64,000 nt of DNA from Dehalococcoidia bacterium (GCA_964291335.2 OZ219748.1:683711-747710), one strand, 5' to 3'; shown: positions 1-64,000, numbered from the stretch's first letter. Notes: generated by a model from the letters alone, not told the origin. Program-made: numbers and translations.

Positions 1-27
1 CCTGTGCCGTAATTAACATAATTATTA

Positions 28-866
28 GGTATTCCCAATGTGTGTTGGTATAAGTGTATGATAGGGTTTGCCGGGAAACCCGACCGCCAGGAGGCAGCAA
101 CATGGCCTAACCTGGAGCATACCGGGACGGAATGCAATGCCCTCGCTGCGGCTCCAACTGGCTCCCCCAATACGGCCTTCCCGAGGCAAGCAGACCTATC
201 GCTGTGGCCACTGCCAATACCACTTTGTCCCGGGAACCGAGCGTCCCCACCAGCCGGAGCCAATCAAGGCCCGGGACGCAGCGATGTACACCGAAGGCAG
301 CAGCATGTCCGCCTGCGGCCGGGTTCTGGGCGTCAAGGAAGGAACCGTCTATTCCTGGATTAAAAAAAGTCCGTCAAGCCCGGGAGTTGCTGAAGCTGCT
401 GTGGGAGCAGCGGCAGAAGCAACCCCCCGGTCAGCCCCGGCTCAGGGTCATTTCTTTTGACGAGACGTGGACCTACCAGCGAGCCCGGCGGCGGGGGAAA
501 CGCCAGGAGGTGTGGTTCTGGACGGCAATAGCAGAAGAGGCCGATGGTCAGCGGTGGGTGGATTTTGGGCCGGAAACCGTTCCGAAGCCCCTTTTCTGTG
601 GCGGTACGGGAGGCTACTGGAGGGGGAAGAATACCGGACAGACGCTTACCGGGTATATAACTAGCTGTCAGCAGACCGTCACAAAGTGGGCAAAGGGGGC
701 GCGGTGAACCGGAATGAGGGGCTGCATTCCCAACTGCGGGACAAGCTGAACCGGCTGCATCGGAAGACGAAGGGGTACAGCAAGAGCTTGCAGCTGCTGG
801 AGGATTTGGTTGCATTGGTCTGCCTGCGGCTGGGCTTGATTTAACACCAACGCGCATTGGGAATAC
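28..866 (+). mobile_element. Degraded IS1-family insertion sequence (transposase split over several frames, pseudogenised)
   Basis: Terminal inverted repeats: ggtattcccaatgtgtgttgg (28-48) and ccaacgcgcattgggaatac (847-866). InsA-like zinc-finger/HTH pieces (MQCPRCGS, KQTYRCGHCQYHF, GVKEGTVYSWIKK) and InsB-like pieces (ISFDETWTY, EEYRTDAYRVY, then GLHSQLRDKLNRLHRKTKGYSKS read by eye at about 708-845) lie in different frames of ORFs 68-460, 132-707 and 467-664. Confidence 0.8.
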
Positions 867-946
867 GGCGGATTTTTCTTCCGCTGCGCCCGCCGTCTTT
901 GTGCTAAACTACAGCCACATCTCAAGAAAAACCGGAGGCCCCGTTT

Positions 947-3532
947 ATGCCCAGCCCTGATGCCGTTGTTCTGCCGGCCCACGTCCGCCCCAGCCACTAC
1001 CAGATTACCCTCCAACCCGATATGGAGAAGTTCACCTTCGACGGGCTGGAAATAATCGACCTGGATATAGCTGAACCCACTTCGGAGATTACCCTCAACG
1101 CCGACGAGCTGCAGGTGCGCGCCGCCACCCTGATGCAGGGGGGCCGCTCAACCCGCGCCGCAACTATTACCCTGGACGGAGCGCGGGAAACCGTTATCTT
1201 GAGCTTCCCTGACCCCCTGCCCGTTGGGCCGGCCCAATTGGACCTGCGCTTCACCGGCGAACTAAACGACAAGCTGCGGGGCTTTTATCGCAGCCAGTAT
1301 GTCAACCCGGAGGGCGAGGTCAGCTACCTGGCAACTACCCAGTTCGAGGCCACCGACGCTCGCCGCGCCTTCCCCTGCTGGGATGAGCCGGCCGGCAAGG
1401 CTACCTTCCAGCTAACCTTGAATATCCCCCGGGAAATGGTGGCGGTATCCAACACCCCCGTAGTTCAGGAAGCCGGATTAGACGCCGGATATAAATCCGT
1501 AATGTTCGCCCGCACCCCGGTTATGTCAACGTATCTGCTGGCTTTCGTTATCGGGGATTTGGCCTGCATCGAACAGGAGGCGGCCAACCACACCAGGGTA
1601 CGGGTCTGGGCCACCCGGGGCAAGGAGGAGCAAGGGCGCTTCGCCCTGGAAACGTCGGCGCGAATGCTGTCTTTCTTTAATGACTACTTCGGGATACCTT
1701 ACCCCCTGGAAAAACTGGACCATATCGCCATCCCCGATTTTGCCGCCGGGGCCATGGAGAATTGGGGCTGCATCACCTACCGGGAAACGGCCCTGCTGGT
1801 GGACCCGGATAACTCATCCCGGGGCACCCGCCAGCGGGTAGCCGAGGTGGTGGCCCACGAGATGGCCCATATGTGGTTCGGCGACCTGGTAACCATGGAA
1901 TGGTGGGACGATTTGTGGCTCAATGAGAGTTTCGCTTCCTGGATGGGGAACAAGGCCGTGGACTGGGCCTTTCCGGAATGGGAAATGTGGACCCAGTTCG
2001 TCAACATGGACACCAACCGGGCCTTGAGCCTGGACGGACTGCGCAACTCCCACCCTATAGAGCAGGAAGTCAAGGACCCGGCGGAGATTAGTCAGCTCTT
2101 CGACGCCATCAGTTACAGCAAGGGCGCTTCAGTAATTCGTATGCTGGAGAACTTTCTGACCGCGGAGGTTTTCCGCCAGGGCCTGCACCAGTACCTGACT
2201 GCCAACCAGTACGCCAATGCGCGCACCGGCGACTTGTGGGCCGCCCTGGAGCAGGTATCCCGGCAGCCGGTAACCAATATCATGAACACCTGGGTGGGGC
2301 AAACCGGCTACCCGGTGGTCAAGGTGGAAACCCGGCCAGCCGGCGCGGGCCTAGAACTGACCCTGTCCCAGGAGCGGTTCATCTACGATAACCTGCTGGG
2401 AGGGGCGGAACCGGAAAACCTGGCCTGGCAGGTCCCAATCAGCGTTGCCCTGAACAGCGGCGACCGCCATTCCATGCTGATGGAGGAACCCCGGGCTCGC
2501 CTGCAAATGCCCCAACCTCCGGCGGATGGCGGCTGGTTCAAGGTTAACCCGTCCCAGACCGGGTTCTTCCGCGTCAACTACTCTGAGGAGGATTGGCGCC
2601 GGCTGATACCGGCCGTCAGCGCCCTGACTTTGCCGGCCACCGACCGCCTGGGCCTCCAGAATGACGCCTATGCCCTCTCCAAAGCCGGCCTGCTGCCGGT
2701 CGGCCAGTTTCTGACCCTGGCTGAAGCTTACGTTAACGAGACCGACGCTTCGGTGTGGAGCGACCTGGCCAGCAACCTGCGGGATATTGAACTGCTGGTG
2801 GCCGGTGAACCGTGCCACGAGAATTACCGGGCCTTTGCCCGGGAGTTGTTCCGTCCGGCGGCCGGCCGAATCGGTTGGGACGCCCGGGAGGACGAGGGCC
2901 ATTTGGACGCCTTGCTTCGCACCACGGTGCTAAGCCAGGCCGGCGCCTACGGGGATTCAGCAACGCTGAGCCAGGCCCGGGAACGGTTCGCCGCCTACGC
3001 AGCCGACCAGCAACCCTTGCCGCCCGACCTGCGCGGGCTGGTCTTCAGCCTGGCGGCCCAGGCCGGCGACGAACAAACCTACCGGCAGCTGTGGGAACTG
3101 GAACGGGCCAGCGATTTGCAGGAGGAAAAGCTGCGACTGCTGTTGGCCCTGGGCCGTTTTACCCAGCCCGAACTGCTGCAAGAGACTCTGCGCCGGGCTC
3201 TTACCGACGAGGTGCGTTCCCAGGATACCATTACGGTAATTACCGCGGTGGCCGCTAACCTGAAGGGAAGGGAGTTGGCCTGGCAATTTGTCCAGGATAA
3301 CTGGGCAGAGTTCGACCGCCGCTACGGCGACGGCGGTTTTGGCCTGATGCGCCTGGTGTCTATTTGCAGCAATTTCGTGGACGCGGCCAAAATCGCCGAG
3401 GTGGAGGATTTCTTCCGGGAACACCCGGCGCCTGCGGCAGAGCGCACTATCCGCCAGTCCATCGAGCGCATTCGTCTGAATTCTCGCTGGCTGGAGTTGA
3501 ACCGGTCGGAGCTGGCCGCCAGGTTCGGGTAG
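947..3532 (+). CDS. pepN: Aminopeptidase N (M1 zinc metallopeptidase)
   Basis: 861-aa ORF with the GAMENWG exopeptidase motif, the HEMAHMWFGDLV...WLNESFA zinc-binding HEXXH-(18)-E motif, and a long ERAP1-like C-terminal domain. Confidence 0.93.
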   Translation: MPSPDAVVLPAHVRPSHYQITLQPDMEKFTFDGLEIIDLDIAEPTSEITLNADELQVRAATLMQGGRSTRAATITLDGARETVILSFPDPLPVGPAQLDLRFTGELNDKLRGFYRSQYVNPEGEVSYLATTQFEATDARRAFPCWDEPAGKATFQLTLNIPREMVAVSNTPVVQEAGLDAGYKSVMFARTPVMSTYLLAFVIGDLACIEQEAANHTRVRVWATRGKEEQGRFALETSARMLSFFNDYFGIPYPLEKLDHIAIPDFAAGAMENWGCITYRETALLVDPDNSSRGTRQRVAEVVAHEMAHMWFGDLVTMEWWDDLWLNESFASWMGNKAVDWAFPEWEMWTQFVNMDTNRALSLDGLRNSHPIEQEVKDPAEISQLFDAISYSKGASVIRMLENFLTAEVFRQGLHQYLTANQYANARTGDLWAALEQVSRQPVTNIMNTWVGQTGYPVVKVETRPAGAGLELTLSQERFIYDNLLGGAEPENLAWQVPISVALNSGDRHSMLMEEPRARLQMPQPPADGGWFKVNPSQTGFFRVNYSEEDWRRLIPAVSALTLPATDRLGLQNDAYALSKAGLLPVGQFLTLAEAYVNETDASVWSDLASNLRDIELLVAGEPCHENYRAFARELFRPAAGRIGWDAREDEGHLDALLRTTVLSQAGAYGDSATLSQARERFAAYAADQQPLPPDLRGLVFSLAAQAGDEQTYRQLWELERASDLQEEKLRLLLALGRFTQPELLQETLRRALTDEVRSQDTITVITAVAANLKGRELAWQFVQDNWAEFDRRYGDGGFGLMRLVSICSNFVDAAKIAEVEDFFREHPAPAAERTIRQSIERIRLNSRWLELNRSELAARFG

Positions 3533-3606
3533 AGCCGGCAGCCTCCGGAAACGATGTTCGCTGCCGGGGGCGGGTGCGTTCCGCCCCCGAGCAATACCGG
3601 CCTGGC

Positions 3607-4674
3607 TTACCCCGCCAAGGATACCAGGGCGTCGGCCAGTCTTTCCAGACGTTCCCGCTGGGGGATACAGTCCAGCCACTGCTGCGGAATGGCCGATGCG
3701 CCGTAACGGGCGCCCAGGACGGCCCCGGCCACAGCGCCGTTGGTGTCGGTATCCCCACCGACCGCAACGACGGCGGCCAGGGCGTCGGGAAAGTTCAGGG
3801 TGGTCCGGGTCGCCCAGAGGCCAAACTGCATACACAGCAAAGTGTGGCCCTTGTGCCGGTGGTTCCAGAACAGGCTGTCCACCGTACCGCCCACCGCCCG
3901 GACCCACTCCAGGGTCTCCGTCGGGGCGCCGTCGGCCTCGGCGGCTTGCGCCAAATCCGTCAGCTCCGGTTCGCCGCCCTGCAAGTATCGGGCGATTACC
4001 GCATTGACGATGATGCAAGACCACTGGCAGGCCGGGGCGTAGTGGGTTGCCACGCAGGAACGGCTGCTGTCCTGCACCAAACCGTTCGGGTCGGTGTACC
4101 TGGCCAGGGCCACCGGAGCGCAGCGCATTACCCCGCCATTGGGGGCAATGCCTCCGAAATCCTCATAGACTATCCCGGCTGCCTCGGGCGGCGGTATGCC
4201 GTCTTCCAGGCGGTCAATAACCTCAGACGTAGTAATACCGATACCCCGCCCGTTCTCCCGCCGCCAACGAACCAGTCGGCGGGCAAAATCGGCAACCAGC
4301 TCCCCTTCGGTCAGCAAGGCTTCAGCCAGTTCCACCGCCTGGGCCAGGTCGTCATCCATCGGCCTCAACCTTTCCGCCGGGTCAATATCGGTAACGCCAT
4401 CCGGGTAGAAACGCCGGATTTCGCTGCTGCTAGAGCCTTCGATTGGCAGCCCCAACAGGTTGCCGGCAGCCAGGCCCAGCATTACACCCCGGGCCCGGGC
4501 TTGCAGTGTATCCGGGGGCAAAGCTGCGGCGGGGGTCAGCAATTTCGCAATCGCCGGCGCATTGGCAACTACCGTCGGGTCTGGCAGCATAACGAAACCT
4601 CCGTAGCGAAGAAGTTGACCGTCTGACAATACCGGATTGCGCCCTTCCCGGCAACCTGCCCGGGCCAGGCCCAT
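3607..4674 (-). CDS. ADP-ribosylglycohydrolase family protein
   Basis: Family-typical N-terminal RARGVMLGLAAGNLLG and C-terminal GGDTDTNGAVAGAVLGARYG metal-binding motif. The true start may be the internal Met (MLPDPT, about 4590). Confidence 0.8.
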   Translation of the reverse strand: MGLARAGCREGRNPVLSDGQLLRYGGFVMLPDPTVVANAPAIAKLLTPAAALPPDTLQARARGVMLGLAAGNLLGLPIEGSSSSEIRRFYPDGVTDIDPAERLRPMDDDLAQAVELAEALLTEGELVADFARRLVRWRRENGRGIGITTSEVIDRLEDGIPPPEAAGIVYEDFGGIAPNGGVMRCAPVALARYTDPNGLVQDSSRSCVATHYAPACQWSCIIVNAVIARYLQGGEPELTDLAQAAEADGAPTETLEWVRAVGGTVDSLFWNHRHKGHTLLCMQFGLWATRTTLNFPDALAAVVAVGGDTDTNGAVAGAVLGARYGASAIPQQWLDCIPQRERLERLADALVSLAG

Positions 4675-4851
4675 GCCAAAGGAAACCCGATGCCAACACC
4701 CGATGATTGAAGCCCTTGCCCATTGCGGCCCGGCAAAGGGAAACCCGTCTGTCCGAAACCGGGGTGCCGGTTTTCCATTGGCCCAATTTGACAGCCTTCG
4801 CCCCGGTAGGTAGGCTTAAAGACCGAAATCGGTTTCTTTAAGTGTGAAATT

Positions 4852-7800
4852 ATGGAACGTGTCAACCGCATTGCCGCGCTGAAATCGTTGCTGAGTCAAC
4901 GAATACTGGTCGTTGACGGGGCCATGGGGACTTTAATCCAGAACAAAAACCTGGGGCCGGAGGACTTCGGCGGCCCGGAGTACGAGGGCTGCAACGAATA
5001 TTTGACCCTTACCCGGCCCGATGTAATTACTGAAATCCACCAGGTTTACCTGGCGGCCGGCGCCGATATTCTGGAAACCAACACCTTCGGCGCTACTTCA
5101 GTAGTGCTGAGCGAGTATGACCTGGCCCACGCAGCGCGGCGCTTAAATCGCACCGCCGCCGAACTGGCCCGGCAGGCAGCCGAGGCCGCCGCTACCCCGG
5201 AACGGCCCCGCTTTGTCGCCGGAGCGATGGGGCCCACCACCAAAACCATCTCGGTTACTGGCGGCATTACCTTCGACGAACTATCCGAAGCTTACCGGGA
5301 GCAGGCCCTAGGCCTGGTTGAAGGCGGAGTTGACCTGCTGCTTCTGGAAACCACCCAGGACACGATTAACCTGAAGGCTGGCCTAATCGGCATTGACCGC
5401 GCCCTGGCGGAACTGGGTATCGACGTGCCGGTGGCAGTGCAGGGCACCATTGAACCTATGGGAACCCTGCTGGCCGGGCAGGATGCTGAAGCCTTTTATA
5501 CTTCGCTGGCCCACCGGGATTTGCTCTGGATTGGCTTTAACTGCGCTACCGGCCCCAACTTTATGACCGACCACATTCGCACCCTGGCCGGGCTGGCTCG
5601 CTTTCCGGTGGCTTGCCTGCCCAACGCCGGCTTGCCGGACGAGGACGGCAATTACAACGAAACGCCGGAGATGATGTCCGACGCCATTGGCCGGTTTGTC
5701 GAATCGGGCTGGCTCAACGTAGTCGGCGGCTGCTGCGGCACCGGGCCGGAGCATATCCGGCAGTTGGCGCAAAGGGCGGTGGGCGCTGCACCGCGAAAGC
5801 CGGTCTGCATCCGGGAAACCCGGGTCTCCGGCATTGAGGCTCTGGTAATTGATGAAGATACCCGGCCGGCTATCATCGGGGAGCGCACCAACGTGCTGGG
5901 CAGCCGCCGCTTCCGCCGGCTGATTGGCCGGGGGGCCTTTGAAGAGGCCGCCGAAATTGGCCGCCGGCAAGTGCGCAACGGCGCCCACGTGCTGGACGTG
6001 TGCCTGCAGGACCCGGACCGGGATGAGCTGGCCGATATTACCCGGTTTCTCGACCTGGTAACCCGCAAGGTCAAATGCCCCATAATGCTCGACTCTACCG
6101 ACGCCTTCGTCATCGAAGAATCGCTGAAAAGGCTGCAAGGCAAATCCATCATCAACTCGGTCAACCTGGAGGACGGGGAGGCCCGGTTCCAGGCGGTGGC
6201 GCCCCTGGCTCGTTCCTATGGGGCCTCCCTAGTGGTGGGTTGTATCGACGACGACCCGGAACAAGCCCAGGCCATTACCCGGGAGCGCAAGCTGGCAATC
6301 GCCCTCCGTTCCCGGAAGCTGCTCACTGAAAAGTACGGCATCCCGGAGGAGGATTTAATCTTTGACTCTTTGGTCTTTCCGGCCGGCACCGGCGATGAAA
6401 ATTACGTCGGCTCTGCCGCTGAAACCATTGAAGGAGTGCGGCTGATTAAGGAAGCGATGCCCAACGCTAAAACGGTCCTGGGCATTTCCAACGTTTCCTT
6501 TGGCCTGCCGGCGGCGGGCCGCGAGGTTTTCAATTCGGTGTTTCTGTACCATTGCGTGCAGGCCGGGCTGGATATGGCGATTGTCAACTCGGAGATGATG
6601 CAGCGGTACGGCTCCATTCCTGAAGCGGAACGCCGCCTTTCCGAGGACTTAATCTGGAACCGGGGCGATGACCCGGTAGCCGCCTTTGCCGCCTACTTTC
6701 GGGATAAAGCGCCCCGGGCCACCAACGAAGAACGGCGAAACCTGCCCCTGGATGAACGCTTGTCCCTGGCCATTATCGAGGGAACCCGGGAAGGGTTGGC
6801 CGAAGACCTGGACATGGCCCTGCGGGAAAGGGCGCCTCTGGAAGTAATCAACGGCCCGTTGATGGCCGGCATGGACGAAGTAGGGCGTCAGTTCAACGCC
6901 AACCAGCTTATCGTGGCCGAGGTGCTTCAGTCGGCGGAAGCGATGAAGTTCGCCGTCGCCCACCTGGAACCCCATATGGAACGGACCGACTCGGCGGCCA
7001 AAGGCAAGGTTATCCTGGCCACCGTCAAGGGCGACGTGCACGACATCGGCAAAAACCTGGTGGACATCATCCTTTCCAACAACGGCTATCAAGTGATTAA
7101 CCTGGGCATTAAGGTGCCGCCCCAGGACCTGATCGCTGCCTGCCGCGAACACCGGCCCGACATCGTGGGGCTCTCCGGCCTGCTGGTCAAGTCGGCCCAG
7201 ATGATGGTGGAAACGGTGCGGGACTTCCGCCAGGCTGGAGTCAACCCGCCCATATTGGTCGGCGGCGCCGCCCTGTCTAACCGGTTCACTCGTTTGCGCA
7301 TTGGCCCGGAGTATGAAGGCCTGGTGGCTTATGCTCAAGACGCCATGAGCGGCCTGGCCCTGGCCAACACCTTGCAGGATGCCGACGAACGGCAGCAGCT
7401 GGCGGCCCGGATTGAGGCCGAGACGGATGAGTTGCTGCGGTCAGCAGCAGAACGGGAACCAACCCAGGCCCAAACTGCCGATGCGGTGGCGCCGGCCCGG
7501 GTTTCCCACGATTTCGCGCCGCCTAACCCGCCGGATTTGCGGCTGCACGTCCTCCGGGACTACGACCTGACGGAAATCTTCCCTTACATCAATCCCCAAA
7601 TGCTGTACGTGCGGCACCTGGGCTACAAAGGCCGCTTTGCCGAGGCTTTGGCGCAAGAGGAGGCCAATGCCCTGGAACTGCGCGCTTCAGTGCGGCGGGT
7701 GGAAGACGTTATGCTGGCCCAGCCCGACATTCAAGCCAATGGGGTATTCAAGTTTTTCCCTTGCCACTCGGAAGGGCAGAACCTGTTGATTTACGGGCCT

Positions 7801-8358
7801 GATGGGCGCACGGCGCTGGAACGGTTCTACTTTGGCCGTCAAGCCCAGCGGGAAGGCTTGTGCCTCTCCGACTATGCTCGGCCCGTCAGGTCAGGGCAGC
7901 CAGATTACATAGCCCTGTTTGCCACCACCATCGGCCCCGGGGTACGCGCCCTGTCTGAGGAATGGAAGGCCCAGGGCCGGTTTCTTGACTCCCATATCCT
8001 GCAAGCGCTGGCTCTGGAGTCTGCCGAGGCCTTTGCCGAACTGCTTCACCAGCAAATAAGGCAAATGTGGGGCATCGGAGACCCGCCGGGGCTGACCTAT
8101 CAAGACTTGTTCCGCACCCAATACCGGGGACGGCGTTACTCCTTTGGCTACCCGGCCTGCCCCCGGCTGGAAGACCAGGAACAGCTATTTCGCCTGCTGG
8201 ACGTTACCGGCAATATCGGCGTCGCGCTGACCGAAGGCTATATGATGGACCCGGAAGGGTCGGTCTCCGCCCTGGTCTTCCACCACCCGGAGGCCCGGTA
8301 CTTCAACCTGAGCGAGCAGGACATTGAACGTCTGGAGCAAGAGGCCGGGCAGCCTTAG
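4852..8358 (+). CDS. metH: Cobalamin-dependent methionine synthase
   Basis: 1168-aa ORF with four modules: homocysteine-binding N-terminus (VVDGAMGT, GGCCGT), pterin-binding module, B12-binding DVHDIGKNLV (DxHxxG) with SGLL, and a C-terminal AdoMet reactivation domain. Confidence 0.95.
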   Translation: MERVNRIAALKSLLSQRILVVDGAMGTLIQNKNLGPEDFGGPEYEGCNEYLTLTRPDVITEIHQVYLAAGADILETNTFGATSVVLSEYDLAHAARRLNRTAAELARQAAEAAATPERPRFVAGAMGPTTKTISVTGGITFDELSEAYREQALGLVEGGVDLLLLETTQDTINLKAGLIGIDRALAELGIDVPVAVQGTIEPMGTLLAGQDAEAFYTSLAHRDLLWIGFNCATGPNFMTDHIRTLAGLARFPVACLPNAGLPDEDGNYNETPEMMSDAIGRFVESGWLNVVGGCCGTGPEHIRQLAQRAVGAAPRKPVCIRETRVSGIEALVIDEDTRPAIIGERTNVLGSRRFRRLIGRGAFEEAAEIGRRQVRNGAHVLDVCLQDPDRDELADITRFLDLVTRKVKCPIMLDSTDAFVIEESLKRLQGKSIINSVNLEDGEARFQAVAPLARSYGASLVVGCIDDDPEQAQAITRERKLAIALRSRKLLTEKYGIPEEDLIFDSLVFPAGTGDENYVGSAAETIEGVRLIKEAMPNAKTVLGISNVSFGLPAAGREVFNSVFLYHCVQAGLDMAIVNSEMMQRYGSIPEAERRLSEDLIWNRGDDPVAAFAAYFRDKAPRATNEERRNLPLDERLSLAIIEGTREGLAEDLDMALRERAPLEVINGPLMAGMDEVGRQFNANQLIVAEVLQSAEAMKFAVAHLEPHMERTDSAAKGKVILATVKGDVHDIGKNLVDIILSNNGYQVINLGIKVPPQDLIAACREHRPDIVGLSGLLVKSAQMMVETVRDFRQAGVNPPILVGGAALSNRFTRLRIGPEYEGLVAYAQDAMSGLALANTLQDADERQQLAARIEAETDELLRSAAEREPTQAQTADAVAPARVSHDFAPPNPPDLRLHVLRDYDLTEIFPYINPQMLYVRHLGYKGRFAEALAQEEANALELRASVRRVEDVMLAQPDIQANGVFKFFPCHSEGQNLLIYGPDGRTALERFYFGRQAQREGLCLSDYARPVRSGQPDYIALFATTIGPGVRALSEEWKAQGRFLDSHILQALALESAEAFAELLHQQIRQMWGIGDPPGLTYQDLFRTQYRGRRYSFGYPACPRLEDQEQLFRLLDVTGNIGVALTEGYMMDPEGSVSALVFHHPEARYFNLSEQDIERLEQEAGQP

Positions 8359-8391
8359 CCGCCAGGCCGAGAATGGGTTGAAGCAGTCTGT

Positions 8392-8427
8392 CCCTGCCGC
8401 CGGTTCCCCGGCGGCAGGGCTTTTTTT
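8392..8427 (+). terminator. Rho-independent terminator after metH
   Basis: 12-bp GC stem ccctgccgccgg / ccggcggcaggg with loop ttcc, followed by c+ttttttt, about 35 nt after the metH stop. Confidence 0.75.
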
Positions 8428-8485
8428 ACCCTTCCGCAAAACTCCACCAACCACTGCTTTCTGTTTCTGACAAATAAAACCGGCC

Positions 8486-8514
8486 TTGACAACATGTAAG
8501 CTATGCATTATTGT
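8486..8514 (+). promoter_or_regulatory. Sigma70-like promoter for the RHH gene
   Basis: TTGACA (8486-8491), 17-nt spacer, TATTGT (8509-8514), upstream of a GGAG RBS and the ATG at 8550. Confidence 0.45.
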
Positions 8515-8549
8515 AATCGTGTAAGTTATATATGGAGTAAGTGGCAGCC

Positions 8550-8957
8550 ATGGAAGAAGCCAATCAAAAGCGCCGGGACCGGGTAATCCGCAACGTCAGC
8601 CGGACAATCGCCGAGGCGGTCATCCGGGGAACTGACGCGGCGGAAAACGCCACCGAGAGCATCAAAGAAACTATCAGAAGCCGTCCGGGTCCAGAGCGGC
8701 AGACCCGGAACAATGTCGTAATGGTCCGAGTGGATCGGGACAGCCTGGAGCGGATGGACGAACTGGTAGAGGTGGAACTGGCGGGCAGCCGTTCTGAAGC
8801 CGCTGCTCTTCTTATTTCCGCCGGCATTGAGGCCCGAAAGAACCTCTTCGCATCAATATACGCCAAGGTGGCGGAAATAAGAAAGGCTAAAGAGGAACTA
8901 AAGGCCATGCTCAACATTCAAGAGGAAGCCCAGGGGCCACAAGACCCCATCGCTTGA
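8550..8957 (+). CDS. Ribbon-helix-helix (CopG-like) domain protein
   Basis: VVMVRVDRDSLERMDELVEVELAGSRSEAAALLISAGI reads as a beta-strand plus two helices, the RHH pattern. The ATG at 8550 has a GGAG RBS; the ORF track opens at GTG 8541. Confidence 0.55.
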   Translation: MEEANQKRRDRVIRNVSRTIAEAVIRGTDAAENATESIKETIRSRPGPERQTRNNVVMVRVDRDSLERMDELVEVELAGSRSEAAALLISAGIEARKNLFASIYAKVAEIRKAKEELKAMLNIQEEAQGPQDPIA

Positions 8958-9625
8958 GCAGTCCCAATCAGGGTTTGATTTGCGCCAGCCTATCCCATCG
9001 CCAGGATTTACCGTTGATGACTACCTATTTCGAAGACCGGCAGTTTTCCGACAAAATGATGCCCCTGGTTGTTACTGCGCTTCACCACATTGACAATCAG
9101 GCGCTATTCGGCTCCCTGCTTAATGACAGCTACAGCATCAACGCTGCCAGCGAAGAGCAAGACCGGCAATACGCCACCGACCTGGTCTTGCAGCCGCGAA
9201 ACCTCAATATATCCGTGCGGGTGCGCCGTACTCCTGCCGCCGATTATTGGCCTCAATTGACCCTGTCTGATGGCAAAGAGCATTGGGGCATTACCCAGCA
9301 GAACTACGTGGACCTTTATTTCGTGGGCGTCGCCAGCTTTGACGAGACCCGTCTTTCGCATTGGATGGTGGTTAACCTGCAACGGTTCAGAGAGTGCCTG
9401 CGCCAGGATACCAGTATTTTCCCATTAAGAAAGTTCCGCAACCAGCGGGGACAATTCTTCCGGGGTTATACCCTGACCGCCGATATTCCCGGGCTGATAG
9501 TTCAAGCCTTCCCTGCCCTTTCAACAAGAGCAGGGATTTTCATGCCGCCCCGAACAGCGATACCAAAGACGCCCGGTTCCAGGACCGTTGGCGGTGGAAT
9601 CAGGATGCTCACAAGGGCCGGATGA
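8954..9625 (+). CDS. Hypothetical protein (no recognisable motif)
   Basis: 223-aa ORF whose TTG start overlaps the stop of the RHH gene (4-nt overlap). An alternative ATG is at 9017. It ends about 75 nt before the trailer end of the CRISPR array. Confidence 0.4.
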   Translation: MSSPNQGLICASLSHRQDLPLMTTYFEDRQFSDKMMPLVVTALHHIDNQALFGSLLNDSYSINAASEEQDRQYATDLVLQPRNLNISVRVRRTPAADYWPQLTLSDGKEHWGITQQNYVDLYFVGVASFDETRLSHWMVVNLQRFRECLRQDTSIFPLRKFRNQRGQFFRGYTLTADIPGLIVQAFPALSTRAGIFMPPRTAIPKTPGSRTVGGGIRMLTRAG

Positions 9626-9756
9626 TTGCCATTCAGAAGGATCAGCCGAAGGTCTTTATTGATTACCGCCGTGGCTCTCTTCAATACCAAGGTGTCGCCG
9701 GTTTCAATTCTCACCCACCCGAGCCGTTCTGCTGACCGGATGCAGAGGTTGTTCAT

Positions 9757-12700
9757 GTTTCAATCCTCACCCACCCTTTCGGGTGGGTGCTACCACCAGA
9801 TTACCTCCGGCCATGCCCGGACCGATGATGTTTCAATCCTCACCCACCCTTTCGGGTGGGTGCTACCCGTCGTCCCGGGTTATCTGATCTGGGTCAAAAT
9901 TGTTTCAATCCTCACCCACCCGAAAGGGTGGGTGCTACCTGACCCCGGGCCGCTGGCTGACGCAGACCCGGAAGTTTCAATCCTCACCCACCCGAAAGGA
10001 TGGGTGCTACCCCATCAGCTGCAGGAGATAGAGATACAGCAGACGGTTTCAATCCTCACCCACCCGAAAGGGTGGGTGCTACTCTTTAAGACACCAACTA
10101 AGTAACGAGCTTCCAAGGTTTCAATCCTCACCCACCCGAAAGGGTGGGTGCTACCTGGGCAGCGACCTGACCGACCCCGAAGTGGGGCGGTTTCAATCCT
10201 CACCCACCCGAAAGGGTGGGTGCTACCACGCTGTCTGACAGATGTCAACCTCTTGTCGGACGTTTCAATCCTCACCCACCCTTTCGGGTGGGTGCTACCA
10301 TTTTGGGCAGGCGCAAAAGCGCTCCCGGCTGACGGGTTTCAATCCTCACCCACCCTTTCGGGTGGGTGCTACGGTGCAGGGAACCGGAACGGGGGCCGGG
10401 GGTATCAGTTTCAATCCTCACCCACCCGAAAGGGTGGGTGCTACGCCGGGGACTTGCAACAATGGATAACGCCAGCCCTGTTTCAATCCTCACCCACCCG
10501 AAAGGGTGGGTGCTACGTTTGATATTGCCGCATTTGACACAGCTAAGCCCGTTTCAATCCTCACCCACCCGAAAGGGTGGGTGCTACACCCCGGTTATCC
10601 CGCCGCCGGCGTCCTGGCCTGGCCGGTTTCAATCCTCACCCACCCGAAAGGGTGGGTGCTACGCGGGGGTCTTCCAGAGCGTCCGCAGCGTCAATGAGTT
10701 TCAATCCTCACCCACCCGAAAGGGTGGGTGCTACCCGGTAGTCCGCCCATTTGCAGATAGCCGCCCACGTTTCAATCCTCACCCACCCGAAAGGGTGGGT
10801 GCTACTTCCCCCCGGCGGGTTTTGCATTGGCTTTTAGACCGTTTCAATCCTCACCCACCCGAAAGGGTGGGTGCTACCCGACTGGATGAGCGAAATCGGC
10901 GCTGCCGCGATGTTTCAATCCTCACCCACCCTTTCGGGTGGGTGCTACGGCTACCAGTTCCTGGACAAGCCCCAGTTCTTTCAGTTTCAATCCACCCACC
11001 CGAAAGGGTGGGTGCTACTACCCGCAAGGCGTTGTCTGTCAGCTGCCCAAAGTGTTTCAATCCTCACCCACCCGAAAGGGTGGGTGCTACTACCAGGACG
11101 CAGGCGATAAGATTGGCAATCGGGGTTTCAATCCTCACCCACCCTTTCGGGTGGGTGCTACCTTTTCGTATCTGGCGGCTCTTATCACCGCCCAGCGCGT
11201 TTCAATCCTCACCCACCCGAAAGGGTGGGTGCTACCTGCTGGACGAGCGCCACCACGGGGCCATCGCTGTTTCAATCCTCACCCACCCGAAAGGGTGGGT
11301 GCTACTTCGGCGGCCAGGGGGGTAAACCGGGCTTTGCTGCTGTTTCAATCCTCACCCACCCGAAAGGGTGGGTGCTACAGGTGGTATTTGGGCATTGCGC
11401 CGCCGCTTTGGTAGTTTCAATCCTCACCCACCCGAAAGGGTGGGTGCTACAGCTTCAACTCTCCTTCAGCGCAATTAGCATTGATGTTTCAATCCTCACC
11501 CACCCGAAAGGGTGGGTGCTACCTTTGTTGCGTGCCGCCGGCGTGTGGCGTGAGCCGTTTCAATCCTCACCCACCCGAAAGGGTGGGTGCTACAGCCAAC
11601 TCCGCCAACAACGGCGTATAACGCTCCTCGTTTCAATCCTCACCCACCCGAAAGGGTGGGTGCTACGTCTTTGCCAGCGTCTCCCCCACCAAACACATAA
11701 AGTTTCAATCCTCACCCACCCGAAAGGGTGGGTGCTACAGGGGCGGCGGCGGCAATCAGGTTTTCCCCGAAAATGTTTCAATCCTCACCCACCCGAAAGG
11801 GTGGGTGCTACGGGACGCCGACCTGGACGCGCCCCGTTCCACCGGGGTTTCAATCCTCACCCACCCGAAAGGGTGGGTGCTACAGGACGGCGCCCTGCCC
11901 CTTGCCCCAGCGGTAGGCGTTTCAATCCTCACCCACCCGAAAGGGTGGGTGCTACCTAGTGCGTTACGCGGGCCCCCCCGTTAATTACTCAGTTTCAATC
12001 CTCACCCACCCGAAAGGGTGGGTGCTACTTTCAGCAGCAGATTCAGCCGCCGGGCTGGGTCAGGTTTCAATCCTCACCCACCCGAAAGGGTGGGTGCTAC
12101 CCGATGAGACCGCCAATCAGGACTACTCCCAGGAAGTTTCAATCCTCACCCACCCGAAAGGGTGGGTGCTACGGGTTTAAAATCGCCGTCAGGTGTTTTA
12201 CTACCTGTTTCAATCCTCACCCACCCGAAAGGGTGGGTGCTACCCGACACACCTACACCACCTCTATGACTCTTGCTGTTTCAATCCTCACCCACCCTTT
12301 CGGGTGGGTGCTACCTTTTGCGGTTTCCCGTCAACCGACACAATCAGGGTTTCAATCCTCACCCACCCGAAAGGGTGGGTGCTACCCCCGGAAGCCGTAG
12401 CCACGAACAAGCAATTCGTGGTTTCAATCCTCACCCACCCGAAAGGGTGGGTGCTACATCTGAACGAAGTCATATGCACCGGTCAGAGTAAGGTTTCAAT
12501 CCTCACCCACCCGAAAGGGTGGGTGCTACGATGTCCATTGTTACCTTCCCTTCTCAAAATATCGGGTTTCAATCCTCACCCACCCGAAAGGGTGGGTGCT
12601 ACAAAAGTGAATGATAACCTGACTTCCCTCAAAGAGGGTTTCAATCCTCACCCACCCGAAAGGGTGGGTGCTACCCGACACTGCAACCTCAACTCCCGAA

Positions 12701-15700
12701 CAAGGAGGTAGTTTCAATCCTCACCCACCCGAAAGGGTGGGTGCTACATCAATTGCATCTGCCAGCCGGGATTGATACACATCATGTTTCAATCCTCACC
12801 CACCCGAAAGGGTGGGTGCTACCGTCAGCGCAGCGGCGGGTGAAACGCAGCGCCCCAAAGTTTCAATCCTCACCCACCCGAAAGGGTGGGTGCTACGCCG
12901 CCGCATAGCCATTATACCACCGCTACCACATGTTTCAATCCTCACCCACCCGAAAGGGTGGGTGCTACCTGATACAAATCGCTGACAACCTGATACAAAT
13001 CGGGCTGTTTCAATCCTCACCCACCCGAAAGGGTGGGTGCTACCGGCGGTGCCTTGCCCCCCTATCCGACCTGGCGGGTTTCAATCCTCACCCACCCGAA
13101 AGGGTGGGTGCTACGTTCCGGCGGGGTTAGCCTTGGGTGCAACGGCAGCAGTTTCAATCCTCACCCACCCGAAAGGGTGGGTGCTACCCGACGGGGGACG
13201 CCCAGGACGCCGGCGTAGGGTCAGTTTCAATCCTCACCCACCCGAAAGGGTGGGTGCTACACGGCCTGAAGGCGGCAACCCCGCCTTGCTGTAAGGGTTT
13301 CAATCCTCACCCACCCGAAAGGGTGGGTGCTACCGGTGGGGGCCCATCTGGTACTGCGTCCCGTGCGGGTTTCAATCCTCACCCACCCGAAAGGGTGGGT
13401 GCTACGCCGGATGGTAGCGTTGCAAACGCTGTAAGGGCAAATGTTTCAATCCTCACCCACCCGAAAGGGTGGGTGCTACTCGGCGGCTGACTCGTCAATG
13501 CAGTCGCAAACGCCGTTTCAATCCTCACCCACCCGAAAGGGTGGGTGCTACTTTTGCCTATTGACAAAATCGGTATATATCCCTAGTTTCAATCCTCACC
13601 CACCCGAAAGGGTGGGTGCTACCGACAGAAGGGCGGGCGGCTACGGAGACGACAGGATGTTTCAATCCTCACCCACCCGAAAGGGTGGGTGCTACACCGT
13701 CAAAAGGTCGGGGCCCAATCTCTCGTAACATAGTTTCAATCCTCACCCACCCGAAAGGGTGGGTGCTACTGTAGCTACCGAGACGTCCCAGACGGGCACT
13801 GGGGGGGTTTCAATCCTCACCCACCCGAAAGGGTGGGTGCTACACTCCAGGGAAAGATTGTGCAGGTCAGGTGATTGTTTCAATCCTCACCCACCCGAAA
13901 GGGTGGGTGCTACCTGACTATTAGAAACGCGACCAGCGTGTTCTAGATGTTTCAATCCTCACCCACCCGAAAGGGTGGGTGCTACCGCCGGCGCCGTTCC
14001 CGGCAGGCGTCGCAAAGGGAGTTTCAATCCTCACCCACCCGAAAGGGTGGGTGCTACCTGGCAAACCCTGGGCCATCCGCCAAAGCTCCGGCGGGTTTCA
14101 ATCCTCACCCACCCGAAAGGGTGGGTGCTACTCCTCGGCCTGGAGCGGGGTAATCCCCCGCCCCTGCCAGTTTCAATCCTCACCCACCCGAAAGGGTGGG
14201 TGCTACTCCAGGGCGGCTGGTAGGGCTCGGCCAGGGCTACCAAGTTTCAATCCTCACCCACCCGAAAGGGTGGGTGCTACAAAATGAGGTGGCACGGCGG
14301 GTGAGAGAGGATGAAGTTTCAATCCTCACCCACCCGAAAGGGTGGGTGCTACGCCACGAATTCCTGTATCCGGGCAAGCTCTTTGAGGTTTCAATCCTCA
14401 CCCACCCGAAAGGGTGGGTGCTACTCCCCCGCCCCTGCCAGAAAGCCAGAAGGCCTGCGGTTTCAATCCTCACCCACCCGAAAGGGTGGGTGCTACCGCC
14501 CCGGGGCCACCCACAGAGCAATCGCCCGCCGTTTCAATCCTCACCCACCCGAAAGGGTGGGTGCTACCCTACCCTTTGTTAGGTTAGGGGCAGGCCCCTA
14601 ACGGTTTCAATCCTCACCCACCCGAAAGGGTGGGTGCTACGGCGTCCCGGCCGCGCTGGGCCGTCTGGTACGCCTGTTTCAATCCTCACCCACCCGAAAG
14701 GGTGGGTGCTACGCCGCTGCCGCCGCCCTATACGGGCGAAACACGGTTTCAATCCTCACCCACCCGAAAGGGTGGGTGCTACGCGAGTGACGCGCCGGGA
14801 GGCCCAACCTGGCTGGGGTTTCAATCCTCACCCACCCGAAAGGGTGGGTGCTACTACGAGGCAAAGTACGCAAAAATGATGGACGGAGCGTTTCAATCCT
14901 CACCCACCCGAAAGGGTGGGTGCTACCGCCGAGGCAGCCCGCCCCCCCACGCCGATTTTGGTGTTTCAATCCTCACCCACCCGAAAGGGTGGGTGCTACT
15001 ATCCTTTCAGCGTCTCCGGGCCACCCCTGTAAGGGTTTCAATCCTCACCCACCCGAAAGGGTGGGTGCTACTTTCGGTCCTCGTCGATTTTATCGTGGCG
15101 ATACGGAGTTTCAATCCTCACCCACCCGAAAGGGTGGGTGCTACGGCCTTGCCGAAGTTACCGGGCCACCGGGCCTTGCCGTTTCAATCCTCACCCACCC
15201 GAAAGGGTGGGTGCTACAACAAGGGCCGCATTTTGCATTGCATTATGTAAACTGTTTCAATCCTCACCCACCCGAAAGGGTGGGTGCTACCTTACATATA
15301 TAATCTGATTGTGTACCTTAAAAGTTGTTTCAATCCTCACCCACCCGAAAGGGTGGGTGCTACCCGGTAACTCGGTGGCCCGGTAACTTCGCCTTATAGC
15401 TGTTTCAATCCTCACCCACCCGAAAGGGTGGGTGCTACACAAATGGCTGGTGGGCTGGCTGACGGCCAACCGGGTTTCAATCCTCACCCACCCGAAAGGG
15501 TGGGTGCTACGAAAGGCTATCGGCGGATGATTTGGGGCATATGGGGTTTCAATCCTCACCCACCCGAAAGGGTGGGTGCTACCTTCCTGCCGTCCGGCTT
15601 CTCCGGCTCCGGCTCGTGGTTTCAATCCTCACCCACCCGAAAGGGTGGGTGCTACTTCTATTGTTTCCGGGTTTTGCCACATAAAGAAAGAGTTTCAATC

Positions 15701-17916
15701 CTCACCCACCCGAAAGGGTGGGTGCTACAGCGCCCTGACAACGGCCGCTGGCTGGGGTGCAGGGTTTCAATCCTCACCCACCCGAAAGGGTGGGTGCTAC
15801 ATTTTGGGCAACCACAAAACGCCCCCGGCTGACCGGTTTCAATCCTCACCCACCCGAAAGGGTGGGTGCTACCCCTGCCGCCGTGGCTTTATCCGGGACG
15901 ACGTGGTAGTTTCAATCCTCACCCACCCGAAAGGGTGGGTGCTACGATGAGCGCCGGCGCGATTTGAGGGGTGGATTGATGGTTTCAATCCTCACCCACC
16001 CGAAAGGGTGGGTGCTACCCGGCTGGCAGCGTTATATCCTCGTTCTCCAGACGGGTTTCAATCCTCACCCACCCTTTCGGGTGGGTGCTACGCCCTGCTG
16101 TACGCTACAGGGTACGCAACCTGTACGGTTTCAATCCTCACCCACCCGAAAGGGTGGGTGCTACATACGCCGCAAGCAGCGCCGGTTAAGCCGTTGCAAG
16201 GTTTCAATCCTCACCCACCCGAAAGGGTGGGTGCTACGCGCAGGTTCGCCCGGCGCTGCCGGTAGTCCTGTAGTTTCAATCCTCACCCACCCGAAAGGGT
16301 GGGTGCTACCGCTCCGGAGGTAGGGGGCGGCGGCGGCAACCAGGGTTTCAATCCTCACCCACCCGAAAGGGTGGGTGCTACGCGGCTATCTGCAAATGGT
16401 CGGACTACCGGGCGGAGTTTCAATCCTCACCCACCCGAAAGGGTGGGTGCTACCGCCCGTAGGCTGCATGATGCTTGGCGGGCGCAGGATGTTTCAATCC
16501 TCACCCACCCGAAAGGGTGGGTGCTACTTGTGCTTTTGCGCCGAGCGGTGATACCAGGGCAGGTTTCAATCCTCACCCACCCGAAAGGGTGGGTGCTACA
16601 ACCTCGGCGACATTTTCGTTGTCGTCCATATCAGGGTTTCAATCCTCACCCACCCGAAAGGGTGGGTGCTACCGTGGCGTGGGCGTGGCCAGTAGCTAAA
16701 ATGACCCAGTTTCAATCCTCACCCACCCGAAAGGGTGGGTGCTACTCTCTGCCCAGAGGTGATAATGTTTGTAGGGAGATGTTTCAATCCTCACCCACCC
16801 GAAAGGGTGGGTGCTACCTCGGTGGCGTGGGCGTGGCGGTACACGCCGGGTTGTTTCAATCCTCACCCACCCGAAAGGGTGGGTGCTACAAGTCGCTTCT
16901 TGAGAGTTACTCTCAATGTAGGCCGGTTTCAATCCTCACCCACCCGAAAGGGTGGGTGCTACCTGCCCGGAAACCGGCGTAGCCGACTGGACAACCCGGG
17001 TTTCAATCCTCACCCACCCTTTCGGGTGGGTGCTACACGGATAACAACATTGTGATTAACAGCGATGATGAGTTTCAATCCTCACCCACCCGAAAGGGTG
17101 GGTGCTACGCCCGGGTTTTGGCTTCCCCGTGCCAGGGCAGGCGTGTTTCAATCCTCACCCACCCGAAAGGGTGGGTGCTACGCCGGTCTGGTAGGCCTCC
17201 TCGGCGGCGTCGTCGAGGTTTCAATCCTCACCCACCCGAAAGGGTGGGTGCTACCGAGCCCGGCTGGACTGTCCAGCACGGCGTACCCGTGTTTCAATCC
17301 TCACCCACCCGAAAGGGTGGGTGCTACCGGCGTTGCAGGCCGCAAAGTGTGCGTCTGCACGGCTGTTTCAATCCTCACCCACCCGAAAGGGTGGGTGCTA
17401 CCTCGGCCTGGGCCCGGCGCCATGCGGATGCGCCGACATGTTTCAATCCTCACCCACCCGAAAGGGTGGGTGCTACGGCACCCCGCTACCCGCTAGCCCC
17501 CCCCGGCCCCGGTTTCAATCCTCACCCACCCGAAAGGGTGGGTGCTACGACCGGCTGCCCCGACTGCGCCGCCGACCCCAGCACTGTTTCAATCCTCACC
17601 CACCCGAAAGGGTGGGTGCTACGCCTGCACGCCGCCGCACGCCCGCCCAGGCCCCCTGGTTTCAATCCTCACCCACCCGAAAGGGTGGGTGCTACTGGAG
17701 ACGGCACTCGACCACCTCTAGGCCCCCCCCCCGGTTTCAATCCTCACCCACCCGAAAGGGTGGGTGCTACGTCCCCAGACGGGCAGAAGAAGACTGTCCG
17801 AGTGATGTTTCAATCCTCACCCACCCGAAAGGGTGGGTGCTACCTCCAGAGAACGTGCCACCCCACGCTATCCCACCGGGTTTCAATCCTCACCCACCCG
17901 AAAGGGTGGGTGCTAC
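9757..17916 (-). repeat. Trailer-side block of 113 repeats: 104 with plus-strand loop GAAA (UUUC in crRNA), 9 with TTTC
   Basis: TTTC-type repeats start at 9757, 9830, 10262, 10336, 10912, 11125, 12278, 16055 and 17000. All other repeats in this block carry GAAA on the plus strand. Confidence 0.9.
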
Positions 17917-17951
17917 TCGAGCGCCTGGTCCACATGCGACTGGGCGGCCTC

Positions 17952-20900
17952 GTTTCAATCCTCACCCACCCTTTCGGGTGGGTGCTACTACCTTCCCGGC
18001 TTCCCGGCCTTTTGCGCGTGGCCGGGTTTCAATCCTCACCCACCCTTTCGGGTGGGTGCTACCTTGAGTAGTATCAGCAGTGGCAAGGCATAAAACGGTT
18101 TCAATCCTCACCCACCCTTTCGGGTGGGTGCTACCTCCAGGGCAGGGAGTGCTAATCCCTGCCCTGTTAGTTTCAATCCTCACCCACCCTTTCGGGTGGG
18201 TGCTACTTGGCTTCAGTCATTGAAGCCGTAACCGCTTCGCTGTTTCAATCCTCACCCACCCTTTCGGGTGGGTGCTACCTTTGGTTGGGTAACCCTACTA
18301 CGAAGCCGGAAACGGTTTCAATCCTCACCCACCCTTTCGGGTGGGTGCTACGCTTTGGCTTCCGCAAATGCGGAAGTTGCTTCCCTGGTTTCAATCCTCA
18401 CCCACCCTTTCGGGTGGGTGCTACCACGCCCACGCCGGGCAGTCGGTACAGGTACACCGTTTCAATCCTCACCCACCCTTTCGGGTGGGTGCTACCTACC
18501 AAACGGACGCTTTATTTTGCATAGCATTATGTGTTTCAATCCTCACCCACCCTTTCGGGTGGGTGCTACCCACCAAAGCGTCTGACGCGGTGGCCAGAGC
18601 AGCTCAAGTTTCAATCCTCACCCACCCTTTCGGGTGGGTGCTACAACTCCGTGCCTCAATGTAACAGCTTTTCCACTGGTGTTTCAATCCTCACCCACCC
18701 TTTCGGGTGGGTGCTACACATAGTCAGGTATTTTATATCCTAGTTGTTTAGTAGTTTCAATCCTCACCCACCCTTTCGGGTGGGTGCTACTGACGCCGCC
18801 CCCGGCATGTTCCGTGACCTGCTAGTTTCAATCCTCACCCACCCTTTCGGGTGGGTGCTACCGGGCAGCCAGGGCAACCCCTGGAGTGGCTGCTGTCGTT
18901 TCAATCCTCACCCACCCTTTCGGGTGGGTGCTACGGCCGCCGTTTCCCCGTCGTAGCAATTAAAGCTGCAGTTTCAATCCTCACCCACCCTTTCGGGTGG
19001 GTGCTACGCTTTGCCATTGCTCCAGCCTACCCCACCGCTGGCGGTTTCAATCCTCACCCACCCTTTCGGGTGGGTGCTACCCTCGGCCGGCATCCGGATG
19101 CCGGCCCAGCCCCCGAGTTTCAATCCTCACCCACCCTTTCGGGTGGGTGCTACCGGCTGACGCCCACCGGTTCCGCTTGCGCAAAATATGGTTTCAATCC
19201 TCACCCACCCTTTCGGGTGGGTGCTACCCGGGTAGTGCGCCGGGTTGCCGCTCTGGGGCCGGATGTTTCAATCCTCACCCACCCTTTCGGGTGGGTGCTA
19301 CGAGCCGCTGCCGGGGCAGCCGCCCCGCGCCGACAGGTTTCAATCCTCACCCACCCTTTCGGGTGGGTGCTACTGTAGGCAATATACAGATTTTGTCAAC
19401 AGGTAAAAGTTTCAATCCTCACCCACCCTTTCGGGTGGGTGCTACCCCAGCCCGACCAGATACACCCCCAGCATTTTCAGGTTTCAATCCTCACCCACCC
19501 TTTCGGGTGGGTGCTACTGGCAATCCGAAGGAAATATACGCAAAACCCAGCAGGTTTCAATCCTCACCCACCCTTTCGGGTGGGTGCTACGGGGCCGTTC
19601 CGGTCGGGAAACCGGGTTTCCGGGCGTTTCAATCCTCACCCACCCTTTCGGGTGGGTGCTACCCCCCAGGACGGCCAAACGGCTTACGGAGAGGCAAGTT
19701 TCAATCCTCACCCACCCTTTCGGGTGGGTGCTACAATCACTCCGCCGGCAATGTTGCCCAAGCTCAAACTGTTTCAATCCTCACCCACCCTTTCGGGTGG
19801 GTGCTACCCGGGTGTCCGGCGGCAAGGGTTCCTGGCAATTCCGGTTTCAATCCTCACCCACCCTTTCGGGTGGGTGCTACGTCAGGCTCTATGGTCTCCT
19901 CGGTCACGTACGGGCTGTTTCAATCCTCACCCACCCTTTCGGGTGGGTGCTACCTCTGCCCGCAGGATGCGATCCAGCCATTCCAGCGGGGTTTCAATCC
20001 TCACCCACCCTTTCGGGTGGGTGCTACGGCCGGCGCCGGCGTCCAGGTCAGCCGATTACGCTGTTTCAATCCTCACCCACCCTTTCGGGTGGGTGCTACA
20101 TTTTTATCCGCAGCGGCCCGTCCTGGTATTCACTAGTTTCAATCCTCACCCACCCTTTCGGGTGGGTGCTACACCGGGGCTTGCGCTGGAGGTGCACGGG
20201 CCAGCACACGTTTCAATCCTCACCCACCCTTTCGGGTGGGTGCTACCGCCGGACGCCTAACCGTAGGAGGATGAGGATTATGGTTTCAATCCTCACCCAC
20301 CCTTTCGGGTGGGTGCTACCTGGGCGCCGCATAGCCATTGTACCACTGCTACCACATGTTTCAATCCTCACCCACCCTTTCGGGTGGGTGCTACCGGCGG
20401 CGGAGTATCGGCGGGCGGCCACCCAAACGAGGGTTTCAATCCTCACCCACCCTTTCGGGTGGGTGCTACCGGCGTGGCGGTAGGTATAACCGGCAGGAGA
20501 ACGTGGTTTCAATCCTCACCCACCCTTTCGGGTGGGTGCTACCATTGCCCCACTAGGCGGCAGCACCCCGGCCCCCGGTTTCAATCCTCACCCACCCTTT
20601 CGGGTGGGTGCTACCGGTTTCGCCCGCGGTTATAATGGCGCAGTAGAAAGGTTTCAATCCTCACCCACCCTTTCGGGTGGGTGCTACCCTTTGACCTTAC
20701 AGCCCATTTTGAGGCTATGCAGGTTTCAATCCTCACCCACCCTTTCGGGTGGGTGCTACGTCCCGTCTGCCCACCCTGACTTTTCAGCATAAGGTTTCAA
20801 TCCTCACCCACCCTTTCGGGTGGGTGCTACCATTTGCGGGGTTAGCCTTGGGTGCAGCGGCAGCAGTTTCAATCCTCACCCACCCTTTCGGGTGGGTGCT

Positions 20901-23580
20901 ACGCCCTGTTCTCTGGATTGCGCTGACGGGCTGCCGGTTTCAATCCTCACCCACCCTTTCGGGTGGGTGCTACCTGCCAGTAGCCGGGTTCGCCGGCGCC
21001 GGCGCAGCGGTTTCAATCCTCACCCACCCTTTCGGGTGGGTGCTACGGCAAGGGCGCCGACAGAAAAACGCTCGACGCCCTGTTTCAATCCTCACCCACC
21101 CTTTCGGGTGGGTGCTACACTACTACGACCCCCTGACGCCGGCCCAGATTGGGGTTTCAATCCTCACCCACCCTTTCGGGTGGGTGCTACCGCCGCTGCC
21201 TCGGTCGGTATATCCCCGGCCAGCCGTTTCAATCCTCACCCACCCTTTCGGGTGGGTGCTACAAGCGCCCTGCGTCAACCGCTGCGGCGCGTGGGTGGGT
21301 TTCAATCCTCACCCACCCTTTCGGGTGGGTGCTACGGCTCTGGCTGGGAGCCAACCACACCCCTAGCCCGGTTTCAATCCTCACCCACCCTTTCGGGTGG
21401 GTGCTACCGGCTACCAGTTCCTGGACGGTCGCCAGTTCTTTGAGGTTTCAATCCTCACCCACCCTTTCGGGTGGGTGCTACCCCACGCCCCGGTGCAGTA
21501 TTTCGCCCTGGACGATGTTTCAATCCTCACCCACCCTTTCGGGTGGGTGCTACCCGTCAGCTGCCGAACCCGGCCAAAGGAACCGGGGGTTTCAATCCTC
21601 ACCCACCCTTTCGGGTGGGTGCTACGTCCATCCCCTCGCCGGCTATCTCACCCACCCAGCTGTTTCAATCCTCACCCACCCTTTCGGGTGGGTGCTACAG
21701 CTACGCTTCCTAGGGTGCGAAGGTACGCAACGCTGTTTCAATCCTCACCCACCCTTTCGGGTGGGTGCTACGGCTGACTATCTAACCGACCTGACGCAAG
21801 TCAGTCTGTTTCAATCCTCACCCACCCTTTCGGGTGGGTGCTACAGCCGGAAGCCGGGAAGGTACGGAAGCGAAGCCGGGTTTCAATCCTCACCCACCCT
21901 TTCGGGTGGGTGCTACCGGCTTCCGGCCTTGCGTACCTTCGCACGCGCAAAGTTTCAATCCTCACCCACCCTTTCGGGTGGGTGCTACCCGTTCCTGGTC
22001 CGTTACGGTTACCGAGTAGTCCCCGTTTCAATCCTCACCCACCCTTTCGGGTGGGTGCTACCTTGGTTGCTGTCGGCATGGCCGTTTACAGCGGAGGGTT
22101 TCAATCCTCACCCACCCTTTCGGGTGGGTGCTACCCAGGATACCCCACTACTCGTTTGTCTTTATTGATGTTTCAATCCTCACCCACCCTTTCGGGTGGG
22201 TGCTACTAGTATCCGGGCCGTAGCCAACCAATACCGGGGGCTGTTTCAATCCTCACCCACCCTTTCGGGTGGGTGCTACTACCGGCATTGTTTCCCCGCG
22301 CTGCCGATGAGGTTGTTTCAATCCTCACCCACCCTTTCGGGTGGGTGCTACGTGGACGCCGAAGACCTGACGGCGCCGGAGATACTGTTTCAATCCTCAC
22401 CCACCCTTTCGGGTGGGTGCTACTTGCTAGGGTTTGATACATTCCTGCGGTGCGTCAGGGTTTCAATCCTCACCCACCCTTTCGGGTGGGTGCTACCAGG
22501 TCATACCAATGCTGCGTTTCAGACTGCCAGGGTTTCAATCCTCACCCACCCTTTCGGGTGGGTGCTACCGCAGGGACCTTTGCCATAGGTGCCGGTCTCA
22601 GCTGTTTCAATCCTCACCCACCCTTTCGGGTGGGTGCTACGCGATATAATCATCCCACCCCTTTTGCTCCCCGCCGGTTTCAATCCTCACCCACCCTTTC
22701 GGGTGGGTGCTACAGGGGAAAATTGCGCCATTCGTTCCAGGCCAGAACGTTTCAATCCTCACCCACCCTTTCGGGTGGGTGCTACTATGCCTTTCAGGAT
22801 ACGGGCGGCGTCCCGGTAGGGGTTTCAATCCTCACCCACCCTTTCGGGTGGGTGCTACCCTCCTTACCTGCGGAATCTGTTCCGGTCATTGGAAGTTTCA
22901 ATCCTCACCCACCCTTTCGGGTGGGTGCTACGGTTGTTTTGACTGCCCAAAATGCGCAAATTTGAGTTTCAATCCTCACCCACCCTTTCGGGTGGGTGCT
23001 ACTCCGGCTTCCGGCCTTGCGTACCTTCGCACGCGCAAAGTTTCAATCCTCACCCACCCTTTCGGGTGGGTGCTACTCGATAATCCCGTCCAATATAATG
23101 CCGACGGCTTCGTTTCAATCCTCACCCACCCTTTCGGGTGGGTGCTACGTGTCCTCAAACTGCAAGGTAGCTCGGTGTCTCCCGTTTCAATCCTCACCCA
23201 CCCTTTCGGGTGGGTGCTACCAGCCCGCTATGGAGATACTGGAGCGGGCCAGAGGTTTCAATCCTCACCCACCCTTTCGGGTGGGTGCTACGGGTGTGGG
23301 GAGCCTGCTTGCGGCAGTTGCGCGTGTTTCAATCCTCACCCACCCTTTCGGGTGGGTGCTACCCCAGGTCCCCCAGCGCAACATCTTCACCCAGCAGGTT
23401 TCAATCCTCACCCACCCTTTCGGGTGGGTGCTACCAAGGTGCAGCAGTATCTGCTGTCGGTGGACGCCGGGTTTCAATCCTCACCCACCCTTTCGGGTGG
23501 GTGCTACCCGCAAAAGTGCGCCAGGCCTTCCGGGGGCTGAAGAGTTTCAATCCTCACCCACCCTTTCGGGTGGGTGCTAC
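17952..23580 (-). repeat. Leader-side block of 78 consecutive repeats, all with plus-strand loop TTTC (GAAA tetraloop in crRNA)
   Basis: Every repeat from 17952 to 23580 reads ...cacccaccctttcgggtgggtg.... The plus-frame repeat peptides change uniformly from PKGWV/TRKGGCY/PERVGAT to PFGWV/TLSGGCY/PFRVGAT. Confidence 0.9.
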
Positions 23581-23732
23581 TGTCATTCGGAGATTTTCTA
23601 TTTGAACATCGCGAACCTCCTCTTTTCCCTCTCTGTGAATGATGAAAATCACGCTTTCGTCGCGTCCACTGAGTACGCTGCAAGTATAAACGCGAACCTC
23701 CTGTTTGCAGCGTCAATCGCAACCGGTTCGCG
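23581..23732 (-). promoter_or_regulatory. CRISPR leader
   Basis: 152-bp non-coding, relatively AT-rich segment between the cas2 stop (23733) and the first intact repeat (23580). It contains the motif cgcgaacctcct twice (23610-23621, 23691-23702) and an inverted partial copy ggttcgcg (23725-23732). Confidence 0.7.
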
Positions 23733-24089
23733 TCACGCGAGCAGCGGACCGCTGAAGTCAATCACGTTGCTTATTCCATATTCCTCGACTCGGTGTTCAC
23801 GTCCGCCGGGAATCTTGTAAAACCGGATGCTGTCTTCATTCTCGTCTATGATGCCAAGTAGCCTGGCCTTCATTTCAAGGAAATTTGTGTCGCTGACCGT
23901 GCATTCAAAAACCGACTTTTGGACCCGCTGACCGTAGTCTTCACAGGTCTTTGCCACCCGCCGCAGACGTGAACGCCCGGCCGCGGTTTCAGTGCTGACA
24001 TCATAAGTAACCAGAATCCACACTATGTTCACCGCTATATATAATATCGAGGTGTGCGTGTGTGAGACCAGAATCCACCCTATGTTCAC
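23733..24089 (-). CDS. cas2: CRISPR-associated endoribonuclease Cas2
   Basis: Cas2 core WILVTYDVSTE...RLRRVAKTCEDYGQRVQKSVFEC...IRFY. Two in-frame GTG starts (24089, overlapping the cas1 stop, and 24032) lie in the two copies of a 25-bp duplication. The shorter form (23733-24032) is probably the functional one. Confidence 0.9.
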   Translation of the reverse strand: MNIGWILVSHTHTSILYIAVNIVWILVTYDVSTETAAGRSRLRRVAKTCEDYGQRVQKSVFECTVSDTNFLEMKARLLGIIDENEDSIRFYKIPGGREHRVEEYGISNVIDFSGPLLA

Positions 24090-24091
24090 CG
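24010..24091. repeat. 25-bp direct duplication of the cas1-stop/cas2-start junction flanking a 32-bp insert (period 57 bp)
   Basis: accagaatccac[a/c]ctatgttcaccg occurs at 24010-24034 and 24067-24091 (24/25 identical). The intervening ctatatataatatcgaggtgtgcgtgtgtgag (24035-24066) has a composition unlike its surroundings. Confidence 0.85.
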
Positions 24092-25120
24092 GGCCACAAA
24101 GGCAGGATAGTGCTCCAGGTCTCCTCGCAAATGGCGTGCCAGTAATCGGGCCTGAAGGTGGGGCAAGAGCCCCACCGGTGTCTTCTGCTGCGCCAACGGA
24201 TGCGTTATCTCCTCTGCCTTTCGCTTCTGATAGGTTACCAGCAGCGTTTTCCTGCCTTCCTCAGTTAGAGAAACTCCACCGCCCAGGCTGCTTGCGAAGT
24301 GCGCTGCGGTCAGCTGTCGCCGGTTAATCAGCGTCAACGCCAGACGGTCAGCCAGGAACGAGCGAAACTCTTCCATCAGATCAAGGGCCAATGATGGACG
24401 ACCAGGTCGGACCGCGTGAAGAAAACCAATTTGAGGGTCCAAACCGACGCCCTCACAGGCGGCCTGGCATTCTGCCCGGACCAGCGCGTAGAGGAAAGAT
24501 AACATGGCGTTAATCGGGTCCCGCGGCGGTCGCCGATTTCTGCCGTCGAAGCTGAAGGCCGAGTCCGGTGAACGTATCAAATGGTTGAAAACTGAGAAGT
24601 AAACCGCGCCGGCACGTCCCTCGTTGCCACGAATTTCGTTCAGGTCACCGGTTTTTTTAAGATCCATAATGGTATCTGCCATGGACTTTGCGGCAAGCCG
24701 TAAATCAGCTTCCGCTTCGGGTTCCCGCGTCTGACGCGCTTCTCGCATCAGGAGTAAGCGCCCGTTCTGCACCTTGGCAGCTACGATGTTTCGGGCAATG
24801 GCGGCAGAGCGCTCGTGGTCCCGATAGGCCTCGTGCTGCGCCAGCCGCAACAGCACATTCCCCGAGGTCGGGCCTACCACTTTTGCTCGAAATCTACCGC
24901 TGCGGCTGAGAAAGACCAGGTCACGCTGGTCTTCAGCGCATTGCGCCATGGCGGCCGGAGATACGCTTACCCTGCCGAAGCAGACCACTGCCCCCAAATG
25001 GTGCACCGGGACCTGCAGGATTGTCCCTCCGTCCGCTTCAACTTTGAGGGTGCGGTGATCAACATGTACGTAGGCCCCTTGCGTGGTAACGTACAGGGTG
25101 TTGAGTAATTCGCGGGCCAC
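24086..25120 (-). CDS. cas1: CRISPR-associated endonuclease Cas1, type I-C
   Basis: 344-aa ORF: N-terminal LLNTLYVTTQGAYV...TLKV beta-domain, then an alpha-helical catalytic domain (GNEGRAGAVYF, RRPPRDPINAMLSFLYALV, GFLH, SLALDLMEEFR). Confidence 0.95.
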   Translation of the reverse strand: MARELLNTLYVTTQGAYVHVDHRTLKVEADGGTILQVPVHHLGAVVCFGRVSVSPAAMAQCAEDQRDLVFLSRSGRFRAKVVGPTSGNVLLRLAQHEAYRDHERSAAIARNIVAAKVQNGRLLLMREARQTREPEAEADLRLAAKSMADTIMDLKKTGDLNEIRGNEGRAGAVYFSVFNHLIRSPDSAFSFDGRNRRPPRDPINAMLSFLYALVRAECQAACEGVGLDPQIGFLHAVRPGRPSLALDLMEEFRSFLADRLALTLINRRQLTAAHFASSLGGGVSLTEEGRKTLLVTYQKRKAEEITHPLAQQKTPVGLLPHLQARLLARHLRGDLEHYPAFVAR

Positions 25121-25151
25121 AACGTTTTCCTCAATCGGTTGCGGACGTCAT

Positions 25152-25823
25152 TCAATCCGACTTCGACATGGACTGCCGGACGGGTTTGTTTGTCCCGACG
25201 ACAAACAACTGAGTCTGGTACTGCCGGTTCCTGTCCTGTTTTGACACCACGAACGGCAGGCAGGATTCTACCAGCGAACAGTTGCGGCATCGGGCGTCGG
25301 CCACCGCCGGCGGCAGTACGGGTTCGCTCATCAGCTGCCGGATTGCCGATACTGCCTTTTTCATTTGCTCACGCAATGCGGTTGTGAATTCTACCTCCCG
25401 TCGTTGACGGGAGGAAAAGTGATAGACGGCGCCCACCGGGACTTCCGTGGCGAGCATTTCTTCAAGGCAAACCGCCTGGCCGCAAAGCTGAAGATCGGCG
25501 TGGCGGCCCTGGCGTGCTGGACCATGCTTGTATTCGACGGGGTATGGCGTAACGCCGTGGAATTCTACCAGGTCGGCTTTGCCCAGCAGCCCCAGCGATT
25601 CGGACCACAGCGGCACAGCGTATTCGGTGCGCACGCCGTCGACGGTAGCAACGCCGGATTGATCCACCCGCTCGTGCACTGCGTTGCCGCGGAGGGTGTA
25701 CACGTTCTCATCATAGGTCTGCTCCCGGTGAATCAGGGCGCATTGCCGCGGGCAGTAGCTGTAGTGTTCCAGCATGGACAGCAGCACATAGTCTTCAAAT
25801 TCTGAAATCAGCGGTTCCATCAT
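25152..25823 (-). CDS. cas4: CRISPR-associated exonuclease Cas4 (RecB-like, Fe-S)
   Basis: YSYCPRQCAL N-terminal Cys, DLVEF...PVEYK nuclease core, and C-terminal CRNCSLVESC cysteine cluster. Confidence 0.93.
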   Translation of the reverse strand: MMEPLISEFEDYVLLSMLEHYSYCPRQCALIHREQTYDENVYTLRGNAVHERVDQSGVATVDGVRTEYAVPLWSESLGLLGKADLVEFHGVTPYPVEYKHGPARQGRHADLQLCGQAVCLEEMLATEVPVGAVYHFSSRQRREVEFTTALREQMKKAVSAIRQLMSEPVLPPAVADARCRNCSLVESCLPFVVSKQDRNRQYQTQLFVVGTNKPVRQSMSKSD

Positions 25824-25923
25824 TGCCTCCAGCCTGACCCTGTGCTAACCCTCTCCTACATTATAGGTATCTGTTCCCTCATCATGGTTCCATCATTGCC
25901 TCCAGCCTGACCCTATGCTAACC
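25813..25923. repeat. 38-bp direct duplication of the cas7-stop/cas4-start junction flanking a 35-bp insert (period 73 bp)
   Basis: ggttccatcattgcctccagcctgaccct[g/a]tgctaacc occurs at 25813-25850 and 25886-25923 (37/38 identical). The insert is ctctcctacattataggtatctgttccctcatcat (25851-25885). Copy 25813-25850 carries the real cas4 RBS and ATGATG start. Confidence 0.9.
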
Positions 25924-25925
25924 GG

Positions 25926-26822
25926 TCAGGCGTCGAGCCTGGCAATGCTGACGCCCGTGGGCAAATCGGTTTCGTCCAGCGTCACCGAATAATCCGCGAA
26001 ACGGCGTGGCACGGTCGCATTACCTTTCTGCTTTACTTCCAGCCTTTCGAATAACCGGTGGGCCGGGGCGTTGCCCAACCGGCTTTCGTGGGAGAACACG
26101 TACAAACCCCGGCAGGCCATCATGCCCCTGGCTGATGAGCGGTCTAGGTCCCACATGTTGACCAGAGCTTCCCAGAACAGTTCCAAATCTGCTGCGTTGG
26201 CGCCGGTGTGCCGGGCAAAGTGGGGGTTGAAAAACCCGTAACCCCGGTAAAGGCCGTAGGGCACAGTGGACTTGCGCCCCAGCGTGCCGTGGGTGGGAGC
26301 CTCGTTTTCGTCTTCCTCGTTTTCGGCCCTGCGTTCACCGCGGTTTTCCAACGCAACCCTGGCTATGGTCGAATCCATCGCCAGAATTGGATCGACCGAA
26401 CGGGAGAAGGTCAGTTGCACTGGGCCGCGTACTTGCCCGGCGTTACGCTCCCGCATACTCATCACGGCGCCGAACATTCGAATATCGTAAAACTGCTCGC
26501 ACAACCATGGTTGCGCCTGCCGCGGCGTGGGGTCGTCGTTCTCGTCGCGTCTTTCCGCAAAGACACGGCCCCGGGTTTCGGTGAGGTAGGTGTCGCGCTG
26601 GACGTAAATCTTGTACCGGGATTCATCCCCTCGGGCAGCATCTACATAGTCCCTGACCTTGCGTTTGAGGGACACATCGGTGACAATGCCCTGCATGGTT
26701 TCGGGGTCCATCCGTGGCTGATTGCCGGCGTCCGGGTCTCCGTTGGGGTTGCCATCCTGCACATCAAACAGGATGATGAAATCCTGCCGTCGGTCAACGT
26801 CGTTGTAGGGTTGGGTGGTCAT
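25926..26822 (-). CDS. cas7: Cascade backbone subunit Cas7 (Csd2), type I-C
   Basis: FDVQDGNPNGDPDAGNQPRMDPETMQGIVTDVSLKRKVRDYV is the characteristic Csd2/Cas7c N-terminal signature. 298 aa. Confidence 0.93.
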   Translation of the reverse strand: MTTQPYNDVDRRQDFIILFDVQDGNPNGDPDAGNQPRMDPETMQGIVTDVSLKRKVRDYVDAARGDESRYKIYVQRDTYLTETRGRVFAERRDENDDPTPRQAQPWLCEQFYDIRMFGAVMSMRERNAGQVRGPVQLTFSRSVDPILAMDSTIARVALENRGERRAENEEDENEAPTHGTLGRKSTVPYGLYRGYGFFNPHFARHTGANAADLELFWEALVNMWDLDRSSARGMMACRGLYVFSHESRLGNAPAHRLFERLEVKQKGNATVPRRFADYSVTLDETDLPTGVSIARLDA

Positions 26823-26846
26823 TCAGTTACGCTCCTTTGACGCCGG

Positions 26847-28553
26847 TTACGCGTCGGTTTCGTTGTGGGCCTCATTCTGCTGCGCATTGCGTCGGGCTGT
26901 GGCTTCCTGCGCCCTTCGACTGTTGTCGGCGCGTTGATGGTAGTATCCGAGGGCAAAGTGTCCTTGCTGTTCCAGGTTCAGCGTCTTGGGGAACCCGTTC
27001 AGGTTGGACATGATTTCTTCCATCGTATTCTCAATGGCTATACGCGCGCCCCGGTCGTTCCGGTTCAGTGTGTGGAGATGCCCGCGCACCCCTTTGAGCA
27101 GCAGGGGGAACACCGCCCCGGGAGCGGTGGACGCCGTGCCATAATACCGGTCAGCGATGGTTGCATTGACGTGGGGTATCGCTCTATTTTGAGCGCGTTC
27201 CAGCGTATAGAACAGCCGCCCGCAGAGGTAGCCCGGATCCGTGTTCTCTTTGTCGATTTCCACCATGTAGTCCTCCTGATGATTGCATTGCCGGGGCTGG
27301 CTGAGCAGCGCCAGCTTGATTAGAGCGGCGCGGCGTCTGGGAACTTTGCGTTCTGCCTGGCAGCGGCGGATCGCCTGCTGCAATATCTGGGGTGGCACCG
27401 GGTCGCCGTTGAATGCCGCCTTGATGAGGGCCCGGGGCGTCGTGACCGGCAGGTCTTTGCGGTCTCTAACGGTGGCGTTAGCCAGCGCTGATACCCCGTA
27501 GTATCGGTTCTCGTTATCATAGCCGGGGGCGACTCGCTGTCGTTGGAAGTAGAGCGCCAGGTTCTCCTTGACGCTGCCCACGGTGGTGTTGAGCCAGTCG
27601 CGCACCACCGCTCTGCCGCCGGACGCTGACAGCGACAGTGCGTAAAAGTCCGCTTCGTCAAGGTTCGTCCGGCGTCCGAGCCTCGCCGATTCAAGCAAGG
27701 CTTGCACATTCTGCGGTTCCGGGGCGGATAATATTCCCAGGAAGTTGAAACCGGGATCCTCGCGGGTCCAGAAGACGAAGGCGCCGTTGCCGGTTATGAA
27801 CCGGGTGGAGGCGCCGGACAGCAGGTCGTTGAGGCCCCGAGTGAACCCTTCGGCGCATTCCTGGCAGATTGGGGCTACCTGGGACGCTTGCAGACCGTAG
27901 GACTCGAAGGCGTCGCTGTTTGCCGAAATGATGCTGGTGCCTGAGGTTTGCCCGCCAGGGATACCCTTGACTTTGGATTGCAGCCTTTCCAGTACGGGAC
28001 GGTTTTCGCCGCAGACCAGGCACTGCATGGTTGTCCCGTCAGGCTCGTTGATGGTGGCCCAGAACCGTTGCACCGCCGGGTTGTCAATCACGTAACGGCC
28101 GTCAACCTCGAAGGTGATGATCGCCCCACTGTCAAAATCGTCGCCCAGTTCCAGGCTTCGCAGCGGCTCGTTCTTGAGGAAAGATAGAACTGCCTGGACA
28201 TCCGGTTCTCCAGTTGCGGCGGCGCAGCGTTCCACCAGGTCCACGTAGGCGGCGTGGGCTTTCTGCGCTCGTTCAGCCTGCTTGCCGGTTTTCGACCGGC
28301 CCAACGTGTAGTCGGACGGACTGGCCAGCAGCAGCGGTCGAATGCCGGAAGTACGCTGCACCTGGGGCAGCAACCGGCGCTTTCCCCGTCTAGTTCGAGG
28401 CGCCTTCGGGTCGCTCAAATCAATCGGCTGCGGGCTGTGGCATTCTCCATTGGGAGACAGCGCAATGACGTAGCGCAGCGCGCCCTCTGCATAGAGTTTG
28501 GGCGCCGGCGTTTCGTTTCTCTGCGCGTATTCAACCAGTTTGTTCAGCATCAT
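26847..28553 (-). CDS. cas8c: Cascade large subunit Cas8c (Csd1), type I-C
   Basis: 568-aa ORF lying between cas5 and cas7, the position and size of Csd1. It has a CLVCG..CQEC zinc-like cysteine pairs region and a helical C-terminus. Its 4-nt overlap with cas5 suggests translational coupling. Confidence 0.85.
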   Translation of the reverse strand: MMLNKLVEYAQRNETPAPKLYAEGALRYVIALSPNGECHSPQPIDLSDPKAPRTRRGKRRLLPQVQRTSGIRPLLLASPSDYTLGRSKTGKQAERAQKAHAAYVDLVERCAAATGEPDVQAVLSFLKNEPLRSLELGDDFDSGAIITFEVDGRYVIDNPAVQRFWATINEPDGTTMQCLVCGENRPVLERLQSKVKGIPGGQTSGTSIISANSDAFESYGLQASQVAPICQECAEGFTRGLNDLLSGASTRFITGNGAFVFWTREDPGFNFLGILSAPEPQNVQALLESARLGRRTNLDEADFYALSLSASGGRAVVRDWLNTTVGSVKENLALYFQRQRVAPGYDNENRYYGVSALANATVRDRKDLPVTTPRALIKAAFNGDPVPPQILQQAIRRCQAERKVPRRRAALIKLALLSQPRQCNHQEDYMVEIDKENTDPGYLCGRLFYTLERAQNRAIPHVNATIADRYYGTASTAPGAVFPLLLKGVRGHLHTLNRNDRGARIAIENTMEEIMSNLNGFPKTLNLEQQGHFALGYYHQRADNSRRAQEATARRNAQQNEAHNETDA

Positions 28554-29212
28554 TCTGAAGCCTCCCGGTCTGAAAGATAAGGTATTCGCAGTACGCCCTG
28601 CTCCAGGCGCGCGTTGAAAAATCGCGGCGTAGCGGCGCCGTTGTTCCGGGGGGCATAGGTCAAATCCAGCAGCATACTGCCCAGGTCTTCGGTAAGGGGA
28701 ATAGGGGTTTCCGTGCCATCCGGCGCAGAGAACCTGGCCCAGAACTCCCGGCAGCCCAGGTAGGGCGTAGCGAAACAGCGGCCGGCATTCACCCGCCGCC
28801 GGAACTGGTCTCGGTACTTGGCCGGGTCTTCAGCCCCGCTTTTGACTATCACCTGAGCTTTGATGATGTAGGCGACGTCGCGAAGGGCGAGGGTGTGCCT
28901 TTGGGCCCGGTTTCTGCTGTTGGCGGCGTCAAAACCGCCGCCCTCTCGCTGCCACCGGCGCGCCGTCTGGGCAGTCTGACGCGAGTCGATTTCATTGCGG
29001 AGGATGGAGGCGTACCGGATGGGCTTGAGCGCCTGGATTTCCTCCACCTGCCAGGCAAATTCCGGCTTCCAGCAAATCGCTTCCAGTATCCCTTTGGCTG
29101 CCGTCGGCGTCATAACCGGGTAAGAGACCCGCTCAACTTTCATCTCCGGCCTGGTGAAGCAGGCGAAGTCGCCTTCAACTTTCACTGCCAGCGGGGGGTG
29201 TTCATCGGTCAT
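28550..29212 (-). CDS. cas5: Cas5d (Cas5, type I-C; pre-crRNA endoribonuclease)
   Basis: VKVEGDFACFTRPEMKVERVSYPVMTPTAAKGILEAICWKPEF is the typical Cas5d N-terminus. 220 aa. Confidence 0.92.
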   Translation of the reverse strand: MTDEHPPLAVKVEGDFACFTRPEMKVERVSYPVMTPTAAKGILEAICWKPEFAWQVEEIQALKPIRYASILRNEIDSRQTAQTARRWQREGGGFDAANSRNRAQRHTLALRDVAYIIKAQVIVKSGAEDPAKYRDQFRRRVNAGRCFATPYLGCREFWARFSAPDGTETPIPLTEDLGSMLLDLTYAPRNNGAATPRFFNARLEQGVLRIPYLSDREASE

Positions 29213-29218
29213 TTATCC

Positions 29219-29282
29219 CTGCCTCGCCGTTTTATCGACCATTATAAATACAGCTTTTCAATCCTCATCCTGTTGGATGCAC
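29219..29282 (-). ncRNA. Orphan degenerate CRISPR repeat (psi-repeat, 29255-29282) plus adjoining psi-spacer; candidate CreR/CreA-like regulatory mini-CRISPR or Cas5d processing site in the cas5 5' UTR
   Basis: Minus strand reads GTG-CATCC-AACA-GGATG-AGGATTGAAAA; the true repeat reads GTAG-CACCCACCC-GAAA-GGGTGGGTG-AGGATTGAAAC. The psi-repeat keeps a hairpin and 10/11 nt of the post-stem handle, and 12 consecutive nt (29256-29267) are identical to the repeat. No second flanking repeat could be supported. Confidence 0.55.
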
Positions 29283-29288
29283 TAGACA

Positions 29289-29320
29289 GCTGGCCGCCAG
29301 GCCGCGGCCTGGCGGCCAGC
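29289..29320. repeat. Perfect 32-bp GC-rich palindrome in the cas3-cas5 spacer
   Basis: gctggccgccaggccgcggcctggcggccagc is fully self-complementary. No U-tract follows it on the cas strand. Confidence 0.85.
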
Positions 29321-29355
29321 CTCAGCTTCAGCCCCCGACTGGCTGGCGGGCAGCA

Positions 29356-29375
29356 TTCGTTGTATTTATTATGGT
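29356..29375 (+). promoter_or_regulatory. TTC-flanked partial match to the psi-spacer (candidate Cascade operator), overlapping an AT-rich palindromic region 3' of cas3
   Basis: TTC (29356-29358) is followed by GTTGTATTTATTATGGT (29359-29375). This matches the psi-spacer 5' end GCTGTATTTATAATGGT at 15/17 positions. The adjacent 8-2-8 palindrome is atggtaatgtattaccat (29371-29388). Confidence 0.4.
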
Positions 29376-29396
29376 AATGTATTACCATGGGGGAAG

Positions 29397-31583
29397 TCAA
29401 GCGATGAGGGTATCTGGGTCAATCGTCGTTACGCCTCCGATGCCGGTGATTTCGTTGTAGGCGCCGCGCCATTCGTACAGGCCAGGCATAATTTCATCGA
29501 GCAGACCGGCGCGTTCCTTTTCGAGCGCTTCCCTCCGGTAAAGCGATACTGCCCATGGCTGCATCTGTCGCAGCAGGTGGCGGGTGTTCTTGCTGCCTCT
29601 GCGCAGCGCAGCTATCGCGTCGAGTATCTTCGGCCATTCTTCAAGTTTATCAGCGGCCCGGAACGCCGTTTCGCCGGTTACTACTGCGGACACCGTATCA
29701 TCGTCAATCATCTTGAACTGCCGGGCAACTTCGGGGTAGTCGAAGGCTTTGCGTTTTTCCTGCACCTGGCAAGCGTCTGTTGCGACATCCTGGTACAGGC
29801 GGCGGAAATATTCCGCTGCTACGTCGGGGTCGTCAAGGTCATCGTGGCCGGCGTTGAGCATGGCTATGGTTCTCTCTGTTGCTGTCCGGTAGTTGCCAGG
29901 GGGGAACGTTCCCGTCTCGGGTTGGAACACTATAACTCGCCCTTCGTCCAGCGATCCGTTGCGGTTGCAGCGCCCGGCGGCCTGGATGATGCTGTCCATT
30001 GGCCCGATGGCGCGCAATACCATGGGGAAGTCGAGGTCAACGCCCGCCTCAACCACCTGGGTCGAAACTACGCGGCACGGTTCCCCGTTGCCCAGACGTT
30101 GGCGTATCTCAGCGATGACCGCCTCGCGGTGTCGTCCGCACAGCAGGGTTGAGAGATGCAGCGCGGTTTCTTCGTTCAAGGCGGCCAGCAGCGCCAGAGC
30201 GTCCTTTTTGGTGTTCACTACCGCCAGGGCTTGCGGCATCTCGCGCATGCTGGCGGCCACTTCGTCCCATGACGGTCGCGGGTCGGTGCGCCACTCGTAA
30301 CGAACCCTTTTCAAGAGATGAAAGTGCTTCTCCGGCGATGGCACGATGTCATGGGCATTCACATCGGCAAAGGGTTTGATTGCCTGAAACGACGGCTGGG
30401 TGGCGGTGGACAGCACTACACTGGAGCCGTAGTTTTCCGCCAGGTCTCGTAGTCCGTCCAGAATTGGCTCCAGAAGCCTTGGGGGCAACGCCTGGGCTTC
30501 GTCCAGGATGATGACGCTGCGGGTCAGATTATGCAGTTTGCGTGTGGAACTGGTGCGGTTTGAGAAGAGGCTGTTGAAAAGCTGAACGGTGGTGGTAACC
30601 ACCACTGAAGCATCCCAGTTTTCGCTGGCCAGTTTGGCCTGAATCGCTTTCGGGGAGTATTCATCCGGGTCGTCAGTCTCTGCTGACGAGTGATGCTCCA
30701 GCACGGCTGAATCCCCGAGGAATTCCCGGTACACGCTGGCCGTCTGTTGGGTGATGGAGATAAAGGGTACGGCGACAATCACCCGGTCCAGGCCGTGACT
30801 TGCCGCGTGGCGCAGGGCAAAACCCATGCCGGATAAGGTCTTGCCGCCGCCGGTAGGGACGGCCAGGCGGAAAATGCCTGGCGGCCTTTCGGCTGCGGTC
30901 AGGCAGGCGTCGTACACTGCCGAGCGGACTTCGTTGACTGAACTGGTCGCCGCGCCGGTTTGGACCGTTTCCCGATGCCGCTTGCTGAATCTCTGCCACA
31001 GGTCCGCCACCGGTATGCTCGGCCTGCGCTGTGCTGCCTGCTGCGGGTTGAAGTGCGCTTCGGTATCCAGATAGTCGGCGTCCACCAGCGCCGAGAACAC
31101 CATCCTTAGCCACATCTCGGCGCGGTAGGGCGTTGTGCTAACCCATTGCGGTAGCTTTACCGGGGTTTGCGGCTCCAGTTGGGGCATGGCTTGGCGTGCG
31201 CAGGCGATTGCGTTTTCCGTTGCCGGGTTGCTGTCTTTCTCATCGAGCCAACTTTTACAGTGCCTCATCTCCCGCAGGCCGCCGTGATGTCCTTGCACCA
31301 ACAGGGCCAGAGGTTCCAGGTATTGCCAGGCCAGTTTGGCGCCGGCGCCTTTGTGGTCCGGCCCCTGTTGGCGCTCCCCGACAAGATACCGCTGGAACTC
31401 TGGGTTGAACTTGCCCAGGTCATGCCACAAGCCGGCGTAGTACCCGGCGTCGTGGCTGTCAAAGGGTTTGCAGAACTCTCCGGCAATTTTCGCCACCGCA
31501 GTCAGGTGGTCAACCAATCCGTGGCAGATGTTGTCCTCGTTGGCCGAGTGCGCGTAAAATTCGATCATTGTTTCACCCTTCAT
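29397..31583 (-). CDS. cas3: Cas3 helicase-nuclease (HD domain plus DEAD/DEAH helicase)
   Basis: N-terminal HD domain (YAHS..., GLWHDLGKFNPEFQ). Helicase motifs AVPTGGGKTLSG (Walker A), VIILDEAQAL (DEAx) and VVSTQVVEAGVDLDF. An alternative start is MIEFY at 31568. Confidence 0.95.
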   Translation of the reverse strand: MKGETMIEFYAHSANEDNICHGLVDHLTAVAKIAGEFCKPFDSHDAGYYAGLWHDLGKFNPEFQRYLVGERQQGPDHKGAGAKLAWQYLEPLALLVQGHHGGLREMRHCKSWLDEKDSNPATENAIACARQAMPQLEPQTPVKLPQWVSTTPYRAEMWLRMVFSALVDADYLDTEAHFNPQQAAQRRPSIPVADLWQRFSKRHRETVQTGAATSSVNEVRSAVYDACLTAAERPPGIFRLAVPTGGGKTLSGMGFALRHAASHGLDRVIVAVPFISITQQTASVYREFLGDSAVLEHHSSAETDDPDEYSPKAIQAKLASENWDASVVVTTTVQLFNSLFSNRTSSTRKLHNLTRSVIILDEAQALPPRLLEPILDGLRDLAENYGSSVVLSTATQPSFQAIKPFADVNAHDIVPSPEKHFHLLKRVRYEWRTDPRPSWDEVAASMREMPQALAVVNTKKDALALLAALNEETALHLSTLLCGRHREAVIAEIRQRLGNGEPCRVVSTQVVEAGVDLDFPMVLRAIGPMDSIIQAAGRCNRNGSLDEGRVIVFQPETGTFPPGNYRTATERTIAMLNAGHDDLDDPDVAAEYFRRLYQDVATDACQVQEKRKAFDYPEVARQFKMIDDDTVSAVVTGETAFRAADKLEEWPKILDAIAALRRGSKNTRHLLRQMQPWAVSLYRREALEKERAGLLDEIMPGLYEWRGAYNEITGIGGVTTIDPDTLIA

Positions 31584-32152
31584 AAACAGTTATGCGACTT
31601 TGTAGCGGTCGATTGCTACGCCTCAGACGTCTCGTTTTTTTACTCATCGCCGGGTCTCCCTGTTGGTCGTGACAGAAGCGTTCTGTTACGATAGTTTTCG
31701 TAATGTGCGCGGTATAGTCGCAGCTTACGGAAAGCGCCGCTTGCTTGCCGCACACCGCAGCCGGCGCCGGTTTTTGCACGGATTTATTTCCGGTACTCTA
31801 TGGATACCCTGCTGTGAATACAACTTTATCCCGAGCAATCGTATCACGTGTTCGTCCGGGACAGAAAAAGGCCTGCCCCGGATTCTGCCCTTCAGCCTTG
31901 CCCGGAGGGCGCTTTGCGGTTCGGCAATCTGGCCCACTTTTCCGCCGGCTGTTCCGTCCGGCATCTGCTGAAGCAGTTGTTCGGTCGAGAATTAGCCCGC
32001 TTTGGATAGAGTCTAACATCAGGATGCCGCAACTTTGTTTATGGCGTCCGGATAGCATTGCCGGCAGGCTTGGCGGGCTTGCTTTTGTATGGCGGGCCAA
32101 GGTTAAAGCCTGATGGCCCGCTTCGCTGGGCTGGAAAGAGCGGGCTGTCTCT

Positions 32153-33091
32153 ATGGTTGAGGTGGCTATGAGCGAAAAACTGGTTACCGTTACCGGCGCG
32201 GCCGGTTATACCGGCCGCTATGTTGCCCGGCAGCTGCTGAACCTCGGTTATCGGGTTCAGTCCATTACCGGACACCCGGAGCGTCCTGACCCTTTTGCAG
32301 GACAGGTTCCGTTTTTTCCTTTTAATTTTGATAACCCCCCGGCGCTGACCGAACAGCTGCGGGGTACGGATACCCTGGTCAACACCTACTGGATCCGGGT
32401 CAATTACCGAAGGCGCACCCACGAGGAATGCGTTGCCCAAACCAGGGTCATGTTTGACTGCGCCCGGGAGGCCGGGGTGCGCCGCATTGTTCATATTTCA
32501 ATTACCAACCCGGATGCCGGCAGCGATCTCCCCTATTTCCGGGGCAAGGGGCTGCTGGAAGATTATCTCCGGGAGTTACCAGGCGTTTCCCACGCCATTC
32601 TTCGCCCCACTGTCCTTTACAGCCTGGAGGATATTCTGCTGAACAATATTGCCTGGTCAGTTCGGAAATTCCCACTGTTTCTACTGCCCGGCAGCGGGAA
32701 GTACCTGATTCAGCCGGTGTACGTGGCGGACCTGGCAAGCCTGGCGGCAGCGTCGGTGGCCTCGGATGAAAATCAGCTGGTTGACGCGGTGGGGCCGGAG
32801 ATTTATTCCTTTCTGGAACTGGTGAATCTGGTACGGGACAAGGTGGGAACTGGCTGTCTGGTAATGCCGGCGCCGGCCGGGGCTGCTTATCTGGCAGGTC
32901 GGGTGCTGGGCGTGGTGCTGGGGGATATTGTATTGACCCAGGATGAAATCAGCGGACTGAGCCGGGGTCTGCTGGTAAGCACCCTGGGGCATCCGGCGCC
33001 GTGTCCTACCAGGTTGTCGGGGTGGCTGGATGAACACGGCAGGCAATTGGGGCAGCGGTACGCCAGCGAAATCAAGCGGCATTATCACTGA
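32153..33091 (+). CDS. NAD(P)-binding Rossmann protein (NmrA/SDR-atypical family)
   Basis: VTVTGAAGYTGRYVARQLL glycine-rich dinucleotide-binding N-terminus. 312 aa. An alternative ATG is at 32168. Confidence 0.7.
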   Translation: MVEVAMSEKLVTVTGAAGYTGRYVARQLLNLGYRVQSITGHPERPDPFAGQVPFFPFNFDNPPALTEQLRGTDTLVNTYWIRVNYRRRTHEECVAQTRVMFDCAREAGVRRIVHISITNPDAGSDLPYFRGKGLLEDYLRELPGVSHAILRPTVLYSLEDILLNNIAWSVRKFPLFLLPGSGKYLIQPVYVADLASLAAASVASDENQLVDAVGPEIYSFLELVNLVRDKVGTGCLVMPAPAGAAYLAGRVLGVVLGDIVLTQDEISGLSRGLLVSTLGHPAPCPTRLSGWLDEHGRQLGQRYASEIKRHYH

Positions 33092-33098
33092 AGCCGGT

Positions 33099-33512
33099 TC
33101 AGGAGCCCAACAGGAACTCCAGAACCTGTTCCATTTCCTGCCAGTTGACTTCTTCGATGAAGATATGGTCTGCACACCATGCTTTCGGCTCTACTGCTGC
33201 CGGGTCTTTGCCCAGCGCCCTGACCATAGCATTGAATACCGCCCGGTCGGCAGCTTCTGGTACGAACTGACCGTCCCGGATCAGTACGCCATGGTCGTAG
33301 CCCTTTTGGGCAAGGTTGACGATAGCGGTATAACGGCCGTCGGGCAGACCGGGCGGCGCGGTCAGATCCAGTCGGATTCGGCTATAGGAATCATCCTCCT
33401 CACTTTCGTTTTCGAAGTCCTTTTGAGTGTGAGCTGCCCAGTCCTGCCGGTTGTAGATACACCATATCATCCGGTAGTGAGGCCAACGCCAGTCGGCTAC
33501 GGTAAGGGTCAT
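33099..33512 (-). CDS. Hypothetical protein
   Basis: 137-aa ORF convergent with the SDR gene. It has coding-like composition but no recognisable motif. Confidence 0.4.
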   Translation of the reverse strand: MTLTVADWRWPHYRMIWCIYNRQDWAAHTQKDFENESEEDDSYSRIRLDLTAPPGLPDGRYTAIVNLAQKGYDHGVLIRDGQFVPEAADRAVFNAMVRALGKDPAAVEPKAWCADHIFIEEVNWQEMEQVLEFLLGS

Positions 33513-33809
33513 GGTCTTCTCCTTGTCGGCATGGCTGGCGCTGCGGAAGTGTCCAAGGTGAACTGGCCGAAGACCAGCAGCGTGGATGCCAGGCCGTTAT
33601 CGGCGCCGGTATGCCGTCTTCGTTGATGGTTACATCGACCCGGGCGGCGCCGGCTCCAGGGGCGGATTGACTTTAGCGGTTGGCCCGGTCAGGGGTAAAG
33701 AAGCAAGTGTCAGTAGGGTTGTCGGATGCGGTTAAGAGAGTGGGCGGTCAGAGGCGGCGGATTGCCCCCGGTCGGTTCCCGTTATCCGGCCAGAGGCATT
33801 AATCTTCGC

Positions 33810-34619
33810 TTACTCCGCTTCCAGTTCTCTTTCGTCCAGTTGATACCACTCAATCTGTCCATCGTTTACCATGGTCTGAACCTGGTAATCGTTGGTCACA
33901 CTGCCAATCATGGGGGCAGCGGGACAGCCGGTAAGTCGGGTCAGGAAACCGGCGTTGCGGATGGCCCGGCTGGTATCCCGCTCGTCGGCGGTAAAGGAGG
34001 CTTCCGCTGCGATGTAACAGGTCTTTCCCTGTTGATCGATGCACTCCATTACCATGTCAGCGGCGTAAAAGCTGCGCCGCTCGCCGAAGGGGAGTTCAGC
34101 GGCCAAATCCGTCTGGCGCATCATTCGCGCCAAATCCTGGTGCGAGAGTATCCGGACAAAGTCCAGCCCCCGGTCGTCCACGATGTCTTCAAAGTGATCC
34201 CGCAGCAGGCGCCGGGCAACGTTCCCTTTCAGCATTCCCACGTCGGTTTGCAATCGTTTCAAGGTGGCTGCCACGTCCCGGTTTATCACCACCTGCTCTT
34301 CCATGAAGGCGGTAGTTTTCTCCATGAAGGCATTGGTTTTCTCCATGAAGGCGGTGGTTTTCTCCATGAAAGCGGTAGTCTGCTCCATGAAGGCATTGGT
34401 TTTCTCCATGAAAGCGGTAGTCTGCTCCATGAAGGCATTGGTTTTCTCCATGAAAGCGGTGGTTTCTTCGATAAAATTATTAACGTAAGCAACGAAATGG
34501 GCGAATTTTTCGGGCAGCTCAATCAGCTCGTCGCTGAGGATTTCCCGACGCACTTCGGCCCGGAACTCGGGGTCTTCCCGCAGGGTGTGAAGAAACATGG
34601 AGCGGAATTCGGAAGTCAT
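33810..34619 (-). CDS. Hypothetical protein with eight tandem heptads (AFMEKT[T/N]) and a globular C-terminal domain
   Basis: The ATG at 34619 is preceded by AAGGAAAG. The central region reads ETTAFMEKTNAFMEQTTAFMEKTNAFMEQTTAFMEKTTAFMEKTNAFMEKTTAFMEE. The C-terminal ~150 aa resembles a nuclease-like fold (CYIAAEASFTADERD), but this is unproven. Confidence 0.6.
   Translation of the reverse strand: MTSEFRSMFLHTLREDPEFRAEVRREILSDELIELPEKFAHFVAYVNNFIEETTAFMEKTNAFMEQTTAFMEKTNAFMEQTTAFMEKTTAFMEKTNAFMEKTTAFMEEQVVINRDVAATLKRLQTDVGMLKGNVARRLLRDHFEDIVDDRGLDFVRILSHQDLARMMRQTDLAAELPFGERRSFYAADMVMECIDQQGKTCYIAAEASFTADERDTSRAIRNAGFLTRLTGCPAAPMIGSVTNDYQVQTMVNDGQIEWYQLDERELEAE
34301..34468. repeat. Tandem repeat, 8 x 21 bp, in-frame inside the 33810-34619 CDS
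   Basis: Units ccatgaa[g/a]gc[ggt|att][a/g]gt[tt|ct][t/g]ct start at 34301, 34322, 34343, 34364, 34385, 34406, 34427 and 34448. Positions 34364-34405 and 34406-34447 are an exact 42-bp duplication. Confidence 0.9.
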
Positions 34620-34919
34620 TATGCTTTCCTTGAAAGGGTATTGTCTCAATTATACCAGTTTCAGGCCGGCGCAGGGCAGGAAAACTGACCAGGCTTTACC
34701 GGCTGCCAGGTATTCCCCAGGCGCAGGCGGGGAAACCCGGGGCAGTGGCGCCGCGCCGGCCCCGGTGATTGGCTTGCTTGGGAGCTTGCTTTCAGGTTGT
34801 GCGCCAGTCCGCAGCCAGCGCCTTGCTCCCACCAGTAATCCAACGGCTGGAGCGGTTTGGAGGAGGCGCTTGAGCGTGCCATTCCGTCTCCATCAGTCGG
34901 TTTAACCGGGAGGCGGCGG

Positions 34920-35057
34920 TCAGGCTTTACCGATTTTGTTCTTCCTGGTGCCGCAGTGGACGCAGAGGCCTCTGGTGGCGGGGCGGCCGTTCTTCATCAC
35001 AACTTCCTCCAGGTCCCTGGTTTCGGTATGGGTTTTGCACTTGAAGCAGTAAATCAT
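34920..35057 (-). CDS. Small zinc-ribbon protein (DUF5679-like), 45 aa
   Basis: Hand translation gives MIYCFKCKTHTETRDLEEVVMKNGRPATRGLCVHCGTRKNKIGKA, with two CxxC pairs. It is a paralogue of the 57487-57630 gene and is too short for the ORF track. Confidence 0.6.
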   Translation of the reverse strand: MIYCFKCKTHTETRDLEEVVMKNGRPATRGLCVHCGTRKNKIGKA

Positions 35058-35154
35058 AGGGGCTGTGGACATGGGGGGCGCTCCTTGTGTTTAATAATTC
35101 CCCGTTGCTGTTCGGGGCGCTGCCGGAATTGTACCACTGACCGGCGGTTGTGTT

Positions 35155-35337
35155 CTAACGGAAGCAGGGTAGTTGTTTCATTCTCACGGGGCGATACAGT
35201 GGGGGGAACTCGTGCCGCGTCTGGCCGTCCGGTTCAAGCCCGGTACGCTTCTGGTGGCAGCATCCCCATTGCTTGAAGAAAAAGTCGATGCCTTGCGTGA
35301 CGCATTGGTCGCTTATGTCCCGCCCCCACTCTGCCAC
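35155..35337 (-). pseudogene. C-terminal fragment of a phage Gp37/Gp68-type (DUF5131) gene
   Basis: ISDQCVTQGIDFFFKQWG...GLEPDGQTRHEFP matches the conserved C-terminal FFFKQWG...LDGR.W.E.P region of that family. The N-terminal ~200 aa are absent. Confidence 0.5.
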
Positions 35338-35394
35338 GACCGGGCGGGCGTCCGGCCCTGACCCGCCGCCGGCGCGGTGGGTGGGCCGGGTGAA

Positions 35395-36165
35395 CTACAC
35401 GGTAGCAAGTCGCCTAATATCCTGTTTTCCCTTATCACAGAATTCACTCAGCGCCGAATACTGGGTATCTGCGTTGTTTGTAAGGTAACGCCTTTCCCTG
35501 ATGCCCAGCGCCTCCATGTTTTCGTGGACTACCAGACTTATGAATGGCAGTTTGGCTTTCTGAAACTCCAGCAAGGCTATGGCTACATTCTTGGCCTTGT
35601 CATTGCCCAGAACCCCGAACAGATAGAAGTTACGCTGGTTGTGTGTCAGCTGCCAATCCACACCAATCAGGTAGTCCGCAACCGGATACTGGTCGGCAAG
35701 CGGCTGGTATTCCGTCAAGTCGGAGGTAATATATGCTTTCAGGTCATCGTAAAATGCGCTGTGGACAACCTCCCTTCTCCAGAATCGCATATTGCACACT
35801 TTTTGCACACAGCCGGCAAATTGCAGAATGCCCTCTTGCAGCATATTGAGGGGTATGTCCAAATAGAGATTGTCATCGTCGTTCCGGATTCCGTTGTTAA
35901 TCAGAATGCTGTCGAAGACACGACGCCTGGTGTCGGTGTTTATATCGAAGGTGTATGAAAGGCGCATCAGCGTCATTCCGAAATCGCAGACGCGGATATA
36001 ATCTTCACCGCAAGGGCTTTCCTGAAGGTAAATGTCCACCATGTCGGCATCTTCGTGAAGTATGGGAAGGATTAGCTGGTACTTTCCGGGGCGGCGCTCG
36101 TATATATCCAGCACCAAATTTTGCGCCGGCTCAAGGGAAGCTCTGATTTTAGCAAGATCCATCAA
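35395..36165 (-). CDS. Hypothetical protein (256 aa), last gene of the helicase-methylase operon
   Basis: Overlaps the upstream 173-aa ORF by 17 nt. It is visibly more AT-rich than its flanks. I have a faint recollection of DUF1828-type proteins, which I cannot substantiate. Confidence 0.55.
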   Translation of the reverse strand: MMDLAKIRASLEPAQNLVLDIYERRPGKYQLILPILHEDADMVDIYLQESPCGEDYIRVCDFGMTLMRLSYTFDINTDTRRRVFDSILINNGIRNDDDNLYLDIPLNMLQEGILQFAGCVQKVCNMRFWRREVVHSAFYDDLKAYITSDLTEYQPLADQYPVADYLIGVDWQLTHNQRNFYLFGVLGNDKAKNVAIALLEFQKAKLPFISLVVHENMEALGIRERRYLTNNADTQYSALSEFCDKGKQDIRRLATV

Positions 36166-36670
36166 AGAGCCTCCCTTGCAGCATTTCTGGGAAATGATCC
36201 GCGGAATTGGTTATGTTCGCATCGGCAAAGAAAACGCGCAATGCCTGCCCGAAAGTAGCATAGCGATCCGTAATTTCCCGCTTCTTTTCTGGAGGCTGAA
36301 TGCTGCCGGATCCGAGCTCCCCGGCAGTAATTCGGTGGATATGTGGTCTGGCATAATGTCCGTCCAGATGCCGGCCACTCTCGCCGTGGGGGCCGTTATA
36401 GCGAACCAGCGTGATGGTTCCCAAACTGCTTTCGTTGGTTTGATACTGTAAACCAAGCGAGAAATTTTCGATGAACTCGGTATTCTGGCGGATGAAAATG
36501 GTGAAAGCAGCGGCAGTGGAATCGCACGCTGGCATGTCGTTCAGTATCAGGTTGCAGCGTCTTTGCCGCTTTTCCTCTCGGTAGCCCTGATCAGGGTTCT
36601 TTTTGACTATGATTTTGCGGCAGGTTATTAAATCGTGAATTTGCTGGTCGGTCAGCACAAGCGCTCCCAT
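36149..36670 (-). CDS. Hypothetical protein (173 aa)
   Basis: Starts 65 nt downstream of the methyltransferase stop on the same strand. No recognisable motif. Confidence 0.5.
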   Translation of the reverse strand: MGALVLTDQQIHDLITCRKIIVKKNPDQGYREEKRQRRCNLILNDMPACDSTAAAFTIFIRQNTEFIENFSLGLQYQTNESSLGTITLVRYNGPHGESGRHLDGHYARPHIHRITAGELGSGSIQPPEKKREITDRYATFGQALRVFFADANITNSADHFPEMLQGRLFDGSC

Positions 36671-36735
36671 ACGCGATCAGCTTGTAAGTCAGGTCATTTT
36701 ATCATGCCTTGCGTTGTCGCTGCCCTCCGGCCTCC

Positions 36736-39700
36736 TCACGCAGAGGGTGAGTGCCTGGCTTTGAGACTCCCGGCTTTGTTCAGCCGGGTGGTTACCAGCT
36801 CCACTACCCCTTCATATACTGCGTCCCGTTCCCCTTGGGTCAGGCCCAGGGCATCGAATACCATTGCATCTATCTGCCGCCGGGCTGGTGAGGGCTTCAG
36901 CACATCCCAGTCGGTTTCCTTGAAAAGGGCGGCGTCAAAAATCGCTAAGCGATTTTTGACGCCGCCCGGATTCGCTATATCTGGCTCAGGCAGTAACTCT
37001 GGTTTCACGATAGCAAGGTTCCCGGTTTCATAGGTTTGAATCTCCAATACGCCTTGCCCGAAATTTGACCTGCTTTCGGTGTTCAACATTAGCTGGAAAA
37101 GCGTTGAGTTAACTGCTACGCACAGCTTTACTACGGAAACCCTACCGGCAACCGGCATTACCTGAAAATTATCACTGAACAGGGATCCCGTTACTATCAG
37201 AAAAGTACGAGCGGTAGTATTGACAAACTTATTCATCCCTAGATAGACATTGCCCCGTTCCCCCAAGTCATACCAACGCTGACGAGAATTGGTGCTGGCG
37301 CGTGTATGGTAGCCCTGCGCTTCACCCTGCCGGATGTAGGCTAATGCGCCGGTTCCGGCCAGTTCCCGCTTCTCCCGGTGGCACATGAACAGGCGTTTGG
37401 GGAGGCTTTCCGGGTCAATCAGCAGGGCGCGGGATTCCTGGGGCGTGGTCATTGCCGGGCGGCAGTATTCCGGTTCGATGCTGAACTCAGCAATGCGTTC
37501 TGGCGTCAGATAAAAGAAAGCATTTGCTCCAGTCTTAATGCCAAACCGCACCGAGGCCACGTCGCCCAGCCTTGCCAGTTTGCCACTGCACCGGTTCAGG
37601 ATGTGGTGGTAAATATCCGGCGCGCGCAGGAACTTGCCACCCCACTTATCGCCGACATATTTGCCGTCGGCCCGTCCGCCGTTCAGCAAGGCGGCCCGGG
37701 TTCGGGCAATTTCCCGCCGCTGCCCGGCGTCGGCCAGGGCGGTTGCGAAGTCGGCCCGCAAGGAAACAAACCGGGTCAAATCCTGACCGTTCTGGTCGGC
37801 CCGGTCGGTTTTGCGCAGGATGCTGATGATGGTGTTGATATCGGCGGTAGCGAACTGCCGTTCAATGGCGCTTTCGTAAATGGCCTGGATATGGGCGTGG
37901 CGCAGCAGGTACTCCTGCAATTTTGCGCCGTAGCCTACGTCCAGCCAGCTGTTAGAGCAGACGAAGACGTGCATTCCGCCGTCGCGGAGCAGTTCCAGTC
38001 CGCGGGCATAGAAGTAGCAGTATAAATCGGAACGAGCGGTAACGGCGTCGTTATACTGTTTGACCAGAGTGTCTTTGTAAGCTTTGGGGGTGATTCCTTC
38101 CTGGCGCACATACGGCGGGTTGCCGATAACCACGTCAAACCCATCGGCCACCCCGAACATATACTTGGCGTCGAACCAGTCGGCGGCGCTTGCGTTCTGG
38201 TCAAAGGGGGCCCAATCGGCCAACTGGTCGGCGGAAGCGGCGGGGAAACCCACGGCTTGCAGCACGGCGGCCAGTTGCCGGCGCAGCTCGGCATCCCGGC
38301 GGCGGCAGTCCAGTTTATCGGCCCGGTTTTTGGCGTGGAAGTACCGTTCACGGTTGGCGGCCAGGTCAGCTTCCAGTCTTTGCACCTTGTCAGTTTGACC
38401 GAGCGGCATCTGGGGCGGTTTTTCCAGTTTGCGCAGCGTGTCGGCAGCCACGAACTTCGTTTCCAGGTTGGGCAGGGGCCGGATGCCGTAGTTATCCGCC
38501 GGGTCGTCATTGGGCTGCTGCTCAATGGCGAGGGAGATGAAGAAGCGCAGTTTGGCAATCTGGGCAGCGATGGGCTGGCGGTCCACGCCGTAGATGCTGT
38601 TCTGGATGAGGTACAGCTTGCGCCCGAAGTCGGATTCGCGGTACTGCTCGAAGGTGCGGCTGATTTCCGCCAGGGCGTTCTCCCGTTCTTCCGGGCGGGA
38701 AACCTGGAAGGCATCGGTGGCGCGCTGGCCGGCCAGTTCCCGCTGCAAGGCCTCCCAAAGCTGGTTGCCGTCGTCCAGCCGGCTCAGGGCCAGGGTGAGC
38801 TTGTGCAGAACTCCCATCGGGAAGGCGCCGGAGCCGACGGCCGGGTCCAGAACTTTGAGGCCGGCAATGGCTCGGACAATGGCCTCCCGTTCCGACGGGG
38901 TGAACCGGGCCCCGGCGTCGGCAAAGGCATAATCAAGCAGGCAGCGCAGCCGCTCCTGCCAATGGTCGAGGTCGCCGTCATCGGCCGACGCCTTTTGCGC
39001 CAGCGTGGCGACGAGGGCCTCATCCACCATATAGTCCACCACGGCGCGGGGCGTGTAGTAGGAGCCGGTTTCCTTGCGGGCGGTAAGCTGCGTTTCCGGG
39101 TTGACGGCGGCCAGCAGGTTCTCGAAGACCTTGCCCAGCAGTTCGGGGTCCAGGGCCACTTCCTGCTCCGTCGGCGTGTTCTCCTCCACGGTGAACTTGT
39201 AGCGGTCGAACAGGTCAATCAGACCGGGGTTGCTGGCGCCGCCGCTGAAGAAGAGGCGATTGGGGATGCTCAACCGGCTACCCTGCTGCGGGTTGTCGGT
39301 AAAGCAGTCGATGCGATAGCCGCCGTCCCTGGTGGCTTCAAAACTGTCCAGGCAATCGAACAGCCCGCCGTTGATGAAGGGCGTTTTGCGGAACAACGCC
39401 AGCAGCGCGTCCGGGTCGGCCATTTCCCGGCGGTAGCGGTAGCAGGAAAAGTCCCGATGGGTTGAGTTTTTACCGGCGCTGAACATCCTGCGGTCAATCC
39501 CGGTGTTCAGGGTGGCGAAGAAAAGGTTTTGCAGCACGGCGCGGTAGTAGGAATCGCCATTGTCCCGGTCGTAGTCTTTAAGCAGCTGCGCCACCCGGTT
39601 TTCGATGAACAGGTCTTCGGACACCAGCCGTTTCTCTTTGATGAACCAGACGAACATCAGGCGGGTGATGAGGCGGATAACGTGTTCCTCGGCCGGCTGC

Positions 39701-40470
39701 GTCCTGGCCTGGTCGGTAGGGAACCTGGCGGTTCTGACGGCATGCTCAAACCATCGGAATAGTTCGCGGTAGAAACTGCGGTTCAGTTCCTCGGTATCCA
39801 GGGCGGCCAGCCAGGCTTCCAGCAGGCCGTCGAAGTTGCGGGGTTTGCCGTGATTATCCATCCAGCACAACCGTTCCGGCAGGGACAGCTCGGCCAGGAT
39901 GTCCTGGTGGGCGCGGTGCGGGTTGACAGGATCGATTTCGCGGATGATGGACACGCTGCCCAGCACATCGCGCTCCGGGTCCCGCCGGTTGGGCCGGCGG
40001 TGGACAAAGGCGAGGGAGATACGGTTGGCGGCGGTGCGGAACAGTACGACCATCGGTATCGGGAAGCGCCGGTTCAGTTCACGGGTGAAAGCGGCGTACC
40101 GGGCTCGGGAGTAGGCGCTGCCGCGCAGCTGCACGGCGGCGAACAGGAAGCTGCGGGCGTTGCTGTCGTCAAAGCCGGCGGCATCCGGCAGCGATTGCCG
40201 GCCTCCCGCCTGAATTTCCTCGCTGGTGAACTGGAACAGAACCTGAACCGACTTCGCATTGTCCAGGAACACCTGCTCCGACTGCGTGCCGGGATTGGCG
40301 GCCGGGAAGCGCCGGGTGAAGTCGCCGGCATTCCCGGATTGACCGGGCAGCGTCCGCTCGCTCCGGTAGCCGCAAACAGCCAGCAGATTGGCAGCTGCCG
40401 CTGCCAGGTCGCGGTCAACCATTGCCGCCAGGGCATCGCAGATAGCGTTTCTGACGTTGGTAGCGCTCAT
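36736..40470 (-). CDS. Large gamma-class N6-adenine DNA methyltransferase with C-terminal specificity domain (Eco57I/PglX/Type IIG-like)
   Basis: 1244 aa. Motifs: GSYYTPRAVVDYMV, motif I LDPAVGSGAFP, motif IV VIGNPPYV, and the TaqI-like C-terminal FGIKTGANAFFYL. Its ATG overlaps the helicase stop (ATGA). Confidence 0.85.
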   Translation of the reverse strand: MSATNVRNAICDALAAMVDRDLAAAAANLLAVCGYRSERTLPGQSGNAGDFTRRFPAANPGTQSEQVFLDNAKSVQVLFQFTSEEIQAGGRQSLPDAAGFDDSNARSFLFAAVQLRGSAYSRARYAAFTRELNRRFPIPMVVLFRTAANRISLAFVHRRPNRRDPERDVLGSVSIIREIDPVNPHRAHQDILAELSLPERLCWMDNHGKPRNFDGLLEAWLAALDTEELNRSFYRELFRWFEHAVRTARFPTDQARTQPAEEHVIRLITRLMFVWFIKEKRLVSEDLFIENRVAQLLKDYDRDNGDSYYRAVLQNLFFATLNTGIDRRMFSAGKNSTHRDFSCYRYRREMADPDALLALFRKTPFINGGLFDCLDSFEATRDGGYRIDCFTDNPQQGSRLSIPNRLFFSGGASNPGLIDLFDRYKFTVEENTPTEQEVALDPELLGKVFENLLAAVNPETQLTARKETGSYYTPRAVVDYMVDEALVATLAQKASADDGDLDHWQERLRCLLDYAFADAGARFTPSEREAIVRAIAGLKVLDPAVGSGAFPMGVLHKLTLALSRLDDGNQLWEALQRELAGQRATDAFQVSRPEERENALAEISRTFEQYRESDFGRKLYLIQNSIYGVDRQPIAAQIAKLRFFISLAIEQQPNDDPADNYGIRPLPNLETKFVAADTLRKLEKPPQMPLGQTDKVQRLEADLAANRERYFHAKNRADKLDCRRRDAELRRQLAAVLQAVGFPAASADQLADWAPFDQNASAADWFDAKYMFGVADGFDVVIGNPPYVRQEGITPKAYKDTLVKQYNDAVTARSDLYCYFYARGLELLRDGGMHVFVCSNSWLDVGYGAKLQEYLLRHAHIQAIYESAIERQFATADINTIISILRKTDRADQNGQDLTRFVSLRADFATALADAGQRREIARTRAALLNGGRADGKYVGDKWGGKFLRAPDIYHHILNRCSGKLARLGDVASVRFGIKTGANAFFYLTPERIAEFSIEPEYCRPAMTTPQESRALLIDPESLPKRLFMCHREKRELAGTGALAYIRQGEAQGYHTRASTNSRQRWYDLGERGNVYLGMNKFVNTTARTFLIVTGSLFSDNFQVMPVAGRVSVVKLCVAVNSTLFQLMLNTESRSNFGQGVLEIQTYETGNLAIVKPELLPEPDIANPGGVKNRLAIFDAALFKETDWDVLKPSPARRQIDAMVFDALGLTQGERDAVYEGVVELVTTRLNKAGSLKARHSPSA

Positions 40471-43400
40471 TTCCTCTCCTTGATGACCAGCCAGGTTATC
40501 AGTTCGAAGTCAGTGTTGTCGCCGGGGGATTCGGAGGCTTTGGGCAGCACGAAGTCGCGCCCGCTGCCCAGGCCTTGCGTTTGTACGGCAAAGTGGCTCT
40601 GCCGGATGTGGGCGATGGCGTCAGTGAGCAGTTTATTATAGCGCGCCATATTACGGCCCTGGTCGGTTTCGCGGTCAAAACGGTCGCACAGTTCGGTAAT
40701 GGGGTGGCTTTCCCCGACGGCGGCCGCTTCGAACACGGTCAGCGCCTGCCGCGCGTTGGCGCAACCGTAACGGATACTGCCGTTATCGTGCAGATAGACA
40801 AAGTAGAAGGGGTGTACCGGGCTGGCGGCCTGCTGGCGTGAACCGACATCGCCGGCGTTGCGCTGGCGCAGGCAGAAGAGTACGCCGGGTTGAATGTCGG
40901 CGCCCGGCCCGTCGCCGGCGACCGCGTACACGCCGGGCGGCATGGCTTCCAGGGCGTCTTTGTTGGCCTCCAGATAGCGCAGCAGCTGGGTCAAAAAATG
41001 GTCCAAGGTGAAGTCGCCCAAGGCCGGCCCGTCGTTCAGGTCTTCGAGGTCAAGGACTTCTTCGCGCAGTCTGAGCAGCTGCTCATCGCGAAAGTTCAGT
41101 TCCAGTTGGGCGTCTTCCTCCGTGAACGGGTCTTCGTCGCCACTGGCGGCCAGGTCGGCCAGCGCCATCCGCGCCTGCACCCGGCTCTCCAGTTTCAGGT
41201 ACACGTCCATATCCGCCGTGGGCCAGTAGTTGAGCATCCGCACCGATTTGTTGCGGCTCCCGATGCGGTCAATGCGCCCGAACCGCTGGATGATTCGCAC
41301 CGGGTTCCAGTGAATGTCATAGTTGATCACCGTATCGCAGTCTTGCAGGTTCTGGCCCTCGGAAATGCAGTCGGTGGCAATCAGCAGGTCGATGTCGGCG
41401 TTGGCGCCGGCGCTGCCGCGGTTGCGGGCCACGGGAGCGAAATTGCTCAGGATGGCATTAAAGTTGTTGTCGCCGACGGCGGTGCGGGTTTCGTCCCCGG
41501 AAACCATTGCCATATTGATGTCCAGCTCTTTGGCCAGGCCGGAAAGGTTGTCGTACAGGTACAACGCCGTGTCCTTGAAGGTAGTGAACACCAGCAGCTT
41601 GCGGTTGGGGCTGCCGTCCTGGTCGATAGCAGGGTTCCGGGCCTTGTCGCGGACGGCCTGCTTGATTTCGCACAGCTTGCCGTCCCGTTCCGGGGTGATG
41701 GCAGCGACTTGCTGCCTTACCCTCTCCAGGGTAGATTTGTCCGCCTGCAAATCAGCCTGCCAGCGAGCCACGTCCAGTTCCGCCAGATGGTAGGCCTGGC
41801 GGCGCCCGCCGACGAAGAATTCTTCGTCTTCCTCATCTGCGTCGGGTCGAGTATCCGTCTCCGTTGCTTCCAGGTTAGCCAATCCGCCCGGTTCATAGCG
41901 CTCAATCTTGTCCAGCAGGCGGTCAATCTTGTCGATGGTGCGCTTCAGGGTCAGCGCCAGGGACCCGGGGGAGCTTTCCAGCCGTTTGAGGAAGTTGGTT
42001 CGCATCATCCCGACCAGAAAACGCTCGCTGTCCCGCTGGTTGAAGTTCTGCCGCTGGCGGGTTTCGGCCAGCTTTTGCAGCCGCGCCGGATCGGTTACGT
42101 ACTCGCTGGGCTGGTACACGGACAGCTTGAACTGACCGATGCGCTCGGCCGTATCCTGATAGGAGAGTTCGCCCTGCAAGTCCGTCTGCGGGTGGCGGTT
42201 CGTTGGGTTTTCCCGCCGGGGGAACTGCCCGATGCGTTCCATTTCGGCAGCGTAGAATTGCTCAATCTGCCGCCGCGAACGCGAGATTGACACGCCATCC
42301 AGCAAACGGAGGAAGTCGGCGCCCAGCCTTTCCAGCAGTTGCGCCTTGCTGCGGCGGCTCCGGTTGGCCTGTTCGGTTTCCCACTGCTTGAACACTCGTT
42401 GGGCTGCCGCCATCACGTTGCGGATGCTGCCTACGCCCAAGCTTGCGCGGAAAGCGCCTTCCCGCCCCTCGGTCATCAGGTAAATCTGGTTTCTCAGGTC
42501 AATCAGCGAGGTATTCACCGGCGTCGCCGACAGCAGCAAAACCCTGGTCCTGGCGCCAGCCCTGATTACTTCGTCCAGCAGACGCCGGTAGCGTTGTCCT
42601 CCGTCGTTGCGGAAATTGTGCGACTCGTCGATAACCACCAGGTCGTAGTTCTGCCAGTTAAAGTTCGCCAGGTTTATGCCGCCCGACGCGCCGGAGTTCC
42701 GGGACAGATCGGTGTGCGCCAGCACAGTGAAGCCGAAACGGTCTTCCGGAAACGGGTTCTGCCGGTGGCCGTAGATGGCCGGATAGAGCGACCAGTTTTC
42801 GAACAGCTTGCGCGGGCACAGCACCAGCGCCCGCTGGTTGCGCAGTTCAAAGTACCTGATTACCGCCAGAGCGGTGTAGGTTTTGCCCAAACCCACACTG
42901 TCGGCCAGGATACAGCCGTTGTGGGCTAACAGCTTGGCGATGGCGCTTTTCGCGCCGTCCTTCTGGAATTCGTAAAGTGCGTTCCAGACCTGGCTGTCCA
43001 TAAAGCCGGTCGCGGTGGCTGCCGCGTCGCCAGCCAATCGGGCATCAATGTCTTTACGGAACAGTTCATACAGTGTCCGGTAATAGATGGCCTCCGGTGC
43101 ATAGTCGCCGCCAAGGCGCTTCAGGGCGTCCAGCACCTCCTGCTTCACGTCCCTGGTGCGCCGTCCGTCGCTCCATAGTCGGTTGAACCAGTCCAGCAAT
43201 TCGGCGAGCGTATCCGCATCTTCAGTAGCCAGATTGATTTCCAGGTTGGGCTGGTCGTTGCCGCCCAGGCCGCGTTTGGTGAAGTTGGAGCTCCCGACAA
43301 CTCCGGTTGCGCTGTCCGCCGACTGGGTGAGGTACATCTTGCCGTGCAGGAAGTTAGCGCGGCTGACCGAGCGGACGGCTACGCTGTCGCGACTCACCCA

Positions 43401-43703
43401 GTCGGCGCACTGCCTGGCCAGGGCCTTCTGCTGCAGGGTATGGTTGGGCGCCAAGCCCCGCTCGGTCAGCTCGAATGACCTGGGGTCGCTGGCGCCGGGG
43501 TCAAGCTCATCTACCGACGTTGGGTCGCCGAAAAGGAAGCGGACGCTGCCAACCCGGGCCAACTCCTCCGCCAGCAGTTCGTAGCCGTAGATTGTGATGT
43601 ACGCCGAGGCCAGGCTGAAGGTATCAGCGTTGCGCAGGCTGCGACGCAGGTGGTCGGCGACGGTGGCGGCCTGGTTGTCCAGTATGCGGTTTGGTAACGG
43701 CAT
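40467..43703 (-). CDS. PLD-family (HKD) nuclease domain fused to an SNF2-type helicase
   Basis: 1078 aa. N-terminal HKD motif FLHGKMYL...VVGSSNFT. Helicase motifs ADSVGLGKTYTAL, VVIDESHNFRN and QRFGRIDRIGS. Confidence 0.85.
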   Translation of the reverse strand: MPLPNRILDNQAATVADHLRRSLRNADTFSLASAYITIYGYELLAEELARVGSVRFLFGDPTSVDELDPGASDPRSFELTERGLAPNHTLQQKALARQCADWVSRDSVAVRSVSRANFLHGKMYLTQSADSATGVVGSSNFTKRGLGGNDQPNLEINLATEDADTLAELLDWFNRLWSDGRRTRDVKQEVLDALKRLGGDYAPEAIYYRTLYELFRKDIDARLAGDAAATATGFMDSQVWNALYEFQKDGAKSAIAKLLAHNGCILADSVGLGKTYTALAVIRYFELRNQRALVLCPRKLFENWSLYPAIYGHRQNPFPEDRFGFTVLAHTDLSRNSGASGGINLANFNWQNYDLVVIDESHNFRNDGGQRYRRLLDEVIRAGARTRVLLLSATPVNTSLIDLRNQIYLMTEGREGAFRASLGVGSIRNVMAAAQRVFKQWETEQANRSRRSKAQLLERLGADFLRLLDGVSISRSRRQIEQFYAAEMERIGQFPRRENPTNRHPQTDLQGELSYQDTAERIGQFKLSVYQPSEYVTDPARLQKLAETRQRQNFNQRDSERFLVGMMRTNFLKRLESSPGSLALTLKRTIDKIDRLLDKIERYEPGGLANLEATETDTRPDADEEDEEFFVGGRRQAYHLAELDVARWQADLQADKSTLERVRQQVAAITPERDGKLCEIKQAVRDKARNPAIDQDGSPNRKLLVFTTFKDTALYLYDNLSGLAKELDINMAMVSGDETRTAVGDNNFNAILSNFAPVARNRGSAGANADIDLLIATDCISEGQNLQDCDTVINYDIHWNPVRIIQRFGRIDRIGSRNKSVRMLNYWPTADMDVYLKLESRVQARMALADLAASGDEDPFTEEDAQLELNFRDEQLLRLREEVLDLEDLNDGPALGDFTLDHFLTQLLRYLEANKDALEAMPPGVYAVAGDGPGADIQPGVLFCLRQRNAGDVGSRQQAASPVHPFYFVYLHDNGSIRYGCANARQALTVFEAAAVGESHPITELCDRFDRETDQGRNMARYNKLLTDAIAHIRQSHFAVQTQGLGSGRDFVLPKASESPGDNTDFELITWLVIKERK

Positions 43704-43985
43704 CTTTTTCTCCCGTTAGACTATCTGGCGTTACACAACTGCTTGCCTGGCGTCTTCGTTGTGCGCCATACAGGGCTGCCGCGGGCCGGCGCTACAAGGT
43801 TTCCGGGGCTTGCGATATACGTCGGGGATAGGTATCAGCTGGGGTTATGGGGCGACAGGATGTTCAGTGCCTTGCCTATATACCACGACGGGGCTGTTCC
43901 GGTTCCGTGTTCCCCATAGCCCAGGTTTTTAAGATATATACCCGGATTTCCGTAGTTATTTCCCGTGAGGTTTGGGGAGCGCTGA

Positions 43986-46814
43986 TTACCGGTTCAGGGG
44001 GCCGGCCCACCACCGCAGTCTTCCCTGGGCCTGCCGGTAGGATTCCGGATCGGTAGTTACCCGGCGAGTGATGCCTTGCGGATCGGTCAGTTGCCAATGT
44101 TTGGGGCCGACTTCCCTGACGCGCCAGCCCGGGGGGAGCAGCTCCGGCTGCGCCAGGGGTTTTTCCAGGTCTGCCATGGTAATGCTGGAGGGGGCTGGCG
44201 CGTTGGGGGTTTCTTCCCAGTCGGTGTTAAGTTGATTCAGGTCAAATTCCTTCTCGTGTCGTTCAATCAGTTCAGCCACTTCGGCTTCGATGTTCGCTTC
44301 ATCCCGGATAATGCCCGAAATACCGGCGGCGATAATCGGCGGGTATTCCCCCACGTTGTGCTGAATGTCCCTGAAACGGCGGGCTACCGCATCGTAGGCG
44401 TCATGTTCGGCAGTATTGGCGTAGAACAGGTTGACGATGTGCACCACCGCCCGGGTTTGCCCGATGCGGTCAACGCGTCCGGCGCGCTGTTCCAGGGTCA
44501 TGGGGTTCCAGGGAATGTCGTAATTAATCACGGCGGAGCAGAATTGCAGGTTCAGGGATTCCGAGGCGGTTTCGGTACACAGCAGCAAGCCCCGGGGTTG
44601 TTCCTGAAATTGTTTCAACCGGGTTTCCCGGTCGCCTAACTCTCCGTCCTGCCCGTAAAGTTCGGCAATGTTGGCGCAGCCTTCCTGCCGCAGTTTTTCC
44701 GAGAGCCATTTCTGGGTGTCCCGGAACTGGGTAAACAGCAGAATATAACTATGTCCCTCACCCCGCAGGTCTTCGATCAGCCCGGCCAGTCTCTTTCGCT
44801 TGCTGTCTTGTCCGGTCAGCCGGTCGGCCTGGTCAGCCGCCTCCAGCAGGGCGGCGACGTCGCCGGCGTTGTTCAGGGCCGCGGCGTCCTGCTCGGTAAT
44901 TTCATCCAGGTCGGCATCATCCAGCAGGGTGTTCCAGTCCTCCGAGTCTTCGGAGTCTTCAGAGACTTTGAGGCGCCGCTGGGCGGCGTTGCGCAGGGTC
45001 TGGGCGTAGGCATACGTTGAGGAACCCAGACGCTTGCGGAAAACGGTAGCGATGAAGCCCAAAGCCTGCTGGTTGATGCGGCTGAGGCCATAGCATTGCT
45101 GAATCAGGGGCTTGATGCCTTCGTACAGCTTCCGTTCTGCTTCGGACATATCGATGACGACGTCCTCCGCCCGGCGTTCCGGCACCGGCATGTTCAGCAG
45201 CCCGCGCTGGTGGTATTGGCGCAGGAGTTCCCGGGTATGGCGGCTCATCAGCCGCCTGGCCGGCGCGCTTTTCCGCATGGCCGTCAGGGTGGCATCAAGA
45301 ACGCCGGGTTCGGCCAACTGGCGGGCAACATACTCCTCATTGTCGCTGTTCAGCACAAAGTCCTGGGGTTCCGGCGGGCCGCTCTTGCGCCAGAGGTCCC
45401 GGCAGAATTTCCACTCGGCCAGGTCGGGCTCGTCGGTTCGGTAGAACTGGCGGTATTCAGTGGCGTTCCAGCCTTTGGGTTCCAGCAGTTCCAGCAGCGC
45501 CCAAAGTTCCGCCTGGTTGAGCTGCATCGGCGTGGCGGTAAGCAGCAGCAGTTCCCCGGTTCGGGTGGCCAGCTGCTGCAACAGCTGCAGGTATTTATTG
45601 GGCTGGCGCCGGCTTTCAACGTTCACGTCCCGGAACCGGGCCCGGTGGGCTTCATCCACAATAATCAGGTCGTATTCTCCGCAGGTGGCGAGGAACTCCT
45701 CGGTGTGGCGCACCAGCCACTGGTGGCCGGCAATGGCCAGCGGCGCCTGCCAGGGAGGGCTGGCGGGGGGTTCCTGGTGTCCCCGGTAGTAAAAGCAGCC
45801 GCGGGCATCGATTATCGGCGCGTCGATGGCGAACTTCAGCAGCAATTCGCTCTGCCACTGCCTGACCGCCGCTTTAGGGGCAATGACCAGCGTCCGGCCA
45901 GCCTTTCGCTGGTTGAGCCGGGTTTTCAGGATGATGCCGGCTTGCAGGGTTTTGCCCAGCCCCACTTCATCGGCAATCAGTTTGCGGACGGGGTAGCTGA
46001 AAACGTTCTGCTGGCGGAAACGTTCCTGGTGGGGCCAGAGGGACGTTGGAATGGTGGCGGGGGTGCTGTTCGGGTCAGCAGCCAGCCGGTCATACAGGTT
46101 ATCCCAGTAATCCTTTGCGGCGAGGGACGGGTCGGCGGGCGGCGCGGCCGGGGCCTGTTCAGCAAGCAATTGGCGGAAATTGGCCGGCAGGTCAATAACC
46201 TGGAGGCCAACGGCCTGGTTGTTCCACAGGGTCTCAAACTCGGCCTGGGTATTATCCAGGTATTCGACGCCGCGTTCGCTGGTGTAAACGTGGAAGGACT
46301 CCCAGTTTTTCTGCCAGCCGGCGAGGGTTTCGTTGAGGCTGCCGCTGAAGGCGACCCGGTTGCCCCAGACGTCCGCGACGATGCCGCTCTTGCTGTGGAA
46401 GATGTGGCCGGCCCGGAGGGCGATTTTCACTTCCATAATGCCCCTGGCTGCCAGCCAGTAAGCCAGCTCCAGGTGGCTGCGGCGGGTCAGGTCTTCGGCC
46501 GCGGTAGTCAGCAGCAGGTCTTCCGGCCGGGCCGTCTGCTGCAAAGCGGCTTCGGCGGACATTCGGCCGCGGTGAACCGCCTCAAGCACTTCCGGCGCGA
46601 CGCTGTGGTCGCAGATGAGGCGGATGTGTCCGCCGTTGCGGATGAAGGCGGCGGCCCCGGCAGCGGCGGCCATCAACCCTTCGGCCGTGAAGGTATAGGT
46701 AGTGCGGTCATAGCGCACCGCTTCGGCCAGCAGCGGCTGGTAAAAGCCGGTCAGCAGGTCGGGGCAGTTGCTGTGGTTATAAACCGGCCGCAGGTTCAGG
46801 TCTTTAAGGGACAT
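43986..46814 (-). CDS. PLD-family (HKD) nuclease domain fused to an SNF2-type helicase (helicase component of the Hma-type system)
   Basis: 942 aa. HKD motif HIFHSKSGIV...FSGSLNET. Helicase motifs ADEVGLGKTLQAG, IIVDEAHRAR and QRAGRVDRIGQ. Confidence 0.85.
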   Translation of the reverse strand: MSLKDLNLRPVYNHSNCPDLLTGFYQPLLAEAVRYDRTTYTFTAEGLMAAAAGAAAFIRNGGHIRLICDHSVAPEVLEAVHRGRMSAEAALQQTARPEDLLLTTAAEDLTRRSHLELAYWLAARGIMEVKIALRAGHIFHSKSGIVADVWGNRVAFSGSLNETLAGWQKNWESFHVYTSERGVEYLDNTQAEFETLWNNQAVGLQVIDLPANFRQLLAEQAPAAPPADPSLAAKDYWDNLYDRLAADPNSTPATIPTSLWPHQERFRQQNVFSYPVRKLIADEVGLGKTLQAGIILKTRLNQRKAGRTLVIAPKAAVRQWQSELLLKFAIDAPIIDARGCFYYRGHQEPPASPPWQAPLAIAGHQWLVRHTEEFLATCGEYDLIIVDEAHRARFRDVNVESRRQPNKYLQLLQQLATRTGELLLLTATPMQLNQAELWALLELLEPKGWNATEYRQFYRTDEPDLAEWKFCRDLWRKSGPPEPQDFVLNSDNEEYVARQLAEPGVLDATLTAMRKSAPARRLMSRHTRELLRQYHQRGLLNMPVPERRAEDVVIDMSEAERKLYEGIKPLIQQCYGLSRINQQALGFIATVFRKRLGSSTYAYAQTLRNAAQRRLKVSEDSEDSEDWNTLLDDADLDEITEQDAAALNNAGDVAALLEAADQADRLTGQDSKRKRLAGLIEDLRGEGHSYILLFTQFRDTQKWLSEKLRQEGCANIAELYGQDGELGDRETRLKQFQEQPRGLLLCTETASESLNLQFCSAVINYDIPWNPMTLEQRAGRVDRIGQTRAVVHIVNLFYANTAEHDAYDAVARRFRDIQHNVGEYPPIIAAGISGIIRDEANIEAEVAELIERHEKEFDLNQLNTDWEETPNAPAPSSITMADLEKPLAQPELLPPGWRVREVGPKHWQLTDPQGITRRVTTDPESYRQAQGRLRWWAGPLNR

Positions 46815-46871
46815 GGCTATCCTCGCCGGGCTGCGACTCCGGATATGGCAGCTGCACCCGGTAATCTGAGT

Positions 46872-49800
46872 CTATTCGCCGCCCAGGTTCTGCAACTCCT
46901 GAAATGCCAGCTGCACCCCGGCCGGCGGGGGCGCCGGTTCCTGGTAGAGGAACTGCCACAGGTTCCGCTGGGCCTGATAGTCGTCATGGCCCGGCCGGGT
47001 AGTGCGCGCCAGCGCCTCCAGGGTGGCCTTGAACCGCGGGTCATCGCGGGACAGCCCCTGCCGGGTCAGCCACTCCCCGGCGTCCCCGGTATTGCGGCGG
47101 TCGGTCAGGGCAACGGCGGTATGGGCCGCATCCAGGCTGGATTCGGCCGGCCGGTCTTCCTCGATGTTCCGCGCCGCCAGCCGGTCCCGGGCGCTGAGCA
47201 GCTGCACCTTGTCGCCGTTGAAACGGACCATCCGCTTCAGCGCCGGGTCATTCTTCTCCAGCGGCACCCCCAGGGCGCGGGCCAGCAGGTTAGCTTCATC
47301 GAAGAGCAGGGTATCGTTTTCGGCGGCATCCTTCGCCAGAACGTAAAACCTGGTGGCGGCGTCCACCGGGTCGCTGCTCCACCGCTCGCTGATTTCCCGG
47401 GCCCGGTGGCGGCTGACCTCCCGCCGGGCCACCTGCAGGGCGTCGGTGGGGGTAACCTGGTAAGGCGCCTCCGGCCGCGCCGGGTTGGGCGTATCCCGCC
47501 GGGCGCCCCAATGCCGGCTGATAATCCGCAGCGCCGGCCCAAAGGCGCTCAAGTACAAATCAATGGGCCGCAGCGCCGCCCCGCTCAGGTTCTCCGCAAT
47601 ATCCTTCCGGACAGCTTCGGCAATCAACTCTTCCACCTCATGCCACGGTTCAGGCGCCAGGTTTTCGACCCGGGGCCGGCAGACCAGCAAGAGGGTGGTG
47701 CGGGCGGCGGCCTTGCCCTTGATGTGCAGGCTGGATTCGGCCTCGGTTTTGACCGGCCAGGTGCGGGTGATGGTGAAGCCGGCTTCAATCAGGGCGACGG
47801 TAAGGGCGTCCCAGGCGCTGGTGGATTTGTGGTTGAACATGACCACCATAACGCCCGCCCGCTTGATTACCCGGCGGCATTCGGCGAAGATTTCGGCCAT
47901 CTTCCGCTGGTAGTCGGCCAGGGCCAGGGCGGCGGCGGATTGAGCTTTATCGGCCCGGTTCCGGAAGCGGACCGGGCTGGCGATGGCCTCCTGCTCCTTT
48001 TCGGTGAGGTAGTGGGCAAAGTTCGCCGGGAAGACATAGCCGGCAGTCCGCTTGAGCCAGACGTAGAAGAAGTCGGACAGTTCGGCGAAGCAGACGTTCT
48101 GCTCGTAGGGCGGGTCGAAGACGATGCAGTCGACGGAGGCGTCATCCAAAGGCAGGTCGCGGGCGTCGCCCTGGATGACTTCGGACGGCCGGGCTATATT
48201 CGGCCTGACCGTTTCGGTCAGCAGCCGGCCGTCGCTATTACTGGCCTGCTTGCCATAGCCGACCATATAGATAATTTGGGACAGACATTCGTCAATATCA
48301 TCCAGGGCCCACTCAAGGCCCAAGCCTCGACAGATTATCGCCATCTCGGAGTAGTTCCACTTAAACCCGAAGTCATGGGTATCAAAAATCCCGGCAACTA
48401 CTTGCCGGTTGGGATGCCATCTACACAGCAGGTTATTGTTGTTAATCATCTTGTCCAAAGCAATGGCGATGTAGCCCCAGGCGGCCTGGCGGCACTCATC
48501 CAGCCGGCCGGCGGCCCGGTCCTTTTCTACGCCCTGGCGGAAGGCCTGCACGCAATGGCCGTGGGCCAGCTGCTGCCGCGGGTTGAACATATCGCTCCAG
48601 GCAGGCATCCCGTAGTAAATGGCGTCTTTGGTTTTGTTGCCCTCGGGCAGGGCCTCATTGGGCAGCACATCTTCGGCCTCCCATTGGGGGGACAGGCGGG
48701 CCAGTGCGGCGGCGGCGTAGGTATTGCCGGCGAAGTGGCGTTCCCCGGGTTCGGCGAAGACGCGGCAGGTGGTTTCCTTCTTCTTCTGTTTGCCGGCTTT
48801 GGTCCGGTCATACCAGCTGTCCCGGTAAACGATGCAGTAGAGGCGGTGGCCCATGCGGCCGGCCTGGGCTTCCTGTGCCAGGTACGCTTTGGGGGTGGTG
48901 CTGCCGCAGGCGGGGCAGGTGGCGATGGCCCGGGCGACGGTGCCGCTGCTGGGCGTCCGGTCGGGGTACAAAGCGGCCAGGTGGCAGGTTCGGCCGGCGG
49001 CCCGGCAGTCGGCGCAGTCGGCCCGGTGATGCACAATGCCCATCCCAATCGGGTCGGCGGCCGGGTCCAGCCGAATGCCGGTGCCTTTGTTATCCAGCCG
49101 CCAGTTGGGGCTGAGGGGAATCCGGCGTTGGCAGGACAGGCAGGCGGCCGTGCGGGCCCACAGATACGTTTGGGCGTATCTGTGGGCCCGCACGGCCCGG
49201 TGCAATTTTTTAGAACAAGTGTTTGTATTATGCTGACAGCCTTTAATGGCGCAGGCAGCCTGCGGGTGGGGGCAATCGCCGCCGGCGCAGTCGGGAGCCG
49301 GCTCTTCCGGGTAAACGCCGGTCACCAGCTCGTTTACCCGTTCCAGGTAATCCTTGCTGATTTCCCGGTAGTGGGCCAGCAGCGGGTAGCCGTACTGCTG
49401 CGGCCACTGGCAGGTGGCCCGCAGGATGTGGCCGGCCACCGGGTTAAGCTCGTTGGCAACGGTCGGCAGGCCCAGCCGCCCGGCCTCAAAGGGGATGGAG
49501 CCGCCCCCGGCGGTTACGTCCAGCACCAGCGGGGCGTCAACAGCGTCAGCCAGGTGGTCATTGAGCCATTGCCGTTCCCGGCTGGTCGGGTTATGGGTGA
49601 AGGCGCGGCGGCGGGCGCCGTAGCCCTCCTTGTCCCGTTGGCCGGATTCGGCAGCGGCGGCCAGCCGCCGGGCCGTTTCGTGAATATCATGACTGGTTCC
49701 CAGCAGGTGATATACCGACTGGCGGGTTTGCTCAGAGTCGGCAGATTGGGGAAGCAGGGACAGCAGCACGGAAGCGCGCGAAGGGGCCAACGGCCGCCGC

Positions 49801-49988
49801 GCCCACCAGACATGGAGCCAGTTTACCGGAGGCAAAGCAGAGGCAGCAGAGCGCTCCCGTATGGATTCGGTTGATATTTGGTTCACCGGGAACCACTTTT
49901 CGATGAGGCGGGGCTGTATCGCTGTATCCGCTTCGCCGGGGAAGTAACCCTCCGCCGGGGTTTCTGCCGCAGGTATCATCCGGTTCAT
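46872..49988 (-). CDS. DUF1156-type DNA methyltransferase with zinc-ribbon inserts
   Basis: 1038 aa. N-terminal WFPVNQIS...WLHVWWARRPLAPSRA (DUF1156 signature), CxxC pairs (CLSCQ, CPACGS), and the catalytic IVFDPPYEQN (DPPY). Confidence 0.85.
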   Translation of the reverse strand: MNRMIPAAETPAEGYFPGEADTAIQPRLIEKWFPVNQISTESIRERSAASALPPVNWLHVWWARRPLAPSRASVLLSLLPQSADSEQTRQSVYHLLGTSHDIHETARRLAAAAESGQRDKEGYGARRRAFTHNPTSRERQWLNDHLADAVDAPLVLDVTAGGGSIPFEAGRLGLPTVANELNPVAGHILRATCQWPQQYGYPLLAHYREISKDYLERVNELVTGVYPEEPAPDCAGGDCPHPQAACAIKGCQHNTNTCSKKLHRAVRAHRYAQTYLWARTAACLSCQRRIPLSPNWRLDNKGTGIRLDPAADPIGMGIVHHRADCADCRAAGRTCHLAALYPDRTPSSGTVARAIATCPACGSTTPKAYLAQEAQAGRMGHRLYCIVYRDSWYDRTKAGKQKKKETTCRVFAEPGERHFAGNTYAAAALARLSPQWEAEDVLPNEALPEGNKTKDAIYYGMPAWSDMFNPRQQLAHGHCVQAFRQGVEKDRAAGRLDECRQAAWGYIAIALDKMINNNNLLCRWHPNRQVVAGIFDTHDFGFKWNYSEMAIICRGLGLEWALDDIDECLSQIIYMVGYGKQASNSDGRLLTETVRPNIARPSEVIQGDARDLPLDDASVDCIVFDPPYEQNVCFAELSDFFYVWLKRTAGYVFPANFAHYLTEKEQEAIASPVRFRNRADKAQSAAALALADYQRKMAEIFAECRRVIKRAGVMVVMFNHKSTSAWDALTVALIEAGFTITRTWPVKTEAESSLHIKGKAAARTTLLLVCRPRVENLAPEPWHEVEELIAEAVRKDIAENLSGAALRPIDLYLSAFGPALRIISRHWGARRDTPNPARPEAPYQVTPTDALQVARREVSRHRAREISERWSSDPVDAATRFYVLAKDAAENDTLLFDEANLLARALGVPLEKNDPALKRMVRFNGDKVQLLSARDRLAARNIEEDRPAESSLDAAHTAVALTDRRNTGDAGEWLTRQGLSRDDPRFKATLEALARTTRPGHDDYQAQRNLWQFLYQEPAPPPAGVQLAFQELQNLGGE

Positions 49989-49992
49989 TTAA

Positions 49993-50574
49993 TTACCTCA
50001 CAGCTTGTGAGAACATCAAATTCTTCGTAAGGCGGCCCCGTCGCAAAGCCGCCAAATACGGCAGCTTCCTCCTTCTGTTTTCCCAATGCAGCCGGCGCCC
50101 CGCTTTAAGTTCCGGTTTGACAACTTTTGTCCCTCTCCGATGCAGGTATTTCCGTTTTTTGATGCGCAGCGGCGTGCGCGTCGCTGCCTTTACCCGGAGC
50201 GGAGGCTGTTTTGTGTCTGCCGGTCGGGTTTGGCCGGGAGTATCGGTTCTTACGTAATAGTCCGTTTCCAGCAAGTCTGCCTGGTCCGTGATGGGGGTGG
50301 ACTGACGGAGCAGGGTTATCCCGTCGGCGTCCGCGCCCATTCTGGCGGTGTACCACTCGCCGGCGGGGGAAGCCCGCAGCAGGCTGCGCAGGCCGACTTG
50401 CCCGGCCTTGAACGCGGCCAGGTCTTCGCGGGTAGCCGGCGCCATGAAGTACTCGCACCCGGTTTGGCAGTCGTCGTCATGCACTGCGATATAACGCCGT
50501 CCGGTTTCGTCCTCAGCTTCGAAAATCAGTTCACAATCGTAGTAGAGTATCGATTCTTTGAACGCGACTTTCAT
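49993..50574 (-). CDS. Hypothetical protein (193 aa) with a strongly basic C-terminal tail, embedded in the Hma-type operon
   Basis: The Met at 50574 forms an ATGA overlap with the upstream stop. The stop lies 4 nt before the methyltransferase ATG. The N-terminal half is acidic/globular (MKVAFKESILYYDCELIFEAEDETGRRYIAVHDDD) and the C-terminal ~70 aa are K/R-rich. Confidence 0.55.
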   Translation of the reverse strand: MKVAFKESILYYDCELIFEAEDETGRRYIAVHDDDCQTGCEYFMAPATREDLAAFKAGQVGLRSLLRASPAGEWYTARMGADADGITLLRQSTPITDQADLLETDYYVRTDTPGQTRPADTKQPPLRVKAATRTPLRIKKRKYLHRRGTKVVKPELKAGRRLHWENRRRKLPYLAALRRGRLTKNLMFSQAVR

Positions 50575-50984
50575 GCTGTCACCTTGCAGTTTCCGCTCGG
50601 GTCGAATGCTTGCGACGGCCACCAGGTTTGATGCCAGTTTTTTTCAACCGGGTTCAGTTTACCGGCCCCGGCGGAAATGGTCAGTTCGCCGATAGCCTGC
50701 CACCGGGGCGTTCTGCTCCGACCTTTCCTGTTGGGGGTTCCCAGCAGCAGACTTTGCGCGGCTTCCAGCGATGCCCATAAGGACACGCCACTCTGTTCAC
50801 AGGGTGTCCTGGGGATTTCCGGGTTCGGCGCTCCGTGATTCTTCACATAGGAATCAAAGTCGCCTTGCTCGGGGGTTGTGGTTTTCAATAGTCGATACCG
50901 CACCGTCCGCTCTGCTATGTCCTGCGCGCCGGGCGGAGGGCAATTCGGCGGCAAGGTCTCGCGGTATTGCAATCTGCGCTCCAT
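50571..50984 (-). CDS. Hypothetical protein (137 aa) embedded in the Hma-type operon
   Basis: The internal Met at 50984 shares one nt with the upstream stop (TGATG). The sequence is MERRLQYRETLPPNCPPPGAQDIAERTVRYRLL...CEQSGVSLWASLEAAQ...HQTWW. No family name can be assigned. Confidence 0.5.
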   Translation of the reverse strand: MERRLQYRETLPPNCPPPGAQDIAERTVRYRLLKTTTPEQGDFDSYVKNHGAPNPEIPRTPCEQSGVSLWASLEAAQSLLLGTPNRKGRSRTPRWQAIGELTISAGAGKLNPVEKNWHQTWWPSQAFDPSGNCKVTA

Positions 50985-51421
50985 CACCCATACATCAAGG
51001 TCAAGGCGTCCAGCACCCGGCGGGGGCGGTTGCGGTTCTTGTGGCAGGCGTACCACCAGCTGCTTTCGCAGGGGTGGAAATCGGCGATGGCCCGGGCCAG
51101 CCGTTCCGCTTTATCGGCTCTTTCCGTTCCGCTTACCGCATCCAGCAGCAACCTTACCTGGACGGCGGTTTCCTCGGTAATGGGGTGATACTGGCGTCCC
51201 GCTGCTTCCTGGGGACGCAGCCGCCGGCCCTGGTGGTTCCACAGGATGGTGGAAATGTGCGCCACACAGCGATTATACAGCGTTCCGGTGGCGTATTGCA
51301 GGCGGCGTCCGTTGCGGCGGGACGATTTGCCGGCCAGGGTAACCGACAGCCGCCGGTTGCCCCTGGAATCGTGGTCCAGCAGCAGGCCGTAGTCCCTGGG
51401 GGTTTCGCGCAGCAGGGTCAT
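50984..51421 (-). CDS. Small partner protein of the DUF499 ATPase (possibly DUF3780-type)
   Basis: 145 aa, starting 1 nt after the ATPase stop. The family name rests on gene context and memory only. Confidence 0.5.
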   Translation of the reverse strand: MTLLRETPRDYGLLLDHDSRGNRRLSVTLAGKSSRRNGRRLQYATGTLYNRCVAHISTILWNHQGRRLRPQEAAGRQYHPITEETAVQVRLLLDAVSGTERADKAERLARAIADFHPCESSWWYACHKNRNRPRRVLDALTLMYG

Positions 51422-51422
51422 T

Positions 51423-54386
51423 TCAGGTTCCTTTCAAGTCGCGAAAAGAAACGTGGATGGTGGCATCAACCTGGTTATTCAGCTTTTCCAGCACGCCCGG
51501 AGCGATTTCCGGCGGCAGCTGAATATCGATATCGGCAATAGCGGCGCCGGCCTTATCCATAATCCGCCTGACCGAATTGGCGTAGTCCTTGAACTCGCTG
51601 GGCGTTGCCCCGATGATAGCCAGCTGGAGTTTGGCGTTCTGGGCCTTCAGGGTAATGGCAATGCCCTGGTCGCCGCCCTGGGCAATGCTGGCCACCTGGT
51701 CGGCCAGGACCGGGTTGGCCCCCTGAACTCGGCAGGAGGCCAGGGCAGCCCAATCGTGCCGGTGCTGCTCCGCGAACTCCCGGACCGCCTGCCAGGCGGC
51801 CCGGCCGGGCCTGGAGCCGCTGGTGAACTGCATCTGATGCTTCTCCTCGCGCACAACGTCGGGATCATCAGGCTTATTTGGTGGCGGAGGTGGGGGTGGG
51901 GGAGGGGGCGGCGGTTTTGGTTCAAACCCCTTCACCCAAACCCGCCAGCCAGCGTCGTAGCCGGCCGGGTTGATTTCGCCCTGGAGAGTTTTCAGGTGCA
52001 GGGCCTCGTTTCTGACGCCGTCGGCAAGCATGGCCTGCCAGACAGCCTGATTGAGGACGATGCGGAGTTGGGGGGTGCGGGCGAAATGTTCCCGCAGTTC
52101 CCCCAGGGTGGAACCCTTTTCGTTGGCGATGATGCTTATGCCGGCCCAGACGTCCTTGTGCAGGCCGGCGTTGTCCGACTTCAGGATTTGGTCGGCCAGG
52201 GCGCGGAAGATAGCGTCCTGCCCCTTGCCGACAGCGTCGGTCATGGATTCCAGGGCCCGATGTTCCAGGTGGGTATTGGCTTCGGGCCATTGATGCTGGA
52301 CGCTGTTGCCGGCGGAGAAGAGGTGGGTAAACTTGTTCTGAATTCCAACGGTGGCGTTCTTCTCGGCATTGGCGCGGACAGACTCCAGGGTATCCCGCCG
52401 GTGGGGAGCCAACGGCCCGGAAGGGTTTTTCAGCAGCCGGTCGGCGGCTTCCATCACGGCCAAATCTTCACGGATACCAGCAAGGTTGGCGTCATGGGCG
52501 GCCAGCAGCAGGGCGTTGTTGGGGTACTGCCGGGCGGCGCTGCCATTGTTGGCGCTGCTGTGGCGGTGCAGCTCCAGCAGTTCCTCGTTCTGCATGCCGT
52601 TGCCGGCATTGCCGGCGTCCGTCCAGTTCCAGTGTTCCGGGTTGATGATGCCCAGCGCCGCCTGGCGCGGGTCATCCGGCAGGTTGGACTCCCGGGAGGG
52701 GAATAGGACGATTTCCAGCCGGTCTGCCTGGCGGCTGTTCCCCCCGTAAGCGCTTCTGACGGCGTTCTGAAACAAGCCGGCCATAACGTCAGAACCGGAG
52801 CGGATAGCGTCTTTAGCGGCAATCAGCTCCTTCATTACGTTGGCCTCTTTGTTGAACCGTTTCCGCTGCGTATCGAGGCTGTCATCCAGGTAGATTGCCT
52901 GGCTGAGGAACCGCTTTACCGCCTCGACGATGACGCCAAAGTCGTCGTTCCGGGGCGAGAGCAGGGCTTCGGCGATTTCGTCGGCATAGAGGCCGCTGCT
53001 GCTGTCGGGGGCGATGCTGCCCAGCAGCATGGTCACGGCGACCGGCCCGGCCAGGCTGTCGTTGGTTCTGCCGACGGCGCTGTTCGGGGCCAGGATGTCG
53101 GATTCAATTGCCGGGTCCAGCATCGCAAACCCCTGCCGGTTGATTAGTTCATCCCGAATGGCCGGCGCTTCAGGGGTAACGTGGCAGGGGTGGACCAGGA
53201 AGGCCTGGGGGTCCCGGTTTTGTATCTCCAGCAGGGTATTTACCATCAGCCGCAGGGTGCCCCGAACCCTCTGAAAGTTGGTGTTGGCCGACATTTTGTC
53301 GGTGATGATGCCGATAAGGGCCGGGTGAAAGGGGTAGGCGTCATAGAAGGCCTGGTAGTTCAGCCTCTCCCCGGAGCGCCCGTTGCGGCCGGCGATACCG
53401 GCGTAGGCGTGGGCGGTGTTTTGCCGGGCGGTTTGGTCGATGCTGCGGAACAGCCGCTTGCGCAGAATCTCCGGCAGGTCGCTGGCTCCGGAGGGCGCCA
53501 AAGGGCGGTTATACCGCGCCAGCTGGGAGTTGATTCGCTCCAGCATTTCGGTAACCTGAATAACCCGAAAGGCATCCGGCGGGGATTTCCGCTCTTCATC
53601 CGCACAGGGTTTCAGCTCTTCGTGGGAATCCTCCGGGGAGGTGATAACCAGCGCAGCGTTGGGGCAGCTGGCCACCGCGTCGGCGATGGCGCTGATTGTG
53701 GTCAGCACCCCTTCCCTGCTGGCCCCGGAATTAGCGTCAGCATACTGGTTGACCCGGCTGATGTATTGCACCAGCTCATCGATGACAATCAGGGTTGGCT
53801 CGTCGCCAATCAGCCGCTGCAAGGTTCCAGCGCCCGGGTCAAGCAAGTTCCGGTCGGCCCCGCCCTCGACAAAGGCCTGATATTCCCGTCGGCTGGACGG
53901 GTTGCCCAACTCGTAAAGCAGGAAACCGGCCAGGCTGTAAGCCCGGCTGCCATCCCCTCTCAGTTCCGCTCCGGTGGCTACGTTATGCTTGGCGCCGTCG
54001 AAGGCCACCACCCGGGCGGCAGTCGGGGCGATCCCGGCAACGCTGCGCCACCAGGGGAGTTCCGGGTGCCTGGCAGCGGCGGCCAGCAGCAGCAGGCTGT
54101 GGGTCTTGCCGCCGCCGTAGCGGTTATACAGTTGATAGACTGACGGGCTGGTGGCGGTATGTTCCCGGTTCAGCCGGGCGGTTGCCATCCGGAGAAAATC
54201 GGCGGTTGCCCTGGTAAGAAAGGTGCTGTCCAGGAATTCAGCAGCAGATTGCGGAGTAGCCAGTTCCCGCTCCAGGCCGTCAGTCAGGTCGGCGGCGTAC
54301 TGGTCGCCGGCTATCTGCACATCCCGGGTAGGACAGGCCGTCAACAGAGGCGTTAAATCAGCCATCAAGACATTTCCTCCTGCCAT
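51423..54386 (-). CDS. DUF499-type AAA/P-loop ATPase (ATPase component of the Hma-type system)
   Basis: 987 aa. Walker A YNRYGGGKTHSLLLL and Walker B LIVIDELVQY. A run of 12 prolines (DNA 51879-51914) separates the body from a C-terminal domain. Confidence 0.8.
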   Translation of the reverse strand: MAGGNVLMADLTPLLTACPTRDVQIAGDQYAADLTDGLERELATPQSAAEFLDSTFLTRATADFLRMATARLNREHTATSPSVYQLYNRYGGGKTHSLLLLAAAARHPELPWWRSVAGIAPTAARVVAFDGAKHNVATGAELRGDGSRAYSLAGFLLYELGNPSSRREYQAFVEGGADRNLLDPGAGTLQRLIGDEPTLIVIDELVQYISRVNQYADANSGASREGVLTTISAIADAVASCPNAALVITSPEDSHEELKPCADEERKSPPDAFRVIQVTEMLERINSQLARYNRPLAPSGASDLPEILRKRLFRSIDQTARQNTAHAYAGIAGRNGRSGERLNYQAFYDAYPFHPALIGIITDKMSANTNFQRVRGTLRLMVNTLLEIQNRDPQAFLVHPCHVTPEAPAIRDELINRQGFAMLDPAIESDILAPNSAVGRTNDSLAGPVAVTMLLGSIAPDSSSGLYADEIAEALLSPRNDDFGVIVEAVKRFLSQAIYLDDSLDTQRKRFNKEANVMKELIAAKDAIRSGSDVMAGLFQNAVRSAYGGNSRQADRLEIVLFPSRESNLPDDPRQAALGIINPEHWNWTDAGNAGNGMQNEELLELHRHSSANNGSAARQYPNNALLLAAHDANLAGIREDLAVMEAADRLLKNPSGPLAPHRRDTLESVRANAEKNATVGIQNKFTHLFSAGNSVQHQWPEANTHLEHRALESMTDAVGKGQDAIFRALADQILKSDNAGLHKDVWAGISIIANEKGSTLGELREHFARTPQLRIVLNQAVWQAMLADGVRNEALHLKTLQGEINPAGYDAGWRVWVKGFEPKPPPPPPPPPPPPNKPDDPDVVREEKHQMQFTSGSRPGRAAWQAVREFAEQHRHDWAALASCRVQGANPVLADQVASIAQGGDQGIAITLKAQNAKLQLAIIGATPSEFKDYANSVRRIMDKAGAAIADIDIQLPPEIAPGVLEKLNNQVDATIHVSFRDLKGT

Positions 54387-54720
54387 TTGTTTCAGTGATG
54401 ATGCTCCTCTGCCAGTTTTTGCACCAATATGTTATACATCGGATCGGGAAAATGCGCTACAAGCGGGGGCCGATTGCCGGCCAAGGCAATATTGGCGGAC
54501 ATTATGCCGAACCGGTTGCCGGAATCACCATCCGCAAACCCCGTTGCGGCCGCGCTGAAGCCGGTCGCGGGCCGAATTGGCCCCAAACCTTCGGGGGTTA
54601 TCCGATATACGCAACGGGGTACGGGCCGGCGGCAATGCTGGCGCAGACGCCGGCGTCCACAGTGGCGCGCGCGGTTTTCGGCAGCTTCGGGCTGCCTGGC
54701 ACGGGGTTCTTCGGCAGCAA

Positions 54721-55425
54721 TCAGGTTTCCCGGAGACGCCGAAGCTCTGCCTCCAGTTCCATTACCCGCTGCTCTGCTTGCGTCCGCCTATGTTCCGCCT
54801 CAATGCGGCGCTGCTCTGCTGCTGCCAGGCTGATGATTGGTTGGTTGGTCTGCGGGTCATACCAGAGCAGCCGGCCCTGTTCCCACCGCAGAAACAGGTT
54901 AAGGGCTTCGCTGTAACCCTGGTATATCCCTTCCGCCAGTTGGCGCACCGGCATCGGCTGGTAGGCGCTTCCCGTCAGCCGGTCGCCGGCCAGTTTAACC
55001 AGGTTGGGGGAATCGGTTTGGTCGAAGCGCCAGTATTCCCGAACCCGGAGTCGGGCGTAGAACTCCCGCTTGACGGTGTTGTCCACCGCTCTGGTGGAAG
55101 GGGAGGCGATTTCCAGTACGAAGTCCGGCGGTTTTCCCTGTTCGGAAACGATATAGCCGTTGTTCCGTTCATAGAGTTCCGGGTCGGCATTGAAGGCAAC
55201 CAGCAGGTCCGGCACCCGGTGGCCCGGCCCAGGCCCGCGGCGGTCCATTACCAGGTAACGTTCCGCTTTGACAACGGTTGATTCCGGGCTGCCGAGGTGG
55301 TATTTAAGGGCGTGCATGCTGCCGGTTTCGGCCAGATGTTCGGCGCTGGTCATATCCTCAGGCGCTTTCTCCGGTGGGTAGGGTAGCTGGATGGTTTGGG
55401 CTGTATTGGTGTAGGGAAGGTTCAT
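54721..55425 (-). CDS. Uma2-family (DUF820) PD-(D/E)XK endonuclease with a coiled-coil tail
   Basis: PDLLVAF...PDFVLEIASPST...K...YARLRVREYW core, with C-terminal AEQRRIEAEHRRTQAEQRVMELEAELRRL. The start is taken at MNLPY (55425); the longer tracked ORF runs into the IS remnant. Confidence 0.8.
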   Translation of the reverse strand: MNLPYTNTAQTIQLPYPPEKAPEDMTSAEHLAETGSMHALKYHLGSPESTVVKAERYLVMDRRGPGPGHRVPDLLVAFNADPELYERNNGYIVSEQGKPPDFVLEIASPSTRAVDNTVKREFYARLRVREYWRFDQTDSPNLVKLAGDRLTGSAYQPMPVRQLAEGIYQGYSEALNLFLRWEQGRLLWYDPQTNQPIISLAAAEQRRIEAEHRRTQAEQRVMELEAELRRLRET

Positions 55426-55498
55426 GACTTCCTCGACGGCAGGCTTTCCGGTCATTGTAACTGTCAACGGCGGCGTTGTTAAGCCGGTGGGGTACTCG

Positions 55499-56063
55499 GT
55501 ATTTCCAACGTGCGTTGGTGTAGGTGTATATATAGAGCCATCAGGGAAATCAGACCGCCGGGAGGCAGCAACCGGGCCAACCTGGAGCATACAGTCCCGG
55601 TATGCAATCCCCCCGCTGCGGCGCCAACCGGCTCACCCAATACGGCCATTCCCGCGGCAAGCAGACTTATCGCTGCGGCCAGCGCCAATACCACTTCGTC
55701 CCGGGAACCGGGCGTCCCCACCAGCCGAGGCAGCTCAAGGCCCAGGCCGTAGCGCGGTACGCCGAAGGCAGCAGCATGGCCGCCAGCAGCCGGCTCCTGG
55801 GCAGCAAGGAAGGAACCCTGGCCAGCCAGCGGGCGGTCAAAGCGGCGGCCGTGCCGGCTCCTGGGCAGCAAGGAAGCAAGGAAGGAACCGTCTATTCACG
55901 GGTTAAAAAAGCCCGTCAGGCCCGGGAGTTGCTGAAGCTGCTACGGAAGCGGCGGCAGGAGCGGCGGCCCGGTCAACCCCGGCCCGCGGATGCTGGGGGG
56001 TTCCATTGCGTTCGTCTGCCGGCGGTTGGGCTTGATTTAATGCCAATACCCGTTGGGAATACC
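55499..56063 (+). mobile_element. Second, internally deleted IS1-family remnant (same family and orientation as 28-866)
   Basis: Left end ggtatttccaacgtgcgttgg (55499-55519, 18/21 identical to copy 1). Right end ccaatacccgttgggaatacc (56043-56063). It carries InsA-like MQSPRCGANRL...KQTYRCGQRQYHF...KEGTVYSRVKK with an internal duplication; the InsB part is missing. Confidence 0.75.
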
Positions 56064-56078
56064 CATGTCAAGGTAGCC

Positions 56079-56124
56079 TTGACAGCCCAGGTTGGCTTTG
56101 CTATCTTAATAAGAACATAAGTTT
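56079..56124 (+). promoter_or_regulatory. lexA promoter with Cheo-type SOS box
   Basis: TTGACA (56079-56084), 17-nt spacer, TATCTT (56102-56107), then GAACATAAGTTT (56113-56124). The box matches GAAC-N4-GTTC with one mismatch and lies 13 nt before the lexA ATG. Confidence 0.55.
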
Positions 56125-56136
56125 TAAGGGTGAGCT

Positions 56137-56790
56137 ATGCCATCGAAGAAAGAAATGCCGGCCCGTAGAAGAAGAATTCTGGAGTTTATACAGGCCTTCA
56201 TCCAGGAGAACGGGTTGCCGCCTACGGTTAGAGACATCCAGAAAGCCTGTGAAATCAGCTCCACATCGGTAGTGGACTACAATCTTCGTTTGCTGGACCG
56301 GGAAGGCTATTTGAACCGCCGTCCCGACGTTGCCAGAGGCATTGAGTTGCTGGACCAATCCGGTAATCCAGTAGGAGCAGTGCCACGGGTGCAGGTTGTA
56401 GGCCGCATTGCCGCCGGGGCGCCTTTGCCGGCCTTCTCCGCTGAAGGCAATGCAGCCAGCCAGGAATTCGATACCGTAGAAGTGTCGCCGGAATTGCCCC
56501 GTCGCTTTGGTCAGCTCTACGCCCTGGAAGTGCGGGGGCAATCTATGATCGATGCTCTGATTGATGATGGCGACATGGTCATTGTGCAGCCGGCACGGCG
56601 GGCTGAACTGGGAGAAATGGTAGTGGCCTGGCTCAAGAAAGAAGAAGAGGCCACGCTGAAGAAATACTACCCGGAAGGCGGTCAGATACGCCTCCAGCCA
56701 GCCAACAGTAATATGCAGCCCATCTACAGCGCTGCCGATAACGTGGAAATACGCGGCAAGGTAGTTGGTGTCATTCGCAAGTTTGCCTAG
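56137..56790 (+). CDS. lexA: LexA repressor (SOS regulator, S24 autopeptidase)
   Basis: Winged-helix N-terminus (ILEFIQAFIQENGLPPTVRDIQKA), cleavage-site region VVGRIAAGAPL, catalytic Ser in GQSMIDA, and Lys in ATLKKYY. Confidence 0.93.
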   Translation: MPSKKEMPARRRRILEFIQAFIQENGLPPTVRDIQKACEISSTSVVDYNLRLLDREGYLNRRPDVARGIELLDQSGNPVGAVPRVQVVGRIAAGAPLPAFSAEGNAASQEFDTVEVSPELPRRFGQLYALEVRGQSMIDALIDDGDMVIVQPARRAELGEMVVAWLKKEEEATLKKYYPEGGQIRLQPANSNMQPIYSAADNVEIRGKVVGVIRKFA

Positions 56791-56906
56791 CCGTTCCCTA
56801 CGCTGACCGGAAAGCCGGCAGACCAGGGCTTGGCGAATTTGGGGGGAAGAGCCGGGGAAGCAGAAGCTTATCAGGCAACGTTTGCCGGAAGCCGGGCCGC
56901 CCCGGT

Positions 56907-57125
56907 TCAGCGGCGGCTGTTGACCAACGCACCGTAGGTTGCCACCAGGAAGGGAACACAATAAGTCAAAGGTATTTTCCAGTAGAACGCGCTACTCCAT
57001 TGGCCGGTCAGCAGAACATCGCCCTGGTTCAGCAGGGTCAGAATAGTGCCAACTACCAGCGAGGCGATGAATGATCGTTTCAGCAGGGGCCAATGCAATA
57101 GAGAGCATCTGATGCATTTTACCAT
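56907..57125 (-). CDS. Small two-TM membrane protein, NrtS-like (putative nitrate/nitrite transporter family)
   Basis: LLKRSFIASLVVGTILTLLNQGDVLL...KIPLTYCVPFLVATYGAL. The start is taken at the internal Met (57125); the tracked ORF extends to 57320. Confidence 0.5.
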   Translation of the reverse strand: MVKCIRCSLLHWPLLKRSFIASLVVGTILTLLNQGDVLLTGQWSSAFYWKIPLTYCVPFLVATYGALVNSRR

Positions 57126-57486
57126 TTCACCGGTCGGGCGCAATGACCGGTCAGGCCCCTGGTTACCCGAGGCAGGGTTGACGGTACTGAAAGAAAAGGA
57201 AAGGCGTCGGCTTACGTCTTTGTTGCAGCGTTGGCAAGAGGCATTTGGAGCGGCTCCCATTCCTGCATAAACCATCGACCATACCTGACCTGAAGGCGTT
57301 TGGCCTCTTGGCATTGCCATTGTTAAGCATAAGGGGCGGGACTTCTGTTGAAAAAGCTGCGCCCCTTCTAAAAGTTCACCAGGAACATACGTGGCAGTTC
57401 AGCGTTTCACATCAGTTTTCCAGTTGTTGAAAAGCAGCTAATTCGCAGCCGTTGCTGGGGCCCTGGCTTATGGATCCCGTACAAAC

Positions 57487-57630
57487 CTAGCTGGATTTGC
57501 CGATGCGAAATACCTTGGTTCCGCATTCCGGACAAGTGCCTCGGGTGGCCGGCCGCCCGTTTTTCAGCACTACCTCTTCCGGGTTGCTAATCTCATGCTT
57601 GCTCCGACACTTGAAGCAATAAGCCTCCAT
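57487..57630 (-). CDS. Small zinc-ribbon protein (DUF5679-like), 47 aa
   Basis: Hand translation gives MEAYCFKCRSKHEISNPEEVVLKNGRPATRGTCPECGTKVFRIGKSS. The GGAGG RBS lies 8 nt upstream. It is a paralogue of 34920-35057. Confidence 0.65.
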   Translation of the reverse strand: MEAYCFKCRSKHEISNPEEVVLKNGRPATRGTCPECGTKVFRIGKSS

Positions 57631-57772
57631 CCCTACTATCCTCCATTACTGTTTTCTGAATTCCTTGAACGACCGGCGGGTTTCCAGTTTCAGAGAAGCT
57701 GAATGTCGCTTGCCGAGATACTCGAAGCGCCTGTGCCAGTTCAACGGAAACAAGAACTTCAAGCGTTTATGT

Positions 57773-57800
57773 AATATACATACAGGCAATGTTTTGTCAA
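57773..57800 (-). promoter_or_regulatory. Possible sigma70-like promoter reading toward the DUF5679-like gene
   Basis: On the minus strand: TTGACA (57800-57795), 16-nt spacer, TATATT (57778-57773). This would give a 5' UTR of about 140 nt. Confidence 0.3.
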
Positions 57801-57815
57801 GTTAATCTTGAGCCA

Positions 57816-57866
57816 GGTATTCCCAATGGGTGTTGGCGTTAAATCAAGCCCTGCCGCCGGCAGACC
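57816..57866 (-). mobile_element. Solo right-end fragment of the IS1-family element (inverted orientation)
   Basis: ggtattcccaatgggtgttggcgttaaatcaagccctgccgccggcagacc is the near reverse complement of copy-1 positions ~816-866 (ggtctgcctgcggctgggcttgatttaacaccaacgcgcattgggaatac). Confidence 0.7.
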
Positions 57867-57878
57867 ATGGGCGAAATA

Positions 57879-58865
57879 TTACTGGCAGGGAATAGCATCA
57901 GCGGCGAAGGGTGAAGGCGATTCCAGGTCAAAAACCTTAATCGGCTGCCAGGCATTGGTGGCTGGGTCATGTTTGACCAGGGCTAAAAATCTCCCTTCCG
58001 AATTGTAAGCGCGGAAACGCTCCAGGTAGCCGGCATCCAGTGACATACGACCGGCGCTGATGCTCTGCCCATGCCGCAGGCTTTCCTCGCCGTGGCGGTT
58101 AACCCGAATGGCTTTCAGGCTGCGCAATGGAACGTCCACAGACAGAAGATATTGCTGCCAACCGTCGGGTTCAGCGGCAGCGGCCTCCAGGGCTTCCAGG
58201 GTTACGCCGTCCGCGGCGCTGAAGCCGCCGCACAACCGGCGCTCCAGGTCGGTAACGTAAGCGCCGCAGCCCAGGGCAAGACCCAGGTCGTGGGCCAGGG
58301 AGCGCATATACACGCCACGTCCGCACTCTACTTCCAGAGTTACTGAAGGCACGGCAAATTCCGTTATACGGATGTCGAAAATCTCTACTTCCCGAGCTTC
58401 CCGTTCCACTTCCATACCAGCGCGGGCCAGCTTGTAAAGACGTTGGCCCTTTACCTTTACGGCGCTGTACATAGGGGGTTGCTGCCAGATAACGCCAACA
58501 AAGGGCTTCAGGGCTTGTGCCAGCAAGTCTGTAGTTATCCCGCCCGGGTCGCCAGCTTCGGTAATTTCCCCTTCCGAATCATAGGTAACGCTCGTTGCCC
58601 CCAAGCGCATCTCAAGCAGGTAACGTTTGGTTCCGTCCACGATGTAATCCATCAAACGGGTGGCCTGGCCAAAGCAGATGGGCAGCACACCCCGGGCCAG
58701 GGGATCCATCGTTCCGCCATGCCCCACCTTCTGCCTTTGACCGGTGATGCGCTTGATTTGGCGCAGGGCTTCCATAGAGGTGATGCCGGCCGGCTTGTAG
58801 AAGTTGAGGAATCCGTTGACCTTCAGGGCGGCTTCTTTCGGGTTATTCCGTCTGTCGCGGGGCAT
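57879..58865 (-). CDS. truB: tRNA pseudouridine(55) synthase
   Basis: GFLNFYKPAGITS...VGHGGTMDPLARGVLPICFG (catalytic Asp motif) plus a C-terminal PUA-like region. Confidence 0.93.
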   Translation of the reverse strand: MPRDRRNNPKEAALKVNGFLNFYKPAGITSMEALRQIKRITGQRQKVGHGGTMDPLARGVLPICFGQATRLMDYIVDGTKRYLLEMRLGATSVTYDSEGEITEAGDPGGITTDLLAQALKPFVGVIWQQPPMYSAVKVKGQRLYKLARAGMEVEREAREVEIFDIRITEFAVPSVTLEVECGRGVYMRSLAHDLGLALGCGAYVTDLERRLCGGFSAADGVTLEALEAAAAEPDGWQQYLLSVDVPLRSLKAIRVNRHGEESLRHGQSISAGRMSLDAGYLERFRAYNSEGRFLALVKHDPATNAWQPIKVFDLESPSPFAADAIPCQ

Positions 58866-58871
58866 CGCTTT

Positions 58872-59288
58872 TCACCTGACCGGCGGAAAGGCCGGCGGAC
58901 CCGGGCAATCGGAACGCCCTTCGCCGGGCCTGGGGCCGGCCTCGGATACCGCATGCAAGTCGTTCATAATGCGCAGTACCGCATCGGCAGTTTCCATAGA
59001 ATCATCCAGGTGGAAACTGAAGAACGGCACGTAGCGCAGTTTAAGGCGGTCTCGCAGCTCGCGGCGCAGGTAGGCCGCCGCCGACTGAATCCCTTCCAGA
59101 GCGGTCTCCCTGGTTTCAGCATCCCCCATTACGCTGACGAATACTCGCGCATTGCGCAAGTCGCTGGAAGTTTTGACCTGCGTAATGCTGATAACGCCCT
59201 GAAGCCGGGGATCTTTAATTTGCCGGGACAAGAGCAGGCTTATTTCTTCACGCAACAAGCCGTTTATGCGGTCAGTACGCCTGGACAT
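58872..59288 (-). CDS. rbfA: Ribosome-binding factor A
   Basis: RTDRINGLLREEISLLLSRQIKDPRL...ITQVKTSSDLRNARVFVS is the RbfA signature. It carries a Pro/Gly-rich C-terminal extension. Confidence 0.9.
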   Translation of the reverse strand: MSRRTDRINGLLREEISLLLSRQIKDPRLQGVISITQVKTSSDLRNARVFVSVMGDAETRETALEGIQSAAAYLRRELRDRLKLRYVPFFSFHLDDSMETADAVLRIMNDLHAVSEAGPRPGEGRSDCPGPPAFPPVR

Positions 59289-59363
59289 AGGTGTACCCTC
59301 GGTAATGATGGAATGTCGGAAGATGATACGGCCGGCAGCGCTAACCGGCAGGGTTTCTGGCTT

Positions 59364-61163
59364 CTAGCGCTGCCGCCGTTCTTGTCGGTGGGCTTGCACC
59401 ATATCGCCGACTTGAAAGTCGTTGAAGTTGGTTAGCAAGATGCCGCAGTCCATGCCATTGGTAACCTCATTGACCTCGTCCCGGAAGTGGCGCAAGCTGG
59501 CAATGTCAGTTTCGAATACCGACTTCCCTTCCCGCAGCACCCGTACGGCTGCCCCCCGGGGTATGCGGCCATCCATAACACGGCAACCGGCAATCTTAAC
59601 GCCGCGACGGGACGGGAATATCTCGCGGATTTCAGCCTGCCCCAGGATAACGTCGTTAAATGTGGGTTCCAGCATACCGTGAAGGGCCTGCTCCACATCC
59701 TCAATCATCTGGTAAATAATGTCGTAGTGGCGTATTTCCACGCCCGCCCTTTCGGCTATCCGATCCACGCCGATTTCATTGCCCACGGAAAAACCAATAA
59801 TAATGGCGTCCGAGGCGCTGGCCAGCAGGACATCGGATTCAGTAATGTTGCCGCTGCCGGCGTGGAGAATACGCACCCGCGCTTCGGCCTCGGCTAAATG
59901 CTCCAGGGATTGCCGTAATGCCTCCACGCTGCCCTGCACATCGGCTTTAAGGACCAGGTTCAACTCCTTAATGTCGCCGGCGTCGATTTGCTTGACCACT
60001 TCCTCGAGGGTCAAAGCCCGTGCTTGAGACTGTTGGGAAGATTTGGCCCGTACCCGTTCCTGAACGGCGGCACGGGCGGTTCGTTCACTGGGAAATACCG
60101 CCATTAAATCGCCGGCCTCGGGCAGGGCGCTGAACCCCAGCACCTCGGCGGGCTCGGCGGGCGCCGCTTTCTCGATTGGGAGGCCGCGGTCATTGGACAG
60201 GGCTTTCACCCGCCCCCAGGCAGTGCCAGCAACCACATGATCGCCCACCGTTAAGGTGCCGCGCTGCACCAGAACCGTTGCCGTAGGGCCCCGCTTGCGA
60301 TCCAGCTTGGCCTCAATCACTACCCCGCTGGCAGGCCGTTCCGGGTTGGCTTTCAGTTCGGCCAGCTCGGACACCACCAGCAAATTCTCCAGCAGGTCGT
60401 CAATGCCCTCGCCAGTACGAGCGGAAACCGGCACAGAAACCACGTCTCCGCCCCAGTCTTCCACCAGCAGGTTATGCTGGCTGAGCTGCCGCTTGACCCG
60501 TTCCGGGTCGGCGCCGGGCAAATCCATCTTGTTAATGGCAATGACGATTGGCACATCTGCTGCCTTGGCGTGGTCGATAGCTTCCTCGGTTTGGGGCATA
60601 ATGCCGTCGTCGGCGGCCACTACCAGCACGGCGATGTCCGTTACTCGCGCCCCGCGGGAGCGAATGGAAGTAAAGGCTTCATGGCCCGGCGTATCCAGAA
60701 AGGTAATCCGCTGGCCATTGTATTCTACCTGGTAGGCGCCGATATGCTGCGTAATGCCGCCGATTTCCCGGTCGGCTACGTGGGCATTGCGAATTGTGTC
60801 CAGCAGGCTGGTCTTGCCATGATCAACGTGCCCCAGGATTGTAACCACCGGCGGCCTTCCTGCCAGGACGGATTCATCCTCGGCGGTGGCGCTGCCGGCT
60901 GCGCTGGACAGGGAGCCGGTTTCGGCTACCGGCTCTGCCACACGGGTACGGATGCCATATGCGGCAGTTACCAGGGAAGCTACTTCGTGGTCGATGACCT
61001 GGTTCATGGATACCATGATGCCGTTACGCATCAGCTGCTTGATGACGTCCACCGGGCTCTGGCCCACCAGGTCAGAAAGTTCCTTGACGGTCAGAGTCTG
61101 TGGCAGCACCAAGGTTCGCGATGGGCCGCGCCGCAGGCTCCGGGTTTGTGATTCAGTCGTCAT
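59364..61163 (-). CDS. infB: Translation initiation factor IF-2
   Basis: G-domain motifs [20 protein letters not shown] and NKMD, with the C-terminal domain conserved. The start is taken at MTTESQ (61163), just after the ylxR stop; the tracked ORF extends to 61304. Confidence 0.93.
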
Positions 61164-61164
61164 T

Positions 61165-61461
61165 CTATCCCTCCAACGACGCTCGGCCGGCCATCCGCTC
61201 TCGGAAGAAAGCCAGTAGTGCCTCCCGTTCCTCCGGGGGCATGGCAACTTTAAGGCTGCGTTCCAGGCCGCCTTTGCGGACACCCTTTTCCCAGCATTCA
61301 GCATTGGCGCACAGGTAGGCGCCCCGGCCTGAGGATTTACCGGTGGCGTCTGGTTGCACTGCGCCCTGGGGAGTACGGACTATGCGAGTCAACTCGCGCT
61401 TGGCCTTCCTCTGCCCACAGGCCACACAGCGGCGTTCCGGTATATGCCGAACCCTGACCAA
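61165..61461 (-). CDS. ylxR: YlxR/RnpM family RNA-binding protein (DUF448)
   Basis: RRCVACGQRKAKRELTRIV...GRGAYLC motif. It sits at the position between nusA and infB typical of this operon. TTG start. Confidence 0.85.
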   Translation of the reverse strand: MVRVRHIPERRCVACGQRKAKRELTRIVRTPQGAVQPDATGKSSGRGAYLCANAECWEKGVRKGGLERSLKVAMPPEEREALLAFFRERMAGRASLEG

Positions 61462-61511
61462 CGCTTCCTCTCTCGATGACTGCGAGTGCCGGTTGAGTTG
61501 CCTTGCTCGGC

Positions 61512-63140
61512 CTAGCGTCCGCCCCGGCGGGGCCCGCGTCCGCCGCCGGCATTCCGGCGCGCCCGGCGGCCGCCGCGTCCCCCGCCCCTGGTTTCATTCA
61601 CCAAATCCTCGGCAAACCTGATTTTGCCGGCATCGGGAGTCAAAACGGGAACCTGAGGCAATTCAGGGAAGAAATCTTCCTCTTCCTCCTCCGCCGCTTC
61701 ATCCATAACATCGGTAAGAGTGAAGGAGGCCAGTTCCTCCACACTGATGCTGGCTGCTTCCGCATCGGAATCCCGGGAATTCGCTTCCTCTTCACGAATC
61801 AGGGCCTCCAGCAAGGAATCCTCGTCCAGTTCGGCGACCGGAGCCTCAAGGTTCGGCTCGGCGACCGTCTCGACCGTCTCCTCGGCAACCCCGGCGGCCG
61901 GCTGGAAAACGGCCTCCGCGGCGGCTCCGGAGACATCAACCGTAGTATCAGCTTCTGCCGGGTCGGGCAGTTGAACTTCCGCGGCTTCGTCAGCAATGGC
62001 AGTTGCAGTAGATGCAGCAACCTGCGCCGCCTCGGCCAAGGCGGCCGAGCGCCGCCGCTCTTCCAGCTCCCGCTGGCGGGTTTCCTGAATTTCCTCCCAT
62101 TCAGAAACCCCCTTAATATCCAGACGCCAGCCGACCAACCGAGCTGCCAGCCGCGCGTTTTGCCCCTCCTTGCCGATGGCCAGGGAAAGCTGACGGTCCG
62201 GCACTACCACAATAGCTGTCTGATCCGCCGGGGCCAACTCCACATGGACCACCTCCGACGGGCTGATCGCCCTGGCAATAAACCCCTTGGGGTCTGGCTC
62301 CCAGGGCACTACATCAATCTTTTCCCCCTGAAGCTCGTTGACAATGCTCTGGATACGGTTGCCGCGCATACCGATGCAGGCGCCCACCGGGTCCACGCCT
62401 TCCTGGGTTGAACGCACCGCCACCTTGCTCCGGAAACCGGCGTCCCGGGATATAGCCTTGATTTCCACCGTGCCGTTATATACTTCGGGCACTTCAATCT
62501 CAAAGAGGCGTTTCAGCATCTCCCGGTCGCTGCGGGAAACCAGAATCTCCGGCCCCTTGGGGCCGCTCCGCACGTCCAGCACGAACACCTTGATTCGCTG
62601 GCCCTTCTTGTACCGCTCCATCGGCACCTGCTCATCAAAGGGCATAATGGCCTGGGCGCGCCCCATGTCGAGAAGCACCGACCGGTTGGGTTCCAGCTGC
62701 TCAATCACGCCGGAGATAATATCGTGCTTATGCTGGAGAAACTCCTGGTAAAGAAGCTCCCGCTCGGCTTCCCGCAAGCGCTGCAAGACCACCTGCTTGG
62801 CGGTCTGCGCTGCGATGCGGCTGGGGTTATAGGGTACTGGCGCGTCCGCAGCTATTTCATCGCCGAGGACGGCGTTCCGCTTGATATTCAAGGCTTCCTG
62901 CAAAGTCATTTCGCGGGCCGGGTCGGCCACGTCCTCAACCACTGTCCGCAGCGGGAAAATGCTGACATCGCCGGTATTCGGGTTAAGGGTAACGGTGATG
63001 TTCTGTCCGGTTGCCGGGTTGTCCTTCTTGAACGCCGATACCAGGGCCACCTCAATGGCATGGAGGGCCTGTTCCCTGGGCAGGTGGCGTTCTGCGGCCA
63101 ACTGAGTTAAAGCTATCAAAAAATCGCTTTTCACTGCCAA
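61512..63140 (-). CDS. nusA: Transcription termination/antitermination factor NusA with acidic and RGG-rich C-terminal extension
   Basis: N-terminal domain, S1 (GVIEQLEPNRSVLLDMG), KH1/KH2 (ACIGMRGNRIQSIVNEL, LAIGKEGQNARLAARL), then a D/E-rich segment and an RGGGRGGRRARR tail. TTG or GTG start. Confidence 0.93.
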   Translation of the reverse strand: MAVKSDFLIALTQLAAERHLPREQALHAIEVALVSAFKKDNPATGQNITVTLNPNTGDVSIFPLRTVVEDVADPAREMTLQEALNIKRNAVLGDEIAADAPVPYNPSRIAAQTAKQVVLQRLREAERELLYQEFLQHKHDIISGVIEQLEPNRSVLLDMGRAQAIMPFDEQVPMERYKKGQRIKVFVLDVRSGPKGPEILVSRSDREMLKRLFEIEVPEVYNGTVEIKAISRDAGFRSKVAVRSTQEGVDPVGACIGMRGNRIQSIVNELQGEKIDVVPWEPDPKGFIARAISPSEVVHVELAPADQTAIVVVPDRQLSLAIGKEGQNARLAARLVGWRLDIKGVSEWEEIQETRQRELEERRRSAALAEAAQVAASTATAIADEAAEVQLPDPAEADTTVDVSGAAAEAVFQPAAGVAEETVETVAEPNLEAPVAELDEDSLLEALIREEEANSRDSDAEAASISVEELASFTLTDVMDEAAEEEEEDFFPELPQVPVLTPDAGKIRFAEDLVNETRGGGRGGRRARRNAGGGRGPRRGGR

Positions 63141-63459
63141 GCTCCCTGGCTGAAGCTGATTCAGCTGCCAGCGTCCTTAAAGTTCCACTGATAAACCAAT
63201 TAGCAAGAAAGCGGGACTAACCCCGCTTGCGGCCCAACGGCACAGCTAAAGTATAGCATTCATCAGTATTGCTTTCAATCTCTGTCGGCGAAACTGCCGG
63301 CAGCTATTTCCCCGACTTTATTTCAGGAAGACCGGCTATTGTCCGGTTCCCCGGCTATATTGAACCTGCTTTGCGCCGGGGCGTTGTACCGGAAAGCGCC
63401 GGCGGGTGGCGGCGGGTATTGTTTAATGGATTTAGCGACGGTTGTTTACATAAACCTGA

Positions 63460-63488
63460 TTGACACCTCAACCCCGGAGTAGTAATCT
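63460..63488 (+). promoter_or_regulatory. Sigma70-like promoter for the dienelactone hydrolase gene
   Basis: TTGACA (63460-63465), 17-nt spacer, TAATCT (63483-63488). Confidence 0.4.
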
Positions 63489-63581
63489 GCCAATCAGAGC
63501 CGGGTCGCCGGCATGGGGTGGGAGGTGCGGCGCATACCTGGAACTCGAACTGAATTGGACTGAATTGGGAGGTAAAGGAAC

Positions 63582-64000
63582 ATGCCTTACGAAGGTTTAA
63601 TGGCTGAGACGGTTAATATCCGTGGCCATAATGGCGACCTGATTGACGCTTACCTGGCCAGGCCCCTGGGCGCCGGGCCCTTTCCGGGCGTGGTAATGAT
63701 TCACCATATGCCCGGATGGGATGAGGCTACCAAAGAGATGGCGCGCAAGCTGGCCCATAACGGCTTTGTCTGTATTTCCCCTAACCTGCATTTCCGGGAA
63801 GGACAGGGCGACCCGGCGGCTAATAGCGCCAGTGTCCGGGAGGCCGGTGGTATGCCTGACGAGCGAACCCTGGGCGACGTGGCCGGAGCCCGCGATTACC
63901 TGCGCACCCTGCCCTACCACAACGACAAGGTAGGCGTTATCGGGTTCTGCTCCGGCGGCCGTCAGACTTACCTGGTAGCCTGCCGACTGGACGGCATCGA
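63582..64000 (+). CDS. Dienelactone hydrolase family protein (5' part; runs off the window)
   Basis: Hand translation from the ATG at 63582 (RBS GGGAGG) gives MPYEGLMAETVNIRGHNGDLIDAYLARPLGAGPFPGVVMIHHMPGWDE...VGVIGFCSGGRQ, which contains the G-x-C/S-x-G nucleophile elbow. Confidence 0.75.
   Translation, partial: MPYEGLMAETVNIRGHNGDLIDAYLARPLGAGPFPGVVMIHHMPGWDEATKEMARKLAHNGFVCISPNLHFREGQGDPAANSASVREAGGMPDERTLGDVAGARDYLRTLPYHNDKVGVIGFCSGGRQTYLVACRLDGI

Follow-up and report, generated by a model that had tools for sequence, protein, structure and literature searches.

A probable PD-T4-10-family gene pair beside the methylase gene of a Dehalococcoidia Hma operon

The Hma operon and its core genes

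The window, which is the whole stretch of 64,000 nucleotides of Dehalococcoidia DNA that was analysed, carries six co-directional open reading frames, all on the minus strand. Gene A (51423..54386) encodes a DUF499/HmaC AAA+ ATPase of 987 aa, as judged by family matches and Walker motifs, and is followed by gene B (50984..51421), for a small DUF7680 protein of 145 aa; by two further small genes, C or C1 (50571..50984, 137 aa) and D (49993..50574, 193 aa); by gene E (46872..49988), for a DUF1156/HmaB N6-adenine methylase of 1038 aa; and by gene F (43986..46814), for an HKD (PLD)-Snf2 helicase-nuclease of 942 aa. The tight junctions described in the initial annotation can be read from the sequence: the TGA of A is separated by one base from the ATG of B, B and C overlap as TGATG, C and D overlap as ATGA, the TAA of D is followed after 4 nt by the ATG of E, and a gap of 57 nt separates E from F. 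No excess of promoter-like or terminator-like sites interrupts the six-gene operon.

The core motifs that had been pointed out are present in the translations, with GGGKTHSLL and VIDELVQY in A (Walker A, GGGKTH; Walker B, VIDELV), WWARRPL and DPPY in E, and HSKSGIVAD (HxKx4D), GLGKT and DEAH in F. Family scans place A, E and F as HmaC, HmaB and HmaA, such that the earlier identification of the core with the Hma module listed in PADLOC holds. Gene A matches PADLOC HmaC (4.7e-43), NCBIfam DUF499_antiphage (4.7e-37) and Pfam DUF499 (7.1e-24, 84 bits against a cut-off of 23). Gene E matches HmaB (2.3e-62), NCBIfam DUF1156_antiphage (2.6e-58) and Pfam DUF1156 (2.9e-14, 53 bits against a cut-off of 24). 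Gene F has the Pfam order PLDc_2 (residues 38-197), SNF2-rel_dom and Helicase_C, and matches NCBIfam phospholipD_antiphage (1.2e-96) as well as PADLOC PLD_Helicase (5.9e-64) and HmaA (3.4e-46). The NCBIfam matches of the Hma genes all lie far under the curated cut-offs, and the operon therefore represents a divergent Hma lineage. Its core is Hma, or type-2 BREX-related (BR), a restriction-modification-like system that is already known.

The product of gene B had been listed as a protein in need of identification, but it is matched by Pfam DUF7680 (1.1e-10), and a Pfam scan gave no DUF3780 match for it at E <= 0.01. It is a conserved core partner of the ATPase: a DUF7680 homologue directly follows DUF499 in all related Hma loci examined, and the dN/dS of gene B is 0.09-0.12.

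Gene C and its family

The two embedded genes, C and D, were initially taken to lack recognisable domains. This stands for direct searches, in that neither gene gives anything above threshold against Pfam, NCBIfam, PHROGs or PADLOC (genes B, C and D have zero PADLOC matches at E <= 0.01), but both can be placed in families by way of their relatives, and the idea that they have neither relatives nor a family is not borne out. PD-T4-10, to which these relatives lead, is a validated defence system that is mechanistically unexplained.

Gene C encodes a small basic protein (pI 9.2) with 30 close homologues. Its family counts no fewer than 761 cluster representatives (E <= 1e-3), and a degenerate DNA pattern scan served to locate related loci. 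The PADLOC model PD-T4-10_A is matched by 63 of 92 C-family members (best 2.2e-13), none of which matches a Pfam family. The copy in the window gives no match to the PD-T4-10 models even at E <= 10, but C2-type paralogues are related to it by phmmer (1e-17 to 1e-21), and methylase-adjacent copies of this C2 type match PD-T4-10_A at 2e-9 and 2e-8. Since neither C nor D of the window has a direct PD-T4-10 match, the link to PD-T4-10 is therefore transitive. A search of PDB sequences with the C-family profile returned only noise (together with the canonical-partner search described below: myoglobin, SRP19 and de novo proteins), and the only record returned by tblastn with the family consensus as query was a Rhodococcus plasmid; no phage record matched. 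C-family proteins are encoded on four IMG/VR viral contigs.

The residues that are invariant in the C family include Cys, Arg, Ser and His, all of which are present in the window protein, with R31 and S68 invariant or nearly so. This pattern suggests an enzyme or metal site in C over a simple binder. The dN/dS of C is 0.26-0.47, and its AF2 model has a pLDDT of 92. In Foldseek searches of this model, ADP-ribosyltransferases (ARTs), including LT-A, ExoS, CDTa, ScARP, a phage PARP-like protein and a PolyVal ART, recur among the top-ranked matches in both libraries, each of them non-significant (best E = 0.03, TM-scores 0.3-0.46). In the model, R31 belongs to the first strand and S68 to the second, and H118 opens strand 118-124, positions that correspond to those of the ART catalytic triad. 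ARTs have a triad of R-S-E or H-Y-E, whereas C would have His118 rather than Glu in third place, and no ART match was found for the C family at the level of sequence. An ART-like fold of C is therefore a weak structural lead, based on the predicted model.

Gene D, its core and its tail

The 193-aa ORF of gene D consists of two dissimilar parts. The core, D1 (residues 1-110; 50245..50574, minus strand), is the only part conserved among 13 homologues and appears to be an acidic, DUF6575-like N-terminal domain of a PD-T4-10B-type partner. The tail (residues from about 111 to 193; 49993..50244, minus strand) is a low-complexity linker followed by a K/R-rich stretch and is not a conserved domain. 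The core has AF2 pLDDT values of 70-88 and a dN/dS of 0.20-0.28, and few polar residues in D are invariant; the tail has a pLDDT below 50. A Foldseek search of the D model against the PDB gave only meaningless, low-TM matches to kinases and OB folds.

The assignment of the D core again relies on relatives. The window protein scores 18.7 bits against Pfam DUF6575 (E = 0.0012), which is under the gathering cut-off of 26.6. The second-gene partners in canonical loci are about 385 aa long (~350-390), of which D keeps ~110 conserved residues, and 22 of 26 such partners match DUF6575 (best 8.5e-33); profiles of the canonical partners matched PDB sequences only at the level of noise. The link from D to PD-T4-10_B consists of synteny and two weak matches, by the partners at loci L018 and L021 (7e-5 and 9e-4), which cover profile positions 16-125 of 353. 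By these comparisons, D would be the N-terminal domain only, without the ~270-aa C-terminal part of the canonical partners. Conserved short D partners occur in many genomes, stand-alone pairs included, and the N-terminal domain may itself carry the activity, beyond docking.

The composition of D is as first described, acidic and then K/R-rich, with a pI of 4.5 for residues 1-125 and a pI of 12.0 for residues 126-193, where 24 of 68 residues are K or R. The reading of the K/R-rich tail as a domain fails, given that it is an out-of-frame translation of a C2 pseudogene, which the tail overlies in another reading frame. The tail is missing from all homologues but near-identical ones. A nucleic-acid-binding domain was considered for it and rejected, because the tail is unconserved, has a low pLDDT and overlies the pseudogene. 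For annotation, the apparent K/R-rich domain is a caution, as an artefact of pseudogene read-through.

A decayed second cassette

The pseudogene, psiC2 (49985..50130, minus strand), is what remains, in decayed form, of the 3' end of a second gene of C type and is detected by DNA alignment, tblastn and the C-family HMM. In the DNA alignment it pairs with the 3' ends of the C2-type genes of loci L011 and L001; it has gained 16 nt by insertion, and the HHTWW codons are missing. A tblastn search finds PYEEFDVLTSCEVIK at E = 1e-4, and positions 80-124 of the C-family HMM are matched, split across two frames. The TGA stop of psiC2 overlaps the ATG of the methylase. The stop codon of D has been lost, and the ORF therefore runs 68 residues into the C2 pseudogene.

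In L001 and L011 the methylase carries a fused D2 domain, and the N-terminus of the window methylase, MNRMIPA...PAEGYFPGEADTAIQPRLIEKW, matches 7 residues from the beginning and ~20 from the end of that domain. Judged by this correspondence, the first ~25 residues of the window methylase are the stub of a deleted D2-type domain, with the old D2 start codon as the start of the gene. The window thus holds a decayed tandem layout: the C1-D1 pair is intact, C2 is a pseudogene, and of D2 only a gutted stub is left on the methylase.

The C-D pair in related loci

In most of the surveyed C-family loci with a readable downstream partner ORF, the small gene comes first and the ORFs overlap or are coupled. 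The identity matrices of C and D are correlated (Mantel r = 0.74, a value reached in 0 of 2000 permutations), and the two proteins have opposite charge, with a basic C and an acidic D core. Compared with L001 and L002, dS is 0.25-0.38 for C1 and D1 and 0.9-1.2 for A, B, E and F. By these measures C and D are conserved, are under purifying selection, and travel and diverge as one unit.

An in-frame fusion of the D domain with the methylase is present in the sister Dehalococcoidia loci L001, L005, L006 and L011, with remnants of a fusion in L013; the source's gene caller reports the fused D and methylase of L001 as one gene of 1127 aa. Split forms are found in L015, L144 and the window. At least three types of D are fused in this way. 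Several C-D units are stacked in sister Dehalococcoidia loci, with footprints of the flanking genes: orphan D gene ends carry a 5' fragment of the methylase, and the L001 array contains repeats of a 52-nt piece of the 3' end of the DUF7680 gene. The pair is also found elsewhere. In L142, C with a short D adjoins type I-E cas genes, away from any methylase, and the C-D pair has also been observed in frame with a GMC oxidoreductase. The function of the pair is thus not tied to a methylase.

A cognate switch and its alternatives

We consider it probable, as an account of the whole locus, that the slot 5' of the methylase in this Hma operon holds a diverged, shortened and partly decayed C-D cassette of the PD-T4-10 family, likely a cognate C:D switch. 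Family relationships assign C as a PD-T4-10A-type small protein and D as a PD-T4-10B/DUF6575-type N-terminal domain. The basic C would bind its cognate acidic D domain, by analogy with PD-T4-10, in which A neutralises B. D would be a portable docking domain, and C would control whatever is attached to it, namely the toxic C-terminal part in canonical systems and the methylase in the fused Hma loci. The tethered copy would be gone from the window; C1 and D1, which are left, probably still form a complex that is expressed with the operon, and any effect of theirs on Hma would at most be exerted in trans, unless they work as a self-contained remnant.

The initial annotation had offered several options for C and D, of which an antitoxin-like pair or an independent mini-system comes closest, in that the two genes form a module that is autonomous, has a wide distribution and is related to PD-T4-10. 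In its full form, which we regard as rather unlikely, C-D would be an independent, functional toxin-antitoxin or abortive-infection mini-system, with the short D as toxin and C as antitoxin; the slot would be an insertion hotspot, and the fusions would be by-products of tight packing. Such cargo would not be out of place. Embedded genes, whose documentation in the literature is as initially described, are reported in 62.7% of Hma systems, and many of them are defence systems; sister loci carry DitA, BrnT, MNT-HEPN, ThsB-TIR and PDC-M24 in the same operon. C also stands alone with a short D in other defence islands and near integrases, partners of only 130-240 aa make up about a third of those in the metagenome survey, and the viral contigs and the purifying selection on both genes fit as well. 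PD-T4-10 is a validated toxin-antitoxin-type abortive-infection defence against phage, in which B is toxic and A neutralises it, as known from the E. coli ECOR65 system only (Vassallo et al. 2022, PMC9519451), but toxicity is reported for the long (~385-aa type) form only, whereas D of the window is short and has very few invariant polar residues. Moreover, the last C-D unit always abuts the methylase, other cargo never lies between D and the methylase, and in-frame fusion of at least three types of D is hard to see as an accident.

The option of a specificity or sensor subunit gains some support from the same fusions. C and D may be dedicated accessory subunits of Hma, with D as a detachable methylase domain, acting in trans in the window, and C as a sensor or regulator with a gating role in methylation or restriction, although this too seems more doubtful than not. 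The alternation of fused and split forms is a Rosetta-stone pattern, translational coupling extends along the whole operon, and of the 14 genome loci that have C, seven have it within Hma, in each case immediately 5' of the methylase. The other seven are without Hma, however, and the wider C family is found without any methylase. The low dS of C1 and D1 indicates exchange independent of the backbone. In addition, the methylase-attached C2 and D2 of the window are destroyed while the methylase ORF is intact, and the methylase therefore does not need the attached copy.

Quite improbable is a functionless orphan of cassette turnover, kept by recent arrival and linkage, for which the visible decay of the adjoining C2 and D2, the loss of the D stop codon and of the canonical C-terminal two thirds, and a C1 dN/dS against its closest relative (0.47) that is the highest measured would speak, given that both ORFs are intact, all family-invariant residues of C are present, dN/dS is well below 1 against four relatives for each gene, and the short-D architecture is conserved elsewhere.

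The reading of C-D as a cognate switch can be extended to the clade. We propose, speculatively and with an expectation on the low side, that Dehalococcoidia Hma methylases carry a swappable N-terminal DUF6575-like domain with its cognate PD-T4-10A-like partner encoded just upstream, and that the orphan C-D stacks are a reservoir for switching. If so, a restriction-modification-like system would gain an exchangeable, infection-responsive switch on its methylase, and C could act on the D-tagged enzyme by gating, modification or processing, perhaps being itself a non-canonical enzyme of ART-like or Cys/His type. The comparisons suggest that some Hma methylases may be under the control of a PD-T4-10-like module. 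The two unknowns of this defence operon are assigned to a large, unnamed family tied to PD-T4-10. The partner is modular: its N-terminal domain is always kept beside the small protein, and what follows can be the C-terminal part of ~270 aa, a methylase or an oxidoreductase, or be missing altogether, which points experiments on PD-T4-10 to the interface between A and the N-terminal domain of B.

Comparison with known systems

The operon resembles Hma (Payne et al. 2021/2024), which equals the type-2 BR system (NAR 2026, PMC12839542), in its DUF499 AAA+ ATPase, its DUF1156 N6-methylase and its Snf2 helicase with an N-terminal HKD nuclease, as well as in a small stand-alone gene inside, a single strand throughout and embedded cargo. 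It differs in that small core gene, which matches DUF7680, whereas a stand-alone DUF3780 gene is reported in 98% of type-2 BR taxa (PMC12839542). The methylase of this clade often has an extra, DUF6575-like N-terminal domain, of which the accessible portions of the Hma and type-2 BR papers make no mention. HEC-01 to HEC-09 (Payne et al. 2024 preprint) are likewise defence genes nested between hma genes, but C and D sit against the start of the methylase and can be fused to it. C and D were also considered as HEC-type candidates and rejected, as no HEC model matched.

The likeness to PD-T4-10 lies in a two-gene module of overlapping ORFs with the small protein first (in E. coli, two overlapping genes spanning 1604 nt), in the matches of the C family to PD-T4-10_A and of the partner N-terminal domains to PD-T4-10_B, and in an occurrence in defence islands and mobile elements. 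The window differs in that D has only ~110 N-terminal residues and both copies are too diverged for a direct match. No fusion of the partner N-terminal domain, whether with a methylase or with a GMC oxidoreductase, was found in the available text of the PD-T4-10 paper (PMC9519451), in which HHpred gave no family for either protein. An identification of PD-T4-10B with the DUF6575 protein mentioned by Vassallo et al. was dropped, given that DUF6575 is not among the HHpred hits of PD-T4-10B visible in that paper (PMC9519451).

The C-D stacks can finally be set beside the polymorphic toxin loci. No recombination event was directly observed in the C-D arrays. CDI and Rhs loci carry arrays of orphan toxin-immunity cassettes. 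By analogy, the C-D stacks would likewise be divergent cognate pairs in tandem, in which displaced copies keep fragments of a formerly joined gene, and if the clade-wide reading is true, orphan stacks bounded by DUF7680 3' and methylase 5' footprints mirror the CDI and Rhs orphan arrays. Unlike the CDI and Rhs cassettes, which exchange the C-terminus of a secreted toxin, the C-D cassettes lie upstream and would exchange the N-terminus of a methylase.

Operon layout and the Hma core

The six genes A to F are all co-directional on the minus strand of the window. The ATPase gene A (54386-51423) encodes 987 aa that match PADLOC HmaC (4.7e-43), Pfam DUF499 and NCBIfam DUF499_antiphage. The methylase gene E (49988-46872, 1038 aa) matches PADLOC HmaB (2.3e-62), DUF1156 and NCBIfam DUF1156_antiphage. 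The helicase gene F (46814-43986, 942 aa) encodes PLDc_2, SNF2 and Helicase_C domains; its matches are NCBIfam phospholipD_antiphage (1.2e-96) and HmaA. By these family matches, the operon core is of a known kind, PADLOC's Hma, as the initial annotation proposed; the gene junctions that it described (gaps of 1 nt at A/B, 4 nt at D/E and 57 nt at E/F, with a TGATG overlap at B/C and an ATGA overlap at C/D) agree exactly with the sequence. Between the ATPase and methylase genes lie B (51421-50984, 145 aa), C (50984-50571, 137 aa) and D (50574-49993, 193 aa). B had been described only as a small partner gene; it is small, and it belongs to a Pfam family, DUF7680 (1.1e-10). In a simple scan, promoter-like and terminator-like sites were not in excess within the operon. 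Defence against phage T4 has been reported for Hma, which acts through its helicase-nuclease, and embedded genes are reported in 62.7% of Hma loci in a survey of RefSeq genomes.

The window has other features as well, of which the genes described next are all on its minus strand. A separate two-gene module (36736-43703) lies directly downstream of the Hma operon, with a 1078-aa PLD-Snf2 gene (PADLOC C3a139 'HKD+Snf2', 3e-108) that overlaps by 4 nt the gene for a 1244-aa Eco57I-type IIG methylase. Two overlapping ORFs of 256 and 173 aa (35395-36670) separate the type IIG methylase from the cas region, and a 279-aa ORF (33810-34649) contains about eight tandem 21-nt units encoding the seven residues FMEKT(T/N)A (repeat at 34300-34465). 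The cas operon (24086-31583) is type I-C, given that its 728-aa ORF matches Cas3 structures (8e-111) and its 568-aa ORF matches Cas8c/Csd1 (6e-66). It adjoins a very large CRISPR array (9757-23580) with 190 copies of a 37-nt repeat. The repeat stem is identical apart from the hairpin loop, which is GAAA in 102 copies (9902-17880) and the reverse-complemented TTTC in 87 (one at 9757, the last at 23544).

Genes C and D and the PD-T4-10 family

C is evidently a genuine, widespread gene, judging by its relatives. Thirty close homologues share 57-99% identity, and a family profile run against 1.84 billion cluster representatives returned at least 761 relatives at E <= 1e-3, mostly stand-alone proteins of about 125 aa. 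None of 92 diverse members matches Pfam, but 63 of the 92 match PADLOC PD-T4-10_A (best 2.2e-13). Although the C of the window itself does not match that model, even at E <= 10, it is tied to it through paralogues of the C2 type, the second, methylase-adjacent copies found in related loci: these match C (phmmer 1e-17 to 1e-21, about 35% identity) and also match PD-T4-10_A (2e-9 and 2e-8).

The gene directly 3' of C-family genes in genomes and metagenomes is most commonly about 380-390 aa long, typically with a 4-nt overlap, and about one third of the loci have short partners of 130-240 aa. Pfam DUF6575 is matched by 22 of 26 long partners (best 8.5e-33) and PADLOC PD-T4-10_B by two partners (profile positions 16-125 of 353), in both cases in the N-terminal part of the long partners. 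In the window, D matches DUF6575 weakly over the same region (D residues 12-66, profile 22-76), and only residues 1 to about 110 are conserved among its homologues (107-152 aa). By these matches, D is a truncated form of the partner of C, consisting of its N-terminal domain. The initial annotation gave C and D no recognisable domains, which holds for Pfam across the C family but not for the PD-T4-10_A and DUF6575 matches; by homology, both can be placed in PD-T4-10, a known defence family that is mechanistically unexplained.

The AlphaFold2 model of C is of high confidence (pLDDT 92), and Foldseek found no significant match to it in the PDB or a viral library. ADP-ribosyltransferases (ARTs) recur among the top weak, non-significant matches in both (TM-scores 0.3-0.46). 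C15, P16, R31, G108 and H118 are invariant across the family, and D42, F43, S45, C62, S68 and W122 nearly so. In the model, R31, S68 and H118 lie within or at the start of three strands, and we take these positions to be those of the ART triad, whose third residue is Glu, whereas C has His there. An ART-like fold is a lead from modelling and not an assignment; C could equally well have a metal site or be a Cys/His enzyme. For the D core, model confidence is moderate (pLDDT 70-88), and Foldseek gave no informative structural match to it.

The C-D unit and the methylase

Homology, synteny, co-divergence, fusions and decay of the C-D cassette are all observed. In a scan of one genome per species, C occurs in 14 loci, 13 of them from Dehalococcoidia MAGs and one from a Planctomycetaceae MAG. 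Seven of these are within Hma operons, where the last C-D unit is always directly 5' of the methylase; other cargo (including DitA/DUF5677, BrnT, a pPIWI-associated nuclease, MNT-HEPN, PDC-M24, and ThsB-TIR with 8xMP) sits elsewhere in the operon. Four loci (L001, L005, L006 and L011) have an in-frame fusion of D domain and methylase, joined by a low-complexity linker of about 30 residues that leads into the PRLIEKW start of DUF1156. The fusion in L001 was called as a single 1127-aa gene by the source pipeline, L013 has a degraded fusion, and the two genes are separate in L015, L144 and the window. The literature passages searched do not mention this link, which sister loci show between C-D and the N-terminus of the methylase.

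The sister Hma operon L001 (Dehalococcoidia MAG OZ220464.1, 9500-17900) holds a tandem array of four C-D units, of which the final one is joined to the methylase in a fusion, and ThsB-TIR and 8xMP genes between methylase and helicase. An in-frame fragment of the methylase N-terminus ends an orphan D there, as well as the homologous protein P0033. Footprints of flanking genes, of 52 and 118 nt, are repeated between its units, the 52-nt copy being the DUF7680 3' end. These remains show that newer units have displaced others that had formerly been attached to the methylase.

The window retains traces of such an arrangement. Its methylase starts with MNRMIPA...PAEGYFPGEADTAIQPRLIEKW. Compared with the D2-type domain that L001 and L011 carry fused to their methylases, this stub keeps 7 residues from the start and ~20 from the end, and about 95 in the middle are deleted. 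The last 150 nt of the D ORF align at the DNA level to the 3' ends of C2-type genes in L011 and L001. This C2 remnant carries an insertion of 16 nt and no longer has the codons for the invariant His-x-Thr-Trp-Trp; its TGA and the ATG of the methylase form the usual ATGA overlap. By the remnant and the stub together, the window is a decayed C1-D1-C2-D2::methylase, in which C1 and D1 are the intact genes and D2 was fused to the methylase. Of the acidic N-terminal domain and K/R-rich tail initially ascribed to D, the acidic core stands; the tail, which is unconserved and has pLDDT below 50, is the out-of-frame translation of the C2 pseudogene.

A mobile cognate pair and its possible role

The pI is 9.2 for C, a basic protein, and 4.5 for the acidic D core. 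Pairwise identities of C and of the adjacent D domains are strongly correlated (Mantel r = 0.74, reached by 0 of 2000 permutations). Synonymous divergence from the sister locus L001/L002 is 0.25-0.38 for C and D versus 0.9-1.2 for A, B, E and F, so the cassette was exchanged more recently than the Hma backbones split.

In PD-T4-10, the second protein is toxic and is neutralised by the first, and a function had been predicted for neither (PMC9519451). By analogy, C may bind the D domain, and D may be a portable docking domain that gives C control over the protein attached to it. That protein would be the methylase in fused Hma loci, with the window retaining only an untethered C-D pair. Other attachments are seen: in four Dehalococcoidia genomes (L007, L008, L009 and L014; for example L008:10393-12327) a D-like ORF without a stop codon continues in frame into a GMC oxidoreductase, which retains its own start Met just before the FAD-binding GGGSAG motif. 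In canonical partners of about 380 aa (L016:607-1740 and L017:10378-11526), the C-terminal two thirds match PDC-M63B, a PADLOC candidate, linking PD-T4-10B-type proteins to another putative defence system.

Less probably, C and D are subunits dedicated to Hma that act on it in trans; the pair adjoins the methylase in half of the scanned loci. C-family (PD-T4-10A-like) proteins are encoded in four of eight viral-contig (IMG/VR) pattern matches (L145, L148, L150 and L152; E-values with the family HMM from 5e-23 to 4e-26). C and a short D are found alone adjoining type I-E cas genes, and also beside an integrase; that C-D is a toxin-antitoxin module sufficient in itself, with a short protein as toxin, is likewise a less probable reading. 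A functionless orphan is quite unlikely: dN/dS values of 0.26-0.47 (C) and 0.20-0.28 (D core) show purifying selection on both, looser than on the core gene B (0.09-0.12).

Hma has been renamed a type-2 BREX-related system, whose defining parts are a Snf2 helicase with an HKD nuclease and a small gene that stands alone (NAR 2026, PMC12839542). That small gene is reported there as DUF3780, whereas B matches DUF7680. PD-T4-10 comes from E. coli ECOR65 and is described as an abortive-infection system of two genes with overlapping ORFs (PMC9519451).
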